Shown here one piece after another: positions 1-64,000 of a stretch of DNA of 64,000 nt. Origin of the DNA: an uncultured Chloroflexia bacterium. Its GTDB lineage: Bacteria; Chloroflexota; Dormibacteria; CF-121. Numbering within the stretch: position 1 is the first letter of the stretch; each line of letters opens with the position of its first letter. The stretch covers positions 138,917 through 202,916 of the forward strand of contig CAWCIV010000002.1 in assembly GCA_963795805.1 (NCBI GenBank), written 5' to 3'. The translations under genes were made by a program, and so were the position numbers. The notes beneath the pieces were generated by a model that was given only the letters and a program-made list of their open reading frames with translations, did not search any database and was not told where the DNA came from.

Positions 1-411
1 CGGCGCGCCAGTCGTCGAGCCCGGTCGTGGCCAGCTTCACGGATGCCGCCGGAGCCCAGGCCAAGGCGGCCGATTTCACCGCCACGCATCAACTGGGGTG
101 ACAACCAGCGTCAGCCGGGCACGGTGACGCAGACGGCCGCCGGCGCCTTCAACGTCAGCGGGACCCACACCTACGCCAGCGGCCGGCAATCGGACGCTGA
201 CGATCAGCGTCACGGACGAGGAAGGGCAGACGCTCTCGCATGACCGCGACCGCGACGGTCGGCGCGGCCCCGCCCGTACTGCCGTTGACCGGCCAGGCGA
301 AGACGCATCGCCCGTCTGTTCGTCGATGCTACTGCTGCCCTGGGCCTGGCGCTCGCTGACCTTACCGGGCGGTGTCGGCCGCGTCGTCCGCCGTCCGGAT
401 CAGCCGCCTAA
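1..411 (+). pseudogene. 3' end of a secreted/cell-surface repeat-domain protein (partial at window edge), readable only by hopping frames
   Basis: Frame-hopping translation gives PVVASFTDAAGAQAKAADFTAT / INWGDNQRQPGTVTQTAAGAFNVSGTHTYASG / GNRTLTISVTDEEGQTLS / MTATATVGAAPPVLPLTGQAKT / IARLFVDATAALGLALADLTGRCRPRRPP*. This is the WGD...HTY...tvTD module typical of large surface proteins, then an LPxTG-like motif. Junctions near 87, 184, 239 and 306 each need one base skipped. Stop TAA at 409-411 lies 10 nt before a hairpin. Confidence 0.3.
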
Positions 412-1444
412 CAGTCGCGCGGAAAGGCCACTCCCTTGCGGGAGTGGCCTTTCTTCTTAGCTCGAGCGTGCTCAGCACCTGTTGCAGGACGAAGCCCTCG
501 ACCGCGAGCCGAGCGTCCAGCTCGCCCAGCTTGATCTGCTCCTCGATCAGGAGCAACTGGTGGAACCCGCGGTCGAGCTCGGCAGCGGTGTAATCCGCCG
601 CATGGCGGAATGCCTTCTCGACGACAAAGGGATGATCGGTCAGGCGCGCCTGCAGGTCGGCCACACTGCCGCCGCGATCGCGGACCGCGCGCGCCTGCAT
701 CAGCCGGCGCCAGTGACTGACCAGCGTGTAGAGCAGCCAGGTGGGCTCACGCCCGGCGTCGAGCAGCGACTGTAAGACCCCGGCCACCTCACCGGGCCGG
801 CCGGTCGACAGCGCATCAGTCAGGGCAAAGATCTCTTCTTCCCGCGTGTCGCTGACGAGCGCGCGGACCGCCTCTTCGTCGATGCGGGTCGCCGGGGACG
901 AGTAGAGGGCAAGCTTGGCGATCTCCTGGTCGAGTAAGCGGAGATCCGGCTGCGCCCGTTCCAGCAGCAGGCGTACCGCCGCCGGCGTGATCGTGAGGCC
1001 GCGCTCCTCGGCGAGCTTGCGAACCCACCCGGCCCGGTCGGGGCGCCGGGGCGGTTCGAACTTCTGGATCCGGGCGCGTTTATCCCGTTCCATCACGCCG
1101 ATCGCCTTGAAGATGGCGTTGCCGGGCGCGATCGGCGCGTGCGCAATCAACACGAGGTGGGTCGAGTCGGTCACCAGGCTCAGGTAACCGGCGGCGCGCT
1201 CGGCGCCCGACCCCTTGTCGCGTTTCCCCGCCAGCAGGCCCCAGTCGCGCAGCACGAGCACCCGCACGGCATCGAGAAACGGCAGCGTCGAGGCTTTCTC
1301 TCCGAAGGCGTCCGCCGTGAGGGTGTCCGCCTGCAGATCTTCATAGTTGAATTCGAGTGTCAGGCCCGCCCGCAACGGGTCGAGCAGGCTGCGGGCCGCC
1401 CGATCAACGAGGTAGCCTTCCGCGCCGTGGATCAGCGTGATCAT
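362..1444 (-). CDS. holA: DNA polymerase III delta subunit
   Basis: 360-aa ORF with HolA-like layout (MITLIHGAEGYL..., LRLLDQEIAKLALY, EEIFALTDAL). ATGA overlap with upstream rpiB (1441-1444). The last ~35 codons read through a terminator-like hairpin, so the true 3' end may be shorter. Confidence 0.8.
   Translation of the reverse strand: MITLIHGAEGYLVDRAARSLLDPLRAGLTLEFNYEDLQADTLTADAFGEKASTLPFLDAVRVLVLRDWGLLAGKRDKGSGAERAAGYLSLVTDSTHLVLIAHAPIAPGNAIFKAIGVMERDKRARIQKFEPPRRPDRAGWVRKLAEERGLTITPAAVRLLLERAQPDLRLLDQEIAKLALYSSPATRIDEEAVRALVSDTREEEIFALTDALSTGRPGEVAGVLQSLLDAGREPTWLLYTLVSHWRRLMQARAVRDRGGSVADLQARLTDHPFVVEKAFRHAADYTAAELDRGFHQLLLIEEQIKLGELDARLAVEGFVLQQVLSTLELRRKATPAREWPFRATVRRLIRTADDAADTAR
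422..460. terminator. Rho-independent terminator-like hairpin between convergent genes
   Basis: Perfect 14-bp stem gaaaggccactccc (422-435) / gggagtggcctttc (440-453), loop ttgc, followed on the plus strand by ttcttag. It sits 10 nt after the plus-strand TAA (409-411). Confidence 0.5.
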
Positions 1445-1878
1445 CCTCGCGTCTCGATAGCCCGGAGCTTGCTGATGATCGGCTGCTCGGCGGGATCCGG
1501 CTGGGCCTCGAGCCAGGCATCACAGATCTCGCGCGCGACTGAGTCGGAGGTCGAGCGGAGGCTCATCACCAGCACGTTGGCATCGTTCCATTTGCGCGCG
1601 CCGCGGGCCGTCTCCGCATCGTGGCAGAGCGCCGCGCGGATGCCCGCGACTTTGTTGGCGGCGATCGAGACGCCGGTGCCTGTCCAGCAGAACAGCACGC
1701 CCTGGTCGACGATACCCGCTGCCACCCGTTCGCCGACCGCGCGGCCGACGTCGGCCCAATCCATCGCGTTGCCGCCCAGCGGTCCGAAGCGTTCGACCTC
1801 GATGCCTTTGTTCTGGAGGTACTCGGCGACGACGTCGGTCACGCGCGACCGTTCGTCAGTCCCAACGGCGATTTTCAC
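1441..1878 (-). CDS. rpiB: Ribose-5-phosphate isomerase B
   Basis: 145 aa. MKIAVGTDE..., CWTGTGVSIAANKVAGIRAAL and NVLVMSLR are characteristic RpiB/LacAB blocks. Confidence 0.9.
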   Translation of the reverse strand: MKIAVGTDERSRVTDVVAEYLQNKGIEVERFGPLGGNAMDWADVGRAVGERVAAGIVDQGVLFCWTGTGVSIAANKVAGIRAALCHDAETARGARKWNDANVLVMSLRSTSDSVAREICDAWLEAQPDPAEQPIISKLRAIETRG

Positions 1879-1917
1879 TGGAACAAATTGTAGGTCGGCT
1901 CGTCTAAGGTCTAAGCG

Positions 1918-2415
1918 ATGGCGACCCCACGGCGAGATTTCTGGCGCGTGGTCTCGGTCGCCCGCATGCAGATTCCAACCCGGGCGCTGCTGATCGCCGT
2001 CGTGGTCCTCGCGATGCTGCTGGCGGCCGCGCTCGTGGTGGAGGGCCGATCATCGGTGGTGCGCGACCTGCCGCCGGCCACGGCCTCGATTCCAGCGCAG
2101 GCCGTCGGCAACGGCCAGTATCGGTTCGTTCCGCACTCGGCGCACGTCACGCCCGGCGTGCGCTATCGCTTCCAGCTCTACACCCATTGCGGCCTGGACT
2201 ACCCGGTGGCGGTCGACTTCGACGGCAGCTACTGGGATCCGGCCGGGACGGCGTCAGACGGCAACGGCAATCCGCCGCCCGGTTATGGCAACCCCTTCGA
2301 CAACGGCATCATGACGCTGATCTCCCCCACCAGCGCCCGCTACCAGAGTCCGAACGGGATGGTGATGAATTTCACCCGGCATCCTGGATCGCGGATCAGC
2401 GGGCTTTGCGGTTAG
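1918..2415 (+). CDS. Hypothetical secreted/membrane-anchored protein
   Basis: 165-aa ORF. Hydrophobic anchor ALLIAVVVLAMLLAAALVV follows an alternative ATG at 1966. Codon third positions are G/C-rich. No recognisable family. Confidence 0.4.
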   Translation: MATPRRDFWRVVSVARMQIPTRALLIAVVVLAMLLAAALVVEGRSSVVRDLPPATASIPAQAVGNGQYRFVPHSAHVTPGVRYRFQLYTHCGLDYPVAVDFDGSYWDPAGTASDGNGNPPPGYGNPFDNGIMTLISPTSARYQSPNGMVMNFTRHPGSRISGLCG

Positions 2416-3425
2416 CCGCCAATCTGGCTCATCGTCTTGCCCGGCCGCACGAAATCAGCCTGGCCGATTTTGTGCCCCTCTTCTTTTTGCCAGACCGCGG
2501 CCCGAACGAACTCGCGAATCGCTTCGTCTGACGCACCGGCCCGCAGCAACGCCCTGACATCGTGTTCACGCAGGGAAAACAGGCACGTCCGCAGATGGCC
2601 TTCAGCGGTGAGACGGATCCGGTTGCAGACCTTGCAGAAGGCGTCGCTCACCGAAGGGATCACACCGATGCCGCCCGGCGCGCCGTCGCTGAAACGAAAC
2701 CGGTTTGCCGGAGCCGGCCGCTCGTTGGACACCGGCTCGATGGGAAACTCGCGATCGATGGTCTCGATGATCTCGCGACTCGCCACCACCGTCTCGGGCG
2801 TCCAGATCCCGTCGGCATCGAGCGGCATGAACTCGATGAATCGGACTTCGTAGCCGTCGCGCCGGGCCAGTCGCGCGAAATCGAGGACCTCGTCATCGTT
2901 CTGGCCTCGCATGACGACGACATTGAGCTTGATGCGGGTGAAGCCCGCCTCGCTCGCCGCACGAATCCCCGCCAGCACCCGGTCGAGCGCGTCGCGCCGC
3001 GCCAGATTACGAAACCGTTCCCGCTGGAGCGTGTCGAGGCTGATATTCAGCCGCGAGAGGCCCGCCTCCTTCAGCGCCTTCGCTTTCTCCTTGAGCAGGA
3101 TGCCGTTCGTCGTCATCGCGATGTCGAGCCCGTCATCGAGGGCCGCGATCATCCCGGTGAGGTCTTCGATGCCCTTGCGGACCAGCGGTTCGCCGCCGGT
3201 GAGGCGGATCGTCCTGACGCCGCAATCCCGGACGAGGATGCGTGTGACCCGGGTAATCTCCTCGAAGGACAGGACCTCGTCGCGCGCGATCCAGGGGAGA
3301 CCCGCCGCCGGCATGCAATAGATGCAGCGGAAGTTGCAGCGGTCCGTCACCGAGATCCGCAGGTCGTCGGCCACGCGCCCGAAGGTGTCCTTCAGCACGA
3401 CGGCAGGTTTGGTCAGCAGGGGCAT
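2412..3425 (-). CDS. moaA: GTP 3',8-cyclase (molybdenum cofactor biosynthesis protein A)
   Basis: Only the C-terminal 337 codons of the 669-aa ORF are MoaA-like, starting at MPLLTKPAVVLKD (ATG 3425-3423). Radical-SAM CNFRCIYC, GGEPLVR, and C-terminal CKVCNRIRLTAEGHLRTCLF. Confidence 0.9.
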   Translation of the reverse strand: MPLLTKPAVVLKDTFGRVADDLRISVTDRCNFRCIYCMPAAGLPWIARDEVLSFEEITRVTRILVRDCGVRTIRLTGGEPLVRKGIEDLTGMIAALDDGLDIAMTTNGILLKEKAKALKEAGLSRLNISLDTLQRERFRNLARRDALDRVLAGIRAASEAGFTRIKLNVVVMRGQNDDEVLDFARLARRDGYEVRFIEFMPLDADGIWTPETVVASREIIETIDREFPIEPVSNERPAPANRFRFSDGAPGGIGVIPSVSDAFCKVCNRIRLTAEGHLRTCLFSLREHDVRALLRAGASDEAIREFVRAAVWQKEEGHKIGQADFVRPGKTMSQIGG

Positions 3426-3443
3426 GAATTTAGTATATGGGTC
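3426..3443. promoter_or_regulatory. 18-bp divergent intergenic region with overlapping -10-like hexamers (candidate leaderless promoters for moaA and the ligase)
   Basis: Sequence gaatttagtatatgggtc. Plus strand has TAGTAT (3431-3436), 7 nt before ATG 3444. Minus strand has TATACT (3437-3432), 6 nt before ATG 3425. Candidate -35 boxes are TTGGTC (3409-3414, plus) and ATGACG (3460-3455, minus). No Shine-Dalgarno is possible for either gene. Confidence 0.35.
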
Positions 3444-4466
3444 ATGCCCCTGGGCGTCATGCCACCGTTCAGTCCCATGGAAGCGAAGGTCCAGTCGGAG
3501 CTTCCCAGGGGCGACCTCTGGCAATACGAGCCGAAGTGGGATGGCTTCCGCGCGGTCGCCTTCAGGGACGGCGACGAGGTGATCGTGCACAGCCGCAACC
3601 AGAAGGTCCTGACCCGCTACTTTCCTGAACTCGTCCCGGCGATTCAATCGATCAAGCCGAAACGCATCGTCCTCGACGGCGAGATCGTGGTCTTCACCGG
3701 GGCGGGCACGGATTTCGATGCGATGACGAACCGGATCCACCCGGCCGCGTCGCGCGTCAAGATGCTCTCCGAGACGCAGCCGGCCTCCTACATCGCGTTT
3801 GACCTGCTGGCCGACGGGGACGAGAGCCTGCTCGAGGTCCCCCTCCGGGAGCGCCGCCGCCGGCTCGAGAAGCTGCTGGGACCGCGCCCGGGGTCGATTT
3901 TTCTCAGCCCTGCGACGACCGATCGCGAGGTGGCGCTGAACTGGCTCAAGGAGTACCGCGGCACCGGGCTCGACGGCATCGTCGCCAAGCGGCTCGATGA
4001 TGTCTATCACCCGGACAAGCGGGCGATGATCAAGGTGAAGGAGCAGCGGACGGCGGACTGTGTCGTGGGAGGCTTCCGGTGGGGCAACGACGGCAAGCGG
4101 GTCGGCTCCCTGTTGCTCGGGGTCTATCGCGGCAAGACGCTGGAGTACATCGGGCATACGTCCGGCTTCGACGATGCGCAACGCCGTGAGCTGGTCCCGA
4201 TGCTGGAGCCGCTGCGGGGCGGGACCAGCTTCGAGGGCGGGCGTGCCCCCGGCGGCCCGAGCCGCTGGTCGGGGGACCGCGACCTGGGCTGGGAACCACT
4301 GCGACCGGAACTGGTCTGCGAGGTGGCCTTCGACCGGCTGGAGAACGATCGGTTTCGCCATGGGGTCGGCTTCGTCCGCTGGCGGCCGGACAAGCCGCCG
4401 AAGTCCTGCACCCTGGCGCAACTCAAGGCGGAGGCCGCCGCCGAGCTGAAGTCGCTATTCGCCTGA
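3444..4466 (+). CDS. ATP-dependent DNA ligase (stand-alone adenylation + OB-fold type)
   Basis: Only the C-terminal 340 codons of the 634-aa ORF are ligase-like, starting at MPLGVMPPFSPMEAK. Motif I is YEPKWDGFRAV (KxDG). Other conserved blocks include LDGEIVV, GLDGIVAKR and MIKVKEQRTADCVVGG. Alternative starts at 3459 or 3477. Confidence 0.85.
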   Translation: MPLGVMPPFSPMEAKVQSELPRGDLWQYEPKWDGFRAVAFRDGDEVIVHSRNQKVLTRYFPELVPAIQSIKPKRIVLDGEIVVFTGAGTDFDAMTNRIHPAASRVKMLSETQPASYIAFDLLADGDESLLEVPLRERRRRLEKLLGPRPGSIFLSPATTDREVALNWLKEYRGTGLDGIVAKRLDDVYHPDKRAMIKVKEQRTADCVVGGFRWGNDGKRVGSLLLGVYRGKTLEYIGHTSGFDDAQRRELVPMLEPLRGGTSFEGGRAPGGPSRWSGDRDLGWEPLRPELVCEVAFDRLENDRFRHGVGFVRWRPDKPPKSCTLAQLKAEAAAELKSLFA

Positions 4467-4506
4467 GGTCGGCGCCGGATTTCCTGACCGGGCTGCCGAC
4501 CCGCGC

Positions 4507-4725
4507 TTACGGCTTGGCCTCGCGCTCCTGCTTGGCCTCGCGCTCCTGCTTGGCCTCGTACTCGCCCGAGACCTCTCGGTCGAGCTCCGTCAGGACGCCC
4601 TTGGCCTTCTGGGGTAGCGGCTTGTCCTCGGTGTCGTTCGCCACTTTCTCTGTCAGATCCTCCGGCTCGAGCGGCGGGTCGGGCGTGGGGCCGCCGGCGA
4701 TCGACGACGCTTCAGGCTCAGCCAT
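4507..4725 (-). CDS. Small acidic protein with tandem EAKQER repeat
   Basis: 72 codons starting MAEPEASS. A strong Shine-Dalgarno (AGGAGGAG) lies 5 nt upstream of the ATG on the minus strand. The rest of the 315-aa ORF upstream is antisense shadow of the CBS gene. Confidence 0.55.
   Translation of the reverse strand: MAEPEASSIAGGPTPDPPLEPEDLTEKVANDTEDKPLPQKAKGVLTELDREVSGEYEAKQEREAKQEREAKP
4513..4558. repeat. 18-bp perfect tandem repeat, about 2.5 copies
   Basis: cttggcctcgcgctcctg occurs at 4513-4530 and 4531-4548, then cttggcctcg at 4549-4558. It encodes EAKQER-EAKQER-EAK at the C-terminus of the small acidic protein. Confidence 0.9.
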
Positions 4726-4797
4726 ATCAATCTCCTCCTGGGTACTTGTTAGCGCAAATATCAATTTATAGTATACTCGAGGACTTACAAATAATCC

Positions 4798-5238
4798 TTG
4801 AAGCAGTTCCAGGAGGTGGAGCACGTGAAGGTAAGGGACGCGATGGCCAAAACCATCGTCTCGGGGTCGAAGGGCGACCGACTGATCGACGTCGCTCGCA
4901 AGATGAAGGACCAGGACGCCGGGTTCCTTCCGATCGTCGAGGGTAGCAAGCTCATCGGCGTGGTGACGGACCGGGATATCGTGGTTCGCTGTGTCGCGGA
5001 AGGCCACGACCTGCGCAACGAGACCGCGGAGCACGTGATGAGCAAGGGCGTGACCACCGTCGCGCCGGACGATGACCTGGCGGAAGCCGGGCGCAAGATG
5101 GAGAACGAGGAGATCCGCCGGCTGGCCGTGGTCGAAAAAGGCTCGCTGGTCGGCGTTCTCAGCCACGGAAATATCGTGCAAGCCGGCAGCGATCGGCTTG
5201 GCGAGCAAGTAAGCAAGGGGGTCACCAAGGGTGCCTAA
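4798..5238 (+). CDS. CBS domain-pair protein
   Basis: VRDAM...LIDVARKM...GFLPIVEGSKLIGVVTDRDIV and VMSKGVTTVAPDDDLAEAGRKM...RRLAVVEKGSLVGVLSHGNI form two CBS motifs. The likely true start is GTG 4825, preceded by GGAGGTGGAG. Confidence 0.8.
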   Translation: MKQFQEVEHVKVRDAMAKTIVSGSKGDRLIDVARKMKDQDAGFLPIVEGSKLIGVVTDRDIVVRCVAEGHDLRNETAEHVMSKGVTTVAPDDDLAEAGRKMENEEIRRLAVVEKGSLVGVLSHGNIVQAGSDRLGEQVSKGVTKGA

Positions 5239-5899
5239 AGTACAAACGCCTGAAATCAAGATGCCGGACGTCAAGCTGCCGACCGTCAAATTGCCGGACA
5301 AGATCGCGGATGTGAAGATCCCAGACCTGAAGCTGGGCGACCTGAAACTCCCGCGTCTCTCGTTCGAGTCGAGCAACGCGATCAAGCAGGCGAAGAAGCG
5401 CCTGCCCGGGCAGCAAAACCGGCCGAGCCTCGTGTCGATCGTCGCCGGGGCCATCGCCGGTGCGGCGCTCTTCTACTTCCTCGATCCGGAGCGTGGCGCG
5501 ACACGCCGTGCGCAGGCGGCGTCCCAGATCTCGGCGACGGTTCGCCGCCTCGGCGGCAACCTGAGCCAGATCGGAAACCGCGCCAGCTCCAATGCCAACG
5601 GCTTCTCGCAAAAGATGATCCACCTCCGGTCGGGGAGCACGCCCGTCGACGACCTGACGCTTCGCGACCGAGTCGAGAGCGAGATCTTCCGCGACTCGAG
5701 CCTGCCCAAGGGCCGGCTGAACCTGGATGTCGAATCCGGGGTCGTCACGATTCGCGGCCAGGTGGACAACGCCTATGAGATCGCCTCGATTGAGAAGGCG
5801 GTGCTCAAGGTCCGCGGCGTGAACGGAGTCGAGAACCTCTTGCATGTCCAGGGCTCGCCGGCACCCAACAAGGTGGAGGCGCGCGAAACGGTTCGGTAA
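5231..5899 (+). CDS. BON domain protein with N-terminal K-x-P repeats and a membrane segment
   Basis: C-terminal LTLRDRVESEIFRDSSLPKGRLNLDVESGVVTIRGQVDNAYEIASIEKAVLKVRGVNGVENLL is a BON (OsmY-like) domain. Mid-protein hydrophobic IVAGAIAGAALFYF. 8-nt overlap with the CBS gene. Confidence 0.75.
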   Translation: MPKVQTPEIKMPDVKLPTVKLPDKIADVKIPDLKLGDLKLPRLSFESSNAIKQAKKRLPGQQNRPSLVSIVAGAIAGAALFYFLDPERGATRRAQAASQISATVRRLGGNLSQIGNRASSNANGFSQKMIHLRSGSTPVDDLTLRDRVESEIFRDSSLPKGRLNLDVESGVVTIRGQVDNAYEIASIEKAVLKVRGVNGVENLLHVQGSPAPNKVEARETVR

Positions 5900-5923
5900 G
5901 TTCGAATTCGTCGACCTGTGGGA

Positions 5924-5955
5924 CGCGGCCGGAGCGATCCGGCCGCGTTTCTTGT
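5924..5955 (+). terminator. Rho-independent terminator after the BON gene
   Basis: 9-bp GC stem cgcggccgg (5924-5932) / ccggccgcg (5939-5947), loop agcgat, then tttcttgtg. It starts 25 nt after the stop at 5897-5899. Confidence 0.55.
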
Positions 5956-6117
5956 GCCCGCACGAGCCAGTCGGGAAGGGCACCCGGGAACAGGCCGCAC
6001 CGAGTGGCTGGCGTAACTGCCTGTTGCATTAATTAGAGACTTCTTATAGGCTGACCCGTGGGAAAGTCGGGTTGATGTTTCGAGCGCCTGAATCGGGCGC
6101 TCACGAGGAGGCAATCG

Positions 6118-7299
6118 ATGGGGATCAGGAAAAGGTCCGTCTTTGGCGTGGTGGCCCTGGCGGTGGGGGCGCTCTTGCCCAGCCCCGCGCTGGCGCAGGC
6201 GGCCCCGGCGCCGGTGCCGGTGGCTTCGGGCTTCGACAGCCCACGCGGCGTGGCGTTCTTCCACGGAAAGCTGGTGGTCGGCGAGGCCGGCACCGGCGGA
6301 CCACGCTGTATTCCGGCATCGGAGTCGAACCCACTCACCTGCTTCGGCCGTACCAGCCGGATCTCGTGGGTCAACACCACGACGGGGTCGCACACTCCCC
6401 TCGTCGATCATCTCTTTTCGGTGGCCGAGTTCCACGCGCCGGGACAGCCGCCTGACACCCTGGGCGTGAGCGGGCTCTCGGCGCGGGGAGGGACGCTCCT
6501 GGCGATCATGGGCGTGTTCCCGCAGGCCTTCGCGAACTACCAGTGTGCGGAGGAGGATTCGGCCTGCGAGGCGGATCTGGCGGCCGCACGGCAGCAGGCC
6601 GGCGCCCTCCTGGCCGTGAAGGGCAACGGCTCCTGGCGCAAGGTGGCCGGCGTCGGCGCCTATGACTACAACTACACCGCGAATATCCCTGGACAGGAGC
6701 ACGACGCGAATCCATATGGCGTGCTGGCCGCCAACGGCGGCGCGTATGTCGCGGACGCGGGGTCGAACACACTCGACTTCGTCAGCAATGGCGGACGGAT
6801 CACCATCCTTCATTACTTCCCACAGCGCTACGCCGGTTTTCCGAGCGACGAAGTGCCCACCTGCGTCGTCAAGAGCGGCGAGAGCCTCTGGGTCGCCACC
6901 CTGGCGGGCAACCTGTTTTTTGTGCATGGGCGCTCAGCAACCCAGGTCGCCAACCCGATGCTCAAGCACGTTACCGGCTGCACGACCGACGGCGAAAACG
7001 TGTACTTCGTGAACATGTGGACCACGCCCGATTTTCCCCAGCCGTTCACGGGCGACATCGTGCAGTTCAACCCGGAGAATCACACGTCCTCGGTGATCGC
7101 CGCGGGGCTCAATTTCCCCAACATGGACACGGTTGGGCCTGACGGCAACCTGTATTTCAGCGCCGACAGCGTCTGTCCGCACGGCGGCATTGCAAACTTC
7201 TGCCCGAACGGCGGGACCGTCTGGAAGCTGGCGCTGGCGCACGACGGCGACGAACATGGTGACGGCGGCGGCGGCGGCGACAACAACCAGAACAACTGA
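6118..7299 (+). CDS. Secreted beta-propeller-like protein, ScyD/ScyE-family-like
   Basis: Signal peptide MGIRKRSVFGVVALAVGALLPSPALAQA. GFDSPRGVAF...VGEAGTGGPRC...CFGRTSRIS resembles the ScyD/ScyE family N-terminus. GAGGAGG Shine-Dalgarno upstream. G/D/N-rich tail GDEHGDGGGGGDNNQNN. Confidence 0.55.
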   Translation: MGIRKRSVFGVVALAVGALLPSPALAQAAPAPVPVASGFDSPRGVAFFHGKLVVGEAGTGGPRCIPASESNPLTCFGRTSRISWVNTTTGSHTPLVDHLFSVAEFHAPGQPPDTLGVSGLSARGGTLLAIMGVFPQAFANYQCAEEDSACEADLAAARQQAGALLAVKGNGSWRKVAGVGAYDYNYTANIPGQEHDANPYGVLAANGGAYVADAGSNTLDFVSNGGRITILHYFPQRYAGFPSDEVPTCVVKSGESLWVATLAGNLFFVHGRSATQVANPMLKHVTGCTTDGENVYFVNMWTTPDFPQPFTGDIVQFNPENHTSSVIAAGLNFPNMDTVGPDGNLYFSADSVCPHGGIANFCPNGGTVWKLALAHDGDEHGDGGGGGDNNQNN

Positions 7300-7329
7300 T
7301 CAGCCGGTAACGAGAACACACGGAGAGCG

Positions 7330-7359
7330 GCGGCGGCCGGGCATAGGTCCGGTCGCCGC
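7330..7359. terminator. GC-rich hairpin between convergent genes (possible bidirectional terminator)
   Basis: 11-bp stem gcggcggccgg (7330-7340) / ccggtcgccgc (7349-7359) with one G-U pair. It lies 3 nt downstream of the comEC stop and 31 nt after the plus-strand stop. No clear U-tract. Confidence 0.35.
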
Positions 7360-7361
7360 AT

Positions 7362-9567
7362 TCACCCGGTCCCGACCGGCGTAAAGGCCCCCGCTCCCGG
7401 AACCAGCTCGACGATCCCGCGAAGGCCGGCCAAAAGGACCTGGCAGGACTTCAGGCTGTTGAGCAGCGGCCGCGCCGGAAGCCCATCTCGACTGGGGCTG
7501 GCCACCTGGATGACGGCGAGACACGGCGGCGCGCTCACGTCCCAATCCGGTGGGCCGCCGGCCGTGAAGATCGCCGCCGGGAGCGTCGCCGAAAAGGCGT
7601 GCCACGGACTGTCCGGCGGGATCACGGCGAGAGCGGCATCCGCCGCCTGGATGGCCCAGCTGCGCCCATCACCGAGCGGGCTGAGCCGGACGCCGGCCAG
7701 GCTGAGCGTTGGCGCGCCGCTGGTGATGGGAATGCCGGCCGCGGTGGCTTGCTGGATCACATTCCGAAGGGTCGGCGTCCACGGATCGGGATCGGCCACG
7801 ATGATCTCCGCGATTCGGAAGCGGGCCAGGATGGCGGCCGCCGCGCCCACGTGGAGACGCCGGCCACCCGTGATGATCCAGGCGCGTAGCTCGCGGGCGG
7901 TCGGCGGGAGCGCGCGGCCGATCGACTGGGCGAACTTGTCGCCGTCGGGTCCACCATCGATCAGGACCTGCTCACCTCCTCCGCTGCGGACCAGCACTGC
8001 CGATCCGGTTCCGACGTCGAGGGCATAGACATGCACGCGGCCGTCGGGGCTGATCAGCAGCAGCGCCGCGGCCAGCAGCGTTGTGATCCCGAGCACCGCC
8101 CAGACCTTGCGCTGCCAGAGGAAGATTCGCAGCCTGATGCCGGCCAGGGCGCCGCCATTGAGGATGCCGGCGGCTGCCAGCCAGCGGGCCGGGAAGTACG
8201 GCATCACGATGGCGGCGGCCGGCAGCGACCCGCAAGCCTGAATGACCCCCCGGAACCAGGCCGCCACGCCCCCGGCGAGTTGCAACGCGGGCCAGCCGGC
8301 CGGAGCGAGGATGGCGCCAAGGATGGCCCCTCCGCCACCGATCACCATCATCAAGGGCAGCAGCGGAAGCACCAGCGCGTTGGCCAGCGGGGCCACGATT
8401 GACAACTGGTGGAAGTTCGCGAGCATCAACGGCCAGGTTGCCGCCTCGGCAGCGATGGTCGCCGCAAATGGGTCCCGCAGCACCGCGGGAATCCAACCGA
8501 GGCGCGCCGCGATGCCATCGGTGAAGGTGGCGATCCCGACCGTCCCACTGAAGGACAGCAGGAAGCTCACGTCACGGGCGAGGTCGGGCTTGAGGGCGAG
8601 CATGATCGCGGCCGTCAGCGCCAGGGAAAGGTAGACGTGCGTGTCGCGCCGGAACCGGCCGGCAATCACGACCAGCGCGCCCATGGCGGCGGCCCGCAGC
8701 GCGGCGGCCGACGCGCCGGCGAGCAGGGCATAGATGACGATCACGGTGAGGGCGATGACGGGGGCGGCGCGAGGAAGAACCCGTCCGACCGAGCCGGTGA
8801 TGATGCGCGCGAGCAGCGAGACCTTGAGGCCGGAAATCACGACGATATGAATCAGCCCGCTGGCGATCATGGCCTGCTCGAGTGCCGGAGGGAGCGCAGC
8901 CCGATACCCGAAGACGACGCCGAGCAACAGGGCAGCCTGCGGTTCGGGCAAGGCGCGGTCGACCGAGCCGATCACGGCATGCCTGGCGGCGAAGAGCGCC
9001 GTGTGAAACGGGTCGCCCGAATGCGCCATGTTCCGCACCAGTCGGGCGGACGGCATGACGCCGGCGATGCCCTGTTCGGCCAGGTAGGCCCGGTAATCGA
9101 ACTGGTCGAAGCGCGGCGGCGGCTCGAGCGGCCCCGCCAGCAGCACGAGGTCCCCGTAGTGGATCGGCACGCCGCCATAGACCATCGCCTGGATACGGAG
9201 GTTTTGCGCCGCGGCGAGGGACACCCCGAGGATGCGATCGACCCGAACGCTGATCCGGGTTGCGTTGTGTCGCGGCTGCGGGTCGTCATCCACCATGCCC
9301 GCTACCGACTGCGGAGCGCTCGAAAGCCCGGGAGGCAACGCGACCGTCGGCGCCACCTGGGCACGGCCGGCGCCGAGCACGAACGCCAGCGAGGTGACGA
9401 ACACGACCAGCATCAGCGCTGGCCGCGCGACCGAGACCGCGATGGCGGCCACCAGCAGCAGCGACCGCGAGCGCCAGCATCACCGGCCTCAGCACGACGA
9501 CGGCCATGATGCCCGCGCTCCAGGCGAGCAGAAGCAGCCCGAACGTCCACCAGGGCAGCCGTCTCAC
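7362..9567 (-). pseudogene. comEC: ComEC/Rec2 DNA-internalisation competence protein, frame-interrupted near its 5' end as printed
   Basis: The 696-aa ORF (7362-9452) has the polytopic ComEC core plus a C-terminal metallo-beta-lactamase-like region (YALDVGTGSAVLV). A TM-like N-terminus MRRLPWWTFGLLLLAWSAGIMAVVVLRPVMLALAV starts at 9567 in another frame, with ATGA overlap to the comEA stop. The frames join if one base near 9462 is skipped. Confidence 0.8.
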
Positions 9568-10163
9568 GGGATGGTCAGGGATTTGGCGAGCTGTTTGTAG
9601 AGCGCGGTGTCAAGGCCCAGCCCACTCTTCAGCTCGGTCAGGGACTGGAAGCCGCCGTTCGACTGCCTGAAGCCGATGATCGCATCCGCGATATCCGGGA
9701 GCATGCCCGGGACGCCGAGCAGCTGCTCGCGGGTGGCGGTGTTGATATCGAGCTTTGCCTTCTTTGCCGCCTTCGCGCAATGGCCGGCGAACGGCACGGC
9801 AATCTGCCTGGCATCCTTGAGGTGCGCGGCCAGGTTTGGCAGGCAACTCGGATCGGCGGCGCTGGAGATGCCACCGGCGGCAACGATCGCGTCCACGACC
9901 CGAAGCCCGGATGACAGCGTATAGAGACCCGGATTCAGGACCGCGCCGTTGACGTACACGATGACGGTGCGGTCCTGCGCCGTTTCCAGGTCGCCCGCCG
10001 AAATCGCGGCCGCCGCGAGGGGGCCCGCGCTCGCGCCGCGAGGCCAGAGCAGATAGGCACCGGTCAGGACGATGCCGCCGGCAAGCAGCAGCGCCAGCAT
10101 CCAGCTATGCCGGTAGAGCCCGGCTCGCAACGCCCCGCTGGTGCGCCACCACAAATCGGTCAT
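9564..10163 (-). CDS. comEA: ComEA DNA-binding competence protein (SLBB + helix-hairpin-helix)
   Basis: N-terminal TM segment. VYVNGAVLNPGLYTL is SLBB-like. C-terminal KLDINTATREQLLGVPGMLPDIADAIIGFRQSNGGFQSLTEL is the HhH motif. Confidence 0.85.
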   Translation of the reverse strand: MTDLWWRTSGALRAGLYRHSWMLALLLAGGIVLTGAYLLWPRGASAGPLAAAAISAGDLETAQDRTVIVYVNGAVLNPGLYTLSSGLRVVDAIVAAGGISSAADPSCLPNLAAHLKDARQIAVPFAGHCAKAAKKAKLDINTATREQLLGVPGMLPDIADAIIGFRQSNGGFQSLTELKSGLGLDTALYKQLAKSLTIP

Positions 10164-10221
10164 GTTGCGAACGCTAAACCCCTGGGCGCATGATCAGGGT
10201 GGCTCGGATCTGCGCCGCTCC

Positions 10222-12687
10222 CTAGGCGGTGACGAGATTGATCAGGCGATCGGCGACGAAGACGGCGTGGCTGACGGCTCGCCCTTCCAGGGCACGGGCA
10301 ACGTTGGCGCTTTGCAGCGCGCGCGCCCGGGCGTCGCTCTCGGCCGAGCCGGCCGGCAGCTCGATGCGATCCCGGAGTCGGCCATCGACCTGCACGACCA
10401 CCGTGACCATCGCGCGCTGCAGCTGCGCCGGGTCAGCCACAGGCCACGCACTGAAGGCACAGAGGGCCTCCCCGCCGAGGCGGTGCCAGAGTTCTTCGGC
10501 CAGGTGGGGCGCGAAGGGGGCCAGCAGCCGGGCGAGGTCGCGGCAGATGCCCTCCCACACCTCGTCGCGCGGGCCGCCGCCCTGGATGTAGTCCTGCATC
10601 AGGTTGGACAGCTCCATCAGCGCCGCAACGGCGGTGTTGAACCGGAACGAGTCGACGTCACGCGTGACCTTGTCGATCGTTTCGTGCAGCTTCCGAGTCA
10701 GCGCCGCCTGGGCGACCCCCGCCCCCACCGTCGCGCTGCCCTCGTCCTCCTCGCCCACCAGGAGGCGCCACACCCGGTTGAGAAAGCGCGCGACCCCATC
10801 CACGCCTCGGTCGTTCCATTCGGCGTCGAACTCGGGCGGGCCGATGAAAAGCTCGTAGACGCGGGCTGTGTCGGCGCCGTAGCGGGCGACCATGTCATCC
10901 GGGGCGATCCCGTTTCCCTTCGACTTTGCCATGACCGCGCCGTTGCGCTGGATCATTCCCTGCGAAAAGAGGGCCGCGAACGGTTCGTCGACCGAGACCA
11001 GGCCGGCGTCGAACAGGACTTTCATGAAAAACCGCGAGTAAAGCAGGTGGAGGATGGCGTGCTCGATGCCGCCGATGTACTGATCGACTGGCATCCAGAA
11101 GTCGGCCTTCGCCTTGTCGAATGGCTGCGACTGGTCGTGTGGACTCGTGTAGCGGAGGAAATACCAGGACGAGTCCACGAAGGTGTCCATGGTGTCCGTC
11201 TCGCGCCGCGCCGGCTTGCCGCAGCGCGGACAGGTGGCGTTGACGAACTCGCTGGTGTGCGCGAGCGGATTCTGGCCGTCCGACCGAAACTCGACGTTGG
11301 CGGGTAGCACGACCGGGAGCTGTTCATGCGGGACCGGAACGAGGCCATCATCCGGGCAATAGATGATGGGGATCGGGACACCCCAGTAGCGCTGGCGTGA
11401 GATCAACCAGTCGCGCAACCGGTAGGTGATCGTCCGCTTGCCGATCTGGCGTCGCTCGGCCTCGGCGATGATGGCGTCGATCGCCTCGCTGCTCCGCTGG
11501 CCGGTATAGGGTCCGGAGTCGACCATATAGCCGTCGGCCAAGCTCAGCTCCATCGGACTGGCGGGATGGCCCTGCGGCTCGGGCGTTGGGCTGACCACCT
11601 CGCGGATCGGGATCCCGAATTTCCGAGCAAATTCGAAGTCCCGGCTGTCGTTGCCAGGCACGCCCATGATGGCGCCCGTGCCGTAGGTTGCGAGGACGTA
11701 GTCGGCGACCCAGATCGGAACCCGATCGCCGTTGAAGGGGTTGACCGCAAAGGCGCCGGTGAAGACACCGGTCTTTTCATGCTCGGTCGAGAGGCGCTCG
11801 ATCTCGGTCTCGGCCTTGGTTCGCTCCAGGTAGGCGTCGACTTGCGATCGGTGCTCGTCAGTCACGACCCGCTCGGCCAGCGGGTGTTCGGGCGCGATCA
11901 CCATGAACGTGACGCCGTAGACCGTGTCGGGGCGGGTGGTGAAGACGCGCAGCGGTTCCTCGCCCTCGACCGGAAACTCCAGATCCGCGCCTTCGCTCCG
12001 GCCGATCCAGTTCGCCTGCATGACACGAACGCGGTCCGGCCAGCGGTCGAGCTTGGCGAGGTCGTCGAGCAACCGCTGGGCATATGCCGTGATCTTCAAG
12101 AACCATTGCTCGAGCTCTTTCTTCGTGGGCTTGGTGCCGCAGCGCCAACAGACGCCATTGACGATCTGTTCGTTGGCCAGCACCGTGTTGTCTTTCGGAC
12201 ACCAATTCACGGCTGCTTTGCGCTTGTAGGCGAGCCCCATCTCATAGAACTTGAGGAAGAGCCACTGGGTCCAGCGGTAGTAGTCGTCATTGCAGGTGGT
12301 GACCTCGCGATCCCAGGCGTACATCACGCCCATGATGTCGAGCTCGTGCTTCGAGATCGCGATGTTGGCTTCGGTCGAGACCCGTGGTGGGATGCCGCTC
12401 TTAATCGCTGCGTTCTCCGCCGGCAGCCCGAACGCATCCCAACCGAATGGATTCAGCACATTGAAGCCACGCATCACCTTGTAGCGGGCGATGGCATCAC
12501 CGATCACGTAATTTCGGAAGTGGCCCATATGCAACGGACCCGACGGGTAAGGAAACATGACGAGGTTGTAGAACTTCGGCTTGCCCGCATCCTCGGTAAC
12601 GCGGAAGAGCCCAGCCTGCTGCCACGCGGCACGCCACTTGGGCTCGATCAGCTGCGGATCGTAGACGGGGGCAATAGTTCTGGCCAT
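10222..12687 (-). CDS. leuS: Leucine--tRNA ligase
   Basis: Starts at [18 protein letters not shown] (ATG 12687). [12 protein letters not shown] (HIGH-type) and AKSKGNG (KMSKS-type). The 40 codons upstream in the ORF track are the translation of a tRNA gene. Confidence 0.95.
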
Positions 12688-12700
12688 GTCAGTGATGGAA

Positions 12701-12776
12701 TGGTGGAGCCGACGAGATTCGAACTCGTGACCTATTGCATGCCATGCAATCGCGCTCCCAGCTGCGCCACGGCCCC
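12701..12776 (-). tRNA. tRNA-Ala (anticodon GGC), CCA encoded
   Basis: Reverse complement folds as GGGGCCG-TG-GCGC-AGCTGGGA-GCGC-G-ATTGC-ATGGCAT-GCAAT-AGGTC-ACGAG-TTCGAAT-CTCGT-CGGCTCC-A-CCA. The G3:U70 alanine identity pair is present. Confidence 0.9.
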
Positions 12777-12910
12777 ACATGCGCGGGTCGAGCGTCAAGT
12801 GTAGCAACTGCCCCGGGACAGTTCGTCCGGCCCATCAAGGTCCCTCTAGTATACACGCTTTTGTATCAGTGTCTCGACAAAATCCCGGGAGCTCCGCCAT
12901 ATGATGATGG

Positions 12911-13408
12911 GTGGGCATGCGACAGATGTGGGCGCCATGGCGCGGTGAGTTCATCACCGGGCCGAAACCCTCGGGTTGCTTCCTCTGCGAGGCGGCGGCC
13001 GCGCCGCCCGAGCGCGACGCCGAATTGCACATCCTGGCCCGGACGGCGTCGTCGCTAGCGCTCCTGAACCGGTATCCGTACAACAACGGCCACCTGATGG
13101 TCGCGCCCCGGGCGCACCTCGCCAGACTCCAGGACCTTCCGAGGGAGAGCGTCATCGATCTGACCCTGCTGACCCAGCGGGCGCTTCGGGCGCTCACGGC
13201 GAGCCTCAAACCCGAGGGCTTCAATGTTGGGGTCAACCAGGGCAAGGTGGCGGGCGCCGGGGTTGCCGACCACATCCACCAACACCTCGTCCCGCGCTGG
13301 AGTGGCGATACGAACTTCATGCCGGTCCTCAGCGACGTCAAGGTCATGAACGAGCATCTCGACGCCAGCTACCAGACGATTCGAAGGGGATTCGAGCAGG
13401 TACCGTAA
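12911..13408 (+). CDS. HIT-family nucleotide hydrolase/transferase
   Basis: WAPWRGEFI, LLNRYPYNNGHLMVAPRAH and the histidine triad HIHQHLVPRW. TATGAT (12900-12905) lies 5 nt before the GTG start, with no Shine-Dalgarno. Confidence 0.8.
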   Translation: MGMRQMWAPWRGEFITGPKPSGCFLCEAAAAPPERDAELHILARTASSLALLNRYPYNNGHLMVAPRAHLARLQDLPRESVIDLTLLTQRALRALTASLKPEGFNVGVNQGKVAGAGVADHIHQHLVPRWSGDTNFMPVLSDVKVMNEHLDASYQTIRRGFEQVP

Positions 13409-13492
13409 CGGCCAATGCAAGATACGAAGCGCTCTAATAGTCCGAAGGACGGATGATCCGAGCGACAACCGGTGCTACCGTCTTTCGTAGAT

Positions 13493-13753
13493 ATGCAATC
13501 ATCCCGGCGGCGCAGACGGCACGAACGGGGCCAGGCCCTGGTCGAATACGCCTTTCTCATGGTCCTGCTGGCAACGATTGGCGTCGCCGTAATCATCCTG
13601 GCAGGAAATCAACTCAAGAGCACGTTCAACGACGTGACGTTCGAATTGAATCATCTGACCGACACGACGATCGTTGGATCACCGACTTGTCCGGACGGGT
13701 CGCCGGCCATCTTAAGGGGGCATAAATACAAGTGCAACGGCCAGGACAACTGA
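13493..13753 (+). CDS. Flp/Fap-type (type IVb) prepilin with extended Cys-containing C-terminus
   Basis: MQSSRRRRRHERGQALVEYAFLMVLLATIGVAVIIL matches the Flp leader/G-xxxxEY processing motif plus hydrophobic helix. Tail CPDGSPAILRGHKYKCNGQDN. The ORF track start at 13472 is an alternative. Confidence 0.65.
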   Translation: MQSSRRRRRHERGQALVEYAFLMVLLATIGVAVIILAGNQLKSTFNDVTFELNHLTDTTIVGSPTCPDGSPAILRGHKYKCNGQDN

Positions 13754-13795
13754 TCGTCAGCCCCGAACCGGAGCGCGGCAGCCTCAATCGCGCTG

Positions 13796-14047
13796 ATGGC
13801 TAACCGCAAGGTCTGGAAGCGCGCGATCTATTCGATCGCCATGCTGAGCTACCTGTGCTCGTACCTCTTCTTCGGGCTGGCCGTCGCCGATGTCAGGCAG
13901 TCGGGCGGAGGCTTGACCGCCATCATCGACCTGCTGGTGGCGCTCTACTTCCTCGTCCAGGTGATCTTTCTGTTCGTGCTGTCGGGGGTCGTCGAACGCC
14001 GTCGCCAGAGCCAGCCGATCGGTTTTCCTGACCGCCGGGAAAGCTAA
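13796..14047 (+). CDS. Small two-TM membrane protein, hypothetical
   Basis: 83 aa with two hydrophobic segments (IYSIAMLSYLCSYLFFGLAVA; IIDLLVALYFLVQVIFLFVLSGVV). No recognisable family. Confidence 0.4.
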   Translation: MANRKVWKRAIYSIAMLSYLCSYLFFGLAVADVRQSGGGLTAIIDLLVALYFLVQVIFLFVLSGVVERRRQSQPIGFPDRRES

Positions 14048-14048
14048 G

Positions 14049-15209
14049 TCAGTTCAGCCGTTCGATGATCGTCGCGATCCCCATGCCGTACCCGATACAC
14101 ATCGTGCTCAGGCCGTAGCGGGCATCCTGGCGCTCGAGCTCGTGCAACATGGTCGTCAGCAGCCGCGCCCCACTCGCCCCGAGGGGATGACCGAGGGCAA
14201 TCGCGCCACCGTTGTAATTGACCTTCTCCATGTCCGCGCCGGTCTCGTGTTGCCAGGCGAGGACAACGGGGGCAAACGCCTCGTTCACCTCGAACAGATC
14301 GATATCTTTGATCTGCAGCCCGGCCTTCTTGAGCACCTTCGCCGTTGCCGGGATCGGGCCGGTCAGCATGATCGTCGGCTCCGAACCCACGATCGCCTGG
14401 GCCACGATCCGTGCGCGGGGCTTGAGGCCAAGCGCCTTTGCCTTCTCCGCGCTCATCACGAGCACCGCCGCGGCGCCATCGCTGATCTGGCTCGAGTTGC
14501 CGGCGGTCACCACGCCACCGTCTGCCTGGAAGGCAGGCTTCAGCTGCGCCATCTTCTCCCGTGACGGCGGAATACGAACACCCTCGTCCACATCGAACTG
14601 GTAGCTGGAGCCGTTCTGCTTGACCTCAACCGGGAAGATCTCGCGCTTGAAGCGACCTTCCTGGATCGCCTGCCCGGCCTTGACGTGACTCTGAAAGGCG
14701 AACTCGTCGAGCTGTTCCCGAGAAAAGCCCCACTTTTTGGCGATCATCTCGGCTGAGTTCCCCTGCGGGATGATCTCGAACAGGTCCATCAGCTTGGGGC
14801 TGACCGGTCCCTCGCCGGGCCCAGAGGCATCCGAGCCCATCGGGACGCGGGTCATGTTCTCGACGCCCGCTCCGATGACGATGTCCTGGGAGCCTGACAG
14901 GACGCCCTGGGCTGCGAAGTTCACCGCCTGTTGTCCCGAGCCGCAAAACCTGTTGACCGTCGTCCCGGGTACTTCGACCGGGAAGCCGGCGATCAGCACG
15001 GCGGCGCGGCCGATATTCATGCCCTGCTCGCCTGTCTGCGTGACGCAACCCACGATGACATCGTCAACCTGGGCGGGATCGACGCCGGCGCGATTCACGA
15101 CCTCACGGAGCGTCAGCGCCAGCAGATCGTCTGGCCGGACGGGACCGAGCTTGCCGCCACGGCGGCCGATCGCGGTGCGGACGGCGTCGACGATAACGGC
15201 TTCACTCAT
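14049..15209 (-). CDS. Acetyl-CoA C-acetyltransferase (thiolase)
   Basis: 386 aa. VNRFCGSGQQAV (active-site Cys), NEAFA, GGAIALGHPLGASGARL and CIGYGMG. Confidence 0.9.
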   Translation of the reverse strand: MSEAVIVDAVRTAIGRRGGKLGPVRPDDLLALTLREVVNRAGVDPAQVDDVIVGCVTQTGEQGMNIGRAAVLIAGFPVEVPGTTVNRFCGSGQQAVNFAAQGVLSGSQDIVIGAGVENMTRVPMGSDASGPGEGPVSPKLMDLFEIIPQGNSAEMIAKKWGFSREQLDEFAFQSHVKAGQAIQEGRFKREIFPVEVKQNGSSYQFDVDEGVRIPPSREKMAQLKPAFQADGGVVTAGNSSQISDGAAAVLVMSAEKAKALGLKPRARIVAQAIVGSEPTIMLTGPIPATAKVLKKAGLQIKDIDLFEVNEAFAPVVLAWQHETGADMEKVNYNGGAIALGHPLGASGARLLTTMLHELERQDARYGLSTMCIGYGMGIATIIERLN

Positions 15210-15333
15210 GGATACACTCCTTGCCTGGAAGCGGCGAACACGCCTCCCTCACCATTGTAAACTCGGCTATCCCGTAGAATATGCCGCGGCATGGACGGCA
15301 ACGGGTTGGCGCGCACGACGCGAAAGGACTAGT

Positions 15334-15429
15334 TTGGGTTCGGTTATCAAGAAGCGCCGCAAGAAAATGCGGAAGCACAAGCACAAGAAGATGCTGAAAG
15401 CCACCCGTTGGCAGCGCAGAACGAAGTAA
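15334..15429 (+). CDS. 30S ribosomal protein bS22 (AURKAIP1/COX24-like small basic protein)
   Basis: TTG start, then GSVIKKRRKKMRKHKHKKMLKATRWQRRTK*. This is near-identical in pattern to mycobacterial bS22 (MGSVIKKRRKRM...). AAAGGA lies upstream. Hidden inside the spurious ORF 14737-15429. TAGAAT -10-like box at 15275-15280. Confidence 0.75.
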   Translation: MGSVIKKRRKKMRKHKHKKMLKATRWQRRTK

Positions 15430-15430
15430 A

Positions 15431-15937
15431 TTAGCTGAGCAGCTTTTGGGTGATTAGCGCCCGGAGCTGCGCCGTGGAGGCCTCTCCTGGGTACCGGCCG
15501 ACGACGATACCCTTGCCGTTGACCAGGACGAACGACGGCGGCGCGTCCACCTCGTATCGGGCCGCGGAATTGCCGGCGTCGTCATACAGGCTTGGGAACG
15601 GAACCTTGAATTCGGCCGTAAAGGCTCGCGCCAGGGCCCGGTCGTGGTCCAGCATGTCAACGCCGACGAACTGAACGCCGGATGGCGCCATCTCGGCGGC
15701 CAGCGCGTTCAGCCCGGGTTGCTCGTGGCGGCAGGGCCCGCACCAGGCAGCCCAGAAGACCAGGACGGTCTTGTGCTGCTGAAAATCGACGGTAAGCGTC
15801 CCGCTGTCGAGCTTGCTACCGCTCAGTGCCGGCGCGACGTTCCCGACTCGCGCATTGGGCGCGACTGACGCGACGTTCGGCTGTAGCGTGCAGCCCGCCA
15901 TCAGCAGCGCGAGCGCCGCAACCAGCGTAGGGGACAC
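15431..15937 (-). CDS. TlpA/ResA-like thiol-disulfide oxidoreductase lipoprotein
   Basis: Lipobox-like LLMAGC. Thioredoxin motif WAAWCGPC. Confidence 0.8.
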   Translation of the reverse strand: MSPTLVAALALLMAGCTLQPNVASVAPNARVGNVAPALSGSKLDSGTLTVDFQQHKTVLVFWAAWCGPCRHEQPGLNALAAEMAPSGVQFVGVDMLDHDRALARAFTAEFKVPFPSLYDDAGNSAARYEVDAPPSFVLVNGKGIVVGRYPGEASTAQLRALITQKLLS

Positions 15938-15944
15938 GTGATTG

Positions 15945-18342
15945 CTAATTCACGGTCCCGGGTTGGCTGTCGCCGAGCGGCCGCCGGAATCCCAGCCCGG
16001 GACCAGCGGTCCGGGGTGTCGCGGGCAGGAGCGCCTTTTCGAAGACTTCACCGACATGCTTGACCATCACGAGGTCCATCGACTGCTTGACCTCGTCGGG
16101 CACTTCGTGCAGATCTTTTCGATTCTTCTCCGGCAAGATAAAGGTCGTTATCCCGGCGCGATGCGCGGCGAGAAGTTTCTCCTTGAGTCCCCCGATGGGT
16201 AGCACTCTCCCGCGGAGGGTGATCTCGCCCGTCATGGCCACATCGCGGCGGACCGGCCGGTCCGTCAGCACGGATACGATCGCCGTCGCCATGGTGATGC
16301 CCGCCGAGGGCCCGTCTTTCGGGATGGCGCCGGCCGGCACGTGAATATGGATGAAATGATCGTCGAAGAAGCCGGGCTTGATGCCAAGTTCGAGGGCATG
16401 CGCCCTGGCGTAGCTGACCGCGGCGCGGGCCGACTCTTCCATGACCTTGCCGATCTGACCCGTTAGCGAGAACTCACCGCGGCCCTGCATCGCGATCGCC
16501 TCGACGGTCATCACGTCGCCGCCGTATTCGCTGACGGCGACGCCGGTGGCGGCGCCGATCTGATCCTCCAGCTCGGCGATGCCGAACTCGAACCGCGACG
16601 GTCCGAGAAAGCCGACGAGGTCCTCGGGCGTGACCGTCACTTTTTCTACCTGACCTTCGGCGATGCGGCGCGGGATCTTGCGACAAATATTCGCGATCTC
16701 CCGATCAAGGTTTCGCACGCCCGCTTCGTGGGTGTATTCGCGGATCAGGAGCTTGAGCGCCGGGGCGCTGATCTCCAGGTTGTCCTCCGTCAGGCCGTGC
16801 TCGCGCAGCTGGCGAGGGATCAGGAAGCGCGTCGCGATATGCAGTTTTCTCGTCCTCGGTGTAACCGGGAAGCCGGATGATCTCCATGCGATCGCGCAGG
16901 GGCGGAATGATCGTGTCAACGACGTTTGCCGTCGTGATGAAGAGCACCTGCGAGAGGTCGTACGGGACTTCCAGATAGTGATCCGAGAAGTCTTTGTTCT
17001 GTTCGGGATCGAGGACCTCGAGCAGCGCCGAGGACGGATCCCCACGCCAGTCCGCGCCGACTTTATCGATTTCGTCGAGCATGAAGACCGGGTTTTTTGA
17101 GCCTGCGACTTTCATCTGTTGCAGCACGCGCCCGGGCATCGCGCCGATGTAGGTGCGCCGGTGCCCGCGGATCTCCGCCTCGTCATGGATTCCGCCCAGC
17201 GACAGGCGGACGAATTTACGGCCGAGCGCGCGGGCGATCGACTTCCCAAGGCTCGTCTTTCCAACCCCGGGCGGACCGACAAAGCACAGGATCGGTGATC
17301 GCAGCGTCTGCGAGCGCTGACGCACCGCCATGTATTCGAGGACGCGTTCCTTGATCTTCTCGACGCCATAGTGATCCTCATCGAGGACCGTCGCCGCGAC
17401 CGCGATGTCCCAGGTCTCGGCCGGCGAAGGACCCCAGGGCAGCGCCACCAACCAATCGACGTAGGTGCGGATGATGCCCACCTCCGGCGATGCGGCCGGA
17501 ATGCTCTGCATCCGATCGATCTCCTTGAGGGCCCGCTCTTTGACCTCGTCGGGCATCCCGGCCGACTCGACCTTCTCTCTGAGCTGCTGGAGGTCCGCGC
17601 CCTCCTCCTCCTCGCCCAGCTCTTTCCGGATCGCCTTCAGCTGCTCGCGGAGGATCTGGTCACGCTGGAGCTTGCCGATCGTGCTCTGGACCTCGTTCTG
17701 GATCTTGGCCTTCAGCTCGAGGATCTCGACCTGCTTGCTCAGAAACAGCGACAGGAGTCGCAAGCGTTCGAGCACATTGGGCATCTCCAGCATGTGCTGT
17801 TTCTGCTCCAGCGTCTGATCCGGGGCGGCCGACACGAGGTCAGCCAGGTAAACGGGATCATCGGTTTTGGCGACGGTGGTCGCAACCTCCGGCGCGACCG
17901 TGGCACCCGACTCCACGTACTTTTGATAGAGGCTTTTGACCGAGCGCATATGCGCTTCGAGCTCGAGGCCCGCGCCGACTTCGTCCAGCACCGCTTCGAC
18001 CTCGACTTCGATGTAGGGGGTGAACTGGATGAACCGGACGATACGAGCGCGCTGTGATCCGGCAACCAGCATCTGCACCCCGGCCGGCGTCTGGCGCATC
18101 CCATTGATGTCGGCAATCGTTCCCATTCCGAACAGATCGGCTTCACCCGTCTCGTCCGTCTGCGGATCCTTCTGAGCGACCAGCAGGACTTGCTTGTCTT
18201 TCTCCATGGCGGAGGTGATGGCGGCGATCGAGGTGCGGCGACCGACGGAGAGCGGCACGATCAGCCTGGGGAACACGACATCATCGCGAAGGGGAACCAA
18301 CGGGATCCGGCGAAGCGCGCCTGGCTGCTCCGCGTCAGTCAC
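15945..18342 (-). pseudogene. lon: Lon protease (paralog 1), frame-interrupted as printed
   Basis: The N-domain + AAA+ part (GPPGVGKTS) is in ORF 16705-18411. The rest ([13 protein letters not shown]..., PKDGPSAGITMATAIVS, GGLKEKLLAAH) is in ORF 15945-17045. The two join as ...GYTEDEK|LHIATRFL if one base of the T4 run 16845-16848 is skipped. The likely start is GTG 18342, 4 nt after the ftsH stop. Confidence 0.85.
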
Positions 18343-18346
18343 GGCG

Positions 18347-20308
18347 TCAGACCTGGGTGCCGGCGTCCGTGACGGCTCGGCGCCAGGCATGCGGCGCCGC
18401 GGCCGCCCCACCCTCCAGCGCGCGGGGCCCGATCAGCCGGGCAATCTGGTCCTCATCAAGGACCTCTTCTTTGAGAAGGGCCTCAGCCAGCATGTCGAGT
18501 TTGGATCGGTTCGTGGTCAGGATCGACTCGGCAGCCTGATAGCCCTCGTTGAGCAGGCGGGTCACCTCTTCGTCGATGATCGCGGCGGTCCGCTGGCTGA
18601 CGTGGGGGCTGCCGGCTAGCTCCCGGCCGAGGAACACGGCACTCTGCGAGTCATCGAAGGAAAACAGTCCCATCTTTTTGCTCATCCCCCAGCTGACGAC
18701 CATCCGGCGCGCCAGCTCGGTGGCGGTCTCGAGGTCGTTCTGGGCGCCGGTCGTGATACTTCCCAGGGCAATCTGCTCCGCCGCGCGGCCACCGAGCGCC
18801 ATCGCGATGCGGCTCTCGAGATACTCTTCGGACAGGTTGTGCCGGTCATCCGTCGGGATCGACTGCGTCACGCCAAGCGCCATCCCGCGGGGGACGATCG
18901 TGATCTTGTGCACCGGATCAGACTGGGGTTGGTACCAGGCGACCAGCGCATGGCCGGACTCGTGGTAGGCGATGACTCGACGCTCGGCTTCACTCAAATA
19001 GATCTTTCGTTCCGAGCCGAGCACGACCCGGTCGAATGAGTCCTCGAAGTCATGCATGGTCACGGTCGTCCGGTTGGTGCGCGAGGCATGCAGGGCCGCC
19101 TCGTTCACCAGGTTCGCCAGGTCCGCGCCAACCAGACCGGGTGTCGAGCGGGCAATGATATCGAGATCGACGTCAGGGTCCACCGGGACGCCCCGGGTGT
19201 GGACTTTCAGAATGGCGGCGCGCCCGCGGCGGTCGGGACGATCGACCACGACGCGACGGTCGAAGCGACCTGGCCGAAGCAGGGCTGGATCGAGAACGTC
19301 GGCTCGGTTGGAGGCGGCCAGCACAACGACGGCCTCGCGCTGGTCGAAGCCATCCATCTCGACGAGCAGCTGGTTCAGGGTCTGCTCGCGTTCATCATTG
19401 CCGCCACCGAGACCGGCGCCGCGCTGGCGGCCGACTGCGTCGAGCTCGTCGACGAAGATCACGGCCGGGCTGTGCTTCTTGGCGTCCTCGAACAGGCTGC
19501 GGACACGGGAGGCGCCGACGCCAACGAACATCTCGACAAACTCCGACGCCGAGATGCTGAAGAACGGGACGCCCGCTTCACCGGCCACCGCGCGCGCCAG
19601 CAGCGTCTTGCCGGTACCGGGGGGGCCGATCAACAGGACGCCCTTGGGCATGTGGCCACCGAGCTTTTGAAATTTCTGAGGGTCGCGGAGGAATTCGACG
19701 ATCTCCTGGAGCTCGAATTGCGCCTGCTCGACACCGGCGACGTCGTGGAATGTCGTCTTGGGGGTCGCCGGGTCCTGAAGGCGCGCGCGGCTCTTACCAA
19801 AGGAAAAGATCCCCTGGGTGGCCTGTCCACTGCGCCGGATGAACCAGACCCAGAGACCGACCAGCACGAGGATTGGAAGGAAGCTGATCAGCAGGTTGCC
19901 CAGGCCGCCGGTATCGGTCTTGACCGTGGTCGTGACGTGGTTTTGACTCAGCGCCTGCCAGAAGGCCGGGTCGACCTGGCTGACGCCGTCCGGGACCGTC
20001 GCGTGGAACTGCGTCCCGGCGATGCTGTTATAGCTGAAACTGGAATTGAAGTCTCCGCTGGCATCCTGCCCCTGGATGGTGATGTCCTTGACGTTGCCCT
20101 TTAAGACCTGGGCCTGCAGCTCGGAGTAGGGAATGTCGACCCGCGGGGGGCCACCCAGGCGGCTGATCAAGGGCGAAGCCAAAAAGAAGACATAAATCGC
20201 CAGCCCTGCGACCAGCAGCGACAGCCGGAGACGGTTGTTCGGTCCCTTGGACGGGGTCGCATTGGGGTTCGGCTTGGGCGGGTTGGTCTGATCCGGACGG
20301 AGCGCCAT
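18347..20308 (-). CDS. ftsH: ATP-dependent zinc metalloprotease FtsH
   Basis: 653 aa with two N-terminal TM segments. GPPGTGKT, second region of homology, and HESGHAL zinc site. Confidence 0.95.
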
Positions 20309-20438
20309 GGTCCTAGTCTATGCGCCCGCGCGCGAAAGGAAACATCTGTAGGGGAAACGGCAGGCGGATGGCAACCAATCAGCCATTGGAACTCAGATTA
20401 CCGGGCAAATCTAAGCAAGCGGTGAGAGCACGCGGGCT

Positions 20439-20444
20439 TATAAT
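20439..20444 (+). promoter_or_regulatory. -10 box (TATAAT) upstream of tRNA-Ala(CGC)
   Basis: Perfect TATAAT 8 nt upstream of the mature tRNA 5' end. No convincing -35. Confidence 0.3.
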
Positions 20445-20452
20445 TCCGCTCC

Positions 20453-20525
20453 GGGGCGATAGCTCAGCTGGCAGAGCGCTGCACTCGCATTGCAGAGGTC
20501 GAGAGTTCGAGTCTCTTTCGCTCCA
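20453..20525 (+). tRNA. tRNA-Ala (anticodon CGC), CCA not encoded
   Basis: GGGGCGA-TA-GCTC-AGCTGGCA-GAGC-G-CTGCA-CTCGCAT-TGCAG-AGGTC-GAGAG-TTCGAGT-CTCTT-TCGCTCC-A. G3:U70 is present. Confidence 0.9.
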
Positions 20526-20556
20526 CAACTTCGTGGTGACGTTCCCGCTGTCGCTC

Positions 20557-21921
20557 TCAGGCGGCGGCTGGCAAGGCTCGAGGATCGACCTCGCTGGCAT
20601 CGATCGCTTCCTTCGCCTCCGGCTGCGCGATTCGCGCAAAGGCCGCCCAGATGACCATCGGCGCGGCGCCCGACACGACGATCACGATCCGGGCGAGCAG
20701 CAGCTGGTCAATGGGGGCGGCGAGCAGGAGAAAGAACCCGATGCTGAGGACGCGGCCGACGGCGAGGCACAGCTCCTGGTGGACGATGTACTCATAGCGA
20801 AGTGACCGCGCCTGCGGGTCCCGATCGATCACCTGCAGCGCGAGCGGCGCAAGCCCGTTGCCGTGCAGCGGGCCACCCAGGGCACGCAACAGCCCGAACG
20901 CCACCAGCGCCCACGCGGACAGATAGAGCGGCAGGACGAGCGTCGAGGCGACCAGCAAGGAGGCGCCGATCAAGGCGCACGCGATTCGGTGGCGCGGACG
21001 CATGTAGGCGGCCAGGACGAGGCTGGTTCCGACGCCCAGGATCCCCATGGTGCCGTTGAAGTTGCCCAGCTGCTGCTCGTTGTCGAGCACCAGGTAGGCG
21101 AGCACCGTCAGGACGACACCGCTGAGCATGCCGGAAAAGCCGTCGGCGAGCCGCGCGCCCATCACGTTCAGCCACGGCCGGTTCCGAAGGTGCAGCGTCG
21201 CCATGGTGTGGATCGAGAAGGCGGGCCGGTATCCGCACTTCAGCCGCCCGGCAAGCAGCATCGCGCCGATCATCAGGGCGGCCGCCAGTCCGAAGACCAC
21301 CTGGTAGCCGCGCTCCATGCCTCCCCAGTTCGCACCCAGCACGATGGCTGCGCCGGCCAACGGTGGTAGGCCGCCGCTGAGGAAGCAGTTGACCGCGCCC
21401 ATGGCGCCGAAATAGCGGTCGCGGTTGCCTTCGGTTGTCGAGTCATAGGTCGTGAGGTGAAAGCCTGCCCAGTACCAGCCCTCGCCCAGCCCGCGGAGCA
21501 GGCCGAGCGGGACGATCCAGTTGACGCTGTGGTTGCCGAGCCCGAGCACGGCGACGTACACGACGACAAGACAGCCGAGCCCGATGCGGATCGCCGTGCC
21601 GGCGCCGGCCCGCCTGAAGAGCAGGCCGTTGGCCAGGAAGGCGATCGGGATGGTGACGGCGCTGATCCAGGTGAAGAGGGCTACGCGCGCCAGGTCATGG
21701 CTGGCCTTCCACAGAAAGATGGATAAGAAGGTCGCCGCGAGCAGGTTGGCAGCCGTATAGGCGGCCGAGATCAACACCATGGTGGTCGCGGTTCGATCCA
21801 AGCCTCCCGACGTCGCCCTTACTGAAAACACGTCCCCTCTTTTCGCCGTGACCCGGCCCGTATCGGACAACGTCAGCGTGAGAACCCGCTTTCCCCGGTC
21901 ATCGGCCTGTGACCCGGTCAC
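20557..21921 (-). CDS. MFS-type transporter (polytopic membrane protein)
   Basis: 454-aa ORF with about 12 hydrophobic segments. Alternative start at ATG 21780 (MVLISAAY...). Divergent from the terpene operon. Confidence 0.5.
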   Translation of the reverse strand: MTGSQADDRGKRVLTLTLSDTGRVTAKRGDVFSVRATSGGLDRTATTMVLISAAYTAANLLAATFLSIFLWKASHDLARVALFTWISAVTIPIAFLANGLLFRRAGAGTAIRIGLGCLVVVYVAVLGLGNHSVNWIVPLGLLRGLGEGWYWAGFHLTTYDSTTEGNRDRYFGAMGAVNCFLSGGLPPLAGAAIVLGANWGGMERGYQVVFGLAAALMIGAMLLAGRLKCGYRPAFSIHTMATLHLRNRPWLNVMGARLADGFSGMLSGVVLTVLAYLVLDNEQQLGNFNGTMGILGVGTSLVLAAYMRPRHRIACALIGASLLVASTLVLPLYLSAWALVAFGLLRALGGPLHGNGLAPLALQVIDRDPQARSLRYEYIVHQELCLAVGRVLSIGFFLLLAAPIDQLLLARIVIVVSGAAPMVIWAAFARIAQPEAKEAIDASEVDPRALPAAA

Positions 21922-22020
21922 GCGGATTCGTCACCGGGAGGGTCCGAACCGCCGTGAAAACCGGCCCCAACGCGAGGCCGAAACGTTTGCCGCAACAGGC
22001 CGGCGGTAGCCTCCGCCTGA

Positions 22021-23593
22021 GCGCTGGGAAACGGCGCTCTCGAAAGGGAGCCAGAAACGGAACTCGCCGATCGTCACGTCCAGGCGCCGGAGCCGCGTCA
22101 ACGCGGGTCCCACCTCCCATTCCCGGCCGCCAGCCGGGAAATCCTTGCATCCCTCGACCGGGGCGCCATCTCGGCCGCCGCCTACGACACGGCGTTCGTG
22201 GCGCGGCTCCGTCACCCGGAACAGGCCGAGACCCTCGCCTACCCGAAGAGCCTCGCCTCCCTGCTGCGCGGCCAGAACCCCGATGGCAGCTTTGGGACCC
22301 GCCTCCCGATGCCCAAGGAGAAGTTGGTCTCCACCCTCAGCGCCCTGGTCGCGCTGGCCGACCTGCCAGCCTCGCTGCAGGACGGCGCCGCGCATCGCGC
22401 CCGGCTGGCCGCCCTCCGCTTCGTCTACGAAGACACCGCCAACTGGCAGACCGGCCCCGACACCGCCGGCTTCGAGTTGCTTCTGCCGGCCCTCCTCGAC
22501 GAGGCCACGTCCCGCGAGTTGCCCCTACCGTTTGAACGGTTTCGCGGCGTGATCGCCCAGCGGGATGCCAAGATCGGACACATCCCGCCCCGGCTGATCT
22601 ACACGGTCGACACGCCCCTCCTCCACAGCCTCGAATACCTCGGCAGCCGGATCGATGCGCAGGCGGCCCGCGGACGCCTCTGCCGGAACGGGTCCTTCGC
22701 GAACTCGCCCTCAGCGACCGCGTACTTCCTCCTGCACAGCAGCGACGCCAGGGCGACGGCGTACCTCGACGCGCTGATCAGCGCCCGCGGCGACGGCAGC
22801 GTGCCAACCGTCACCCCATTCGAGGTCTTCGAACGCGCCTGGGTCCTCTACAACCTCGCTCGGGCCGGCTTCATGCCGACCGACGCGGGGTCCCACGTGG
22901 CCTACCTCGCCCAGGCCCTCACCGACGACGGCGTGGGCGTCGCCAGCGAGGGGCTGCGGCCCGACTCGGACGACACCGCGCTCACGCTCAGCGTTCTGCA
23001 CCGGTACGGGTATCCGATCTCGATGGGGCCGCTGCGGCCCTTCGAAGGCATCAATTTCTTCTTCACGTTCCCCCTCGAACGTGACGCGTCTGTTACCGCC
23101 AATGCTCACGTGCTCGAAGTGCTCCGCGCCTGCGCCCCCTTCCCTCGCCAGCAGGTGATCGAGCAGAAGGTCGTGAAGTTCCTGCGCGACGCGCGGGTCG
23201 ACCAGAACCACTGGCTCGACAAATGGCACGTCTCGCCCCTCTACGCCACCGCCCATGCCACGTTCGCGCTGGCCGAAGCCGCGCCGGACGTCTGTTTGCC
23301 CGCCTACACCTGGTTCAAGAACAGCCAGCGCGACGACGGGTCGTGGGGCTGGTTCGACCAGGGGACGCCCGAGGAGACCGCCTACGCCGTCCAGGCGCTG
23401 CTCACCGCCCCGGAGTCGGTTCGGGCCGACTTCGACGCCAACTTGAGCCGGGCGGAGCAATACCTGAATGAAACGGAGGGTGAACTCGTCATCCCTATGT
23501 GGGTCGGCAAGACCCTGTACGCGCCGGATGAGGTCATTCGAGTCGGCGGTACTGTCGGCGCGGATTCTGCTGGCTCGGAGGTCGGTATGTTAG
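22021..23593 (+). CDS. Class II (protonation-dependent) terpene cyclase, labdane-type diterpene cyclase-like; start unresolved, one frame break near the 3' end
   Basis: ISAAAYDTAFVARL (upstream of the first canonical start GTG 22198). QW-like repeats QNPDGSFG, RGDGSVPT, QRDDGSWGW. DxDD is DSDD at 22963-22974. PMWVGKTLYAPDEVI then continues best in the +1 frame as ESAVLSARILLARRSVC* (stop 23591-23593). Confidence 0.7.
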
Positions 23594-24506
23594 ATCGGCG
23601 GATCGCCAAGCTCAAAGACAACCTGTTGCGGCAGGCCGACGAGGTCCGGGTCGTCCGGCACCTGGTCGACGACAATCCGCGGGGCGACGACATGCTGGGC
23701 GAGGTCTGCCGGGCCGCGGTCCTCCTGCACCCCGGGTCCACCTTCGAGCAGGCACTGACGCTGGCCCGGACGATGGCCTACATCGTCTACATCGATGACT
23801 TCCTCGAAGAGGAGCACCCGGAGTACGACCTGGGCGACTACCGCCGTGTCTGCCAGAACTTCCTGATCTGGCACAACCGCGACCTGAGCCAGATGCCGCT
23901 CGTCAACGCGACGGTGTCGCGCAAGGTCGAGGAGCAGTTCCTGGAAGATGAGGTCCCCGAAGAGTGGACGGCGATGCGCCGGCTGGTCTGGGAGAAATCG
24001 ATCTGGACGATGCTGCAGGAGAACCACTGGCTGAAACACAAGGAGCGCGTCACGCTCGACGCCTACCTCGCCAATGGCATGTACAGCAGCTCCTTCCCGA
24101 TCGTGCAGGTCAGCATCCTCGCCTTCTCCTACCAGGACGTCTCGCAGGAGCTGAAGAACCGGATCTTCGGCCACATCTGCCAGGCCTCCCGGGTGGTTCG
24201 GCTGGCCAACGACCTTCGTACGCACGAGCGCGAGGCGGCCCAGGGCCGATTCAACTCGGTCGACCTGATGCTGGCCGGCCAGCCCGACGGCACGCTCGAA
24301 TGCCGCGCGCGCCGCCGCCCGCCGCCTGATGGACGAGGAGTTCGAGATGCTGCAGAAGGCGGTCGCCAAGCGAGCGGCGCACGGGCGTCACCCAGCAGTT
24401 CCTCACCCACCTGATCGACAGCACCCAGGTGCTGCTGGACTTCTACGAAGTGCCGCGCAATCCGGCCCGGTCGGTCGGACCGGAGCCTGAAGGCGAGCTG
24501 ACCTGA
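23587..24506 (+). CDS. Class I (ionisation-dependent) terpene synthase; two frame breaks near the 3' end as printed
   Basis: GGAGG (23577-23581) plus 5 nt plus ATG 23587 (MLDRRIAKLKD). DDFLE at 23794-23808. NSE/DTE is NDLRTHERE at 24208-24234. The C-terminus is reconstructed as ...GQPDGTLE / AARAAARRLMDEEFEMLQKAVAKRA / RTGVTQQFLTHLIDSTQVLLDFYEVPRNPARSVGPEPEGELT*, with one base skipped near 24301 and one near 24377. In the ORF track it is fused to the class II gene (22198-24414). Confidence 0.7.
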
Positions 24507-24591
24507 CCATGGGCACCTCCATCAACCTCAAGCTCGTCGAAGCGCGCTGCGCCCGGCAAGCCGAACGAGCGCCGATTCCTCGGCGGTCGAG

Positions 24592-26934
24592 ATGGAGAAG
24601 CGCATCATCACGATCCGCTGGCTGGCCATCCTGCTCGCCACCGGCGCGCTGCCGTTCCTCAACCTCAAGGGCCAGACCATTCCCCTGATGGCGTTGATCG
24701 GCGTGGGCGCCGTGTACAACCTGCTCTTCCAGGTGTTCATCGTGCCGCGCAAGCCCGCCTGGCTGGAGCGCGGCTATATCTCGACCGTCGGCGACGTCCT
24801 GCTCGTGACCGGCGGCGTCGCGGTGACCACCGTGACCAACGGGCTCGAATCGCCGTTCTTCCTGGCCTATTTCGTGGTGACGGTGACCTCGGCCGTGCGC
24901 TTCGGTGGGGTTGCCGCGATCACCGCGGTCCTCACCATCATCCTGAGCTACAGCACGGTGGTCTTATGGTTCGACAGCGTCAAGGGCACCCCGCTGATCG
25001 CGGCGGACTTGACCGCCCTGGCGATGCGCACCGGGTTCGTGGCCATCACCGGCATCTTCGTCGGCTTCGTCGGTGACCGCGTTCGGCGGGCCGAGCAGGC
25101 CCTGCAGACGGAGCTCGACCGGGCGCATGCGGCGCTCTCCGAGGTCACGGTCGAACTCAACCGCGACCTGGAGTTCGAGCAAACCTGCCAGCTCACCGCC
25201 GAGAAGGGCCGGGGGCTGCTCAGCGCCGACGTGGTCCTGCTGCAGGTCCAGATGCCGTCTCTGATCGGCCAGGACGAGTCCGTCCCGCCCGCCTCCATGC
25301 TCTATATCGACTGGAGTCCCGAGCTGAAGGCCGCGCACGAAGGCACGGATATGAGCGCGGTGCGCCTCAACCTCCAGACCGCCACCACTGAGCAGGTCAT
25401 CCCCGTGCCCGACCCCAACGCGCTCGTTCCCTCGGATCACAAGCCGTTGCCCGCCGGGATGTGGGTTCGCGTGCCGGTTTTCCACGGCGCGCGCGCGATC
25501 GCCGATCTGATCTTCGGCTTCCAGGGCCGCGAGCAACCGCTACGCGAAACCGAACAGGACATCATGCTCACCTTCGCCGAACGCGCCGGCATCGCGATGC
25601 GCAACGCGCATACGCTCGACCAGGCCCAGAAGCTGTCGGTCACGGACTCGGTCACCGGGCTGCCGAACCACCGCTACTTTCACACCCGCTTCGACGAGGA
25701 GCTGGAGCGAACGCGCGACGCCGGTGGCTCGATCACCGTGATGATGATCGACCTCGACCGCTTCAAGGTCTACAACGACAGCTTCGGCCACGCCGCGGGC
25801 GACGTCGCGCTGAAGGCGGCCGCCCGCACGATCTCCTCGACGATGCGCCGAGAGGACACGGTCACCCGGTACGGCGGCGAGGAGTTCGTTGCGATCCTGC
25901 CCGGCGTCGACATCCAGACCGCCCCCATCCGAGCGCAGGAGATCTGCGACACCCTGGCCAAGGTGTTCATGTACAACCCCAAAACCATCTTTGCCCCGCT
26001 GACCGCCTCGGTCGGTTGGGCGACTTACCCGGTCGATGCCAAGAACCGCGACGAGCTGCTGAACCGCGCCGACCTGGCCATGTACATGGCCAAGAAGCGC
26101 GGGCGCAACTGCATCTGCGGCGCCTGCGAACTGGAGAGCGTCGCCGCGCTCGACTCCGTGCTCAGCGAGGTCGTCGCCCAGCTGGCCAGCGCCGACACGG
26201 TCGGCCCCGGCATGGTCGCCAACCTCGAGAAGCGCCTTGGCCAAATCGCCAACTCCAGCCATCTCGAGGAGCTGGCCGAGGGCATGCTCTCCCCCAACAG
26301 CGAGTCGACGCTGGAGGCGCTCAACGCGCTGGCGGCCTCGATCGACGCCAAGGACCCGTACACCAGCGGCCACTCCCAGTCGGTCGCCAAGCTCGCCGAA
26401 GACCTGGGCGACATGCTGCAACTCTCCGCGGCCCACAAGAACCAGCTTCGCCTCGCCGCCATCCTCCACGACGTGGGCAAGATCGGTGTGGTCGACAAGG
26501 TGCTGCTCAAGGAAGGCAAGCTGGATGAGGACGAGAAGCTGATCATGCGCATGCACCCCATCCTGGGCGCACGCATCCTGCAGCCGATCAAGGCCTTCCG
26601 CCAGATTCTCAACGTCGTCCTGCATCACCACGAGTGGTACGACGGGAGCGGCTATCCCGACGGCCTCGCGGGCCAGAACATCCCCCTGCACGCGCGCATC
26701 GTCTCCGTCTGCGATGCGTATCACGCCATGACCTCGACCCGACCCTATCGCCAGCGGCGCACGCCGGAGTTCGCGATGGCCCAACTCGAGGCCGGGAAAG
26801 GCACCCAGTTCGACCCCATCATCGTGGACTACTTCGTCCAGATGATGCGTCGGCGCGAGGCTGACCATCCGGGCATCCTCGAAGAGGAAGGCCACCAGCA
26901 GGACCACGGCCCGGACGCCGCGGCAGCGGGCTGA
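24592..26934 (+). CDS. Membrane sensor protein with GAF-like, GGDEF (diguanylate cyclase) and HD-GYP (c-di-GMP phosphodiesterase) domains
   Basis: 780 aa with about 6 N-terminal TM segments. I-site RRED followed by RYGGEEFVAILPG. HD-GYP region has HSQSVAKLAEDLG, HDVGKIGV and HHHEWYDGSGYPDGL. Confidence 0.85.
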   Translation: MEKRIITIRWLAILLATGALPFLNLKGQTIPLMALIGVGAVYNLLFQVFIVPRKPAWLERGYISTVGDVLLVTGGVAVTTVTNGLESPFFLAYFVVTVTSAVRFGGVAAITAVLTIILSYSTVVLWFDSVKGTPLIAADLTALAMRTGFVAITGIFVGFVGDRVRRAEQALQTELDRAHAALSEVTVELNRDLEFEQTCQLTAEKGRGLLSADVVLLQVQMPSLIGQDESVPPASMLYIDWSPELKAAHEGTDMSAVRLNLQTATTEQVIPVPDPNALVPSDHKPLPAGMWVRVPVFHGARAIADLIFGFQGREQPLRETEQDIMLTFAERAGIAMRNAHTLDQAQKLSVTDSVTGLPNHRYFHTRFDEELERTRDAGGSITVMMIDLDRFKVYNDSFGHAAGDVALKAAARTISSTMRREDTVTRYGGEEFVAILPGVDIQTAPIRAQEICDTLAKVFMYNPKTIFAPLTASVGWATYPVDAKNRDELLNRADLAMYMAKKRGRNCICGACELESVAALDSVLSEVVAQLASADTVGPGMVANLEKRLGQIANSSHLEELAEGMLSPNSESTLEALNALAASIDAKDPYTSGHSQSVAKLAEDLGDMLQLSAAHKNQLRLAAILHDVGKIGVVDKVLLKEGKLDEDEKLIMRMHPILGARILQPIKAFRQILNVVLHHHEWYDGSGYPDGLAGQNIPLHARIVSVCDAYHAMTSTRPYRQRRTPEFAMAQLEAGKGTQFDPIIVDYFVQMMRRREADHPGILEEEGHQQDHGPDAAAAG

Positions 26935-26948
26935 GGGCGCCCGCGCCC

Positions 26949-27998
26949 ATGGCCCTCGACGCCAACGGTCACCCCCTTTCGCGGATCTCGGAGCGGAAGC
27001 TTCAGCACCTGCGCCTCTCGCTCGAGGCATCGGTCCAGTCGACCCGCGGCGCCGGCTTCGACCGACTGGCCTTCACCCATCAAGCCCTCCCCGACCTCGA
27101 CCTCGACGCCATCGACCTGCGCGCTAGCTTTCTCGGTCACCCGCTGCATCTCCCGTTCCTGATCTCCAGCATGACCGGCGGCGCCCACGCGGCAGGCGAC
27201 ATCAACCGGCGACTCGCGCTGGTCGCACAGGCGATGGGGATCGCGTTCGGCGTTGGCTCTCAGCGCGCGGGCATCACGCACAAGGACCTCCGCTCGACCT
27301 ACCAGGTGCGCAGCGTGGCACCGGATGTGCTCCTCTTCGCCAACCTTGGCGCGGTGCAGCTGAACTACGGCATGCGCAAGGAGCAGTGCCTCGAGGCGAT
27401 CGAGATGATCGGCGCCGATGCGCTCATCCTCCACCTGAATCCGCTCCAGGAGGCCCTCCAACCAGAGGGCGATCATAACTTCCGCGGCCTGCTGGAGAAG
27501 ATTGCCGAGCTCTGCACGGAGCTCCCGGTCCCGGTGATCGTCAAAGAAGTTGGTTGCGGAATTTCGGGTGAGACCGCGAGGCTGCTGGCCGACGCCGGCG
27601 TGGCCGCCATCGACGTCGCCGGGATGGGCGGGACGAGCTTCGCCCGTGTCGAGGCGATGCGCCGAGAGCGGCCCGAGGAGGTCGAGCTGGCGCTCGCCTT
27701 TGCCGAGTGGGGCATCCCAACCTGCGATGCCATCCGCGCCGTCCGCCAGGCGGCGCCGGCCACGCCCGTGATTGCGAGCGGTGGCCTGCGACACGGTCTC
27801 GATGCGGCCAAAGCGGTCGCGCTTGGCGCCGAGCTCACCGGCTTCGCCCACGTGGTTCTTGCCGCCGCCACCGAGAGCGAGGCGGCCGTTCGGCTGGTGC
27901 TGGACGGCTTTGCCTGGCAACTTCGGGTTGCGATGTTCTGCGCCGGGGCGCAGGATCTCGCCGCCCTCCGCGCTGTGGCCCTGCACGAGGTCCGATGA
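26949..27998 (+). CDS. fni: Type 2 isopentenyl-diphosphate delta-isomerase (FMN-dependent)
   Basis: 349 aa. ISERKLQHL, FLISSMTGG, VKEVGCGIS, AIDVAGMGGTSFA and IASGGLR. Confidence 0.85.
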   Translation: MALDANGHPLSRISERKLQHLRLSLEASVQSTRGAGFDRLAFTHQALPDLDLDAIDLRASFLGHPLHLPFLISSMTGGAHAAGDINRRLALVAQAMGIAFGVGSQRAGITHKDLRSTYQVRSVAPDVLLFANLGAVQLNYGMRKEQCLEAIEMIGADALILHLNPLQEALQPEGDHNFRGLLEKIAELCTELPVPVIVKEVGCGISGETARLLADAGVAAIDVAGMGGTSFARVEAMRRERPEEVELALAFAEWGIPTCDAIRAVRQAAPATPVIASGGLRHGLDAAKAVALGAELTGFAHVVLAAATESEAAVRLVLDGFAWQLRVAMFCAGAQDLAALRAVALHEVR

Positions 27999-29038
27999 CC
28001 AAGACCAAAGTCTTCGCCAACCGAACCGATCGCCTCCAGGCGATGAACGATGCACTCGACCGCGAGCTGGGCCGCCTCTCCCAACAGGCGGGATCGAGTC
28101 AGAGTGCGCTGCTGACGGAGATGGTCCAGTATCACCTGGGGCTGCGCCGGACCGGCCACCGGCCGGGAAAGCGGCTGCGGGCCAACATCGCGCTGCTGAC
28201 CTGCGAGGCGTTTGGGCGGCGCTACGCGGAGGCGCTCTGGGCCGGGGTCGCGGTCGAGCTGGTGCACAACTTCTCCCTCGTGCTCGACGATGTCCAGGAC
28301 GGCGACGAGTTGCGTCGCGGGCGCCCCGCGGTCTGGAAGGTCTGGGGAACCGGCCAGGCGATCAATGCCGGGGCGGCGCTGGAGGCCCTCGTGACGCGGT
28401 CGGTGGTCGACCTGCTGCCGGCGCGGCACGCCGATCGAACTCGGCCTGCGCTGTCGCTGCTCTCCGAGGCGATGCTCGCCCTTTGCCGCGGCCAGGTGCT
28501 TGATCTCCAGTTCGAGCAGCGCATCGACGTCTCCGTCGACGAGTACCTGGAGATGATCTCTCTCAAGACCGGCGCGCTGTTCGAGTGCGCGGCGCGCCTT
28601 GGCGGGGTTGCCGCCGGCGCGGGCGAGGCGAGCCTCGATCGGGCGGGACATTTCGGTCACCACCTCGGCCTGGCCTTTCAGGTGATCGACGACATCCTCG
28701 GTGTCTTCGGCTCGACCCAACAGACCGGTAAGCGCGTCGGGAGCGACCTGAAGAATGGGAAGAAGACGCTGCCCACCCTGCATGCCCTGCGCAACGGCCC
28801 GGCCGGTAACCGTCGGGTGCTCCGCTCCCTGCTGACGCGTGCCAGGTTCAGCGCCGAGGAGCTGGAGACCGCCCGCGCCATCATCGCCCAGTCCGGGGCG
28901 CAGCAGGTTTGCCGCCGGCAGGCGTCCGAACACCTGGCCGAGGCCCGCCTCCACCTGTTCTCCATGACCGAGCGGCCCAACTGGGCAGTCCGGGCGCTCG
29001 CCGACATGGTGACGACGCTCGAATCGGCCCTCGGCTAA
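27995..29038 (+). CDS. Short-chain polyprenyl diphosphate synthase (GGPP synthase-like)
   Basis: Starts MTKTKVFANRTDRL, with ATGA overlap to the fni stop. First Asp-rich motif LVLDDVQDGDELRRGRP, with Phe at position -5. Second motif FQVIDDILG. Confidence 0.8.
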   Translation: MTKTKVFANRTDRLQAMNDALDRELGRLSQQAGSSQSALLTEMVQYHLGLRRTGHRPGKRLRANIALLTCEAFGRRYAEALWAGVAVELVHNFSLVLDDVQDGDELRRGRPAVWKVWGTGQAINAGAALEALVTRSVVDLLPARHADRTRPALSLLSEAMLALCRGQVLDLQFEQRIDVSVDEYLEMISLKTGALFECAARLGGVAAGAGEASLDRAGHFGHHLGLAFQVIDDILGVFGSTQQTGKRVGSDLKNGKKTLPTLHALRNGPAGNRRVLRSLLTRARFSAEELETARAIIAQSGAQQVCRRQASEHLAEARLHLFSMTERPNWAVRALADMVTTLESALG

Positions 29039-29088
29039 GCCAGCATGGCCGGCCGTGAGAGAATAGATTTGGAAGGGGCCAGCGTCCA

Positions 29089-29864
29089 ATGCGCATGCCC
29101 AACCGGCGATCAATGAGCTATATCATCTGGGTTCTCCTTGCCCTCCTTGCGCTTGGCCAGCCGGCCGTGAAGACGTCGGCGGCGGCAACGACGGCCAGCG
29201 AGGTCCTCGGCACGCAGGCAACTCCGGCCGATCAGGCCTTTCGCGGGAAATCCTACGTGGCGCTCGGCGACAGCATCAGCGCCGGGCGCTACGCCACCAC
29301 CGCGGATAAGGTCTTTCCCGCGCTGGTCGCGGCGCAGCTCGGGATGAACCTCAACCTGATGGCGAGGAGCGGGGCGAAGGCCGCCTGGGCGCATCCCTCA
29401 ACTGGCGGCGATCGACCAGCGGCACCCTGCGCTCGTCACCATCGAGCTCGGGACCAACGACGTCGGTTTCCAGACACCGGTGGCCGATTTCACCAGCCAG
29501 TACGAGACGATCGTCGACCGCTCTGGCGGTGCCTGGTACGCGGCTGCTCTGCATCGGCAGCTGGCTGCCGTCACCGCTCGTATCGACGACATCATTTCCG
29601 GCATCTGTGAGCGACACGGCGGCAACTTCGTCAGCCTTTCGGGATTCTACGGCGACAGCAGCCTGCATGCCGCAGACGGCGCTCCCGTCTATCTCGGTCG
29701 TGCTGACTGGTTTCACCCAGGCGATGCGGGCCACGCGGCGATTGCCCAGGCGGTACTGGCGAGCCTCGGATCGGAGGTGCCGATGCCCGAGCTGGAGAGT
29801 CCCACAGCCCCAGCCCCCGGCCGCGCCCGGGGGACCCGACGTGATCCGCATCACGCCCCGGTAG
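29089..29864 (+). pseudogene. SGNH/GDSL-family hydrolase (secreted), frame-interrupted as printed
   Basis: Signal-like IIWVLLALLALGQPAV. Block I is YVALGDSISAG. After AKAAWA the protein continues in the +1 frame as IPQLAAIDQRHPALVTIELGTNDV...DWFHPGDAGHAAIAQAV, skipping one base near 29392. More frame changes are possible at 29525-29580. The 3' end is uncertain. Confidence 0.65.
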
Positions 29865-31535
29865 AGACCGGACGCTCCCCGGGTCGGGGCCGCCGCTGCG
29901 CCGGATCGAGCACCTCGTCGATCTTGACCGCCAGGTGCAGCGTCAGGCGAACGTCGGCATCTCGCAGGTCCCTGCTCAGGATCGTCTCGATCCGGCCAAG
30001 CCGGTAGAGCACGGTGTTCCGGTGCAGGTGGAGGTGGTCGGCGGCATCGGTCGGACTGCCGTTGGCCGCCAGGTAGGCCCGCAGCGTGGCGACCAGCACC
30101 CCACCCCGGTCTGCCTGCTGAAGCGGTGCCAGGATGTCGTCGCGAAAGCTGCGCAGCTCAGGCTGGGCCTGCATCCCGAACAGGAAGCGGTAGAGGCCGA
30201 GATCACTGAAGGCGGTGGCCGCCTGGGGGCCGCTCAGGCGGCGTCCCATCTGGAGCGCCTGTTCCGCCTCACGGGCCGCGGCTGAGACGCCCGCCATCCC
30301 CGAACGCACCGCCCCATACCCGACCGCAACCGGCCCGCCGGCGGTCGCCTCGCGCGGTGCGGTGGAACTGGTCGACCAGCGGGCGGGGATCCGGGAGGCC
30401 GCTTGCCGGCCAGGCTGATCAGCGCCAGGATCAGGTCGCCCCGGTCACGCACCAGCGCGTTCAACCGCATGGTGCCAAGCTGCCGTTCCCAGGCGAGGCG
30501 GATGGCGTGAGCCTGACCGCCCTGGCCCGCTTCGGCCGCCAGCACCAGGTAAGGCGCGTCGACATCGAACCCCTTGCGCTTCGCCCGCTCGCGAGCGGCC
30601 TCCTGGGAGCCGGGCCGGGCGGCCGTCAGCACATCGAGCAATTCTTCTTCGACCTCGTCGCGGGCGTCGCGGGCCGCCCGGACGCGGACCAACTCGATCG
30701 CGCAGGCGTGGGCGGCACGGCCGACCGCCAGCCGGTGGAGCTCGCCGAGCTCCCCGTCCGATCCGAGCAGCGAGACGAAGCCCGCGATGCTCCCCTGCAC
30801 CAGGATCGGCGCCACCAGGCGCGACTGCCCGTCGGGCAGGGGACGGGACGAGACGGGGGGATCGAAGGCCGAAAGGGGCACGTCCCGCAACCACGTGTCC
30901 AGCGCCGGACGGTCGCGCGCGATCACCGCCGCCACCGCCGCCGGAAGCTCGCGTGCCGGACCATTGGGAACGTAGTCGAGGGCGGACTCGCGCTCGAGCA
31001 GCACGCCGACGCCGGTGAGCTCGCTGAGCCGGTGCAGCAGCGGGCGAAGACCCCGCCCTGCCAGCGCCAGCTCGCTCAGCTGCCGATGGAGGTCCTGGGC
31101 GCGCTCGTGTAGCTCGGCCCGGCGGTCGATGATGTAGCGCAGCACCCGCTGCTCCACCTCATCCAGCGGCGGGACGGCCGGCAGGGCGAGGAGGGGAAGC
31201 CCGGTGTCCTCGGCAACCCGGCGGGCGTCGTCCGGGACCGCGCCCCGCACGGCGACCCCCGCCACCCCCTGGCCCCCCACCGACGTCAAGAGGCGAGGCA
31301 GGCTCAGCTGCGGGTCGAACGCCCTGAGCGTCGAAGGATCGATCAGGAGCAGCTCGCCCCCGCGGAGCGGCTCGAACGCCGGCGGCCGGGTGCGGAGCGT
31401 CGTACACCATCCGACCTCGCGCCGCAAACTGGAGCCGCCCGCGATCAGCGTGGTGGCGGCTGGTAGGGCGCCGTGCCACACGTCGTCGACGGTTACATGA
31501 GGCTGGGTGGGGGCACCGGCGGTGAGGGCCTGCAT
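29851..31535 (-). pseudogene. PucR/CdaR-family transcriptional regulator, two frame breaks as printed
   Basis: The N-terminal and middle parts are in ORF 30234-31535. The C-terminal HTH (HLHLHRNTVLYRLGRIETIL) is in ORF 29851-30309. The bridge reads ...LISLAGK / GLPDPRPLVDQFHRTA / EATAGGPVAVGYGAVRSGMAGVS..., with one base skipped near 30401 and one near 30352. Confidence 0.7.
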
Positions 31536-31635
31536 TTTCGTGCATTCCGACCCAAGGGACCGGATGCTCGGTAATTATCCCACAGCCGGACGTGCCTCTT
31601 TGGACGCCATGCACAACCTGGGCGCGCCGGGCTCG

Positions 31636-32034
31636 CTAGGGCCGAACGGCTTTCTTTACCCGGCTTCGCCCGGCGCCGTTGCCGTTCGCCCTGGGCGCGG
31701 CCTTCTCGACGCCACCGCGCCAGAGCGATTCGAGATCGTAGTAGGAGCGTTCCCCCGGCAGGAAGATGTGGACGATGACGCTGGCGAAGTCGAGCACGAC
31801 CCAGGACCCCTCCTCGTAGCCGGCCATCCGGAGCGGGCGAAGCCCGGCCGCCTTGCATGCCGCCAGGATCGAATCCGTGATGGCGCGGACCTGGCGATCG
31901 GTGTCGCCTTCACAGATGACGAAGTAGTCCGCAATGGAGGTCTTCTGCCGCAAATCGAGCCGGACCACCCCCCGCGCCTTCTTCTCCGCAGCGGCATTCG
32001 CGATCAGCCGGCTGAGTTGCAGCGGGGTCGCCAT
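31636..32034 (-). CDS. rsfS: Ribosome silencing factor RsfS (iojap-like)
   Basis: 132 aa. IADYFVICEGDTDRQVRAI and WVVLDFASVIVHIF. Confidence 0.85.
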   Translation of the reverse strand: MATPLQLSRLIANAAAEKKARGVVRLDLRQKTSIADYFVICEGDTDRQVRAITDSILAACKAAGLRPLRMAGYEEGSWVVLDFASVIVHIFLPGERSYYDLESLWRGGVEKAAPRANGNGAGRSRVKKAVRP

Positions 32035-32043
32035 TCGTCTCGA

Positions 32044-32715
32044 TTATCCCATCCGGCCGGGGCGAGGGTAGAGGCCGTGCTCTCGGATGTACGCGAGGAC
32101 CTCGGGGCTGAGCAGGTCCTCGACCGGCTGGCCGGTGCTCAGCCGCGCGCGGACGGTTCTGGCTGAGATGGCCGGCGTCTCGATCAGCACCACGCGGGTT
32201 CGGGCCGGCGCGAATCCAAGCCCCTCGAGGTCACTCGGCCCGAGCTCCACCCGCGGACGGCTGAAGATGACGAAGCGGGCCTCGGCAAGCAGGGCGTCGG
32301 ACTCGTGCCAGCTCCGGATCTGCAACGCGGCATCGAAGCCGAGGAGCAGCGTGAACGTCCGGTCGGGCGCCAACGCCCGCAACTGACGGACCGTGTCGAT
32401 CGTGTACGAAATGCCGCCCCGGTCGACTTCGAGCGAGGAGGCCTCGATGCCGTCGACCGGGCGCGCGGCGAGCTCGACCATGCGCAGGCGGTCCCGCGGC
32501 GAGGCGAGCGGGGCCGTCGCCCGGTGCGGCGGCCGGGCGTTGGGCATCAGCCAGACCTCGGACAGTCCGGCGACCAGCCGAAGCTGGGCCGCGGCAGCGA
32601 GGTGGCCGCGGTGGACCGGATCGAAGGTGCCACCGAGGATCCCGGTAACGGGGGTCGGGTCAGCGCTCGGGGTCGTAGAGGAACTCCACGTCGCGAATGC
32701 GGATTGCCTCGCCAC
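32044..32715 (-). CDS. nadD: Nicotinate-nucleotide adenylyltransferase
   Basis: GILGGTFDPVHRGH motif and ISARTVR near the C-terminus. The start is uncertain: the ORF start overlaps the obg 3' end by 56 nt. Confidence 0.8.
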   Translation of the reverse strand: MARQSAFATWSSSTTPSADPTPVTGILGGTFDPVHRGHLAAAAQLRLVAGLSEVWLMPNARPPHRATAPLASPRDRLRMVELAARPVDGIEASSLEVDRGGISYTIDTVRQLRALAPDRTFTLLLGFDAALQIRSWHESDALLAEARFVIFSRPRVELGPSDLEGLGFAPARTRVVLIETPAISARTVRARLSTGQPVEDLLSPEVLAYIREHGLYPRPGRMG

Positions 32716-33940
32716 CCCGGGCGCCGTGACGCGCCAGCGCGTCGTTCAATCCCCAGCGGTCGAGCGTTCGCTGGAAATGGGCGAGGGCGTCCGGGTTGGT
32801 CAGATCCGTCATCGCCAGCAGCCGTTCGAGCTGGTTTCCGGAGACGCGGAAACCACCGACGTCGGGCTCGATGGTGAACGGTTCGGCATTGACCGGCCCC
32901 CGGTAGACCTTGAGCGCCGGGATCGGTCCGCCGGTTGAGTCCTTAGTCCGGCGCTGCAGCGAACGATAGGCAGCCCAGAGCAGGTCCTTGACGCCCTCGC
33001 CGGTGGCGGCCGAGATGGGGAACGATGGACGGCGCAGCTTCACCAGGCGCTGGCGAAGCGCGAGCACCTCGGATGGGTCACTGACGACGTCCATCTTGTT
33101 CAGGGCGATCAGCTGCGGCCGCCGGGCGAGAGCCGCGTTGTAAGCCTTCACCTCGGCGCGCACCTGCTGGTAATCGGCCCACAGTTTGTCCCGGTCCCCG
33201 GCGGATGCATCAAGGAGATGGATGACGACCCGGGTCCGTTCCACGTGCCTGAGAAATTGGAGACCGAGGCCGGCGCCGCTGTGCGCCCCCTCGATCAGGC
33301 CCGGAAGATCCGCCATCACGAAGGTGGCGTCATCGCCCAGCTCGACCACGCCCAGCATGGGTTCCAGCGTCGTGAACGGGTAATCGCCGACCTTCGGACG
33401 CGCGGCGCTCGATGCGGCCAGCAGGGTCGACTTCCCGGCATTCGGCAGGCCCAGGAGGCCGACATCGGCGATCAGCTTCAGTTCCAGACCGAGCCAGCGA
33501 GCCTGTCCCGGCTCGCCGAGCTCCGCGAACCGCGGCGTTTGCCGCGTCGCGCTCTTGAAGGTGGCGTTCCCACGTCCCCCGCGGCCCGCCGTCGCGACCT
33601 GAAGCCGTTGCCCGGGAGCCACCAGGTCGGCCAGCGTGGCGCCGGCCTCGTCTTTCACCACGGTTCCGGGAGGCACCTCCAGAATCAAGTCGGCGCCGTC
33701 CTTCCCGTGCCGCCGGCTGCCCCCGCCACGGCCGCCATTCGGCGCGACGAAGTGATGCTTGTAGCGATAATCCTGGAGCGTGTTCAGCTGGCGGGAGACT
33801 TCGAGGATGACGTGGCCGCCACGACCGCCGTTCCCGCCGTCAGGGCCACCGCGGGGAACGTACTTCTCATGCCGGAAGCTGAGCGCGCCGGCTCCCCCAT
33901 CGCCACCCTTGACATAAATCCTGGCGTGGTCGGTGAACAT
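32660..33940 (-). CDS. obg: GTPase Obg/CgtE
   Basis: Gly-rich Obg fold (GGDGGAGALSFRHEKY...GGNGGRGG). G1 is GLPNAGKST and G3 is DLPGLIEGA. C-terminal OCT-like domain. Confidence 0.95.
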   Translation of the reverse strand: MFTDHARIYVKGGDGGAGALSFRHEKYVPRGGPDGGNGGRGGHVILEVSRQLNTLQDYRYKHHFVAPNGGRGGGSRRHGKDGADLILEVPPGTVVKDEAGATLADLVAPGQRLQVATAGRGGRGNATFKSATRQTPRFAELGEPGQARWLGLELKLIADVGLLGLPNAGKSTLLAASSAARPKVGDYPFTTLEPMLGVVELGDDATFVMADLPGLIEGAHSGAGLGLQFLRHVERTRVVIHLLDASAGDRDKLWADYQQVRAEVKAYNAALARRPQLIALNKMDVVSDPSEVLALRQRLVKLRRPSFPISAATGEGVKDLLWAAYRSLQRRTKDSTGGPIPALKVYRGPVNAEPFTIEPDVGGFRVSGNQLERLLAMTDLTNPDALAHFQRTLDRWGLNDALARHGARGGEAIRIRDVEFLYDPER

Positions 33941-33975
33941 TCGTGGGCGGCCGTCTCCGGCTGCCGGGACGTCGA

Positions 33976-34236
33976 CTAGCCGGCTTCGGCGAGGACGGAG
34001 ACTTTCTTGCGGCCGTGGCCGGTGCGCTCGAAGCGAACGACCCCGTCGATCAGCGCGAAGAGCGTGTGGTCGCGACCCATCCCGACATTGACGCCCGGAA
34101 AGATGGCGGTCCCACGCTGGCGGAGCAGGATAGTCCCCGCGTTCACCGACTGCCCGGCCCCGGTCTTCAACCCGAGCCGCTGCCCAATGCTGTCCCGTCC
34201 GTTGCGCGAACTTCCTCCACCTTTCTTATGTGCCAT
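33976..34236 (-). CDS. rpmA: 50S ribosomal protein L27
   Basis: [16 protein letters not shown]...[10 protein letters not shown]. 86 aa. Confidence 0.95.
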
Positions 34237-34239
34237 GCG

Positions 34240-34641
34240 TCATGCTCCTGTTTGAGGCTCGGCGGCCTTTTTCGGTTTTCCTGCGGAGGTCGCGGTCCGG
34301 CTTTTCGTCCCACCCTCGCGCGAGCCGCTGGGAGCGTGGATGGTCCCGATCTGGAGCTCGGACAGCTGCTGGCGGTGGCCGATCTTGCGCCGGTGTCGCT
34401 TGCGGGCCTCGAATTTGAAGACGATCAGCTTCTCGCCGGAGCGATGGGCGACGACGGTCGCGTCCACCAGGGCGCCTTCGACCAGGGGCGTGCCGACGAC
34501 CGGATTGGCATCGCCACCGAGCAGCAACACGGCGTCAAGGCGCACGCTCGCCCCGACCTCTTCCGGCACCCGATCCACCAGGATGCGGTCACCTTCCGAG
34601 ACCCTGAACTGCTTTCCGCTGGTGGCGACGATGGCAAACAT
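34240..34641 (-). CDS. rplU: 50S ribosomal protein L21 with C-terminal basic extension
   Basis: MFAIVATSGKQFRVSEGD...KFEARKRHRRKIGHRQ. Start ATG 34641 (internal to the ORF-track ORF). Roughly 30-aa tail PSGSREGGTKSRTATSAGKPKKAAEPQTGA. Confidence 0.9.
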   Translation of the reverse strand: MFAIVATSGKQFRVSEGDRILVDRVPEEVGASVRLDAVLLLGGDANPVVGTPLVEGALVDATVVAHRSGEKLIVFKFEARKRHRRKIGHRQQLSELQIGTIHAPSGSREGGTKSRTATSAGKPKKAAEPQTGA

Positions 34642-34676
34642 GGATCTCGCGCCCCCGGGCGCGACTGTGTAGTTTA

Positions 34677-35339
34677 TCACGGGATCGGCTCCGGGCCCTT
34701 GTCGACGTGGCTCTCGTAGAAGCGGGTGATCGCATTCTGGTCATAGCTGTCCAGGAATTGGATGTAGTCCCAGGCGACCAGGGCGATCTTTTTCTGCATG
34801 CCGCGGCTGTACGGCGACAGAACGATCTTCATCTCGTTGAACTGAGGCTCGACCGGCACCAGATTGTTGACGTAGTTTTCGAGCTGGTTTCGCAGCGTGG
34901 TGCAGTCGCTTCCGCTGGGGCAGTTGTAGAGGACCACGATGCCCCCGTGCTCGAGGTTGTGGATGTACTGGCCCTCCGCCAGCGTGCTGATCGTCTGCCA
35001 GGGCACCGGGGCAATTCCCTGGGCGTTGTAGTGCGGGCCCGAACTGGGCGGATAGGAGGCATAGGTCGCGGTCGTGGAGGGGTCGATGTGATTCCTCCCC
35101 TCGTCCTGGACCTGCTGCCCGACCAGCGTGGTCACGGCCTGGAATTTGATGTGATTGTTGAGCGCGGTCGCGGCAGATTGACTGAGGATGCGGGCGACGA
35201 CGATGATCGCCAGGGCCAGCACCACGACGCCACCGGCGATGATCATCAGGTTCCGGCGATCCCGGGCTCGCTGGCGCGCGGCGGCCTCTTCCCGCTGCGC
35301 CTGGCGCATCGCCTTCAATTCGCGCTGAGTCTTTGACAT
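34677..35339 (-). CDS. DUF3105-like membrane-anchored protein
   Basis: N-terminal charged region plus TM (LMIIAGGVVVLALAIIVVA). SGPHY...HNLEHGGIVVLYNCP matches my recollection of DUF3105. Confidence 0.55.
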   Translation of the reverse strand: MSKTQRELKAMRQAQREEAAARQRARDRRNLMIIAGGVVVLALAIIVVARILSQSAATALNNHIKFQAVTTLVGQQVQDEGRNHIDPSTTATYASYPPSSGPHYNAQGIAPVPWQTISTLAEGQYIHNLEHGGIVVLYNCPSGSDCTTLRNQLENYVNNLVPVEPQFNEMKIVLSPYSRGMQKKIALVAWDYIQFLDSYDQNAITRFYESHVDKGPEPIP

Positions 35340-35399
35340 CCGGGTCTTATTCTCCCGTAATCACGATAAGGGCGGCATGAGACCCGATGGCAGTGGGGC

Positions 35400-36761
35400 C
35401 TAGCCGGCCGTGACGACGACCGGCGACTGATCGGAGGCCCCGGTGATCTGGGCGTTGCTGCTGTTCCCCGACACGACGTTCGGATGCGGACCAAGCGTGG
35501 CGCCGGCCAGCTTGACGGTGAACGTGATCACCAGGCTGGCGCCGTTGAATCCTCCGGCCGGGATCGTGAACGGTCCCCACTGTGGCGTGGGGCTGCCGGC
35601 ATGTGGCTGAAGCCTCGATGTGGTCCCGCGGCCGTTGATCGCGATCGCATTCGTCGACTGGAAGGTGAAGCCCTGGGGCAGCGTGTCGGTGACGGTGACC
35701 GCCTGGGCGGCGTCATTGCTGGTGTTTTCGACCGTGACGACATAGGTGACGGTGCCGTTCTGGGTCGCGAATGGCCCGCTCGGCGCCACCGTCATGGTGA
35801 TCGGGATGGTGGTGCCCTTCCCCACCGCCACCGGGGCGCTGTTCCCGATCGTTTGTGCGGGAATCTCGTTGGTTCCCGTGACCGCACTGGTCAGGCTGTA
35901 GAGCCCGGGTTTGACGGCGGGGAGCACGCGGGCCTGGAATGTCAGGCGCAGGAGGCCGGGCGCCCCGTTGGCCGCGCCGGGCACATCCCAGGAGGCCCAT
36001 ACCGGTAAGAGGCTGCCCGACGGCGGATCCACCGCCTGAATCCGCGAGCTATTGCCCTCGTAGCCGGAAGTCGCCTGGTAAAGGAAGCCGGGTGGCAGGC
36101 TCACCGAGACCGCCACGCCTTTGGCGGTGGCCGAGCCGGTATTCGCAACCGAGACGACGTAGGTGGCCATCGCGCCGGTGAGCACCTGGGCGGTGGTGGC
36201 TGCCGTGGTCAGGCTGAGGGCAGGCCGTGGCTCGACCACAACCGCGACCGGGTTCCCCTGGTCGAGCTCGACCGGGCTCGAGGTCGCGATGCTGACGCGG
36301 TTGCGATAGTCGCCGGGACTGGTCGCCACCTGCACCTTGAAGCTCAACACGAGCGCGCTCACCGTGGTCCCGTTGCCGGCGGGAATGGTCCAGGTCCCCC
36401 ACAGGGGATTTCCTTTGGGCCCGGGCTCAGTGAGGGACGTGCGAATGGCGTTACCGCCCAGCGTGGTGAATTCGTAATAGTGAAACCCCGCGGGGAGCAC
36501 GTCGGTCACCGTCAAGCCGCGCGCCGGCCCGCTGCCGATGTTTCGGATCGAGATCGTGATGCCGGCGAACGCCCCGGGGGCCAGGTGCCCTTTGTGGTCA
36601 GGACCGCTCGCGACGTCGGTGCTTTGCGTGATCGTCAGCCGCGAGCTCGCGGCTGGCCCGCAGCCCGCGAGCGGCGTGGCGAGCAGGAGGGCGGCCAGGG
36701 CGACGATCAGCGTCGCGCGGCGTCCGCGTCCGGGGGTCTCTGGCGTCCTGCTGTCCTTCAT
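35400..36761 (-). CDS. Lipoprotein with four DUF11-type repeat domains
   Basis: Starts MKDSRTPETPGRGRRATLIVALAALLLATPLAGCG (lipobox LAGC, ATG 36761). Repeated blocks include ITISIRNIGSGPARGLTVTDVLPAGFHY, YVVSVANTGSATAKGVAVSVSLPPGFLY and YVVTVENTSNDAAQAVTVTDTLPQGFTF. Confidence 0.7.
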   Translation of the reverse strand: MKDSRTPETPGRGRRATLIVALAALLLATPLAGCGPAASSRLTITQSTDVASGPDHKGHLAPGAFAGITISIRNIGSGPARGLTVTDVLPAGFHYYEFTTLGGNAIRTSLTEPGPKGNPLWGTWTIPAGNGTTVSALVLSFKVQVATSPGDYRNRVSIATSSPVELDQGNPVAVVVEPRPALSLTTAATTAQVLTGAMATYVVSVANTGSATAKGVAVSVSLPPGFLYQATSGYEGNSSRIQAVDPPSGSLLPVWASWDVPGAANGAPGLLRLTFQARVLPAVKPGLYSLTSAVTGTNEIPAQTIGNSAPVAVGKGTTIPITMTVAPSGPFATQNGTVTYVVTVENTSNDAAQAVTVTDTLPQGFTFQSTNAIAINGRGTTSRLQPHAGSPTPQWGPFTIPAGGFNGASLVITFTVKLAGATLGPHPNVVSGNSSNAQITGASDQSPVVVTAG

Positions 36762-37380
36762 CCGAGTTGTTTGCCGGAATCGTGATGCCGCACTCCTGCA
36801 GCAAGCGCTCGACGAGGTGCATCGGCATTCCGACGACATTGTCGTAGGGCCCGCGAACCGCAGCGACGAGCCGCTGACCTTCGCCCTGTATAGCGTAGGC
36901 ACCCGCTTTATCCTGCGCCTCGCCGCGGCGCACGTAGGCGCGAATCGCGCTCGGTGAAAGGTCACGCATAGTGACGCTCGTTCGTGAGAATCCGTGCCGG
37001 GCGCGATGGCGACGACCATCGATCACGGTGACCGCTGTGTACACCAGGTGGGTGCGGCCGGAGAGCGCGCGGAGCACGGCGCGGCCCTCCGCCGGGCTCT
37101 GCGGCTTGCCGTAGGTCCGCCCCCCGAGCGCGACGACCGTGTCGGCGCCGATGACCACCGCCTCCGGAAATCGCATGGCGACGGCCTGAGCTTTCGCGAA
37201 GGCGGCCCAGCGAGCGACACCGAGAGGGGCTAGCGGGCGAGGCGGTCGCTCATCGATGCCAGGCGGCACGACGCCGAAGTGCAGGCCGGCGGCGGTCAGC
37301 AGCTCGATGCGGCGCGGCGACGACGAGGCGAGGATGAGCGGCGCCCGGCGACCCGAAGTCCGGCGGGCCGTCTCAAACAC
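36598..37380 (-). CDS. maf: Maf-family nucleoside triphosphate pyrophosphatase
   Basis: LILASSSPRRIELL and GAYAIQGEGQRLVAAVRGPYDNVVGMPMHLV. Probable GTG start at 37380, overlapping the upstream gene end by 8 nt. The printed ORF has a ~55-aa low-complexity tail overlapping the lipoprotein start by 164 nt. Confidence 0.75.
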   Translation of the reverse strand: MFETARRTSGRRAPLILASSSPRRIELLTAAGLHFGVVPPGIDERPPRPLAPLGVARWAAFAKAQAVAMRFPEAVVIGADTVVALGGRTYGKPQSPAEGRAVLRALSGRTHLVYTAVTVIDGRRHRARHGFSRTSVTMRDLSPSAIRAYVRRGEAQDKAGAYAIQGEGQRLVAAVRGPYDNVVGMPMHLVERLLQECGITIPANNSDEGQQDARDPRTRTPRDADRRPGRPPARHAARGLRASRELAADDHAKHRRRERS

Positions 37381-38944
37381 GCAAGATGCGCAGCAACAGG
37401 GCGGGGGCGATGCCGCAGGCGAGCGCCACCGCCGGTGCCACGAGGGCGCGGACGGATGGCCGTGGTCTCGCCTCCGCGAAGGCAACCGGCTCGATCACCG
37501 GACCGAGCTTGACGGCGATCAGCAGGGCGGCGCCGAGGAGTCCCCAGCTCAGCGAGGTCTGGAGCGCGGCGATCACGGCCAGCGTGACCCCGGCAAACCG
37601 GACGGTGGGCGGCCAGCCCGACGTGCTGAGATCGACGAACCATCGCATGGAGTGCGAGCGGTCGAGTGCGCCGAACGCCGCGGGTCCCTGTCGGACGAGC
37701 GCCAGGTCAACCAGCAGCAAGAGTGCGGCCAGCGAGCCGAGGCCGAGTGGATCATGAGCCCCCATCGCGACCAGGAGGAGGCCGAGCGTGACCTGCTCAT
37801 CAAACCGTGAGCCGGCTGCCGCCGGGTCACGCCTGGCGAGCAACGCCCGGACAACCAGCAAGGCGGCTCCCGCCGCCGCCACCCATTGAAAGCGCCCCAT
37901 CAGCGCCGCGTTCGCCTTCACCGTGTCCTCGACGATCAGCAGGGCCGCCGTCGCCAGCACCAGCAGGGACCCGCGGCCGGAAAAACCAACCGCGATCAGG
38001 ACCAGGGCGGCGGCCAGGCCAACGATTTGTGCGCGAGGACTCCAGGGCTGCGTCGTGAGCAGCGCGAACAGCGTGCTCGAGGCAAGAGCGAGGAGCGCCA
38101 GCCAGGCCGCCCGCAGCGCGCGGGTGTCGGCATCGACCTGGCCGGCGACCACCGCGGCGAGCGCGGCCCAGCGCAGGCTCGGCGCGGCCGCCAGCACGGC
38201 AACCAGGGCCGGGAGCACCAGCCAGCCGCGCGCCTGGGGGGCCGCGAGCGCGCCAATGACGAGCAGCAGGGCGGCCGCCGGGAGCGCTGGGCCGTCCAGC
38301 GAGAATGTCAAATCCCTGAAGCCGGGATGCGGCAGGGTCCCGACCAGGAGGGCGACAGCCACGAGCGCCGCACCCGCCGGCAGCAAGATCGCAGCCGCGA
38401 TCCCATGACTGCGCGGCGGGAGGTCGAAGCGGGCGGCGATCGCCGGAACCAGCGCCATCAAACCGGACGCCGCGGCGGTGAAGGCGCCGGCAGGCGACGC
38501 GGCGATCAGCAGGGCCGCACCGGCACTGACGAGCAGGACCTGCCCCTCGGTCCGCTCGCGCGCATCGACCGGACTGACCAACCAGGCCGCGCCGATCGCG
38601 CCGAGTAACCAGGGCACCACGGTGAGCAGCCCGGGATTTTCCCCGATGGGGAACTTGGTGGCGACAAAGACCGCCACCAGACCGGCCGTTGTCAGCGTGA
38701 TCGCCCGACGGGTCAGCGCTTCGAAGCTCAGCCGGCCCGCCGGTTGCCCGCGCGAGACGAGCAGCGTCGCCAGCAACGGGCCGATCAGCCAGCTCGCACT
38801 GACCCCGGCATCCGTTACCAGGGCCAGCGACCCCGCCGTCGCGAGCAACAGCGCTACGGTCGCGGCAACTCGCGGCCAGCCGTCTCGCAGGTAGGCAACG
38901 ACCGTCCCGACCAGAAAAACGGCGATCGGCACGGCGACGATCAT
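37373..38944 (-). CDS. Polytopic Ala/Leu-rich membrane protein, hypothetical
   Basis: 523 codons from MIVAVPIAVFLVG (ATG 38944), with ATGA overlap to the upstream gene stop. Many TM segments. The upstream 290 codons of the 813-aa ORF are Arg/Pro/Gly-rich shadow. Confidence 0.55.
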   Translation of the reverse strand: MIVAVPIAVFLVGTVVAYLRDGWPRVAATVALLLATAGSLALVTDAGVSASWLIGPLLATLLVSRGQPAGRLSFEALTRRAITLTTAGLVAVFVATKFPIGENPGLLTVVPWLLGAIGAAWLVSPVDARERTEGQVLLVSAGAALLIAASPAGAFTAAASGLMALVPAIAARFDLPPRSHGIAAAILLPAGAALVAVALLVGTLPHPGFRDLTFSLDGPALPAAALLLVIGALAAPQARGWLVLPALVAVLAAAPSLRWAALAAVVAGQVDADTRALRAAWLALLALASSTLFALLTTQPWSPRAQIVGLAAALVLIAVGFSGRGSLLVLATAALLIVEDTVKANAALMGRFQWVAAAGAALLVVRALLARRDPAAAGSRFDEQVTLGLLLVAMGAHDPLGLGSLAALLLLVDLALVRQGPAAFGALDRSHSMRWFVDLSTSGWPPTVRFAGVTLAVIAALQTSLSWGLLGAALLIAVKLGPVIEPVAFAEARPRPSVRALVAPAVALACGIAPALLLRILRV

Positions 38945-40494
38945 GGACGCAGAATGGCGAATAGAACGACGGCGATGAACCCCGACCAGGCCGTTCGCGT
39001 GGCCCATCGCGTGGAGAAGGTCGGTGCGTTGACGCCGCGAAGCCGAGCCAGGGCCAGTCGGGGCACCGGCCCCTGCCGTGGCGTCCGCATGCGACCGGTA
39101 AGGACGACCAGGCCGATCAGGACGGTCATCCCCAGGGTGGCGAGCAGCGCCGGCCAGGTCATCCCCGCCACGCTGAAGCCCGCGGGGCTGAGCAGGACGG
39201 TGCCGCCGGGAATGGCGCGAACCGTCTGCGCCGCGGGAAGCACCAGCGGACCGAGCAGCGAGATCGGAAACGCTGCCAGTAGCAGCAGCCCGGCCGCCCA
39301 GCCGGCCGGGACGTCGATCCATGGGCGGGAGACGGGTTGCAGCCGGGTGAGCGCGGCGACGGCGGTCGCGACGACCACGATCGCGACCAGGACCAGCGCG
39401 ACCAGGTGGCCACCGACGCGAAGCCCTGCCACGCCGATCCAGATCGCAATGAACGCTCCGCTCCCAGGAACGATCGCCAGCGAGACCAGCATGCCGGCGC
39501 CCGCCAGGTGACCGGGTCGCAATCGCAGCGAGCAGAGACCGGCAAGCGGGATCAGCAGGAGCCAGAGCCAGATGCTCGCCACCAGTAAGAGCGGCGATGG
39601 GCTGGCGATCAGGGCGAGCGCCAGGCCGCCCTGGCCGATCAGGAGGGTCCGCGGTGGGAGCGGCGTCGGACGGGCGACGATGATCCAGAGCGCGGCCACG
39701 GCCGCGATCGTCAGCCCCCCGGCAAAGACGAGCACCTCCAGCGGCCGGCCCGGCAGGCGACCCCCCATGAGCGCGAGCAGCCGGACGAGCATATACGCAG
39801 CGGGGGCCGCCCATGCCACCGCCGGCTCGAAGGCCACCGGCGCGAGCGACCCGCCGCCGGCCCAGGCCAGCGCAGCCAGGCGAGTGAGGACGGGCAGGAG
39901 CGCGAGCAGAAACGCCGCCGGGCCGAAGGTATCGGAAGGCACCCCGGAAAACGCCGAGGTTCCGACCGATTGGATCGCGCCCGCGGCGGCGAGCAACAGC
40001 CCGATATCCGCGGTGACGATCGCGAGGCGAAGCCGGCGTCGCCGCGGAGCGGACTCATCAAGCGTGCCGCTCCATGCCAGCGTCAGGACCTGCAGGAGGA
40101 TGTAGGTGAGCAGCAGGTTTTGCGCCATGATCACGGCCAGGACCGCCACGCTCGTGAGCAGGTAGGAAAGCCACGGGTCCCGCCGGTCGCCGGGCATCGT
40201 CACCCGCGCCAGCATTAAAAGGGCGGCGGTGGTCAATGTGATGGTGGCGAAGGCGAGCGACAGCGCGTCGAGCCGAATTGCCAGGTCCGCGTATGGAAAG
40301 GTGGTCAGATAGGGAACGTCAACGCGTTCACCGGGCGCGAGCCGCAGGAGCTGGATGAGGGTGATCGCGGCCGCGACGACCGCGCCGGCGACGGCGATCC
40401 ATCCGTTCGCGCGGCGCCCGCGCCGGATCGAGACGGCGGTGGAGGCCGCGAGCAGGGCAAGAAACGGCAGGAGGGCCTGCGCCCCCAGCGGCAT
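38941..40494 (-). CDS. Polytopic membrane protein, degenerate NuoL/M/N (Mrp antiporter)-like N-terminal region
   Basis: 517 aa. ADLAIRLDALSLAFATITLTTAALLML and NLLLTYILLQVLTLAW resemble the first helices of antiporter-like subunits, but with Gln where the conserved Glu sits. There is no lysine anywhere in the protein. Confidence 0.5.
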   Translation of the reverse strand: MPLGAQALLPFLALLAASTAVSIRRGRRANGWIAVAGAVVAAAITLIQLLRLAPGERVDVPYLTTFPYADLAIRLDALSLAFATITLTTAALLMLARVTMPGDRRDPWLSYLLTSVAVLAVIMAQNLLLTYILLQVLTLAWSGTLDESAPRRRRLRLAIVTADIGLLLAAAGAIQSVGTSAFSGVPSDTFGPAAFLLALLPVLTRLAALAWAGGGSLAPVAFEPAVAWAAPAAYMLVRLLALMGGRLPGRPLEVLVFAGGLTIAAVAALWIIVARPTPLPPRTLLIGQGGLALALIASPSPLLLVASIWLWLLLIPLAGLCSLRLRPGHLAGAGMLVSLAIVPGSGAFIAIWIGVAGLRVGGHLVALVLVAIVVVATAVAALTRLQPVSRPWIDVPAGWAAGLLLLAAFPISLLGPLVLPAAQTVRAIPGGTVLLSPAGFSVAGMTWPALLATLGMTVLIGLVVLTGRMRTPRQGPVPRLALARLRGVNAPTFSTRWATRTAWSGFIAVVLFAILRP

Positions 40495-40528
40495 GGCTAA
40501 CCCCTAACGCGCGTGCCGGAAGCGCGCC

Positions 40529-40996
40529 TTATCGCGCGATGCGGGGCGTCGCGGCCGGGCCTTGCAGCGGCACTTCCTCGGCGCAATATGGACAGACGCT
40601 CCATCCCAGCTTCAGCTGCTTGTTGCACCGTGGGCAGAGTTTACTGAACTGCGTCTTGCAGTGCGGGCAGAGCACGTATTGCGAATCGATCGGTTCGCCG
40701 CAGCTGGGACACGGGCGCAGCTCCCGCACCGGACCGCCCGGCTCGGACAGCGCCTGGGTCTCGAGCTCGAGCGCCCGCCGCTCGGCCATCGTCAGCGGGG
40801 GCCGGATGATCATGTAGATGAAGAGGCCAAAGATCGGCAAGAGCAGGGAGAGGCCGGTCGCGAAGACGTGAAAGGCGACGCTGTTGGAACGCTCGCGCGC
40901 ATCGCGGAAGGCCCAGTAGGAAAGACTCAGCCAGAAGGCCAGCAGGTAGAAGACGACGATGTAGAGGAGCGGTCGCAGCGGCTTCAGATCAGGCAA
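40529..40996 (-). CDS. Membrane protein with PLD-N-terminal-like TM pair and C-terminal double zinc ribbon
   Basis: YWAFRDARER lies between two TM helices. The C-terminus has CPSCGEPIDSQYVLCPHC...CPRCNKQLKLGWSVCPYC. Confidence 0.55.
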   Translation of the reverse strand: MPDLKPLRPLLYIVVFYLLAFWLSLSYWAFRDARERSNSVAFHVFATGLSLLLPIFGLFIYMIIRPPLTMAERRALELETQALSEPGGPVRELRPCPSCGEPIDSQYVLCPHCKTQFSKLCPRCNKQLKLGWSVCPYCAEEVPLQGPAATPRIAR

Positions 40997-41038
40997 ATTG
41001 CCTCCTCACGTTCCAGATTAACTGCCGATTACCTTACC

Positions 41039-43647
41039 CTATCCGGGCGTTTCGCCCAAGAGCTTCTGAAGCCGCTCGGCGGCCTCCTTGGCCTGGGCCA
41101 GGCGGACTCGTTCGCGGTCAACGACCGAGGCCGGCGCCCGCCCGGTAAAGTCCGGATTTCGCAGCTTCCCCTCGATTAACTCGATCTCGTCCCGTTTCTT
41201 TCGCAATTCGGCACCCAGCCGTTTCGCCTCGAGCCCCCGGTCCGCCGGCAGGCCGAGGGTGACGGTGGTATCACCGACGACCACCGTCCGCCGCGGCGCG
41301 TCGGCTGGAAGCGTCCCGTTGAGATCGAGTTGAGCCAGCGTGGCGAGGTACTGGCGTCCCACCGGATCCGCCAGCAAGGAGCGGTTCGATTGGATCTGGG
41401 CGGGCTGACGCCGCATCGCCGGGTCGGCAGCGTGCCGGACACTGCGGACCGCCCGGACCACGTCGAGCAGATGGGCCATTTCGTCCAGCAGCACGCGATC
41501 CTCCAGGCGCTCGTCCACGAGCGGCCATGGAGCCAGGACGATCGTCTCGCCCACGTGAGGGATTCGCTGCCAGAGCTCCTCGGTCACAAACGGCATGATC
41601 GGGTGCAGCAGGCGAAGCGTCGTCTCGAGGACATGGATCGCGACGGCGCGGGCGGTGGTCGCCGATGCCGTGCCCGCCTGCAGGCGCGGCTTGATCAGTT
41701 CGAGGTAATCGTCGGCAAACTCGTGCCAGGCGAACTCGTAGAGGCCGTCGATTGCGGGACCGAATTCAAATCGGCTGAACGACTCGCTGACGAGCCGGGT
41801 CACGGCGCTCAGCCGCCCCAGGATCCAGCCGTCCGCCGGCTCGAGGCTGCCCTCAGCAATCGGGATCGGCATGGCGCCTTCGGCAATCCCGGAGAGCAGC
41901 AAGCGCGTCGCATTCCAGAGCTTGTTGGCGAACAGTTGATAGGACTTGATCTTTTCCTCGGAGAACCGGATATCCTGCCCACTCGTCCCAAAGTAGGCGC
42001 ACCAGGCCCTCGTCGCATCGGCGCCATAGCGATCGATCATCTGGAGCGGATCGACACCGGTCCCCAGCGATTTGCTCATCCGGCGCCCGTCCGGGGCCAG
42101 CACCGTCCCATGGATGATGACGTCCGAAAACGGCTCCTTGTCCAGGAAATACAGGCTGGTGAAGATCATCCGCGCCACCCAGAGGTACAGGATGTCGCGC
42201 GCCGTATCCAGCACCTGGGTGGGATAGAAGCGGGCGAGGTCCTCCGTCTCCTGTGGCCAGCCGAGTGTCGCAAACGGCCACAGCGATGAGGAGAACCAGG
42301 TGTCGAGGACGTCGGGATCCTGGGTCAGCGTCCGGTCCCCGCATTGCTTCACAGGCCTTCGGCGCCTGCTCGTAGGCGACCGCGTGACCGTTGGCGCAGG
42401 TCCATACCGGGATGCGGTGGCCAAGCCAGAGCTGGCGGGAGATACACCAGTCTCGAATGTTGCGCATCCAGCGGAGGTATTGCTCCTTCCAGCGGCCCGG
42501 ATGGAAGCGCACCTCATCCCTCTCGGCGACCGCGATCGCCGGCTCCGCCAGGGGTTTCATCCGGACCCACCACTGGGATGAGACCAGCGGCTCGATCACG
42601 GCGTTGCAGCGGTCGCAGTGGCCGACCGAGTGGTGGTACGGTTCGACCCGATTGAGCGCGCCTTCGGCTCGCAGCATCTCGACGATCCGTTCTCGCGCTT
42701 GCGGCACCTTGAGGCCGTCGAGCTCTGAAACCTCCGGGATGTCCATGCGGCCATCCAGGTGCAAGATGTTGCGGACCTCGAGCTTCTGCCGCTCGCCAAT
42801 CTCGTAGTCGGTCAGGTCGTGCCCGGGCGTCACCTTGACCGCGCCGGTGCCGAACGCCATGTCGACCGCATCGTCAGCCACGATCGGAACCTGTCGATGC
42901 ACGACAGGGAGCGTCACCATCCTGCCGACGAGGTCGCGGTAGCGGGCATCCTTCGAATTGACGGCGACCCCGGTGTCGCCCACCATCGTTTCCGGGCGCG
43001 ACGTGGCCACCGAGATCACGCCGCCGCCTTCGATCGGGTAGTCGAGGTAATAGAGATGGTCATCCGTCTCGACGAACACGACCTCCAGGTCCGAGATGGC
43101 GCTCTGGTCATCGCGGGCACCAGTTGACGATGCGTGGACCGCGATAGATCAGGCCGGCTTTCCAGAACCGGACGAAGGCGGCATTGACCGAGGCCACGTA
43201 CTCGGGATCCATCGTGAACCGGTTGCGCGACCAGTCGGCGGAAAAACCCAGCCGCCGCATCTGCCGCAGGATGGTGTCGCCGGTTTTCTGATACCAGTCC
43301 GCGACCAGGCGGTCCCAGGCCTCCCGGCCAATCGCCTCCTTCGAGGCGTGTTGTTTCGCCAGTTGCTTCTCGAGTACGTTCTGCGTCGCGATCGCCGCGT
43401 GATCGGTCCCCGGAACCCAGAGCACGCAGTCGCCGAGCATCCGATGCCAACGGACCAGGACGTCCTGCAGGGTGTACATCGCGTGCCCCATGTGCAGGTC
43501 GCCGGTGATATTCGGCGGCGGCATCGAGATCGTGAAGGTCTTCCCGGTGAGACTTTCGCGCGGCTTGAAGTAGCCCGCCTGCTCCCAGGTTGCATACCAC
43601 CGCTGCTCGACCGCCCGGGGGTCGTACCGGGTGTCCATCAAGGGCAC
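41039..43647 (-). pseudogene. valS: Valine--tRNA ligase, split over three frames as printed
   Basis: The N-terminal part is ORF 43108-43647 (PPPNITGDLHMGH). The middle is ORF 41853-43079 (TSRPETMVGDTGVAV). The C-terminal part is ORF 41039-42517 (DPDVLDTWFSS, KMSKSLG-type RMSKSLG, coiled-coil tail). Junctions lie near 43108-43117 and 42353, and each needs one base skipped. Confidence 0.9.
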
Positions 43648-43683
43648 CAGTTTACGGTTCAGCCGCGCCGGATGCCGTGAAGC

Positions 43684-46095
43684 TCAGTCCTGGCCGGCCG
43701 GCGCGTCGGCGTTCGCGGCCGCGGCCTCCTCCAGGCCGACCGGGTCGGTCGCCTCGGAGGGCGCGCTGACGGTGGACTTCGGGAGCAGCGCCGTAGCGAT
43801 GACCTCGTCCATGCTCTTGACGAATTGCAGGGTCAGCTGTTTTCGCACCTCAGCCGGGATGTCGACGATGTCAGCCCGGTTGTCCTCGGGAAGGATGATC
43901 GTCTTGATGCCCAGCCGGTGCGCCGCCAGCACCTTCTCCTTGAGGCCGCCAATCGGGAGCACGCGGCCGCGCAAGGTGATCTCGCCGGTCAGCGCCACGT
44001 CCGACCGGATCGGCCGCTGGCAGAGGGCAGAGATGATCGCCAGCGCCATCGAGATCCCCGCCGATGGCCCATCCTTGGGGATTGCTCCCTTCGGGATGTG
44101 GATATGCAGGTCAAGCTTCTCGCGGAAGTCGGGTGGGATACCGAGCGCATCGGCGTTCGAGCGCGCATAGGAAAGGGCCGCGCGCGCGGACTCCTGCATG
44201 ACGTCGCCCATCTGGCCCGTGAGGTTGAGGTTGCCCTTGCCCGGCATCGTGATCACCTCGATCGTCAAGAGCACGCCACCGACCTCCGTCCAGGCGAGGC
44301 CGTTCGCGACGCCGACCAGGTGTTCCTTGTGGCCCTCGTCCGGCTTGTAGCGAGGCGGACCCAGCAGATCATCCAGGCGGTTGGGGGCGACGGTCATGCG
44401 CCGCGTCTTCCCCTTGACGACCTCGCGAGCCACCTTCCGGCAGACGGTCGCGATCGATCGCTCGAGATTCCGGACGCCTGCCTCGCTCGTGTAGCGGCTG
44501 ATGATCTTCGCGAGCGCGGGTCGGGTGAATTCGATGTTTTTGCCGGATAGCCCGTGGTCGGCGACCTGCCTCGGCACGAGGTATTCCCGCGCGATCACCA
44601 GCTTTTCCTCCGCCGTATATCCCGAGAGGTTGATCACTTCCATGCGGTCGAGCAGCGGACGCGGGATCGAAAAGAAGGTATTGGCGGTCGTGATGAAGAG
44701 GATGTCCGACAGGTCGAAGGGGATCTCGAGGTAGTGGTCGGAAAAATTCCGGTTCTGCTCGGGGTCGAGGACCTCGAGCATCGCCGCCGAGGGATCGCCA
44801 CGGAAGTCGGAGGACATCTTGTCGATCTCATCGAGGAGGAAGACGGGGTTGCGGGTCCCGGCCTCCCGAAGCGATTTGATAATTCGGCCCGGCATCGAGC
44901 CGACGTAGGTGCGCCGATGACCGCGAATCTCAGCCTCATCGGACACGCCACCCAGCGAGACGCGGACGAACTTGCGGCCGAGGGCGCGCGCGATCGACTT
45001 GCCGAGGCTCGTCTTGCCCACCCCGGGTGGTCCGATGAAACAGAGAATCGGGCCTTTCGGGGACTTCGTCAGCTGCCGCACAGCGAGAAATTCGAGGATT
45101 CGCTCCTTGATCTTCTTCAGGCCGTGGTGATCCTCATCGAGCACCCGCTCGGCCGTGCGGAGGTCCGTCACATCCTCGCTGACGGTGTGCCAGGGCATTG
45201 ACACCACGAGGTCCAGGTAGTTGTGCAGCACCGAGATTTCCGGCGATCCCGGTGGCATCCGCTCGAGCCGGTCGACGTCCTTGAGGAGCCGGTCCTGGAC
45301 CGCTTCCGTCAGCTCGAGCGCCCGCAACTTCTCGCGAAGCTCATCGAGTTCGCTGAGCTGTGTCTCCTCGCCGCCGAGCTCCTCCTGGATGACGCGCATC
45401 TGCTCTTTGAGGTAGAACTCCTTCTGCCGTCGGTCGATTTGCTGGCGGACCCGGGAGCGGATGTTTCGGTCCATGTCCAGGATCTCGATCTCCCGTTGGA
45501 GCACACTGGATAGCTTCTCCAGCCGCTCGTTCATCTGGAACGTTTCCAGGACATCCTGTTTGTCGGTCACGCCAATGTTGAGATTCGCTGTCACGATGTC
45601 GGCCAGGCGACCCGCATCCTCGACGCCCCGGACGGTCAGGTTGACCTCCGGGGGAACCTTCTTGTCGAGCTCGACGTAACGGTCGAACAGATCGACGAGC
45701 CCTCGCATGAGCGCCCCGAGTTCGGGGGACGGCTGGAAGTCTTCATCGAGCCGCGCTACCTCAACCCGCAGATGCGGCTCCGTGCTCAGGAAGCGATCGA
45801 TGACGGCCCGTGATGACCCCTCGATCAGGACCTTGATCGTGTTGTCGGGCAATTTGAGCAGCTGAACGACGTCGCCCAACACTCCCACGCGATACAGGTC
45901 CGCCTCTCCCGGCTCTTCGCAATCTGCCCGACGCTGCGTGCAGAGGAAGATCTTTTTCCCGTTCGTCATCGCGTCTTCCAGCGCGTCGATCGAACGCTCA
46001 CGACCCACGTAGAGCGGCACGATCATGTGGGGGAAAAGGACGACGTTTTTCAGCGGGAGAAGCGGAAGCTGCAGCAGCGCCTGGCGGTCGGTCAC
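43684..46095 (-). CDS. lon: Lon protease (paralog 2, intact)
   Basis: 803 aa. [40 protein letters not shown] and GGLKEKVLAAH. Confidence 0.95.
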   Translation of the reverse strand: MTDRQALLQLPLLPLKNVVLFPHMIVPLYVGRERSIDALEDAMTNGKKIFLCTQRRADCEEPGEADLYRVGVLGDVVQLLKLPDNTIKVLIEGSSRAVIDRFLSTEPHLRVEVARLDEDFQPSPELGALMRGLVDLFDRYVELDKKVPPEVNLTVRGVEDAGRLADIVTANLNIGVTDKQDVLETFQMNERLEKLSSVLQREIEILDMDRNIRSRVRQQIDRRQKEFYLKEQMRVIQEELGGEETQLSELDELREKLRALELTEAVQDRLLKDVDRLERMPPGSPEISVLHNYLDLVVSMPWHTVSEDVTDLRTAERVLDEDHHGLKKIKERILEFLAVRQLTKSPKGPILCFIGPPGVGKTSLGKSIARALGRKFVRVSLGGVSDEAEIRGHRRTYVGSMPGRIIKSLREAGTRNPVFLLDEIDKMSSDFRGDPSAAMLEVLDPEQNRNFSDHYLEIPFDLSDILFITTANTFFSIPRPLLDRMEVINLSGYTAEEKLVIAREYLVPRQVADHGLSGKNIEFTRPALAKIISRYTSEAGVRNLERSIATVCRKVAREVVKGKTRRMTVAPNRLDDLLGPPRYKPDEGHKEHLVGVANGLAWTEVGGVLLTIEVITMPGKGNLNLTGQMGDVMQESARAALSYARSNADALGIPPDFREKLDLHIHIPKGAIPKDGPSAGISMALAIISALCQRPIRSDVALTGEITLRGRVLPIGGLKEKVLAAHRLGIKTIILPEDNRADIVDIPAEVRKQLTLQFVKSMDEVIATALLPKSTVSAPSEATDPVGLEEAAAANADAPAGQD

Positions 46096-46123
46096 CGGCG
46101 CGTGGCCCGATGTCCGGCGAGCG

Positions 46124-47391
<1,268 letters not shown>

Positions 47392-47395
<4 letters not shown>

Positions 47396-48123
47396 CGAGA
47401 GGTCTTGGGACCTTCACGCTCAGGATCCGGTTGCGGCTGGGGACGCATTCCCACGCCCGCCGAGCTCAGCTCGAGCCGTCCGTCCTTGGCGACCGACCCA
47501 TCCGCATCGCGGCCGGTGCTGACGATGATGTCGTCGATGATGCCGTACTGCTTGGCTTCCTCGGCACTCATGAAAAAGTCCCGTTCGGTGTCCCGCTCGA
47601 TCTTCTCGATCGGCTGACCGGTGTGGCTGGAGAGGATGTCGTTCAGCGTCTTCCGGATGCGCAGAATCTCCTGCGCGTGGATCTGGATGTCCGAGGCCTG
47701 ACCCTGGAAGCCGCCCGACGGCTGGTGGATCAGGATCCGGGTGTTCGGCAGGGCGAAGCGCATGCCCTTGGTCCCCCCGGCGAGGAGCACCGTGGCCATG
47801 CTGGCGGCCAGTCCCATGCAGACGGTCGAGACGCGCGGGCTGACGTAACGCATCGTGTCGTAGATGGCCAGGCCGGCCGTGACGACACCGCCCGGGCTGT
47901 TGATGTAGATGTTGATGTCCTTGTCAGGATCTTCCGAGGCAAGGAAGAGGAGCTGGGCCATGACCACGTTGGCGACCTGGTCATCGATCGGGGTCCCGAT
48001 GAAGATGATCCGGTCCTTGAGCAGCCGCGAATAGATGTCGAAGGCGCGCTCGCCCCGGTTGGTCGTCTCGATGACCATTGGGATGAGGGCTTCGGGTCGA
48101 CGGCTGAGCCGTTCGAAATTCAT
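47392..48123 (-). CDS. clpP: ATP-dependent Clp protease proteolytic subunit ClpP with ~40-aa C-terminal extension
   Basis: [11 protein letters not shown] (Ser) and ILIHQP (His). AGGAGA Shine-Dalgarno 7 nt upstream. ATGA overlap with clpX. Confidence 0.95.
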
Positions 48124-48144
48124 GGGTGGCTCTCCTGTGTCGCC

Positions 48145-48150
48145 ATTATA
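48145..48150 (-). promoter_or_regulatory. -10 box (TATAAT) upstream of clpP
   Basis: Plus-strand attata is minus-strand TATAAT, 21 nt upstream of the clpP ATG. The -35 is weak. Confidence 0.3.
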
Positions 48151-48213
48151 GGGTCCAATTCTTACAATCCAGTCTTCCGCGTACTCACTTTTGAATACGA
48201 CGGTCGATCAGCC

Positions 48214-49602
48214 TTACTTCTTTCCTGTCTGGCGGCGCTGCCCTTTCGACGCCGGTTCCGCCCTGGCCTCGGCCTCTCCCGCTTCCGAGGGCCCAATTGT
48301 ATCCGAAGAATCCGCGGCCGCCACGGTTCCGAGATAGTCGATGGTCTTGCGCATCAGGAGCTGGTGGCGGAAGTAGGCGCGCACCGGGTCAGCGGTTCGG
48401 AGGTCGCGCGCCCGACGGGTCGCCATCTGCTCCTCCGAGAGGGCGGTGGTCAGGGCGGCGTCGATTTCCCCCTCCGGCACGGTAATCCCCGCCCGGTCGG
48501 CGACGGTCGCCAGGGCCAACTCGAGCCGGACCTTCTGGACCGCCGCTGGCCGTTGCTCGGCCCGCAGGGCCTCGGGCGTCGTTTTCGTGTACTCCAGGTA
48601 GCGATCGACCTTGATCCCCTGCTCCTGGAGGCGGAGCTCGAGCTCGCGGAGGCGCCGGTCGATCTCCTGGTCGATCAGGGCATCGGGGACCTCGACCGAG
48701 AGGCGCTCGTCGAGCGCCTTCAGCACGTCGTTTTCGAAACGTTGCTCATCCTCATGCGTGGCGGCGTCCTGCAGCTCGGTGCGGACCTCCTCTCGAAGGC
48801 CGGCCAGGGTCTCTCCCCGACCGACCTGGCGGGCGAGCTCGTCGTCGACCGCGGGCAGGATCCGCTCCTTGATCGACTTGACGGTCACGCGGAAGACGAC
48901 GTTGGACCCCGCAAGATCCTTCTTCGGGTAGTCGGCGGGGAGGGTCATGGCGATATCCCGCGTCTCGCCGACCGTCTGGCCCTCGAGCCCGGCGGCGAGG
49001 CCCGGCAGCAGTCGCTCCGCGTCGACTTCGAGCTGCGCGTCCGTCTGGCTCTCACCCACCAGCACCGCCCCGGATTGGACGACGTGCAGGTCGACCGTCA
49101 GGAAGTCGCCGGCATGCACCGGCCGGTCAGCGTCGTGGAGTTCGGCAAAGCGGCCTCGGAGGCGCTCGATCGCCTCGTCGACGTCGGGGTCACCGATTTC
49201 CGTCTGTGGTCGCGGCACGCGGATATCCGTGTAGTCCTTCAAGTCCACCTCGGGCTTGACGCTGACCGTCGCGGAAAACTTCATCGGTTGTCCGCGGTCG
49301 AACTGCTGGATGTCGACGTGCGGGTTGTCGATCGGGTCGATCTTCGCCTCCGCGACGGCCGCGTTATAGGCAACCGGTAGCAGGATGTCGAGCGCCTCCT
49401 GGCGGAGGGTCGCCCAACCAAGTTCTCGCTCGATCATCGGCCGTGGGGCTTTTCCGGGGCGAAAGCCGGCGATCCGGACCCGTGGTGCGAGCCGCGAATA
49501 GGCGACGTCGATCGACTGCTTGACCTGGTCCTCGGGAACCTCGATCGTCAGGACAACCTGCGATCCAGGCTTCTTTTCCGTCTCCACCTTCACATCAGCC
49601 AC
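48214..49602 (-). CDS. tig: Trigger factor
   Basis: 462 aa with GTG start. IAGFRPGKAPR ribosome-binding signature. FKBP-like middle domain and C-terminal arm. Confidence 0.9.
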   Translation of the reverse strand: MADVKVETEKKPGSQVVLTIEVPEDQVKQSIDVAYSRLAPRVRIAGFRPGKAPRPMIERELGWATLRQEALDILLPVAYNAAVAEAKIDPIDNPHVDIQQFDRGQPMKFSATVSVKPEVDLKDYTDIRVPRPQTEIGDPDVDEAIERLRGRFAELHDADRPVHAGDFLTVDLHVVQSGAVLVGESQTDAQLEVDAERLLPGLAAGLEGQTVGETRDIAMTLPADYPKKDLAGSNVVFRVTVKSIKERILPAVDDELARQVGRGETLAGLREEVRTELQDAATHEDEQRFENDVLKALDERLSVEVPDALIDQEIDRRLRELELRLQEQGIKVDRYLEYTKTTPEALRAEQRPAAVQKVRLELALATVADRAGITVPEGEIDAALTTALSEEQMATRRARDLRTADPVRAYFRHQLLMRKTIDYLGTVAAADSSDTIGPSEAGEAEARAEPASKGQRRQTGKK

Positions 49603-49760
49603 GGGTCAATAAGCTACCAGTTCATCTCGCATGGGTGGATCAGCGTCTGGCTGTGCGACGGGGCGGCGCTGCGGTCGAGCAGCCGGCCACGTTGCGCGAT
49701 ACGCCGTGGCCGGCGCGCAGACTGACAGCGCCGTCCCGCCGCGCAGATGGATCGACGAAA

Positions 49761-49842
49761 TGCGGGCGAAGGGACTCGAACCCTTATGGCTTACGCCACA
49801 CGGTCCTAAGCCGTGCGCCTGTACCAATTCGGCTACGCCCGC
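49761..49842 (-). tRNA. tRNA-Leu (anticodon TAG), long variable arm, CCA not encoded
   Basis: The reverse complement reads GCGGGCGTAGCCGAATTGGTACAGGCGCACGGCTTAGGACCGTGTGGCGTAAGCCATAAGGGTTCGAGTCCCTTCGCCCGCA. Anticodon arm is CACGG-CTTAGGA-CCGTG. Confidence 0.9.
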
Positions 49843-49864
49843 GCTGCGCTCAGAATATAGCGAC

Positions 49865-50743
49865 GTGCCAGTAACGCTCGCGTCTGATGTTCGAGAGGCC
49901 ATCGCCGATCATCGCGGCGTGGTCGCCCTCGAGTCCGCCGTGATCACGCACGGCCTGCCGCGCGACGCCGCGCTGGAAGCGGTCCGACGCCAGTGGCACA
50001 CCTGCCAGGCGGCGGGCGCGATGCCGGCGGTCGTCGCCGTCTATGAAGGACGGTTGCTGGTGGGATTGACCCTGGACGAGTGCGCCACGCTGGCCGAACG
50101 GACGGACGCCGTCAAGGTCTCGCCATGGAACCTCGCATCGAGCCTTCGGAAACCGGGATTCGGCGGCACCACGGTCGCGGCCACGATTTGGGCCGCGGCT
50201 CTCGCAGGCATTTCGGTCGTCAGCACCGGCGGCATCGGCGGCGTCCACCCAGGGACCGGGACAGACGTTTCGGCGGACCTCACCGAGCTCAGCCGGAAAT
50301 CGGTTTGCGTTGTCTGTGCCGGGCCGAAGTCCACCCTCGATCGGGAAGCGACGCTCGAATACCTGGAGACCGTCGGCGTGCCAGTGGTCGGCTGGCGGTC
50401 CGACGTCATGGCCGGATTCTTGAGCGAATCCTCCGGTCTTCGATTGTCGTCGCGGGTCGATGCAATCCCAGAGCTGGTGTCCCTGCTGGGCACACACTGG
50501 GAGCTCGGCGGCGCCGGCATCGTGGTCTGCCAGCCATTGCCGCGCCAGTTCGCGATCTCCGCCGACGAGCTGATGGACAAAGACGAGACGGTTGACGAAG
50601 CCCGAGGCGGCGCGCGGACGCCGGCGGAGCTCAAACGACTTCAGGCTCGGCTCGGCCCGCGGGTGATCGAGGCCAACGTCGCGCTGCTCGAACACAACGC
50701 GGCGCTCGCCGCGCAGCTGGCCGTCTCCCTGGCGCGCGCGTGA
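49865..50743 (+). CDS. psuG: Pseudouridine-5'-phosphate glycosidase
   Basis: VALESAVITHGLP, GGTTVAATIWAAALAGI, STGGIGGVH, VSADLTEL and LEYLETVGVPVVG. Probable GTG start at 49865. The ORF-track N-terminus overlaps tRNA-Leu. Confidence 0.85.
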   Translation: MPVTLASDVREAIADHRGVVALESAVITHGLPRDAALEAVRRQWHTCQAAGAMPAVVAVYEGRLLVGLTLDECATLAERTDAVKVSPWNLASSLRKPGFGGTTVAATIWAAALAGISVVSTGGIGGVHPGTGTDVSADLTELSRKSVCVVCAGPKSTLDREATLEYLETVGVPVVGWRSDVMAGFLSESSGLRLSSRVDAIPELVSLLGTHWELGGAGIVVCQPLPRQFAISADELMDKDETVDEARGGARTPAELKRLQARLGPRVIEANVALLEHNAALAAQLAVSLARA

Positions 50744-50934
50744 CCGAGTCCCTCGAACAGCTGCGGCGGCTGAAGAACACCGTGATGGGCGCCGCCAATC
50801 GGCTCGCATTGCTGGGACGTTCGGGCGAGCTGGCGCCGGAGGCGGATCGGGAGCTGCGAATGATCGCCGCCGAACTGGCCGACGTCGCGCGCCGGCTCGA
50901 GCGCATGTTGACCGGGCTCGGAGAGAAGAACTAA
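50740..50934 (+). CDS. Small helical hypothetical protein
   Basis: 64 aa. GTG start in a GTGA overlap with the psuG stop. G/C-rich third positions. Confidence 0.35.
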   Translation: MTESLEQLRRLKNTVMGAANRLALLGRSGELAPEADRELRMIAAELADVARRLERMLTGLGEKN

Positions 50935-51983
50935 GCGGGACTCTCGATCAACGCGCGCAGCCGCGCCGCCGAGGCTTCGGCCAGCGTGTCATTGATGAAG
51001 ACGCCGGCGCCCGACTCGGAGCCGGCCAGGTACTTCAACCTGCCACTGTCGCGTAGCGTCGGATAGAACTCGACGTGGAGGTGCGCCTGCGGGTAGGTAT
51101 GGCCATCGGTCGGCTGCTGATGGATCACCATCATGTAGGGCATCGGGACGTCGAAGAGCCGGTCGTACGCCCGGGCGATTCGCTGCATGACATGCACCAG
51201 GACGCGCCGTGAGGCTGGCGTGAGGTCGGGTAACGACGGACGATGCGCCAGGGCGGCCACGTGGACTTCGTAGGGCCAGCGGGCAAACGCCGGAACAAAC
51301 GCGACCAGACCGCGTTCCTCGATCAGGACCCGCTTCCCCTCGGCAAGCTCCTTCTTCACGACCGCACACTGGCGACATCGCGTGGACCGGCCACGGAGTT
51401 CTACGGTGGCGACCGGGGGGATGAACGGATAGCCGTAGATCTGGCCATGCGGGTGATGCAGCGTCACGCCCACCTGCTCCCCGCGGTTCTCGAAGATGTA
51501 CACGTAGCGGACGTCGTCGCGCTTCTCCAGTGCCCGGTACCTGTCGGTCCAAACCTCCATCAAGCGCTCCAGCGCGTCCGGCGGGAGGCTGGCGAAGGAC
51601 CCCTCGTGTACGCCGGTATAGACGACCACCTCGCAGACGCCGCCCCCGGACGCCGTGACCATCGCTGGAAACCGGTTCTCGAAAACCGCGGCGTCGAATT
51701 GCTCGGCCGGGATCTCGGTGGAGTGACCGGGCGTGGAGGGGTCGAGTGGACAGGCGTCCCGCGCCGGCAGAAACGTCCGGGATTGTCGGGAGGCCGCGAC
51801 CAGGACCCACTCCTGCCGCAACGGGTTCCAGCGCCGCTCGTAGGCGCCGTCACCCAGGGCTGGGGCTTCGTAACCGGCGGGCGCCGGGGCGAAGCGATCA
51901 TAGAGGTAGACATGCCGCCCATCGGCTTGGACGACGTCGGTTCGCGCCGGGCGGGGCATGCCGGTCAATCTTAAAGCCGGCAC
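50931..51983 (-). CDS. galT: Galactose-1-phosphate uridylyltransferase
   Basis: VTLHHPHGQIYGYPFIPP (HxHxQ active site). GalT layout throughout. Start at GTG 51983 or ATG 51959. Confidence 0.85.
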   Translation of the reverse strand: MPALRLTGMPRPARTDVVQADGRHVYLYDRFAPAPAGYEAPALGDGAYERRWNPLRQEWVLVAASRQSRTFLPARDACPLDPSTPGHSTEIPAEQFDAAVFENRFPAMVTASGGGVCEVVVYTGVHEGSFASLPPDALERLMEVWTDRYRALEKRDDVRYVYIFENRGEQVGVTLHHPHGQIYGYPFIPPVATVELRGRSTRCRQCAVVKKELAEGKRVLIEERGLVAFVPAFARWPYEVHVAALAHRPSLPDLTPASRRVLVHVMQRIARAYDRLFDVPMPYMMVIHQQPTDGHTYPQAHLHVEFYPTLRDSGRLKYLAGSESGAGVFINDTLAEASAARLRALIESPA

Positions 51984-51996
51984 CGGCGAAGAGAAA

Positions 51997-52070
51997 TGCG
52001 CCCAGGAGGATTTGAACCCCCGCTCCCGGGTCCGTAGCCCGGTGCTCTATCCAGGCTGAGCTATGGGCGC
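51997..52070 (-). tRNA. tRNA-Arg (anticodon ACG), CCA not encoded
   Basis: Reverse complement folds as GCGCCCA-TA-GCTC-AGCCTGGATA-GAGC-A-CCGGG-CTACGGA-CCCGG-GAGC-GGGGG-TTCAAAT-CCTCC-TGGGCGC-A. Confidence 0.9.
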
Positions 52071-52081
52071 ATCGCGGAACC

Positions 52082-52681
52082 CTATTGTAGGGGGAAGCTC
52101 TTGAGACTGCTGTATCGCGGCGGTCGCTGAGAGAGGTCGCTTCGCATCAGGTGGATCGCGTCGATGCGGAGGACCCCGAAGGCAGCCGCTTTCCATTCGT
52201 CGGCCCAGCGCCCGATTGCCACCCGATCGTGCGCCCGCGCCATCGTGCGCAAGCGGCCGAGGGTCAGGTGCGGCGCGTAGGCCCGCTCGTCGACCACCAG
52301 GCCGGCGCTCCGAAGCGCGTTGCCGGTCGCAACCTGGAGAGCACTGAGTCGCTCCCGTTCGGGTCCGCCGATCCCAGCCCAGAGCACACGCGGGCGACTG
52401 AGCGAGGGGAAGGCGCCCACGCTCGCCACCTCGACCTCGAACCGGTTGAAGGACGCCACCGCGTCCTGAAGGCCATGGCTCAGCACCTCGATCCGGTTGG
52501 CTTCCACCGGGCCGACGAAATGCAGCGTCAGATGGATCGCGTCGGGCCGGCTCGCCGTGACCAGCGGCGCCAATGGTGCCAGCTGGGCGAGCGGCGCGCC
52601 CAGGGCCACGCGATTCGAGTCCGACAGCAGCGCCGCGACGAAGAGGCGCCACGGCTTCTCGCTGCCGGTGGCCGCGCTCAC
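52082..52681 (-). CDS. thpR: RNA 2',3'-cyclic phosphodiesterase (2H family)
   Basis: Two HxTx motifs (HLTLHFVG and HLTLGRL). 199 aa. Confidence 0.8.
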   Translation of the reverse strand: MSAATGSEKPWRLFVAALLSDSNRVALGAPLAQLAPLAPLVTASRPDAIHLTLHFVGPVEANRIEVLSHGLQDAVASFNRFEVEVASVGAFPSLSRPRVLWAGIGGPERERLSALQVATGNALRSAGLVVDERAYAPHLTLGRLRTMARAHDRVAIGRWADEWKAAAFGVLRIDAIHLMRSDLSQRPPRYSSLKSFPLQ

Positions 52682-52687
52682 CGATTC

Positions 52688-53827
52688 CTACACGACATTC
52701 CGCTCGGGCTCTAACCGGCCAGTTGTGAATCGATCCGGCCGGAAGGCCGCGAGGTCGACCGGCGCCGACCCGGCCGTCATCCATTGCGCCAGCCAGTCGC
52801 CGATCACCGGTCCCATCATGAATCCGTGGCCGGAGAATCCGGCTGCCACCCAGAGCCCATCCCGGACCGGGCCGACCAGCGGCTGGGCGTCGGGCGTGTT
52901 CTCGTAGAGTCCCGCCCACGTGTTGTTGACGCGGGCCTCGAGGAGCGGCGGCCAGCGGGGCGCCGCCACTGGCAGGAGGCGGTCGAGCACGGACGGGTCG
53001 ATTGCCGGGCTGTCCGAGTCCGGCTGGTCCGCGTCACCCATGCCAAAGAGCACGCCCTCCCCTTCCGGATGGAAGTAAAACGACGTATGAAAATCGATCG
53101 TCATTGGGGTCCGGCGGCTGATGCCGCTGAACGGCGCGGTGGTGAAGACGTGGCGCCGCGAGGCGGTGATGGGCAAGGTCACGCCGGCCAGGGCGCCGAC
53201 CCTCGATGCCCAGGGGCCAGCGCAGATGACGACCTCGGCGGCCGGAATCGCCTCCGTGGCTGTCTCGACGCCCTCGACCCGGCCACCTCGGCGCGGAAAG
53301 CCGGTGACCGCGGTGTCCTCGAGGATGACCGCGCCCAGCCGGCGGGCGGCGCCGGCATAGCCGGCGGTGACCTCGTTCGGCCCTGCCAGCCCATCGCTGG
53401 GGCAGAAGGTCGCGCCACTCAGGTCATTTACCTGCAATCCCGGCACGATCCCCTCGACCTGCCGCGGGGACAGCTCGACCACGTCCTCGACGCCCAGCCG
53501 TCGCTGGAGCCGGGCGTTCTCCGCGAAACGCTTCCGTTCCTCTGCTGTCGTCAGAAGGAACAGGTACCCCACCGGCCGGAAGTCGGCAGAGGTCCCCACC
53601 TCCTGCTCGAAGCGCGCGAGCACCCGCTTGGCCTGGATGCCGATCCGGATGTTGATCTCCGTCGAGAACTGGGCGCGGACCCCGCCGGCACAGGCGGCGG
53701 TCGAACCCTGGCCGATCGAGCCCCGCTCCACGACGACGACGCGGCGCCCGGCGCGTGCGAGGTAGAAGGCCAGGCTGCAGCCGATCACGCCCGCGCCGAC
53801 GATCACCACGTCCGCGCGACGAGTCAC
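52688..53827 (-). CDS. FAD-dependent oxidoreductase (DAO family: sarcosine/glycine/amine oxidase-like)
   Basis: DVVIVGAGVIGCSLAFYLARAGRRVVVVE dinucleotide fold and C-terminal GFSGHGFMMGP. GTG start. Confidence 0.75.
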   Translation of the reverse strand: MTRRADVVIVGAGVIGCSLAFYLARAGRRVVVVERGSIGQGSTAACAGGVRAQFSTEINIRIGIQAKRVLARFEQEVGTSADFRPVGYLFLLTTAEERKRFAENARLQRRLGVEDVVELSPRQVEGIVPGLQVNDLSGATFCPSDGLAGPNEVTAGYAGAARRLGAVILEDTAVTGFPRRGGRVEGVETATEAIPAAEVVICAGPWASRVGALAGVTLPITASRRHVFTTAPFSGISRRTPMTIDFHTSFYFHPEGEGVLFGMGDADQPDSDSPAIDPSVLDRLLPVAAPRWPPLLEARVNNTWAGLYENTPDAQPLVGPVRDGLWVAAGFSGHGFMMGPVIGDWLAQWMTAGSAPVDLAAFRPDRFTTGRLEPERNVV

Positions 53828-53828
53828 C

Positions 53829-54741
53829 TCAGCCCTGCGGGGCGACCTTGACCATGGCCATGAACTCGAAGATAAACTTCAGCGCCGCCAGGCTCGTCAC
53901 GTCCCCGAGGTCGAGCGGGGGGGCAACCTCGTCAACATCGAGGCCTGCCAGGGGCACGCCCTCGAGTTGATAGAAGAAAGTCGAGCAGCTGGCGGGAGGT
54001 CAGCCCACCGGCCGAGGGAATGCCCGTCCCCGGGGCGTAGGCAGGATCCAGCGAGTCGATGTCGAGGGAGATGTGGAGGGCATCGGAGCCGATGGTCTCG
54101 CGAATCCGGTCGCGCAGGGCGCCGTCGCCCAGCCGATGCGCGTCCGCACTCGTCACGAGCATGATTCCCATCCGCTTGATGTATTCGACCTCCTCCCAGT
54201 CATAGTCGCGGCAACCCAGGAGCGTCACCTTTCGTGGATCGATCTCGCCCATCTCGAGGCCACGCCGCAGCGCACAGCCGTTGGACCAGCGCGAGTGTCG
54301 CGAGGTGTCGTTGAGATCCGGGTGGGCATCGATATAGAGGATGCTCAGCCGGCCGTTGTGCCGGCGCTGCTGCGCGATCAGGGTCGGACTGACCGTCGTG
54401 TGATCCCCTCCGAGCACGATCGGCAGCGTGCCGGTGGGGGTCTCACCGATGGCGGCGGCAACCATCGCGACATTGACCCCCATATCGCCCGGCTCGAGGG
54501 ACAGGTCGCCGTCGTCCAGGACCGTGACCTGATCGAAAAGCCGGGCCCGCTCGCTGACCGGCGCCAGCACGGCGGACAGCCGGCGGAGGTGCGACGGCGC
54601 CACCGCCTGCCCGGGGCGGTAGGTCGAACCGGCCTCGATCGGAACGCCGAGGATCCTGAAGTCCGCCGCGACGCCGGGCGCCGGTCGTTTGAGGCCGCCC
54701 CAGGGCGAAAGCCCTTCGGTGTTGAAGAGGCGCGTGGTCAT
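53829..54741 (-). pseudogene. Arginase-family ureohydrolase (agmatinase/guanidino-acid hydrolase-like), one frame break as printed
   Basis: Starts MTTRLFNTEGL (ATG 54741, ATGA overlap with the upstream gene). GGDHTT, IDAHPDLND and SLDIDSLDP metal ligands. After ...SRQLLDF it continues in the +1 frame as FYQLEGVPLAGLDVDEVAPPLDLGDVTSLAALKFIFEFMAMVKVAPQG*, skipping one base near 53976-53979. Confidence 0.75.
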
Positions 54742-55670
54742 GCCGCCAAAAACGCGCTGATCGCCTCGACCTGGGCGGCGATCAGGGCCGGCGTCCATCC
54801 ATGTCCGGCGGCGGGAATGACGCGGATCTCGGCCTGGGGCATCAGCGACGCGAGGGTGCGGATCGCCTCGACGTCGACCGTGCGATCGTCGGCCGCGACC
54901 ACGACCAGCACCGGCTTTCGCCAGCTCGACAGAAACGGTCGGTAGTCGCGCCCGATCCCGTCGCGGAGCCACTGCCGGGCGGCCCGCCCATCGGCGCGCT
55001 GTTGATTCTGAAAGTTCACCTGGGCGTCGTAGGGGTCAACCCCGGGCCCTTCGACCACGAACCGTTTGTAGAGGTCGGAGACCAGACGGTTGCGCCGGAG
55101 GCGGTCGACGCCGAAGAAGATCGGCCCCGAGGTCAGGATCGTCACCTGACGTTTGAAGGCCGACCGCAGCGTGGTCGGCGAGTAGATCGGCGTGTGCAGG
55201 ACCAGTCGGGTGATCCGATCAGGGAAACGTGAGGCATACTCCAACGCCACGGTCGCTCCGAGGCAGATGCCACCGACGTCATGGTTCTCGATTCCGAGCC
55301 GCTCGACGAAGGCGTGCAGAAACTCGGCATGCCCGGCAACGGTGTGCGGCGGGTCGCCGGCCGCTGTTTCGCCACACCCGGGCAGATCCGGGATCAGGAT
55401 GCGGCGGTGACCGGCGAAGGCCGGCGCCCAGGTGTGGAAATTCTCGAGCGAGCCGATGAAACCGTGACACAGCAGCAACGGATGCCCGGTCCCCTGGTCG
55501 AGGTACCGGACTCGCCGCTGCGCAATGTCGATGACGCGAATCGCGCTGGATGGAATTTCGACGGATCTATTCCCCGGTGTCGATCTGGGCCCGCTGCAGC
55601 CGGCCACTGTAGTCGACATAGATCGTCTTCCACTCGGTGAACTCATCGAGCGCCACGGTTCCAGCCTCAC
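54738..55670 (-). CDS. Alpha/beta-fold hydrolase with Cys in the nucleophile elbow
   Basis: LLLCHGFIGS, elbow VGGICLGATVA (G-x-C-x-G) and C-terminal AAGHGW. The start is uncertain: all Met candidates (55670, 55646, 55619) overlap the upstream ALDH gene. Confidence 0.65.
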   Translation of the reverse strand: MRLEPWRSMSSPSGRRSMSTTVAGCSGPRSTPGNRSVEIPSSAIRVIDIAQRRVRYLDQGTGHPLLLCHGFIGSLENFHTWAPAFAGHRRILIPDLPGCGETAAGDPPHTVAGHAEFLHAFVERLGIENHDVGGICLGATVALEYASRFPDRITRLVLHTPIYSPTTLRSAFKRQVTILTSGPIFFGVDRLRRNRLVSDLYKRFVVEGPGVDPYDAQVNFQNQQRADGRAARQWLRDGIGRDYRPFLSSWRKPVLVVVAADDRTVDVEAIRTLASLMPQAEIRVIPAAGHGWTPALIAAQVEAISAFLAA

Positions 55671-57072
55671 GATGGCCGTTGCCGGTGTTCTTCACGCCGC
55701 CGAACGGCAACTGGATCTCGGCCCCGATGGTCGGCGCATTGATGTAGACGATGCCCGACTGCATCTCGTCCATAGCGTGGAACGCCTTGCGCAGATCGTT
55801 GGTGTAGATCGACATGGACAGCCCGTACTGGGTTGAGTTCGCGACCTCGAGCGCCTCCTCGAGGCCGTTGACCGGCATCACCAGGGTCGACGGACCGAAG
55901 ATCTCTTCCTGCGCCATCCGCATGTCCTTGCGACCGTCGGCGAAGATGGTGGGCCGGTAAAACCAGCCGTCCGATCCAGCGAATTCGCCGCCATGCACCA
56001 GCCGCGCCTTGTCACTCTTGCCGATCCCGGTGTACTCGTGCACTTTCTTGACGGCGGCCTCATTGATGACCGGGCCCATGTCGGTGTCGGGGAGCAGGCC
56101 ATCGCCGACCTTCATCTTGGCGGCCCGCTCCTGGAGCAGATCGGTGAAATCCGCTTCGACTTTCTTGTCGACGATCAGCCGCGACGCCGCGGTGCACCGC
56201 TGCCCCGAGGTCCCGAACGCGGCCCAGAGCGCCCCGTCGACCGCGAGTGGGACGTCCGCATCGTCGAGGACGACGATGCAATTCTTCCCACCCAGCTCGA
56301 GGCCGAGTCGCTTCAGATTCTTGCCGGCACTTTCGGCGATCGTGCGGCCCGCCTCCGTCGACCCGGTGAACGAGATGGCATTCACGCGTGGGTCTTTGAC
56401 GAGCGGATCTCCGACTTCGCGACCGCTGCCGGTGACCAGGTTGAGGACCCCGCCGGGCAAGCCCGCTTCCTCGAGGATCTCGACCAGCTTGGTGGCGACG
56501 ATCGGTGTGTCCGAAGCCGGTTTGAACACGACGGCATTGCCGGCCATGATGGCCGGCAGGATCTTCCATGACGGGATCGCCATGGGGAAGTTCCAGGGTG
56601 TGATGCAGGCCACGATGCCGAGCGGTGCCCGGACGGTCATGGCCCACTTGTTGCGCAACTCCGAGGGCACCGTTTCGCCGTGTGGGAGGCGACCGAACGA
56701 GGCCGCGTACTTGGCCATGTCGATGGCCTCCTGGACATCACCGCGCGCTTCCTTCAGCACCTTGCCCATCTCCTGCGTCATCAACCGGGCAAGCTCCTCC
56801 TTGCGCTCCTCCAGCAGGAGACCAGCCTTGAGCACGATCTCGCCCCGCGTCGGCCCCGGTGTCCGTCGCCACGAGGGAAAGGCTTTCTGCGCCGCCTCGA
56901 TCGCGAGGTTGACGTCGTCGGGATTGGACGCCTGCATCACGCCGAGCACCTCGTCCTTGTGCGCAGGGTTCGACGAGTTGAACGTCCGCCCGCTTTTCGA
57001 ATCGACCCATCGACCGCCGATGAAGTTCTTGTAGGTCTTGGCCTCGGTGCGCTTTCCGCGCTCGGTTGCCAT
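55567..57072 (-). CDS. NAD(P)-dependent aldehyde dehydrogenase
   Basis: Starts MATERGKRTEAKTYKNFIGGRWV (ATG 57072). FPMAIPSWK, FTGSTEAG, LELGGKN and GQRCTAASR. Upstream codons of the 641-aa ORF are shadow. Confidence 0.9.
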   Translation of the reverse strand: MATERGKRTEAKTYKNFIGGRWVDSKSGRTFNSSNPAHKDEVLGVMQASNPDDVNLAIEAAQKAFPSWRRTPGPTRGEIVLKAGLLLEERKEELARLMTQEMGKVLKEARGDVQEAIDMAKYAASFGRLPHGETVPSELRNKWAMTVRAPLGIVACITPWNFPMAIPSWKILPAIMAGNAVVFKPASDTPIVATKLVEILEEAGLPGGVLNLVTGSGREVGDPLVKDPRVNAISFTGSTEAGRTIAESAGKNLKRLGLELGGKNCIVVLDDADVPLAVDGALWAAFGTSGQRCTAASRLIVDKKVEADFTDLLQERAAKMKVGDGLLPDTDMGPVINEAAVKKVHEYTGIGKSDKARLVHGGEFAGSDGWFYRPTIFADGRKDMRMAQEEIFGPSTLVMPVNGLEEALEVANSTQYGLSMSIYTNDLRKAFHAMDEMQSGIVYINAPTIGAEIQLPFGGVKNTGNGHREAGTVALDEFTEWKTIYVDYSGRLQRAQIDTGE

Positions 57073-57080
57073 CGTCTGAC

Positions 57081-58397
57081 TCACGCTGCCACCTCCTGAA
57101 ACGCGCCATTCATGATGTCCCATCCTTCGTCGAGTTCCGCCTGTGAAATGTTGAGCGGCGGGATCAACCGCAAGATATTGTCGTGTGGCCCGCAACTGAG
57201 CAGGATCAGGCCGGATTCCAGGCATACTTTCCGGATCCGGGCCACCAGCTCTTTGTCGGGTGCCCCATCCTTTTTGATCAGTTCCACGCCAACCATCAGC
57301 CCCAGCCCGCGCACGTCGCCGATCGACGGCGTGGTCGCCTGGAGCGCCTTGAACCGTGCGATCAGGTCGGCGCCCCGAGCCGTCACATTGGCCAGGATCT
57401 GCTCCCGTTCGAAGACATCGAGTGTCGCCACCCCGGCAGCGCAGGCCACCGGGTTCCCGCCGAAGGTGGACCCGTGCGCGGCGGGTTCCCATCGGTCCAT
57501 CAGCCGGCTGCTGGCGACGATGGCGCTCAGTGGCAGCCCTGAGGCGATGCTTTTGGCCAGGGTCATGATGTCGGGCACCACGTCGGTGTGCTCGCAGGCG
57601 AACATCTTGCCCGTCCGGCCGTAACCGGTCTGGACCTCGTCCGCGATCAGCATGATTCCGTGTTCGTCGCAGAGCCTGCGCAGGCGGGGCATGAAGCCGG
57701 CGGGCGGTACCACGTAACCTCCCTCGCCGAGCACGGGCTCGACGATGAACGCGGCGATATTCTTCGGCGGCACCCGCGTGTCGAGCATCTCATCGATGAA
57801 GTCGAAGACGTACTTGAGCGTCGCCTCATCCCCCGGGCCCGACGGGTTGCGGTACGCATAGGGATAGGGAACGTGGTAGACACCGGGGAGAAACGGCTCA
57901 TAGCGCTCCCGGTAGTAACTCTTCGAGGCGGTCAGCGAGAGGGCGCCGTAGGTGCGACCGTGAAAGGCCCCCTGGAAGGCGACGATCGCCGACCGCCCCG
58001 TGACGTACCGGGCCAGCTTGATCGCACCTTCGACGGCCTCCGCGCCACTGTTGGCGAAGAACACCTTGTCGAGATTGCCGGGGGCGACGGCCGCGAGGCG
58101 TTCCGCCAGCAGGATGTTGGCTTCGTGGTGGGCGACGACCGAGACATGGACGAGCTTATCCAGTTGGGCGTGCGCCGCCTTGAGGACGTCCGGATGCCCA
58201 TGACCGAGGTTGGTCACCGCGATCCCACAGGCAAAGTCGAGGTAGCGCTGGCCGTCGACGGTGTAGACGTAGGACCCCTTGGCATGGTCGATGACGAGCG
58301 GGGTATAGCGGTAAAGCACCTGCGCGAGATGGGCACGTTCTCGAGCCAGCCAGGCGTCCTGGCCATCGCCTGTGTCGCGTTCCTTGACGAGTCTCAT
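57081..58397 (-). CDS. Class III aminotransferase (4-aminobutyrate aminotransferase-like)
   Basis: 438 aa. LDFACGIAVTNLGHGHP, DEVQTGYGRTGKMFA and TLAKSIASG (PLP lysine). AAGGAGG Shine-Dalgarno 5 nt upstream. Confidence 0.85.
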   Translation of the reverse strand: MRLVKERDTGDGQDAWLARERAHLAQVLYRYTPLVIDHAKGSYVYTVDGQRYLDFACGIAVTNLGHGHPDVLKAAHAQLDKLVHVSVVAHHEANILLAERLAAVAPGNLDKVFFANSGAEAVEGAIKLARYVTGRSAIVAFQGAFHGRTYGALSLTASKSYYRERYEPFLPGVYHVPYPYAYRNPSGPGDEATLKYVFDFIDEMLDTRVPPKNIAAFIVEPVLGEGGYVVPPAGFMPRLRRLCDEHGIMLIADEVQTGYGRTGKMFACEHTDVVPDIMTLAKSIASGLPLSAIVASSRLMDRWEPAAHGSTFGGNPVACAAGVATLDVFEREQILANVTARGADLIARFKALQATTPSIGDVRGLGLMVGVELIKKDGAPDKELVARIRKVCLESGLILLSCGPHDNILRLIPPLNISQAELDEGWDIMNGAFQEVAA

Positions 58398-58444
58398 TCG
58401 GCCTCCTTGATCTGGCGTCCGTATAGTACCCGGGTTCCGGTGAA

Positions 58445-59110
58445 TTAGCCGGCCAGCCAGGGAAGCCGGCCGCCATACCGCACGACCACCGGGGCGAGTT
58501 GGGAGCTCAGGATCGCCGGCCGGACTCCAAGGTAGGCCCGCAGCCAGGGATGCTGCTGCTCCAGCAGATCCAGGGTCAGCCGGCCGGTGGCGGCGTAGGC
58601 GCGATCGGCTGCCACCTGATCGGGCCGGGCCAGCGTGCTCAGCACCGCGTCACGCTTGACGCCGGCCCCGAAGGCGTCGATCTGGGCCACGGTGATCGGC
58701 CGGGGCGGGCCCGAAGCCAGCAGGGGGCGGACCGCCCGGTCGGCGTGCTCGGAGGTGATCAACAGGAGCGAGACGACGACCAGCGCGCTCAGCACTTGCA
58801 GCCCGACGCCGAGGAACCGGTCGAGGGGTCCAAGGCGAGTGCTACGCACGCGCCCGGCCAGCCGGGAGGCCGGCACGTTGATCAGGAATGCCAGGAGGAT
58901 GGTCCCGATGACGACGATCAGGTATGCCGGCACGTCGAGGTGGGGCTGGACGAGGTCGAGCAGCGGCCCATGAAAAAGCACGATCAGGGCCACCGCCAGC
59001 GCGAAGGACAGCTCGGCGAACACCGGGCGGAGAAAGCCCTGGGTCCAACCGATGGCGACCGCAATCAAGGCCACCGCGACGAGGACGAGGTCGAGGCCGT
59101 TCAGCGGGAG
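58445..59110 (-). CDS. CvpA-like membrane protein; start unresolved
   Basis: LNGLDLVLVAVALIAVAIGWTQGFLRPVF... with 4 TM segments, then a soluble tail. There is no ATG/GTG/TTG at the expected position. The rest of the 423-aa ORF upstream is shadow of the neighbouring membrane gene. Confidence 0.4.
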   Translation of the reverse strand, partial: LPLNGLDLVLVAVALIAVAIGWTQGFLRPVFAELSFALAVALIVLFHGPLLDLVQPHLDVPAYLIVVIGTILLAFLINVPASRLAGRVRSTRLGPLDRFLGVGLQVLSALVVVSLLLITSEHADRAVRPLLASGPPRPITVAQIDAFGAGVKRDAVLSTLARPDQVAADRAYAATGRLTLDLLEQQHPWLRAYLGVRPAILSSQLAPVVVRYGGRLPWLAG

Positions 59111-59814
59111 GGGGCCGCCCTGAGCGCGCCGGCGTGCCGGGGCGCTCGTTGCGCCGCCAGGAAGCCGCCGAACATCACGAGGACGCCCAGCGCCTGCCCG
59201 ACATAGAAAAGCTCGTAGATGTGGAAGCGGGTCAGGGTCGAAGCCCCCGCCACGATGAAGGCGCCACCGGCGATCAGGACGTTCGCCAGCAGTCGCGATC
59301 CCGCCGCTCCGCGCCGCCAGGCCGCAAAGGCCGACCAGAGCGCGCCTCCGATCAGCACCAGGCTGCCGGCGATGTTGAGCAAGGCCGCCGTCAGGAGCGC
59401 CACCGCGTTGAAGAGGCCATGCTCGAGCCGGATGGTGTCGACCGATGGGACCTCGTGCGTTTGCAGCAGGCTCGCCTGCAACCCGGCGCCGACGATGCCC
59501 GCCAACCCGATCCCCGCGAGGATCACCACCGCCAGCAGGGCGGGCCGTCCGAATCGGGGGGCGAGGAGAAAAATGGTGCCCAGTGCTAGCACACCGACCA
59601 CCGTGATGCCACCAAAGTAGTAGTACAACCGGTACAGGTCGGCCGTCCAGCCCCCGGCCGCGCCAAGGACCTCGGTGAAGGCGGCGACGGCATAGAGCGC
59701 GAGCGCCACCGACCACGCCGCCAGGTAGGGCCGCGGCTTGGTCCGATACTGCCTCCAGAGCGTGATCGCAAACGCCGCACTGATCGCCGTGGCCGCGAGC
59801 GGGTAAAAGATCAC
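59101..59814 (-). CDS. Hypothetical polytopic membrane protein
   Basis: 237 aa with about 7 hydrophobic segments (MIFYPLAATAISAAFAITLW...). Confidence 0.5.
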   Translation of the reverse strand: MIFYPLAATAISAAFAITLWRQYRTKPRPYLAAWSVALALYAVAAFTEVLGAAGGWTADLYRLYYYFGGITVVGVLALGTIFLLAPRFGRPALLAVVILAGIGLAGIVGAGLQASLLQTHEVPSVDTIRLEHGLFNAVALLTAALLNIAGSLVLIGGALWSAFAAWRRGAAGSRLLANVLIAGGAFIVAGASTLTRFHIYELFYVGQALGVLVMFGGFLAAQRAPRHAGALRAAPSR

Positions 59815-59888
59815 GCCAAGATCAGTTTATCTGCTGGCCGACGGGTTCGCTGTTGGTTGCGTGCCTCAGTGTTCGCGTAAGCTGCTTC

Positions 59889-59918
59889 TTGACGTCACGT
59901 CCCGTATTGACGTTAAAT
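59889..59918 (+). promoter_or_regulatory. Candidate promoter/operator upstream of the ParA-like gene
   Basis: TTGACG (59889-59894), 18 nt spacer, TTAAAT (59913-59918). Direct repeat TTGACGT at 59889 and 59907. Perfect palindrome TGACGTCA at 59890-59897. Confidence 0.3.
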
Positions 59919-59954
59919 AGCCGCAACCACGGTACACAGAGGTCTAGCACTCGT

Positions 59955-60764
59955 TTGAGCAGAGTCATCGCAATTGCCAACCAGAAAGGCGGGGTTGGTA
60001 AAACAACAACCGCGGTGAACTTGGGATGCGCACTCGCTGAGCTCGGGAAGCGCGTCCTCTGTATAGACCTCGATCCCCAGGGACACCTCACGATCAACAT
60101 GGGGTTCAAGCAGCCGGATCAGATCGAGCTCACCCTCTATCACCTCTTGCTCGACCCGCAGGTCACCCTCGGTCACGTCGTAAAGCACAGCAACCTGGGG
60201 GTCGACTTCATCCCGGCCAACATCGAGCTCTCTGGCGCCGAGATCCAGCTGGTCTCGGAAATGGGCCGCGAGACCTTCCTCAAGGAGAAGCTGGCGCCCG
60301 GCCAGGATGAGTACGACTTCATGGTCATCGACTGCCCGCCGTCGCTCGGGCTCCTCTGCGTCAACGCGCTGGTGGCGGCCGACGAAGTCGTCATCCCGCT
60401 GCAGTGCGAGTACTTTGGGATGAAGGGCATGCAGTTGCTCCAGAACACGATCGAGCGGGTTCGCGGCAAACTGAATCCCAAGCTTCGGATCAGCGGAATC
60501 CTGGCGACCATCCACAAGTCGCGCACCCTCCACTCGCAGGAGGTGCTCGAACTCGTGCGCGAACGGTACGGCGACGTCGTCTTCGACGTCGTCATCAAAG
60601 ACAGCATTCGATTCGCCGAAACGCCACTCGCCGGCATGTCGATCCTCCAGTACGCGGGAAGCTCCGAAGGCGCCAATGCCTACCGGGCCCTCGCCAAGGC
60701 AGTGGTTAAGCGGGCGCCAGCCCCCGAGGTGGAGGTAAAGCAGCCCGTTGCCACTCGTGTTTAA
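59955..60764 (+). CDS. ParA/Soj-family ATPase
   Basis: TTG start, then SRVIAIANQKGGVGKTTTAVNLG (deviant Walker A). IDLDPQG and VIDCPPSLG. Confidence 0.85.
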   Translation: MSRVIAIANQKGGVGKTTTAVNLGCALAELGKRVLCIDLDPQGHLTINMGFKQPDQIELTLYHLLLDPQVTLGHVVKHSNLGVDFIPANIELSGAEIQLVSEMGRETFLKEKLAPGQDEYDFMVIDCPPSLGLLCVNALVAADEVVIPLQCEYFGMKGMQLLQNTIERVRGKLNPKLRISGILATIHKSRTLHSQEVLELVRERYGDVVFDVVIKDSIRFAETPLAGMSILQYAGSSEGANAYRALAKAVVKRAPAPEVEVKQPVATRV

Positions 60765-61059
60765 ACGAGTCTCCCTCACCGGGTCAGCTGAGCTCTTCCG
60801 CGATACCTCTCGAGCACCGGAGCTTCTGGCCGAGACGGACCCGGAGCGGACGCCGGCGCCGATCCACCAGCTGCCCATCCTTCAGGAACCGACGCCGACG
60901 TTTGGCTACAACCTGACCGAGGACCAGGTCCGGGAGTTGATCGACGCCGTGCAAAAGATCAAGTACCCTCACACCCTCAAGAACACCGCCAAGCTCAGCA
61001 TGGAGGAGTTCGAGCGCCTCGAGGCGCTCCGCCAGGTCCTACTCGACGGCTTGCGCTAG
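60748..61059 (+). CDS. Small hypothetical protein downstream of ParA (possible partner protein)
   Basis: 103-aa ORF with G/C-rich third positions. It overlaps the parA end by 17 nt. Helical C-terminal half (LTEDQVRELIDAVQKIKYPHTLKNTAKLSMEEFERLEALRQVL). No ParB motifs. Confidence 0.4.
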   Translation: MPLVFKRVSLTGSAELFRDTSRAPELLAETDPERTPAPIHQLPILQEPTPTFGYNLTEDQVRELIDAVQKIKYPHTLKNTAKLSMEEFERLEALRQVLLDGLR

Positions 61060-62823
61060 CGCCTCGTCGCCCCGCTGGCTGCCCGCGACATCCCAGCGAC
61101 GCGCCACCTGCTGCGCCCGGTACAGGTTGGCGTACAGGCCCGGCGCCTCGACCAACTCATCGTGGCGGCCTCGCTGAACGACCTTGCCCCGTTCCAGCAC
61201 GACAATCTCGGACGCCTGCCGGATGGTCGAGAGCCGGTGGGCGATGACCAGCACCGTCCGGTCGGCGACCAGTCGGGCAAGCGCGAGCTGGATCAGGTGC
61301 TCGGCTTCCGGATCGACCGAGGAGGTCGCCTCGTCCAGGATCAGGATCGGGGCGTCACGGAGCAGGGCGCGCGCGATCGAGATCCGTTGCTTCTGTCCAC
61401 CCGAGAGCCGGACCCCTCGCTCGCCGATGATGGTGTCGTAGCCGTTCGGCAGCTCGGTGATGAATTCGTGCGCATAGGCAGCGCGCGCGGCCGCCTCGAG
61501 ACGGGCGTCGTCCGCATCGGGATCGCTGATCTTGATGTTCGCGGCCACGGTATCGTTGAAGAGGAAGACGTCCTGGAGCACAAGGCCGACGCTGCGATGC
61601 ACGTAATCGAGCGGAAGCTCACGGACGTCCACGCCACCGAGGCGTACCGCGCCCTCCTGCGGATCCCAGAAGCGCGCGATCAGGTTCGCGACCGTTGTTT
61701 TGCCCGCGCCGCTGGGTCCAACCAGGGCCAGGACCTGCCCCTCGCGGAGCTCGATCGACACGTTGTGCAGAACGGGACGGCCCGGCTCATAGGCGAACGT
61801 CACCGAGTCGAGCCGGACATCGTATGCCGGCGCGACGGGTATCCGAGCGTTCGGGGCGTCCGCCACCTCGATCGGCGCCGTCAGGATCTCGTAAATCCGC
61901 TCGGTCGCGGCCTGCGCGGTGCGCAGGCCCTCCAGCTGGCGATTGAGGTCGGTGATCGGCCGGTACAGGTAGGTCGTCAGGAACACGAACAGGATGAGGT
62001 TCGGGGCACTCAGTTGACCCGAGAGGACCAGCAGGCCGCCGGCGAGGAGCACCAGGGCGACCGGGACGGCAGCCAGCCACTCGACCCCCGCGAAATACCA
62101 GGTGTGCAGCAGGTTGGCTCTCGTTTCCGCCTCGGCCAGGCGCCGGCTGCGATCGTCGATGGCGCGTCGTGCCGGGGCAGCGGCCGCGAAGGCCTTGAGC
62201 ACGCCCACGCCCTGGATATGGTCGACCATCAGCCCGTTCATGCGGCCGAGCTCATCGCGCGATCGCTTGAAGGCGGCGTTGGCGGCCTCACGAAAGAGGG
62301 TGAGGACGGCAAGAATGATCAGCAGCGGCGCCAGCGCGATCAGGCCGAGGCGCCAGTTCACGGCGAGCATCAGGATGCCGATGAACACCGGCACGAGGGC
62401 GGCGCTGATCAGCTGGATCCCGGCATGGGCGGTGAAGAACTCGATCGTCTCGACGTCCCCGATGATCTTGGCCGCCATCGCGCCGGATTGCTGCTTCGTA
62501 TGAAAACCCATGGAGAGCCGCAGCATCTGCTCGTAGCAACGCATGCGCACGTCGTGCAAAATCTTGAAGGCCGCGTTGTGCCCAAAGCCGCCTTCGAAGT
62601 AGCGGGCGACGGCGATCGCGGCGGTGGCCGCCACCATCGCCAGCCCGAGCCAGACGATCGTCGCGCTGGACGCGCCCCGCTGGCCGACCGTCACCAGCAC
62701 CTGCCGGATGATGAGCGCCGGAACCACGCTCAGGGCCGTGGCGAGGATCGACCCGGCGATCGCGATCCCGAGCAGGCCGCGGTGTCCGCGCGTGATCGTG
62801 ATCATCCTGGAGAGAAAAATCAT
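61039..62823 (-). CDS. ABC exporter, fused permease/ATPase (MsbA-like)
   Basis: 594 aa with six N-terminal TM helices. GPSGAGKTT, LSGGQKQRISIARAL and ILILDEATS. Confidence 0.9.
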   Translation of the reverse strand: MIFLSRMITITRGHRGLLGIAIAGSILATALSVVPALIIRQVLVTVGQRGASSATIVWLGLAMVAATAAIAVARYFEGGFGHNAAFKILHDVRMRCYEQMLRLSMGFHTKQQSGAMAAKIIGDVETIEFFTAHAGIQLISAALVPVFIGILMLAVNWRLGLIALAPLLIILAVLTLFREAANAAFKRSRDELGRMNGLMVDHIQGVGVLKAFAAAAPARRAIDDRSRRLAEAETRANLLHTWYFAGVEWLAAVPVALVLLAGGLLVLSGQLSAPNLILFVFLTTYLYRPITDLNRQLEGLRTAQAATERIYEILTAPIEVADAPNARIPVAPAYDVRLDSVTFAYEPGRPVLHNVSIELREGQVLALVGPSGAGKTTVANLIARFWDPQEGAVRLGGVDVRELPLDYVHRSVGLVLQDVFLFNDTVAANIKISDPDADDARLEAAARAAYAHEFITELPNGYDTIIGERGVRLSGGQKQRISIARALLRDAPILILDEATSSVDPEAEHLIQLALARLVADRTVLVIAHRLSTIRQASEIVVLERGKVVQRGRHDELVEAPGLYANLYRAQQVARRWDVAGSQRGDEALAQAVE

Positions 62824-62835
62824 GCGAGGGAGATT

Positions 62836-63912
62836 TTACGAAGTCGTGTGAACCAGCTCGACCAGCCGCTGGAGATGGCCGACTGGCGTGCTCGGTAAAA
62901 CGCCGTGCCCGAGGTTGAAGATATGGCCGGGTCGCGCGCCGGCCAGCCGGATGATCTCGAGGGCCTTTTCCTTCACCACCGGCCAGGGCGCGAGCATCGC
63001 GGCGGGATCGAGATTCCCCTGGATGCCCCGATCGTAGCCGACGCGTGCCCAGGCTTCGGCCAGGTCCACCCGCCAGTCGAGCCCGATCACGTCGCCGCCT
63101 GCCTCACGCATCGCCGGCAGCAGAGCCGCGGTTCCGGTGCCGAAGTGGATCGTCGGGGCGCCCGAGTCGCGCAGGCCGTCGAAGATCGGTGCCACGTACG
63201 GTTGCACGAAGCGCCGGTAATCACCCGGCGCGAGCGCGCCGACCCAGCTGTCGAAGAGCTGAATCACCTGGGCGCCCGCCTCGACCTGGGCCTGCAAGTA
63301 GGCGAGGACGAGGCGGCTGAGGCGGCGCATCAAGGCCTCCCAGAGCTCCGGCTCGCCGTACATCATCGCCTTGGTCAGAAGGAAGTCGCGCGACGGCTTG
63401 CCCTCGATCAGGTAGCCGGCCAGTGTAAAGGGCGCGCCGGCAAACCCGATCACGGCCACGTCCGCGGGAAGCGACCGCCGCAGCAACCGGATCGTTTCCA
63501 GCACGAACGGAACCGACTCCTCCGGCGCCAGGTTGAGCAACCGCTCGACCGCGGTCCGGTTGCGAATCGGCTCCTCGATCACCGGGCCGACGCCATCGAC
63601 CAGTTGGAGCTTCACCCCCAGCGAGAAGGCGACCGGCAGCATGATGTCGGCAAAGAGGACGGCGCCGTCGACGCCGAGGCGCTCGACCGGCTGGCGGGTT
63701 ACTTCGGCACAGAGCGCGGGGTCCTGGCAAATCGTGAATAGGTCGGCCGTCTCGCGGATCTTTCGGTACTCGGGAAGCGAGCGCCCGGCCTGGCGCATGA
63801 ACCAGACGGGACGTCGCTCCACACGCTCGCGCCGCGCCGCTCGAACGAGTAACGGCCCGGGTCCGGTCGCCAGCTCCGGGCGGGCCAGATCGATTGACTC
63901 GCCGGGCGTCAT
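62836..63912 (-). CDS. hemE: Uroporphyrinogen decarboxylase
   Basis: RRPVWFMRQAGRSLPEYR signature. 358 aa. Confidence 0.9.
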   Translation of the reverse strand: MTPGESIDLARPELATGPGPLLVRAARRERVERRPVWFMRQAGRSLPEYRKIRETADLFTICQDPALCAEVTRQPVERLGVDGAVLFADIMLPVAFSLGVKLQLVDGVGPVIEEPIRNRTAVERLLNLAPEESVPFVLETIRLLRRSLPADVAVIGFAGAPFTLAGYLIEGKPSRDFLLTKAMMYGEPELWEALMRRLSRLVLAYLQAQVEAGAQVIQLFDSWVGALAPGDYRRFVQPYVAPIFDGLRDSGAPTIHFGTGTAALLPAMREAGGDVIGLDWRVDLAEAWARVGYDRGIQGNLDPAAMLAPWPVVKEKALEIIRLAGARPGHIFNLGHGVLPSTPVGHLQRLVELVHTTS

Positions 63913-64000
63913 CCGCCTGTGATCAGGCTGATCTGACTCGCACGCGTCGCGTCGGTGGTCAGCGCGCCCAACCCGAGGGCGAGGTTCAGCGCCGACGACG
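63909..64000 (-). CDS. 3' end of an unidentified upstream gene (partial at window edge)
   Basis: Open minus-strand frame ending ...SSALNLALGLGALTTDATRASQISLITGG*, with its TGA in an ATGA overlap with the hemE start. Too short to identify. Confidence 0.3.
   Translation of the reverse strand, partial: SSALNLALGLGALTTDATRASQISLITGG

Follow-up and report, generated by a model that had tools for sequence, protein, structure and literature searches.

A conserved gene run for a predicted 20-carbon terpene, with an adjoining membrane c-di-GMP protein gene, in Candidatus Dormibacteraeota

RESULTS

Organization of the locus

The window is a stretch of 64,000 nucleotides of DNA from a member of Candidatus Dormibacteraeota, described as an uncultured soil phylum. 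Starting at the 5′ end, the forward strand carries a structured leader (21976–22056) and then the genes of a predicted class II (type B) diterpene cyclase of the Rv3377c family (22057–23593) and of a class I terpene synthase (23587–24501, 303 aa once corrected). It continues with genes for a polytopic membrane sensor-GGDEF-HD-GYP protein (24509–26934, with an intact ORF from 24592), a type-2 IPP isomerase (IDI-2, 26949–27998), a short-chain trans-polyprenyl diphosphate synthase (27995–29038) and a secreted GDSL-family hydrolase (29089 to about 29864). On the reverse strand the run is flanked by a divergent MFS transporter (20557–21921; homology points to 21831 as the probable start) and a convergent PucR-family regulator (29857 to about 31535). 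An inverted-repeat and half-site block (21898–21935) lies in the promoter region of the divergent genes.

Re-examination agrees with an earlier note on this DNA in motif coordinates, gene order, strands and most spacings. The flanking genes lie as it described them, as do the 14-nt gap between the GGDEF/HD-GYP ORF and IDI-2, the ATGA overlap of IDI-2 with the polyprenyl synthase and the 50-nt gap before the GDSL gene. The 86-nt gap that it gave before the GGDEF gene is an effect of indels; after correction the class I stop (24499–24501) and the GGDEF ATG (24509) are separated by 7 nt, the same as in relatives. No P450 or other oxidase gene was found in the run, as the note had said, nor among those large ORFs that were sampled in the rest of the window. 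Both terpene enzymes match the expected families by profile-HMM search, and the gene run is conserved in all related genomes.

Reading frames of the terpene genes

In the raw sequence a single 738-aa ORF (22198–24414) covers both terpene enzymes, because a 1-nt insertion near 23540, absent from relatives, takes the class II stop codon (TAG at 23591–23593) out of frame. Normally this stop and the class I ATG at 23587 overlap, by 7 nt, and all relatives have two overlapping class II/class I genes. Two proteins are thus encoded by relatives, bearing out the suggestion that the enzymes are separate genes requiring correction. Were the ORF a genuine fused γβα bifunctional enzyme, like bacterial DCSs or plant TPSs, the lack of a stop between the two domains in the raw sequence would be explained, and fused bacterial enzymes exist (PMC11469919, PMC12164552). 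However, the class I homologues are about 303 aa in length (132–344 aa among the 120 listed), while the class II homologues are stand-alone proteins of 464–515 aa, all <560 aa among the matches listed. Moreover, the fusion frame replaces a conserved C-terminal helix (LYxPxxVxxSAvLSA) that is intact in the +1 frame and ends there at the TAG overlapping the class I ATG, and similar +1 insertions break the class I, GGDEF, GDSL, PucR and Lon genes. A genuine fusion is therefore extremely improbable. A fused bacterial diterpene cyclase/synthase was rejected as an assignment, since relatives have two proteins and the insertion makes the fusion.

The class I gene contains three 1-nt insertions (near 24301, 24371 and 24458) and the GGDEF gene two (near 24535 and 24566). 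The GDSL gene is broken by about four, and the PucR gene by two (near 30351 and 30389), its tblastn pieces lying in three frames. There are at least 13 single-base insertions in the window, within about 11 kb and none in homopolymers. Such numbers might be expected of a decaying pseudogene array with genuine frameshifts and no product. Against this, every lesion is a +1 insertion, correction of the frame leaves no in-frame stop in any of the frameshifted genes, and the shifted frames still encode protein 78–96% identical to that of relatives. Housekeeping genes are also affected (a break near 16860 divides Lon, and of ValRS a C-terminal ORF is left), and another long-read-like contig (L089) has the same fragmentation. 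Decay of the cluster is thus very unlikely; the apparent terpene fusion, like the interruption of five genes, results from single-base insertions that are either errors or very recent lesions of this sequence, and the insertion pattern fits assembly error. If the 13 or more frameshifts were real, this copy of the cluster could be non-functional.

The class II diterpene cyclase

In HMM searches the class II gene matches SQHop_cyclase_C (31.5 bits, cut-off 26.1). The DSDD motif lies at exactly the coordinates first assigned (22963–22974), and the QW-like motifs that had been noticed are two in number, QNPDGSFG at 22273 and QRDDGSWG at 23326. The best match among solved structures is 6vpt (M. tuberculosis Rv3377c; E = 3.8e-56, 194 bits, end-to-end), followed in the PDB sequence search by ent-CPS (5bp8; E = 1.7e-41, 146 bits) and Tpn2 (7xkx; E = 7e-33, 117 bits). 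Each alignment spans residues ~20–457, and Rv3377c is closer than the CPP synthases. DSDD is aligned with DCDT of 6vpt and DSDD of 5bp8, and so occupies the catalytic DxD(D/T) position as had been supposed; its first and third aspartates are invariant in 18 homologues. The JGI annotation of the homologues is halimadienyl-diphosphate synthase, and the gene is predicted to encode an Rv3377c-family (type B) diterpene cyclase.

The residue mapping follows published studies (PMC9814783, PMC9585517), the first of which gives the labdane/clerodane switch rule. The glycine codon at 23506 aligns with the product-switch position, A475 of Rv3377c, G485 of Tpn2 and D502 of PtmT2. A conserved tyrosine at 23518 corresponds to Y479 of Rv3377c, and histidine takes the place of Rv3377c F171 (LLHSLEY, nt 22624). 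Because the switch position is Gly and not Asp, a rearranged diphosphate of halimadienyl or clerodienyl type would be expected, and this residue favours a halimane- or clerodane-type skeleton. The closest partly characterized relative, Nitrolancea I4EKS1 (40% identical), is reported to be a clerodane-type synthase (PMC12164552).

The class I terpene synthase

The class I sequence matches Terpene_syn_C_2 (PF19086; 52.7 bits, cut-off 23.7) and Terpene_synth_C (PF03936; 45.1 bits, cut-off 26.3). Its two metal-binding motifs, DDFLE (23794–23808) and NDLRTHERE (24208–24234), are located exactly where they had first been placed. The family consensus of the former is DDYLE, with D70 and D71 invariant, and DDxxE is placed by the Pfam and Foldseek full-length alignments only. 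N208 and D209 of the latter are invariant in the family, and the motif aligns with plant NSE/DTE sequences, including NDLASASAE of isoprene synthase, putting it at the catalytic position as proposed.

The AlphaFold2 model is all-helical (pLDDT 74.4, pTM 0.70). The comparison by Foldseek that the earlier note had suggested gave matches of probability 1.0 and TM 0.56–0.67 to 9kgb, 7e4n, 6oh8 and plant α domains. The nearest folds to the model (9kgb, Sat1646 and LrdC) belong to class I diterpene synthases whose substrates are class II products. With both fold and metal motifs present, this is an α-fold class I terpene synthase. The family has no characterized relative and stands apart among 1.84 billion representatives, the next sequences aligning with E ≥ 3e-9 over half its length; it is an isolated, lineage-restricted family.

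Isoprenoid supply

The gene at 26949–27998 scores 402.5 bits with the TIGR02151 equivalog (cut-off 281.3), and is assigned as a type-2 IPP isomerase on that basis. The following gene matches polyprenyl_synt (PF00348) with 223.5 bits against a cut-off of 27. Its best NCBIfam models are of GGPP and short-chain types, all below their own cut-offs: the GGPP-synthase equivalogs IdsB and GGPP_syn score 217 (cut-off 475) and 207 (cut-off 500), and the encapsulin-cargo prenyl transferase model 282 (cut-off 450). Thus the family named in the earlier note stands, while its GGPP-type specificity falls short of the equivalog cut-offs. The first aspartate-rich motif (FARM) is ELVHNFSLVLDDVQDGDELRRG. Phenylalanine at position −5 with no insertion is the pattern of type I GGPP synthases. 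The enzyme is probably a GGPP synthase, the C20 chain length being taken from this motif.

The sub-threshold equivalog scores, together with the orphan status of the class I family, would also be compatible with a product that is not labdane-related, arising from another chain length or from a class I enzyme that takes a linear prenyl diphosphate. Such a product is unlikely, given that the characterized ~500-aa βγ cyclases of the class II family all use GGPP (PMC9814783), that the FARM is of the type I GGPP-synthase pattern, that in all lineages examined the class II gene overlaps or directly adjoins the class I gene, and that the nearest folds are those of class I enzymes taking class II products. 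To describe the cluster as self-contained is reasonable, and IDI-2 and the GGPP synthase may also feed the general isoprenoid supply.

The 5′ leader and promoter region

The cyclase appears to be translated from ACG at 22057, a weak non-canonical codon that is invariant and in frame in 24 out of 24 Dormibacteraeota loci. An in-frame AYDTA helix at 22180 is located 5′ to the first canonical start (22198), and lies inside the protein only with the ACG start. The region upstream of the ACG is described by a covariance model, found once in each of the 24 loci with 76–124 bits and nowhere else in 1.3 Mb. Starting from its 5′ end the RNA would form a GNRA-capped hairpin P1 (about 21989–22000), P2 (22002–22011), a C-rich CCUCC element and P3 (22019–22039), with a Shine–Dalgarno-like AGGGAG at 22045–22050. 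Paired cells make up 76.7% of the alignment, as against 35–53% when the partners are slid, and covariation is 0.226 compared with 0.110 in shuffles (0/500). All eight base pairs of P3 exhibit compensatory changes. No Rfam 15 family, including c-di-GMP-I and -II, matched with E ≤ 1 in 21700–22300 or in five related loci. As judged by covariation, the leader is a conserved structured RNA outside the known Rfam families.

Within the divergent promoter region GTCATCGGCCTGTGAC (21898–21913) and TCGTCACC (21928–21935) form columns that are conserved in an alignment of 10 loci. This inverted-repeat and half-site block is a candidate operator.

Accessory genes and chromosomal position

The MFS gene matches Pfam MFS_1 below cut-off (E = 4e-6), shares 86% identity over 425 aa with the MFS gene of the related locus L001, and recurs in all Dormibacteraeota loci whose sequence extends far enough upstream. 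Lipase_GDSL_2 matches two ORF fragments of the GDSL gene, both below cut-off; intact orthologues are 218–257 aa and contain PF00657 and PF13472. The regulator contains PucR (47 bits) and GGDEF_2, with HTH_30 additionally present in intact orthologues of 514–557 aa. These three genes, for an MFS pump, a secreted GDSL hydrolase and a PucR regulator, are accessories specific to the lineage. The run occupies one fixed chromosomal position, beside rsfS-nadD-obg-rpmA-rplU, in every Dormibacteraeota locus examined, and order and position are kept even where class I identity falls to 59%.

The membrane GGDEF/HD-GYP protein

GGDEF (147.7 bits), HD-GYP (HD_5, 132.1 bits) and the membrane region are all present, as noted earlier, while the GAF domain included in that description is weak (Pfam E = 0.0099, below cut-off). 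The signature residues are GGEEF at aa 428, with RRED (an RxxD I-site) five residues upstream, and HDVGK at aa 626 with HHEWYDGSGYP. The GGEEF, RxxD, HD and GYP motifs are retained in all orthologues, and the protein is 96% identical to that of L001.

Homologous sensor and c-di-GMP genes adjoin class II/class I pairs in a JGI contig, Thermobaculum, Rubrobacter, Chloroflexia and Ferroacidibacillus. The pairing occurs in at least four lineages besides Dormibacteraeota, and was recovered again by a search from the sensor side. In that search a class II gene lay upstream in 22 of the 58 loci retrieved, and the sensor-domain family was also found in unrelated contexts; the linkage is therefore limited to particular sensor subfamilies.

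It is possible, though improbable, that the GGDEF/HD-GYP gene is an operon bystander, functionally unconnected with the terpenoid. These phyla commonly carry GGDEF and HD-GYP genes, members of the sensor-domain family are also found at a distance from terpene genes, and no c-di-GMP receptor or riboswitch was found in the cluster. Several observations argue for a closer association. The spacing after the class I gene is kept at 7–10 nt in L001, L002 and L007 (41–96 nt in L005 and L008), and in distant lineages where IDI, GGPPS and GDSL genes are absent, class II/class I pairs are followed by full-length orthologues that are 37% identical, membrane part included. The Chloroflexia have this sensor joined to a histidine kinase, with genes of GGDEF/HD-GYP or GGDEF/EAL type still located downstream. 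In Ferroacidibacillus, a cultured Firmicute, the class I, class II, sensor-GGDEF-HD-GYP and prenyl synthase genes lie together on an element inserted in spoVR, a mobile cassette. The earlier note listed the GGDEF/HD-GYP gene as one member of the run; in these comparative data no other gene accompanies the cyclase pair so persistently, and such constant co-encoding with a membrane c-di-GMP protein suggests that the terpene is tied to cell signalling.

DISCUSSION

A proposed pathway and its coupling to signalling

Judged from sequence and synteny, the cluster for a 20-carbon terpene is real and without prior characterization. The locus is likely a vertically inherited operon of Candidatus Dormibacteraeota for a GGPP-derived bicyclic diterpenoid, coupled to a sensor and controlled by a leader and an ACG start, in which the breaks are errors or recent lesions. 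IDI-2 would balance IPP and DMAPP, and the prenyl synthase would generate GGPP. The middle aspartate of DSDD in the class II enzyme would protonate GGPP to give a bicyclic diphosphate, most likely rearranged and of halimadienyl or clerodienyl type. Ionization of this diphosphate at the DDxxE and NSE metal sites of the class I enzyme would form a diterpene olefin or alcohol. The membrane sensor, with intact diguanylate cyclase and HD-GYP phosphodiesterase, may couple the terpenoid, or the condition that triggers it, to c-di-GMP. Expression is apparently controlled at the 5′ end, by the structured leader and the weak invariant ACG start.

More tentatively, and with odds well below even, the diterpene may be a self-made membrane or diffusible signal, sensed by the adjacent sensor domain that sets c-di-GMP, and gated in Dormibacteraeota by the leader RNA and ACG. 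If so, a terpenoid-to-c-di-GMP circuit would be common to several phyla of Terrabacteria, with direct output in Dormibacteraeota, Thermomicrobia, Rubrobacter and Ferroacidibacillus, and output via a histidine kinase in Chloroflexia.

Comparison with known systems

The terpentecin cluster (tpn/cyc) has the same succession of GGPPS, class II (Tpn2/Cyc1, clerodane) and class I (Tpn3/Cyc2) enzymes, the last acting by simple elimination of diphosphate, with clustered precursor-supply genes, and Tpn2 likewise has Gly at the switch position, G485 (PMC9814783). It differs in that tpn includes P450s and a ferredoxin whereas there is no oxidase here, and the match to Tpn2 is weaker (7xkx, E = 7e-33).

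Class II followed by class I is also the order in the fused ChjDCS, CseDCS, StrDCS and bAbS, and in the overlapping CPS-KS genes of rhizobia. CPS and KS of the gibberellin operon overlap by 4 nt, compared with 7 nt here, and an overlapping stop and start corresponds to the arrangement before fusion in discussions of how plant TPSs arose (PMC11469919). Unlike in the fused DCSs the genes here are separate, and the artefactual fusion would delete the last class II helix. One inserted base in the window yields an in-frame class II/class I fusion.

The M. tuberculosis locus Rv3377c–Rv3378c, for tuberculosinyl (halimadienyl) diphosphate and 1-TbAd, contains the best-matching enzyme of solved structure (6vpt). 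Shared features are a non-acidic residue at the A475 position, the conserved tyrosine (Y479) and a GGPP-type synthase clustered with the cyclase (IdsB lies nearby in M. tuberculosis). In contrast, the cyclase here has a canonical DSDD rather than DxDT and His rather than F171, the second enzyme is a class I α-fold synthase where Rv3378c has a prenyltransferase fold, and the locus has a c-di-GMP sensor gene and no gene for nucleoside conjugation.

In Herpetosiphon aurantiacus, Haur_2145–2147 reportedly make O-methylkolavelool and include a methyltransferase. By description that locus, of Chloroflexi type, resembles the present one in its adjacent class II/class I pair, there giving a rearranged (clerodane) diterpene alcohol without P450s. 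It is set apart, again by description, by the methyltransferase and by the c-di-GMP gene, which is not reported there. Haur_2145 belongs to the gibberellin-type ent-CPS subfamily and not to that of Rv3377c (PMC9814783).

The signalling arrangement may be compared with another system. The Rpf/DSF system of Xanthomonas comprises the synthase RpfF, the sensor kinase RpfC and the HD-GYP protein RpfG. It has no sequence relationship to the present genes, a diterpene would serve as the small molecule here, and its sensing would be by analogy. In both, genes for synthesis of a lipophilic small molecule would cluster with those of a membrane sensor and of an HD-GYP c-di-GMP phosphodiesterase, and the analogy may extend to the Chloroflexia variants, where a sensor kinase is followed by GGDEF/HD-GYP genes.

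Organization of the gene run

The run occupies 20.5–31.5 kb of a window whose G+C content is ~67%. In the raw sequence it comprises an MFS gene on the minus strand, a 738-aa open reading frame (ORF) that contains both terpene enzymes (22198–24414, plus strand), a 780-aa GGDEF/HD-GYP ORF (24592–26934, plus), a 349-aa ORF for the type-2 IPP isomerase IDI-2 (26949–27998, plus), a polyprenyl synthase that joins it in an ATGA overlap (27995–29038, plus), a GDSL gene in two overlapping fragments and a PucR-like ORF on the minus strand. The family assignments made for all of these genes in the earlier note are confirmed by profile searches. The motifs DSDD (22963–22974), DDFLE (23794–23808) and NDLRTHERE (24208–24234) lie exactly where it had placed them, and two motifs of the QW-like kind that it described are found. 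IDI-2 scores well over its equivalog cut-off, and the prenyl synthase is a clear member of PF00348 that falls under every chain-length-specific cut-off. As the earlier note had said, P450 and other oxidase genes are absent from the run, and they are also absent from a sample of 20 large ORFs elsewhere in the window; no further isoprenoid genes were found in either set, and no mevalonate genes in the sample. The sequence data support its reading of a compact, oxidase-free diterpenoid cluster that would convert IPP and DMAPP into a cyclised C20 product. At the cluster's upstream edge, ftsH and the MFS gene are separated by a tRNA gene (20453–20525, plus). Further away, a second Lon-like protease paralogue (43774–46041, minus) is 51% identical to the Lon encoded beside ftsH.

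Single-base insertions and the apparent fusion

The 738-aa ORF would suggest a natural fusion of the class II diterpene cyclase and the class I terpene synthase. This was rejected. In database relatives these are always two proteins, of 464–515 aa for class II and ~303 aa for class I, and the overlap between the two genes in related contigs is 7–20 nt. On three-frame translation the conserved C-terminal helix of class II runs on in the +1 frame, following …LYAPDEVIR with SAVLSARILLARRSVC and a stop; this is TAG at 23591–23593, which overlaps the ATG of class I (23587). The frame is broken by an insertion, and once it is corrected the class II protein can be aligned over its whole length with diterpene cyclases of solved structure.

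The insertions were located by nucleotide alignment with L001, the closest long contig, which derives from a Candidatus Dormibacter MAG. Extra single bases occur at ~23540 in the class II C-terminus, at 24301, 24371 and 24458 in the class I C-terminus, at 24535 and 24566 in the N-terminus of the GGDEF gene, at 29391, 29518, 29581 and 29798 in the GDSL gene, and at 30351 and 30389 in PucR. At least 13 single-base changes, at sites between 23540 and 30389, distinguish the window from its relatives; all are insertions and none is in a homopolymer. Protein identity to the relatives remains high in the shifted frames. The housekeeping genes are affected likewise, Lon being split by a single-base insertion (~16860) and ValRS retaining its C-terminal ORF alone (41039–42517). 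From these observations we read the insertions as assembly errors or very recent lesions, and the fusion and the gene breaks as artefacts. After correction, class II extends from 22057 or 22198 to 23593, class I from 23587 to 24501 and the GGDEF/HD-GYP gene from 24509 to 26934 (all plus), the last following class I after a 7-nt gap as in the relatives.

This is a matter of sequence quality on which automated gene callers would stumble, with a false 'bifunctional' terpene synthase as one possible result, and it forms a trap for genome miners. A fusion has been proposed for the origin of the plant terpene synthases (TPS), and the single base that here joins the overlapping class II and class I genes in one ORF provides an illustration of it. 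Another long contig, L089 (ENA contig_67353), is similarly ridden with frameshifts. Its genes for GGDEF, HD-GYP, class I, class II, response regulator and sensor kinase form a single run (2594–9441), and each of them has been called as several small pieces.

Conservation in Candidatus Dormibacteraeota

The named relatives are Candidatus Dormibacteraeota MAGs, some of them deposited as 'Chloroflexi'. The order MFS (minus), class II, class I, GGDEF-HD-GYP, IDI-2, prenyl synthase, GDSL and PucR (minus) is found in every Dormibacteraeota locus with enough flanking sequence, including those where class I identity falls to 59%; PucR is missing from one locus. Where the flank is long enough the run is followed by rsfS-nadD-obg-rpmA-rplU, and in the window and L001, its closest relative, it is preceded by lon-ftsH. 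The constancy of the order among these loci indicates a vertically inherited locus amid housekeeping genes, not an island, and the cluster is apparently a fixed, lineage-wide locus in Dormibacteraeota. The phylum is uncultured and abundant in soils worldwide, and the fixed place of the cluster in its core genome suggests a role in physiology and not sporadic secondary metabolism. To our knowledge few labdane-related diterpenoids are known from bacteria, and their role for the producer is almost wholly obscure.

The leader RNA and the start of the class II gene

All Dormibacteraeota loci share a conserved region ahead of class II, and this contains a leader (21976–22056, plus, in the window) that is present as one copy in each of 24 loci (for example L020:9773–9908). 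RNAalifold applied to the MAFFT alignment gave three uninformative pairs, and the structure was therefore drawn by hand and refitted with a covariance model. It comprises a GNRA-capped helix P1 in a tentative register, a P2 of the form GGC-NGUA-GCC, and a variable hairpin P3 enclosed by CCUCC…GGGGG. The model finds exactly one copy in each Dormibacteraeota locus (24/24, 76–124 bits) and none in the other ~60 loci. In the refitted alignment 76.7% of cells pair, compared with 35–53% when the partners are slid, and covariation scores 0.226, where shuffles give 0.110 ± 0.016; this alignment leans towards the model structure, and the raw MAFFT alignment is already 72% paired with a covariation of 0.148 against 0.099. 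Compensatory changes occur at all eight pairs of P3, and one P2 pair is swapped from GC to CG in four sequences. No match to Rfam families, including known riboswitches for c-di-GMP or other ligands, was found upstream of class II. The leader is a candidate for a new cis-regulatory RNA.

The 3′ end of the leader is an invariant AAGGGGG (AGGGAG in the window), followed 5–8 nt later by an invariant ACG; together they span 22045–22059 in the window. In all 24 loci the ACG and the class II ORF share a reading frame, the ACG lying 41–45 codons ahead of the motif AYDTA (22180) of the essential N-terminal helix, and ORFs that begin there are 511–515 aa in length. In 17 loci ATG, GTG and TTG are all absent between the upstream stop and the ACG, and in at least 10, the window included, the first canonical start comes after AYDTA. 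L012 alone has an AUG instead, four codons upstream, arising inside the G-run. ACG is not among the start codons of translation table 11. The simplest reading is that class II would be translated from this ACG, behind a Shine–Dalgarno sequence for which two conserved C-rich strands, CCUCC and CUCCC, are alternative pairing partners; the ACG is probably a conserved non-canonical start codon of the cyclase gene. The operon would then carry unusual 5′ control features, the leader and the ACG both being candidates for new regulatory elements.

The divergent region between the MFS and cyclase genes also contains an inverted-repeat-like GTCAT-N6-TGTGAC (21898–21913) and a GTCAC half-site (21928–21935). 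This conserved block may be an operator, perhaps for the PucR regulator.

The terpene enzymes

The first aspartate-rich motif of the prenyl synthase reads ELVHNF-SLVL-DDVQD-GDEL-RRG, with phenylalanine at −5, no aromatic residue at −4 and no two-residue insertion. By the chain-length rules we take this to be the pattern of type I (archaeal-type) GGPP synthases, from which we infer an enzyme of C20 type. The best NCBIfam match of the protein suggested a link with encapsulin; this was discarded, as the match is under the cut-off and there is no encapsulin gene nearby.

The best solved match of class II is 6vpt (E = 3.8e-56), the halimadienyl diphosphate synthase Rv3377c of Mycobacterium tuberculosis (PMC9585517), followed by the ent-CPS PtmT2 (5bp8, E = 1.7e-41) and the terpentedienyl-PP synthase Tpn2 (7xkx, E = 7e-33). 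These matches assign the enzyme to the Rv3377c ('terrabacterial') subfamily that Stowell et al. defined (PMC9814783). Its DSDD is aligned with the catalytic motif of the solved cyclases, and the activating histidine (H341 of Rv3377c), the (D/E)KW motif and a tyrosine at the position of Y479 are all present. The switch position, occupied by D502 in PtmT2, G485 in Tpn2 and A475 in Rv3377c, is a glycine (MWVGKTLY, nt 23506); glycine or alanine is usual in the Rv3377c family, and gibberellin-type ent-CPP synthases break the switch-residue rule (PMC9814783). A glycine here favours a rearranged skeleton, and the product is more likely to be of halimane or clerodane type than of labdane type. The nearest partly characterised relative, Nitrolancea hollandica I4EKS1, is 40% identical, and is cited in PMC12164552 as a clerodane-type synthase, with a thesis as the source. 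Where Rv3377c has F171 the window has a histidine, so the JGI annotation as the halimadienyl enzyme should not be read as established orthology. The His/Asn 'catalytic dyad' rule for labdane and clerodane products was set aside; the histidine is present here, but the rule fails for bacterial enzymes (PMC9814783).

Class I belongs to an isolated and unexplored sequence family. A 25-member profile searched against 1.84 billion cluster representatives returned one full-length 50% cluster plus fragments; the remaining matches were no stronger than E = 3e-9 and covered the C-terminal half only. Mean column identity within the family is 76%, with DD(Y/F)LE and ND..(S/T)...(E/D) retained, and by these searches it is an apparent orphan family. 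The AlphaFold2 model is an all-helical alpha fold (pLDDT 74), for which Foldseek ranks tolypothrichol synthase (9kgb), Sat1646 and LrdC best, and then plant alpha domains. LrdC works on a class II product. Sat1646 takes copalyl diphosphate, according to PMC9814573. The best solved matches by sequence profile (profile A1) are plant TPS alpha domains, a resemblance of possible relevance to a bacterial origin of plant TPS. The C-terminal half is matched by isoprene, sesquisabinene, bisabolene and limonene synthases with E down to 7e-9. These plant matches score better than any solved bacterial synthase, the best of which is Sat1646 at 4e-4.

The c-di-GMP gene and its partners

The corrected GGDEF/HD-GYP protein has 807 aa. 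Its polytopic membrane part, the sensor, is predicted to cross the membrane with five or six helices; it has conserved polar residues and a marginal similarity to DUF4118. A long helix and a weak GAF domain follow, then GGEEF with an RxxD I-site and an intact HD…HHExxDGxGYP domain. The AlphaFold2 model of the sensor N-terminus is of low confidence (pLDDT 61, pTM 0.35).

Class II relatives were scanned in one genome per species and their neighbours mapped. Outside Dormibacteraeota, full-length orthologues of the c-di-GMP protein lie immediately beside the class II/class I pair in a Thermobaculum MAG, a Rubrobacter MAG and Ferroacidibacillus organovorans. The JGI contig L009 also has one, 37% identical including the membrane part, and IDI, GGPPS and GDSL genes are absent there. 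In L055, an unclassified MAG, the sensor is fused to a histidine kinase. Three Chloroflexia/Chloroflexota MAGs have a sensor–histidine kinase fusion, and an adjacent gene encodes GGDEF/HD-GYP or PAS-GGDEF-EAL; this gene is downstream in two of them, and in the third it precedes class I. In Nitrolancea the contig end falls in a convergent HD-GYP fragment. Among the partners of the cyclase pair the c-di-GMP gene is the most persistent, and in a neighbour-joining tree of class II proteins the loci with a linked sensor are spread over several separate clades.

Profile searches with the sensor domain were swamped by fragments of close relatives. DNA was scanned with a 3-sequence alignment, since an alignment of seven sequences was too divergent. 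Seen from the sensor side, the picture is mixed. Among metagenome loci found with the Chloroflexia sensor that had upstream sequence, class II is directly upstream in 22 of 58. These 22 are the closest relatives of the query and the more distant subfamilies lie in unrelated contexts, so the linkage is specific to the subfamily and not to the whole domain family. Two distant sensor homologues were also found, one in a locus with class I, class II, response regulator, kinase, GGDEF and HD-GYP genes and the other at a contig end. L148:6827–8257, L129:6761–8203 and about 35 other metagenome loci carry the sensor module as part of a wider unnamed domain family. In these settings, where terpene genes are absent, the sensor is joined to a histidine kinase or a GGDEF domain, and Pfam gives a marginal DUF4118 only.

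In F. organovorans SLC66 (L041, 5618–19696) spoVR is split into an N-terminal part (5618–6442) and a C-terminal part (18965–19696) by a 12.5-kb insert. This contains, in order, a large serine recombinase, class I, class II, the sensor-GGDEF-HD-GYP gene, prenyl synthase, MFS, FGGY kinase and LacI. With the terpene/c-di-GMP module as its cargo, the insert looks like an intervening element of the sporulation type, and in Ferroacidibacillus the module appears to have moved as a unit on such an element.

Discussion

From its gene neighbourhoods the diterpene operon would be tied to a membrane c-di-GMP sensor across phyla. In the part of the literature that was searched nothing specific was found on GGDEF or diguanylate cyclase genes within diterpene clusters, or on the terpenes of Dormibacteraeota. 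The recurrence of the sensor and c-di-GMP enzymes beside cyclase pairs in several phyla provides a concrete link between a terpenoid and a second messenger, and one that is testable since F. organovorans is cultured. The diterpene could be the ligand that is sensed; alternatively, the terpenoid and c-di-GMP could be outputs under common regulation, or both might be connected with the state of the membrane. The closest functional analogy to such a link would be the Rpf/DSF system.

Follow-up and report, generated by a model that had tools for sequence, protein, structure and literature searches.

A terpene synthase locus printed as one reading frame

The window, the whole 64,000-nucleotide stretch of DNA analyzed here, carries on its plus strand a terpene locus in which a single ORF appears to join two enzymes. 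Translation of the three forward frames gave one ORF in frame 1 that runs from a GTG start at 22198 to a stop codon at 24412–24414 and encodes 738 aa, as a sequence-only reading of this DNA had reported. By Pfam, a squalene-hopene-type cyclase domain lies toward the N-terminus of the product and a terpene synthase metal-binding domain toward its C-terminus. The same reading had pointed out that the ORF hinges on one nucleotide and had set a class II–class I fusion against two overlapping genes. The features of the locus and of the genes that follow it are listed below.

22087–23593, plus strand: class II (type B, βγ) diterpene cyclase, read without A23541; assigned by Pfam SQHop_cyclase_C, homologues and the match to 6VPT
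23541, plus strand: surplus A that merges two reading frames and makes the apparent fusion ORF; without counterpart in the syntenic relatives L001–L005
23543–23593, plus strand: C-terminal segment of the class II protein, SAVLSARILLARRSVC followed by a stop, in the +1 frame relative to the printed ORF
23577–23581, plus strand: GGAGG, predicted ribosome-binding site of the class I gene, inside the class II 3′ end; conserved in L001–L007
23587–24501, plus strand: class I (α-domain) terpene synthase, 303 aa when read without bases 24300, 24369 and 24461, with TGA at 24499–24501; assigned by Pfam and the orthologue
24300, plus strand: surplus base in the class I gene that sends the printed ORF into the stop at 24412–24414; absent in L001 and the outgroup
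24369, plus strand: surplus base in the class I gene, from the alignment to L001; absent in the outgroup too
24461, plus strand: surplus base in the class I gene, from the alignment to L001; absent in the outgroup too
24509–26934, plus strand: GGDEF and HD-domain protein (Pfam GGDEF and HD_5), next in the operon; first 27 codons thrown out of frame by the surplus bases 24535 and 24566
26949–27998, plus strand: probable type 2 (FMN-dependent) isopentenyl-diphosphate isomerase, from Pfam FMN_dh only and synteny
27995–29038, plus strand: polyprenyl (geranylgeranyl) diphosphate synthase (Pfam polyprenyl_synt; orthologues of 347 aa)

At the junction, frame 1 reads ...LYAPDEVI (23515–23538), then RVGGTVGADSAGSEVG, then MLDRRIAKL..., so that ...EVIRVGGTVGADSAGSEVGMLDRR... 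is the printed peptide across it. From 23543, the +1 frame encodes SAVLSARILLARRSVC and ends at a TAG stop at 23591–23593. The GGAGG at 23577–23581 has a spacing of 5 nt to the ATG at 23587–23589, and the class I start at 23587 overlaps the class II TAG ending at 23593 by 7 nt (ATGTTAG). The sequence-only reading had given the +1-frame stretch after ...LYAPDEVI with its stop, the GGAGG before the ATG and the overlap of start and stop, and all of these were recovered at the positions it named. Two of its points stood in part. The higher G/C at third codon positions (GC3) that it saw in the +1 frame is in the direction claimed (11/16, versus 9/16 in frame 1) but lacks the strength claimed, the difference being not significant standing alone (Fisher p = 0.72). 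One base is indeed surplus, but it is the A at 23541 and not a base near 23539: the codon before the frame switch is Arg (CGG without A23541), and the class II C-terminus is ...EVIRSAVLSARILLARRSVC, not ...EVI-ESAVL.

The class II and class I genes

Read without A23541, the upstream gene encodes a βγ didomain of the SQHop_cyclase_C type together with the acid motif DxDD of class II cyclases, here DSDD within 22960–22980 (PDSDDTA), in which D277, D279 and D280 are invariant in the homologue alignment. The protein is 93% identical to P0001 and 90% identical to P0002, both from Candidatus Dormibacteraeota assemblies; homologues carry the label ‘halimadienyl-diphosphate synthase’ from automatic JGI annotation. 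The best PDB match was 6VPT (E = 2.4e-60, 208 bits), the halimadienyl-diphosphate synthase Rv3377c of M. tuberculosis, followed by 5BP8 (E = 8.8e-42), a Streptomyces ent-copalyl diphosphate synthase. The match to 6VPT reaches query residue 478, within the +1-frame segment.

The C-terminal comparison that the sequence-only reading had proposed was carried out with orthologous class II cyclases. Their C-termini run ...LYAPDEVI(R/H/W/E/D/A)SAVLSARILLARRAAC, matching the +1 frame and not the printed linker. The +1-frame segment shares 14/16 residues with the C-terminus of P0001 (SAVLSARILLARRAAC), and the 14 closest and most diverse homologues end in ...SAVLSA(R/Q)I.L.R.... Both A475 and A471 lie in the +1-frame segment; among 26 aligned homologues, the most distant at 38% identity, the former is invariant and the latter nearly so.

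The 5′ end of the class II gene is an observation in its own right. Conserved coding sequence begins at about 22087, the first canonical start is GTG 22198, and no in-frame ATG, GTG or TTG is present between the upstream stop (at about 21966) and this GTG. The approximately 37 codons before GTG 22198 (PEPRQRGSHLPFPAASREILASLDRGAISAAAYDTAF) are conserved in homologues whose start lies there. Because L001 and L002 are equally without an upstream start, its absence is not an error of the window; in this subclade, either a non-canonical start is used or a shorter protein is made.

The downstream gene encodes a class I metal-binding domain (Terpene_syn_C_2, E = 6.7e-14; Terpene_synth_C, E = 1.1e-11) that carries both motifs of its class, a DDxxD/E motif in the form DDxxE (DDFLE, within 23788–23814) and a (N/D)Dxx(S/T)xxxE motif in the form NDxxTxxxE (NDLRTHERE, within 24202–24234). 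No solved structure is close to the protein (best PDB E = 3e-7), and it matched none of the NCBIfam models. As judged by a GC3 plot, the coding frame is frame 1 up to about 24300, then frame 2 up to about 24370 and frame 0 after that. The stop at 24414 is an artifact, since it is out of frame after the insertion at 24300, and as printed the α-domain is without its last ~66 residues, out-of-frame sequence standing in their place. The ORF end that the sequence-only reading gave is therefore correct as a printed coordinate, but the frameshift at 24300 that produces this end had been overlooked. Removal of bases 23541, 24300, 24369 and 24461 yielded a class II protein that ends ...EVIRSAVLSARILLARRSVC at its stop codon and a class I protein whose length is exactly 303 aa, which agrees with its L001 orthologue at 297/303 positions (98% identity) and is closed by the same TGA stop.

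Homologues and syntenic loci

The whole printed product, with its C-terminus repaired, was searched against ~5.8 billion proteins, which returned 1135 matches. The best 120, which were inspected, are all class II only, 441–554 aa in length and covering 33–61% of the query; no fused homologue was found among these best 120 of 1135 matches, although a fused relative would score highest. A genome scan with one genome per species (185,579 species) gave 80 loci, the nearest at 85% identity, and with five syntenic loci added, 23 loci carried both genes. In none of these 23 Dormibacterota-type loci do the two genes share a frame; stop and start overlap by 4, 7, 8, 11 or 20 nt, so a pair of presumably coupled genes is the conserved arrangement of the whole clade. 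Fusion of class II and class I in one frame was seen in 0/23 loci carrying both genes. The two genes that the sequence-only reading had argued for are thus borne out by orthologous loci with the same ATGTTAG and GGAGG, and fused orthologues, which it had named as counting against two genes, were absent from the best 120 homologues and from the 23 loci alike.

The five syntenic relatives (L001–L005) encode a separate class II protein of 464–499 aa and a class I protein of 303 aa with a 7-nt overlap (ATGTTAG or GTGTTAG). Their junction DNA reads ...CGGAGGGCGGC(A/G)TGTTAGATCG..., in which GGAGG, start and TAG are all kept; across L001–L007 the overlap layout is identical and GGAGG is kept. A class I start inside the class II end, a ribosome-binding site preceding it and the conservation of this arrangement mark the genes as a predicted translationally coupled pair.

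A23541 is absent in L001 and L002 (93% DNA identity) and in L003, L004 and L005 (80%). In the junction alignment, the window reads GTCATTCG[A]GTCGGCGG and the relatives read GTCATTCG-GTCGGCGG and GTCATTTG-GTCGGCGG, so that the window is longer by exactly one base than each of the five. This base lies outside any homopolymer (cgAgt). Two exact-pattern scans of metagenome contigs found no copy of the window’s allele, with or without A23541.

Synteny between the window and the contigs that encode P0001 and P0004 covers the stretch from HIT and thiolase to Obg. The shared gene order is HIT, thiolase, Lon, FtsH, MFS, class II, class I and GGDEF-HD, and it continues with the FMN-dependent isomerase, polyprenyl synthase, GDSL lipase, PucR, RsfS, NadD and Obg. 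Between FtsH and MFS, the window has a tRNA-Ala(CGC) gene (20453–20526, plus strand) that is 98% identical to the copy at 8373–8468 of L003 and opposite to it in orientation, pointing to a small inversion or relocation at this site. An EamA gene lies near this tRNA gene in L003; the window is without EamA there.

One-base insertions across the window

Positions 12194–33605 of the window (21.4 kb) were aligned to L001 at 92.9% identity, and one-base differences in length were counted within genes that are intact in L001. Relative to L001, the genes of the window contain 15 one-base insertions and 0 one-base deletions (binomial p = 6e-5), and its intergenic DNA contains 7 insertions and 7 deletions (coding versus intergenic, Fisher p = 0.002). 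The insertions are specific to the window, because nearly all are also absent in the 80% outgroup (L003 and L004). Those outside the synthase pair are listed here with two further split genes.

13793: insertion in a hypothetical gene, from the alignment to L001
16843: insertion in Lon that splits the gene; orthologues intact, 798 aa
24535 and 24566: insertions in the GGDEF-HD gene, from the alignment to L001
29393, 29517, 29574, 29583 and 29798: insertions in the GDSL lipase gene, from the alignment to L001
30351 and 30391: insertions in the PucR-type regulator gene, from the alignment to L001
41052–43649, minus strand: valyl-tRNA synthetase gene, split over three frames; tRNA-synt_1 at residues 17–562 of the joined pieces
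53834–54745: arginase-family gene, split over two frames; Arginase at residues 28–294 of the joined pieces

Once their pieces are joined, the valyl-tRNA synthetase and the arginase-family protein each show one Pfam stretch across the junctions, and the three frame steps in these two genes go in the same direction as the Lon insertion. When the whole window was segmented into frames by a three-periodic HMM, the changes in the class I gene (24300 and 24370) came out again, as did those of the arginase-family, Lon and valyl-tRNA synthetase genes. This model does not resolve the shifted 52-nt stretch at 23541–23593 and by itself does not separate a true gene junction from a frameshift. Six other candidates of the segmentation (a, d, e, g, i and j), judged by translations alone, look like ordinary adjacent genes and were left uncounted as frameshifts. 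In the gene for a ComEC-like membrane protein, the HMM placed 107 nt (9462–9568, minus strand) in a frame other than that of the flanks, which may reflect another indel pair or model noise.

The inserted bases comprise seven A, six C, two T and no G, and an identical base adjoins in only 4/15. Being mostly outside homopolymers, they are not what the commonest error model, the homopolymer type, would give. Residual insertion errors are the simplest reading, because a doubly frameshifted valyl-tRNA synthetase would not be survivable and natural indels would include deletions. The sequence-only reading had left error and mutation as alternatives for the surplus base; the 15 insertions against no deletion, along with the broken Lon and valyl-tRNA synthetase genes, strongly favor error. 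From this imbalance, and because the lesions are too many for an organism, we infer that A23541 belongs to the same error class.

Predicted operon and pathway

The locus is proposed to hold two separate, translationally coupled genes within one diterpene operon. The class II cyclase would end at TAG 23591–23593, and the 303-aa class I synthase would start at ATG 23587, probably served by GGAGG 23577–23581. A23541 would be one of many insertion errors, those at 24300, 24369 and 24461 presumably scrambling the class I end and creating the stop at 24414. Judging from the enzyme families, the cyclase may protonate geranylgeranyl diphosphate to a bicyclic diphosphate of the halimadienyl or copalyl type, which the class I enzyme would ionize to give a diterpene. 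The substrate would be supplied by the downstream isomerase and prenyl-diphosphate synthase genes. The first of these (26949–27998) is a probable isopentenyl-diphosphate isomerase from its place in the operon, and the polyprenyl synthase gene overlaps it by ATGA (27995–27998).

The GGDEF-HD gene, of the cyclic-di-GMP turnover type, follows the terpene synthase pair and precedes the isomerase and prenyl synthase genes, and such a gene is an unusual member of a diterpene operon. The GGDEF-HD gene has this placement in every Dormibacterota-type locus with long enough flanks (L001, 12309–14732; L003, 12408–14825). Its orthologues are 805–807 aa, versus 780 aa for the printed ORF.

Alternative readings of the junction

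From the sequence comparisons, we give a probability of about 0.92 that an error of sequencing or assembly produced the apparent terpene synthase fusion and that two genes lie underneath. A real A23541 in the organism’s own DNA appears unlikely. As a real and recent mutation, it would cost the class II protein its last helix and carry translation into class I, giving rise to a newly formed fusion or, more probably, a pseudogene in decay, and we regard this history as improbable. The base does stand in the printed sequence, with frame 1 open through the junction, and the terpene operon is rich in frameshifts (six in 23541–24566), as a decaying accessory cluster might be; genuine γβα fusions are also known from bacteria (PMC11469919). 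However, insertions of the same kind occur in Lon, valyl-tRNA synthetase, the arginase-family gene, the PucR-type regulator and the GDSL lipase, so the pattern is not limited to the terpene cluster but extends to housekeeping and other genes. The presence of insertions only, with 0 deletions, is unlike natural indels, and apart from the indels both genes are well preserved (protein identity of 93% for class II and 98% for class I). It is very unlikely that A23541 is real, and the window’s other frameshifts errors, in which case a Dormibacterota strain would carry a very young read-through fusion.

Two further accounts would take the printed DNA at face value, and we consider each to be barely credible. 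If the ORF encoded a working bifunctional class II/class I enzyme of the plant, fungal or CseDCS kind, the order of γβ and then α domains and the presence of DxDD, DDxxE and NSE-type motifs in one printed frame would be as expected. Such an enzyme would have to function with RVGGTVGADSAGSEVG in place of the conserved cyclase C-terminal segment that holds A471 and A475, and without the ~66 terminal α-domain residues lost after 24300; moreover, neither the best 120 of 1135 matches nor the 23 loci include a fused homologue. Under programmed ribosomal frameshifting or transcriptional slippage, the DNA would be correct and the proteins would still be made, with recoding required in many genes; beyond their number nothing speaks for this account. 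The 15 sites have no slippery motif or homopolymer in common, for which reason programmed frameshifting was rejected, and in relatives at 93% identity the same proteins are encoded with no frame change. The reading that we retain is the two-gene one, with A23541 as an insertion error.

Comparison with known systems

Among bacteria, γβα fusions are rare: a survey of 15,498 species gave five candidates, of which three were demonstrated to be bifunctional (PMC11469919). Such tridomain bifunctional diterpene cyclase/synthases include ChjDCS, StrDCS and CseDCS (Chen et al. 2024, PMC11469919). In domain order and motifs, the printed ORF agrees with these enzymes and with the γβα synthases of plants and fungi. 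Unlike in ChjDCS, StrDCS and CseDCS, its single frame hangs on one surplus base that is absent in relatives, its junction destroys the cyclase C-terminus and frameshifts truncate its α-domain. There is no genuine single frame, no relative shares the fusion and the α-domain is not intact; the printed ORF is outside the bifunctional γβα group, and the fusion is not a real feature.

Bacterial γβα fusions are relevant to how plant terpene synthases arose. Because real ones are rare and have this relevance, a false fusion in a database or a genome-mining study would mislead, and the fusion should not be annotated. Were A23541 true, the locus would capture the type of event from which the plant terpene synthase family is believed to have arisen.

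In the frequency of one-base insertions in conserved and essential genes, and in the absence of the opposite sign, the window resembles uncorrected or low-coverage assemblies with residual insertion errors. It differs from the usual case in that the inserted bases are mostly outside homopolymers. The compared stretch is best regarded as carrying ~0.7 one-base insertion errors per kb, and other ORF oddities in the window, be they fusions or truncated or split genes, need the same check.

Rv3377c is the nearest solved relative of the class II protein. The class II protein is only moderately similar to 6VPT, and its partner here is a canonical Terpene_syn_C_2 protein; the fold of Rv3378c differs from the Terpene_syn_C_2 type. 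The arrangement resembles the separate class II/class I pairs of bacteria, in which a βγ cyclase of ~500 aa with DxDD is followed by a separate α synthase of ~300 aa. As in bacterial diterpene pairs, the class I protein has DDxxD/E and NSE-type motifs and a prenyl-diphosphate synthase is encoded in the same operon. Beneath the errors lies an ordinary, conserved Dormibacterota diterpene operon.

Follow-up and report, generated by a model that had tools for sequence, protein, structure and literature searches.

A membrane-bound c-di-GMP enzyme downstream of a diterpene synthase pair in Chloroflexota: a candidate terpenoid receptor

Terpenoids are abundant in bacterial genomes and their physiological roles are mostly unknown; to our knowledge, no bacterium has a defined receptor for a terpenoid of its own making. 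A 64,000-nucleotide stretch of DNA from an uncultured Chloroflexia bacterium, here called the window, carries a gene for a membrane protein with GGDEF and HD-GYP domains amid the genes of a diterpenoid operon (Table 1). What is an enzyme of c-di-GMP turnover doing at such a place? The preliminary description of this locus, made from the sequence alone, knew of no described link between c-di-GMP and diterpenoid production. Our literature search likewise found no description of one, nor any published description of a linkage between terpene synthases and a sensor.

The operon and the extent of the sensor gene

The sensor was initially read as a 780-aa membrane protein with gaps of 86 nt upstream and 14 nt downstream. 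The corresponding ORF (24592-26934, forward strand) is present as printed, with exact coordinates, its product is polytopic and the downstream gap is likewise exact. The upstream gap, on the other hand, is an artefact. The true start is the ATG at 24509, only 7 nt past the stop of the class I terpene synthase (TPS-I), and the N-terminal extension that begins there is broken by two single-base insertions, at 24535 and 24566, which hide 27 codons, are found in this assembly alone and are absent from three congeners in a DNA alignment. All orthologues start 25-27 codons further upstream (M-x-x-x-I-N-L-K-L-S-K-R...), and in the clean relatives G004 and G005 the sensor is 807 aa long and follows TPS-I after 8 and 7 nt, respectively.

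Table 1. Features of the terpenoid operon and its surroundings in the window
Feature	Coordinates	Strand	Basis and remarks
MFS transporter, candidate exporter	20557..21921	-	Pfam MFS_1; divergent from the terpene operon
Class II diterpene cyclase (TPS-II)	22021..23593	+	Pfam SQHop_cyclase_C; DSDD
Class I terpene synthase (TPS-I)	23587..24501	+	Pfam Terpene_syn_C_2, Terpene_synth_C; DDFLEE and NDLRTHERE
Sensor/c-di-GMP enzyme gene	24509..26934	+	Printed ORF from 24592; extra bases at 24535 and 24566
Six-helix membrane module, aa 1-165	24592..25086	+	AlphaFold model, hydropathy, alignment
Signalling helix and GAF, aa 166-345	25087..25626	+	Sub-threshold Pfam GAF; Foldseek
GGDEF diguanylate cyclase domain	25639..26109	+	I-site RRED 25846-25857; GGEEF 25873-25887
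HD-GYP phosphodiesterase domain	26332..26817	+	HD from 26467; HHHE from 26623; GYP 26644-26658
Type 2 FMN-dependent IPP isomerase (Idi2)	26949..27998	+	Pfam FMN_dh-type match
Short-chain (FPP/GGPP-type) prenyl diphosphate synthase	27995..29038	+	Pfam polyprenyl_synt
GDSL/SGNH hydrolase, frame-broken here	29089..30007	+	Pfam on intact G004 orthologue; syntenic in the family
PucR-type regulator (PucR N-terminal, GGDEF-like, HTH_30), convergent	30234..31535	-	Pfam on G004 orthologue

The synthase genes are disturbed as well. The frame of the class II cyclase (TPS-II) is disrupted at both its 5' and 3' ends, the printed frame having no canonical start before 22198 and the true stop (23591-23593) lying in an alternative frame. 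TPS-I overlaps this stop by 7 nt and its tail is scattered over several frames by single-base insertions, as judged from a comparison of frames with G004 and from a DNA alignment; its true stop is 24499-24501. Because of another extra base, the two synthases read as a single 738-aa ORF in this assembly. We suspect that the extra single bases in the window, at about 23541, 24459/60, 24535, 24566 and elsewhere, are assembly errors. The best match of TPS-II among solved relatives is a structure annotated as 'Cyclase' (PDB identifier 6vpt, E-value 4e-53), which we take to be Rv3377c, followed by ent-CPP synthase (PDB identifier 5bp8), and a scan of 16 cassette loci revealed a DxDD(T/S)A motif in 14.

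The family of the window contains Candidatus Dormibacter; the 16 loci read from five of its genera all have the order TPS-II, TPS-I, sensor, Idi2 and prenyl synthase, with spacings of -7 to +14 nt. In clean relatives, the 7-nt overlap of the two synthases is followed by gaps of 7-8 nt and 12-14 nt and by an ATGA overlap of the Idi2 stop with the prenyl synthase start, which the window shares. The MFS transporter keeps its position in 14 of the 16 loci, that is, in all those with the upstream flank on the contig, and the PucR-type regulator gene is also syntenic. Genome G006 only seems to have lost the cluster, its TPS-II fragment lying at a contig end. By itself, the five-gene synteny inside the family is weak evidence because the whole 25-kb region is collinear. 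A pattern scan for promoters and terminators on the forward strand between 22000 and 29100 returned nothing, a weak negative in a genome of 67% G+C. Neither a terminator-like site nor a gap of more than 14 nt lies between the operon genes, and we infer that they are co-transcribed.

The sensor gene does lie between the terpene synthases and precursor-supply genes, as was noticed at first; this supply is probably not reserved for the pathway. All genomes of the family have Idi2, whereas among 30 others of the class just 8 do. Almost all genomes of the class carry just two prenyl synthases, of which the cluster copy is the sole short-chain type; it has Phe five residues ahead of the first DDxxD, where its one counterpart in the genome has Ala. 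Since no other short-chain type exists, Idi2 and the prenyl synthase are probably not pathway-dedicated duplicates but the general short-chain isoprenoid supply of the cell.

Catalytic domains and membrane module of the sensor

Both catalytic domains reported earlier as intact are confirmed by Pfam and by the positions of their motifs. The GGDEF domain (aa 350-506, E-value 3e-43) has the active-site loop GGEEF at aa 428-432 and, five residues ahead of it, the I-site RRED (aa 419-422). Its metal-binding Asp and guanine-specifying Asn/Asp are located in aa 387-405 (IDLDRFKVYNDSFGHAAGD), the latter being presumably equivalent to N335 and D344 of PleD. The HD_5/HD-GYP match (aa 581-742, E-value 2e-38) retains all motifs, viz., GH, HDVGK (626-630), MHP, HHHE (678-681), CDAY and GSGYP (685-689), and alignment to PmGH (PDB identifier 4mcw) and V-cGAP3 (PDB identifier 5z7c) reveals that the metal ligands H...HD...H...HH...D and the GYP are kept. 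The Glu that binds the third metal in PmGH (E185) is replaced by Tyr (KDPYTSGH), as in V-cGAP3, so that the domain is likely of the binuclear subtype. Among 44 full-length orthologues, the A-site and I-site (R..D) motifs are present in all and the HD-GYP signature, conservative variants included, in 42, with the other two falling outside the pattern tried. The catalytic half is unusually conserved, with 95-97% identity across genera. Judged by these residues, the sensor should be able both to make and to destroy c-di-GMP.

The N-terminal part is of a different kind: aa 1-345 have no Pfam match except GAF, even at E-values up to 10. The AlphaFold model and hydropathy predict six helices joined by loops of at most eight residues, with no extracytoplasmic domain, and in an alignment of 21 sequences from five families R9, N43, G61, D68, G84, S87, R103 and G105 of this module are conserved. 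The DUF4118/KdpD-type membrane domain (PF13493) does not match the module; a sub-threshold match to it occurs only in a distant paralogue. The GAF-like region noted earlier has a GAF fold in the model (pLDDT 80), where its 50 best fold matches in the PDB are all GAF domains (E-values 4e-6 to 4e-4; TM-scores of 0.6-0.7 against single GAF structures in Foldseek), and the Pfam GAF family spans aa 195-336 end to end, albeit below threshold (E-value 0.005; 17.8 against a cut-off of 22.4 bits).

A purely intramembrane sensor would suit membrane homeostasis, with the diterpenoid acting as a structural lipid modifier and the module sensing thickness or fluidity, in a DesK-like manner, and coupling it to c-di-GMP. 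The cyclases are related to makers of membrane-active polycyclic terpenoids and the operon adjoins the general short-chain prenyl supply, which also fit such a role. We nevertheless regard it as quite unlikely, since the conserved polar residues within the helices (N43, D68 and R103) and the co-divergence of the sensor with TPS-II suggest specific recognition, and since most genomes of the class are without the whole system, which is thus no core membrane function.

A recurrent cassette and its possible ligand

The combination of six helices and GAF is rare, being found in 33 of 401 Chloroflexota genomes with one to three copies each. Outside the family, all matches with E-values of at most 1e-11 are on the same strand as a class II terpene synthase gene and 0.6-1.3 kb downstream of it, a linkage judged wherever the contig allows and covering nine genomes from four other Chloroflexota families. 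Metagenome contigs add further homologues: all six informative ones have TPS-I, TPS-II, a receiver (REC) and a histidine kinase bearing the module, followed in four by a GGDEF-HD-GYP or PAS-GGDEF-EAL gene and in the remaining two by the contig end or a strand change. A profile of the module, which includes the GAF domain, was also searched against 1.84 billion representatives, but giant multi-GAF proteins dominated this search and its counts are uninformative on the membrane module. A polytopic kinase that follows TPS-II in the f9 family has no homology to the module alignment detectable by hhalign.

Outside the family, the module is usually part of a histidine kinase accompanied by a lone receiver and then, most often, by a c-di-GMP enzyme (PAS-GGDEF-EAL, GGDEF-HD-GYP or REC-GAF-HD-GYP). 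Domains of c-di-GMP metabolism are fused or adjacent in 12 of 15 such cassettes and a remnant is seen in a thirteenth. The cassette of family f24 consists of TPS-II, TPS-I, module-kinase and REC-GAF-HD-GYP; it shares the order of class II, class I and sensor and the HD-GYP output with the family of the window, and the two are joined in both the TPS-II (support 96/94) and module (86/69) trees, which are congruent. The HD-GYP domain of the sensor is 35-45% identical to those of the REC-GAF-HD-GYP and GGDEF-HD-GYP partners, which is not above its identity to unrelated paralogues and does not point to either as its origin. The terpene synthase-linked copies are not cleanly monophyletic in the module tree. 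A distant paralogue of the same architecture (28% identity) occurs in another family of the class, in genomes without terpene synthases, and two short module-kinase copies, L131 and L132, lie away from terpene synthase genes; hence the module is not exclusively terpene-linked.

We thus describe a hitherto undescribed Chloroflexota cassette in which the sensor module lies directly downstream of a terpene synthase pair and has a c-di-GMP output, and the window fits this definition. Recurrence of the gene order, suggested at the outset as a check, is seen in the family loci, in at least four other families and in the six metagenome contigs. It supports what was suspected from the window, viz., that the diterpene genes and c-di-GMP turnover are functionally linked. 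Of the about 24 GGDEF/HD-GYP matches in the genome, one might have been co-inherited with the operon by chance within a region that is collinear in the family anyway. This we consider highly improbable, given that the module accompanies pairs of terpene synthases in six metagenome contigs and four further families in varied orders and with varied outputs, that in a genome of about 4 Mb a single such adjacency has a chance of about 1e-3, and that the TPS-II and module trees agree.

On balance, we favour the hypothesis that the sensor is a one-component receptor enzyme, functionally tied to the diterpene synthases upstream, which senses a terpenoid and has c-di-GMP as its output; a dedicated receptor probably lets these bacteria sense, or respond to, the terpenoid that they make. 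GGPP from Idi2 and the short-chain prenyl synthase would be cyclised by TPS-II, and TPS-I would complete a lipophilic diterpenoid that partitions into the membrane. The six-helix module, with its conserved polar helix residues and no outside domain, could detect this terpenoid or the resulting membrane change and, via the signalling helix and GAF domain, shift the balance of GGDEF cyclase and HD-GYP phosphodiesterase, such that the cellular c-di-GMP level reports the terpenoid level. In other Chloroflexota, the same module would act via a histidine kinase with a lone receiver and a c-di-GMP enzyme encoded separately; in the Dormibacter family, these steps would be condensed into a single protein. 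We infer this ligand and this direction of signal flow, gene adjacency being compatible with either direction.

Signal flow might indeed run the other way, the sensor detecting another membrane or environmental cue and its c-di-GMP governing terpenoid production, either through a c-di-GMP-binding regulator, which could be the neighbouring PucR-type protein, or by acting on the enzymes directly. Signalling genes situated in a cluster commonly control that cluster; here the sensor shares its locus with the pathway, and 3 kb downstream lies the conserved PucR-type regulator with its GGDEF-like domain. Against this, in other families the cassette does not include the PucR gene, Rfam shows neither a c-di-GMP riboswitch nor any other RNA element in or upstream of the operon, and a module without an external domain better suits a lipophilic self-made ligand. 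None of the cassette variants includes a DNA-binding response regulator, their receivers being stand-alone or part of REC-GAF-HD-GYP. Therefore, of the two options first offered, terpenoid-sensing input is favoured over transcriptional control of the pathway, and reverse control appears rather unlikely.

The receptor hypothesis can be extended, tentatively and with some doubt, to a terpenoid autoinducer: Chloroflexota may release the diterpenoid as a cell-to-cell signal for which the module is a dedicated receptor family with a c-di-GMP readout, the Dormibacter protein being its single-polypeptide form. If true, the cassette would be the first in bacteria to pair a synthase with a receptor for a terpenoid signal. 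The conserved and tightly packed cassette offers a concrete, testable ligand-receptor hypothesis in widespread, mostly uncultured soil Dormibacterota/Chloroflexota; a receptor role would tie the metabolism of terpenoids to the messenger by which bacteria chiefly switch lifestyle, and the module would found a new family of membrane sensor domains.

Comparison with known systems

Operons with class II and class I diterpene enzymes have precedents in Rv3377c/Rv3378c of M. tuberculosis, with a GGPP synthase, and in the kolavelool cluster of Herpetosiphon. These share with the window a DxDD cyclase followed by a class I enzyme near prenyl-diphosphate supply genes, but we know of no description in which either cluster includes a membrane sensor dedicated to it or an enzyme of c-di-GMP turnover. 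The sensor itself is of the same type as bifunctional GGDEF and HD-GYP or GGDEF-EAL sensor enzymes, and it keeps the GGDEF A-site, I-site and guanine-binding residues of solved relatives (PmGH, V-cGAP3 and PleD, PDB identifier 1w25 for the last); it differs from the known enzymes in its six-helix module, which matches no Pfam family.

In layout, the cassette resembles the Rpf/DSF system of Xanthomonas, which comprises the synthase RpfF, the polytopic sensor kinase RpfC and the REC-HD-GYP protein RpfG. In both, a synthase gene for a lipophilic molecule adjoins a polytopic sensor and c-di-GMP is turned over via HD-GYP, and the f24 cassette mirrors this layout almost part for part. The operon has neither an RpfF-type crotonase nor an RpfC-type hybrid kinase, and the sensor module showed no sequence relationship to RpfC. 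Where Rpf/DSF uses a crotonase, the cassette has a class II/class I diterpene synthase pair, and the sensor of the window, without kinase domain and receiver, unites sensor, cyclase and phosphodiesterase in one polypeptide. By analogy, the cassette would work like Rpf/DSF without being a member of that system.

Domain architecture and conservation of the sensor

The sensor ORF, which encodes 780 aa as read in the window, carries a GGDEF domain (aa 350-506, E 3e-43) and an HD_5/HD-GYP domain (aa 581-742, E 2e-38) according to Pfam. The GGDEF domain has its I-site, RRED (419-422), five residues ahead of GGEEF (428-432), and retains the DLD and YND...GD substrate/metal residues, while the HD-GYP domain carries HDVGK, HHHE, CDAY and GSGYP. 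On alignment with PmGH (4mcw), the HD-GYP domain differs only at the third-metal Glu, which is Tyr here as in V-cGAP3 (5z7c). No Pfam family matches aa 1-345 at threshold; the GAF profile aligns end to end with aa 195-336 at an E-value of 0.005, below threshold. An AlphaFold model based on a 21-sequence alignment (pLDDT 80.4) predicts six helices (2-22, 26-53, 62-86, 90-104, 107-131 and 137-191) joined by loops of at most eight residues, the sixth continuing into a long signalling helix that leads to an α/β domain whose closest PDB folds, in a fold search of the model, are GAF domains without exception. Profile matches, motifs, model and fold matches thus bear out the anatomy (membrane, GAF-like, GGDEF and HD-GYP regions) of the preliminary description. 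The module (the membrane part and GAF, aa 1-345) lacks an external domain, and its helices hold the invariant or near-invariant polar residues R9, N43, D68, S87 and R103.

Over 44 full-length orthologues from five genera, mean identity is 71% in the membrane part, 77% in the signalling helix and GAF, 96% in the GGDEF domain, 95% in the 65 residues that connect it to the HD-GYP domain, and 97% in the latter. The catalytic half is better conserved than the adjacent FtsH, and 95-97% identity points to a constraint of unusual strength among signalling enzymes. Genomes from another family of the class that lack a class II terpene synthase (TPS-II) altogether encode a 727-aa protein of the same overall architecture (membrane part, GGDEF, HD-GYP; 28% identity), whose membrane part weakly matches DUF4118.

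Operon structure and gene order in the family

The source genome (3.2 Mb, four contigs, Candidatus Dormibacter lineage) belongs to the Dormibacterota, which genome-level classification places inside a large Chloroflexota-type phylum. The assembly has many single-base insertions missing from close relatives and, given these unique insertions and a completeness of 89.7% despite only four contigs, looks like an uncorrected long-read assembly. The split of the Lon gene into two overlapping ORFs, the apparent fusion of TPS-II with the class I synthase (TPS-I) and the multi-frame TPS-I tail are all of this type. Every publicly available sensor orthologue has a length of about 805 aa, with the N-terminus M-x-x-x-I-N-L-K-L-S-K-R, and starts 25-27 codons 5' of the window's MEKRI. 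The corresponding extension is present in the window and loses frame twice, at extra bases which, like another in the TPS-I tail, occur in the window alone in a DNA alignment with three congeners. In the clean operons of two near-identical genomes (G004 and G005), the end of TPS-II shares 7 nt with TPS-I, the 807-aa sensor begins 7-8 nt past TPS-I, Idi2 follows after 12-14 nt and overlaps the prenyl synthase at ATGA. The 86-nt gap previously described upstream of the sensor is therefore really 7 nt. No terminator-like site was found on the + strand of the operon.

Coordinates of features (window positions, or fetched loci with L-numbers)
Feature	Position	Strand	Remark
Lon gene	15945-18411	-	insertion-affected versus close relatives
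tRNA gene	20453-20525	+	between ftsH and MFS gene
Insertion site	23541		versus close relatives
Insertion-affected stretch	24290-24506		versus close relatives
Extra base	24459/60		TPS-I tail
True sensor start	24509	+	ATG
Extra base	24535		versus close relatives
Extra base	24566		versus close relatives
Sensor ORF as read	24592-26934	+
Catalytic half	25639-26817	+	aa 346-752
PucR-type regulator	30234-31535	-
PucR-type regulator	L013:15527-17209
Module-EAL remnant	L110:6214-6927		G041
f9 kinase	L115:7231-9285
f9 kinase	L116:7741-9432
f9 kinase	L117:9160-11232
YjbQ/UPF0047	L124:4990-5523
YjbQ/UPF0047	L135:10872-11462
YjbQ/UPF0047	L136:10909-11490
YjbQ/UPF0047	L138:11863-12405
YjbQ/UPF0047	L141:10847-11398
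727-aa protein	L134:5990-8173		G262
727-aa protein	L142		G222

A full-length sensor orthologue (74-100% identity) is present in genomes of the window's family wherever the assembly permits, and TPS-II and the sensor orthologue are both absent from other families of the class. As the recurrence of gene order had been proposed as a check, we note that all 16 fetched family loci (five genera) keep the order MFS(-), TPS-II, TPS-I, sensor, Idi2, prenyl synthase, GDSL hydrolase and PucR regulator; this alone proves little, because FtsH, Lon and all else within 25 kb are collinear too. The tRNA gene that borders the terpene locus upstream may be a trace of the site where an acquired block once integrated. 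The family-conserved PucR-type protein, convergent to the operon, combines a GGDEF-like domain (PF17853) with HTH_30 and is a candidate for a regulator acting downstream.

Nearly all genomes in the class encode exactly two prenyl diphosphate synthases. In this genome the operon copy has Phe five positions ahead of its first Asp-rich motif (short-chain type) and the second has Ala there (long-chain type), so the genes earlier called precursor supply are probably the cell's only FPP/GGPP source rather than dedicated copies. Idi2 is universal within the family and patchy elsewhere in the class.

Linkage of the module to synthase pairs in other families

With aa 1-345 as the query, only 33 of 401 genomes of the phylum gave the module, in 1-3 copies each. 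All matches outside the family with E ≤ 1e-11 lie, contig permitting, 0.6-1.3 kb downstream of the genome's class II synthase homologue on the same strand, in families f5 (G098, G065, G041), f24 (G126, G396), f30 (G182, G335) and f51 (G216, G350); in G158 and G249 the locus is broken at contig ends. The alignment between the sensor and the G098 kinase spans aa 1-340 (26% identity, E 2e-15). By Pfam, the f5/f51 layout is TPS-I, TPS-II, a lone receiver, a module histidine kinase of ~610 aa and PAS-GGDEF-EAL, the last replaced by a PAS kinase in G065. In f24, TPS-II and TPS-I precede a module-kinase and REC-GAF-HD-GYP. G182 has TPS-II, YjbQ and a single module-PAS-GGDEF-EAL protein, and G335 has TPS-I and TPS-II with a module protein truncated by the contig end. 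The 237-aa ORF after the G041 pair joins the first ~118 module residues to the last ~48 EAL residues and resembles what a deletion would leave of a module-PAS-GGDEF-EAL gene.

As an independent sample, a collection of 5.8 billion proteins yielded at least 120 module homologues, nearly all kinases of ~610 aa. Six of the seven neighbourhoods looked up read TPS-I, TPS-II, REC, module-kinase, the seventh being at a contig start; four of the six continue with GGDEF-HD-GYP or PAS-GGDEF-EAL plus YjbQ, and in two a contig end or an opposite-strand gene lies right behind the kinase. Across scanned loci the synthases carry DxDD (14/16), the class I Asp-rich motif (16/16) and the NSE/DTE pattern (15/16). 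The synthase pair and module are the cassette's constants; a c-di-GMP output is present in 12 of 15 non-family cassettes, besides the G041 remnant, and in the other three what follows is a PAS kinase gene, a gene on the opposite strand or one cut at a contig end. The travel of the module with diterpene synthase pairs across families is decisive evidence for the c-di-GMP-diterpene link suspected from the window's operon.

The TPS-II tree groups the window's family with f24 (support 96/94) and places the I-II-REC-kinase type in a second clade (100/100); TPS-II of module-less families falls outside both. The module tree likewise pairs the window's family with f24 (86/69), and these two alone have the II-I-sensor order and HD-GYP output. 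The simplest history would be acquisition of synthases and sensor as a single block, with the output rewired from a kinase plus REC-HD-GYP to the fused GGDEF-HD-GYP.

Cassettes of other Chloroflexota repeatedly include a YjbQ/UPF0047 gene, placed last or, in one case, in the middle; the window's operon has none. G158 (L107, L109, L128) has two class II genes, one per module-linked clade, and one detectable module kinase, in an arrangement hidden by contig breaks. In f9, a third TPS-II clade, a polytopic-membrane PAS histidine kinase directly follows the cyclase, with a lone receiver after it in L115 and L117 (the L116 scan ended at the kinase); by hhalign its membrane part has no homology to the module, only a common LFTV(P/T)I-like helix.

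A putative receptor and its relation to known systems

We rather favour a reading in which a terpenoid would act on the module and, through the GAF domain, shift the balance of GGDEF against HD-GYP and hence c-di-GMP. None of the cassette response regulators has a DNA-binding domain, no riboswitch was found ahead of the operon, the module has no external domain and its helices contain conserved polar residues; this fits a receptor whose ligand is self-made and dissolved in the membrane better than a regulator of pathway transcription. Of the two options originally offered, terpenoid sensing is accordingly preferred to control of the pathway, and such reverse control seems unlikely. Sensing of the membrane state by the module is more doubtful still. 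The cassette is of high interest since the proposal is directly testable, and a full-text search found no literature linking diterpene synthases to a sensor or c-di-GMP cassette. Its nearest parallel in logic is Rpf/DSF, which has no synthase or sensor homology with the cassette but likewise combines a synthase, a polytopic sensor and an HD-GYP protein.
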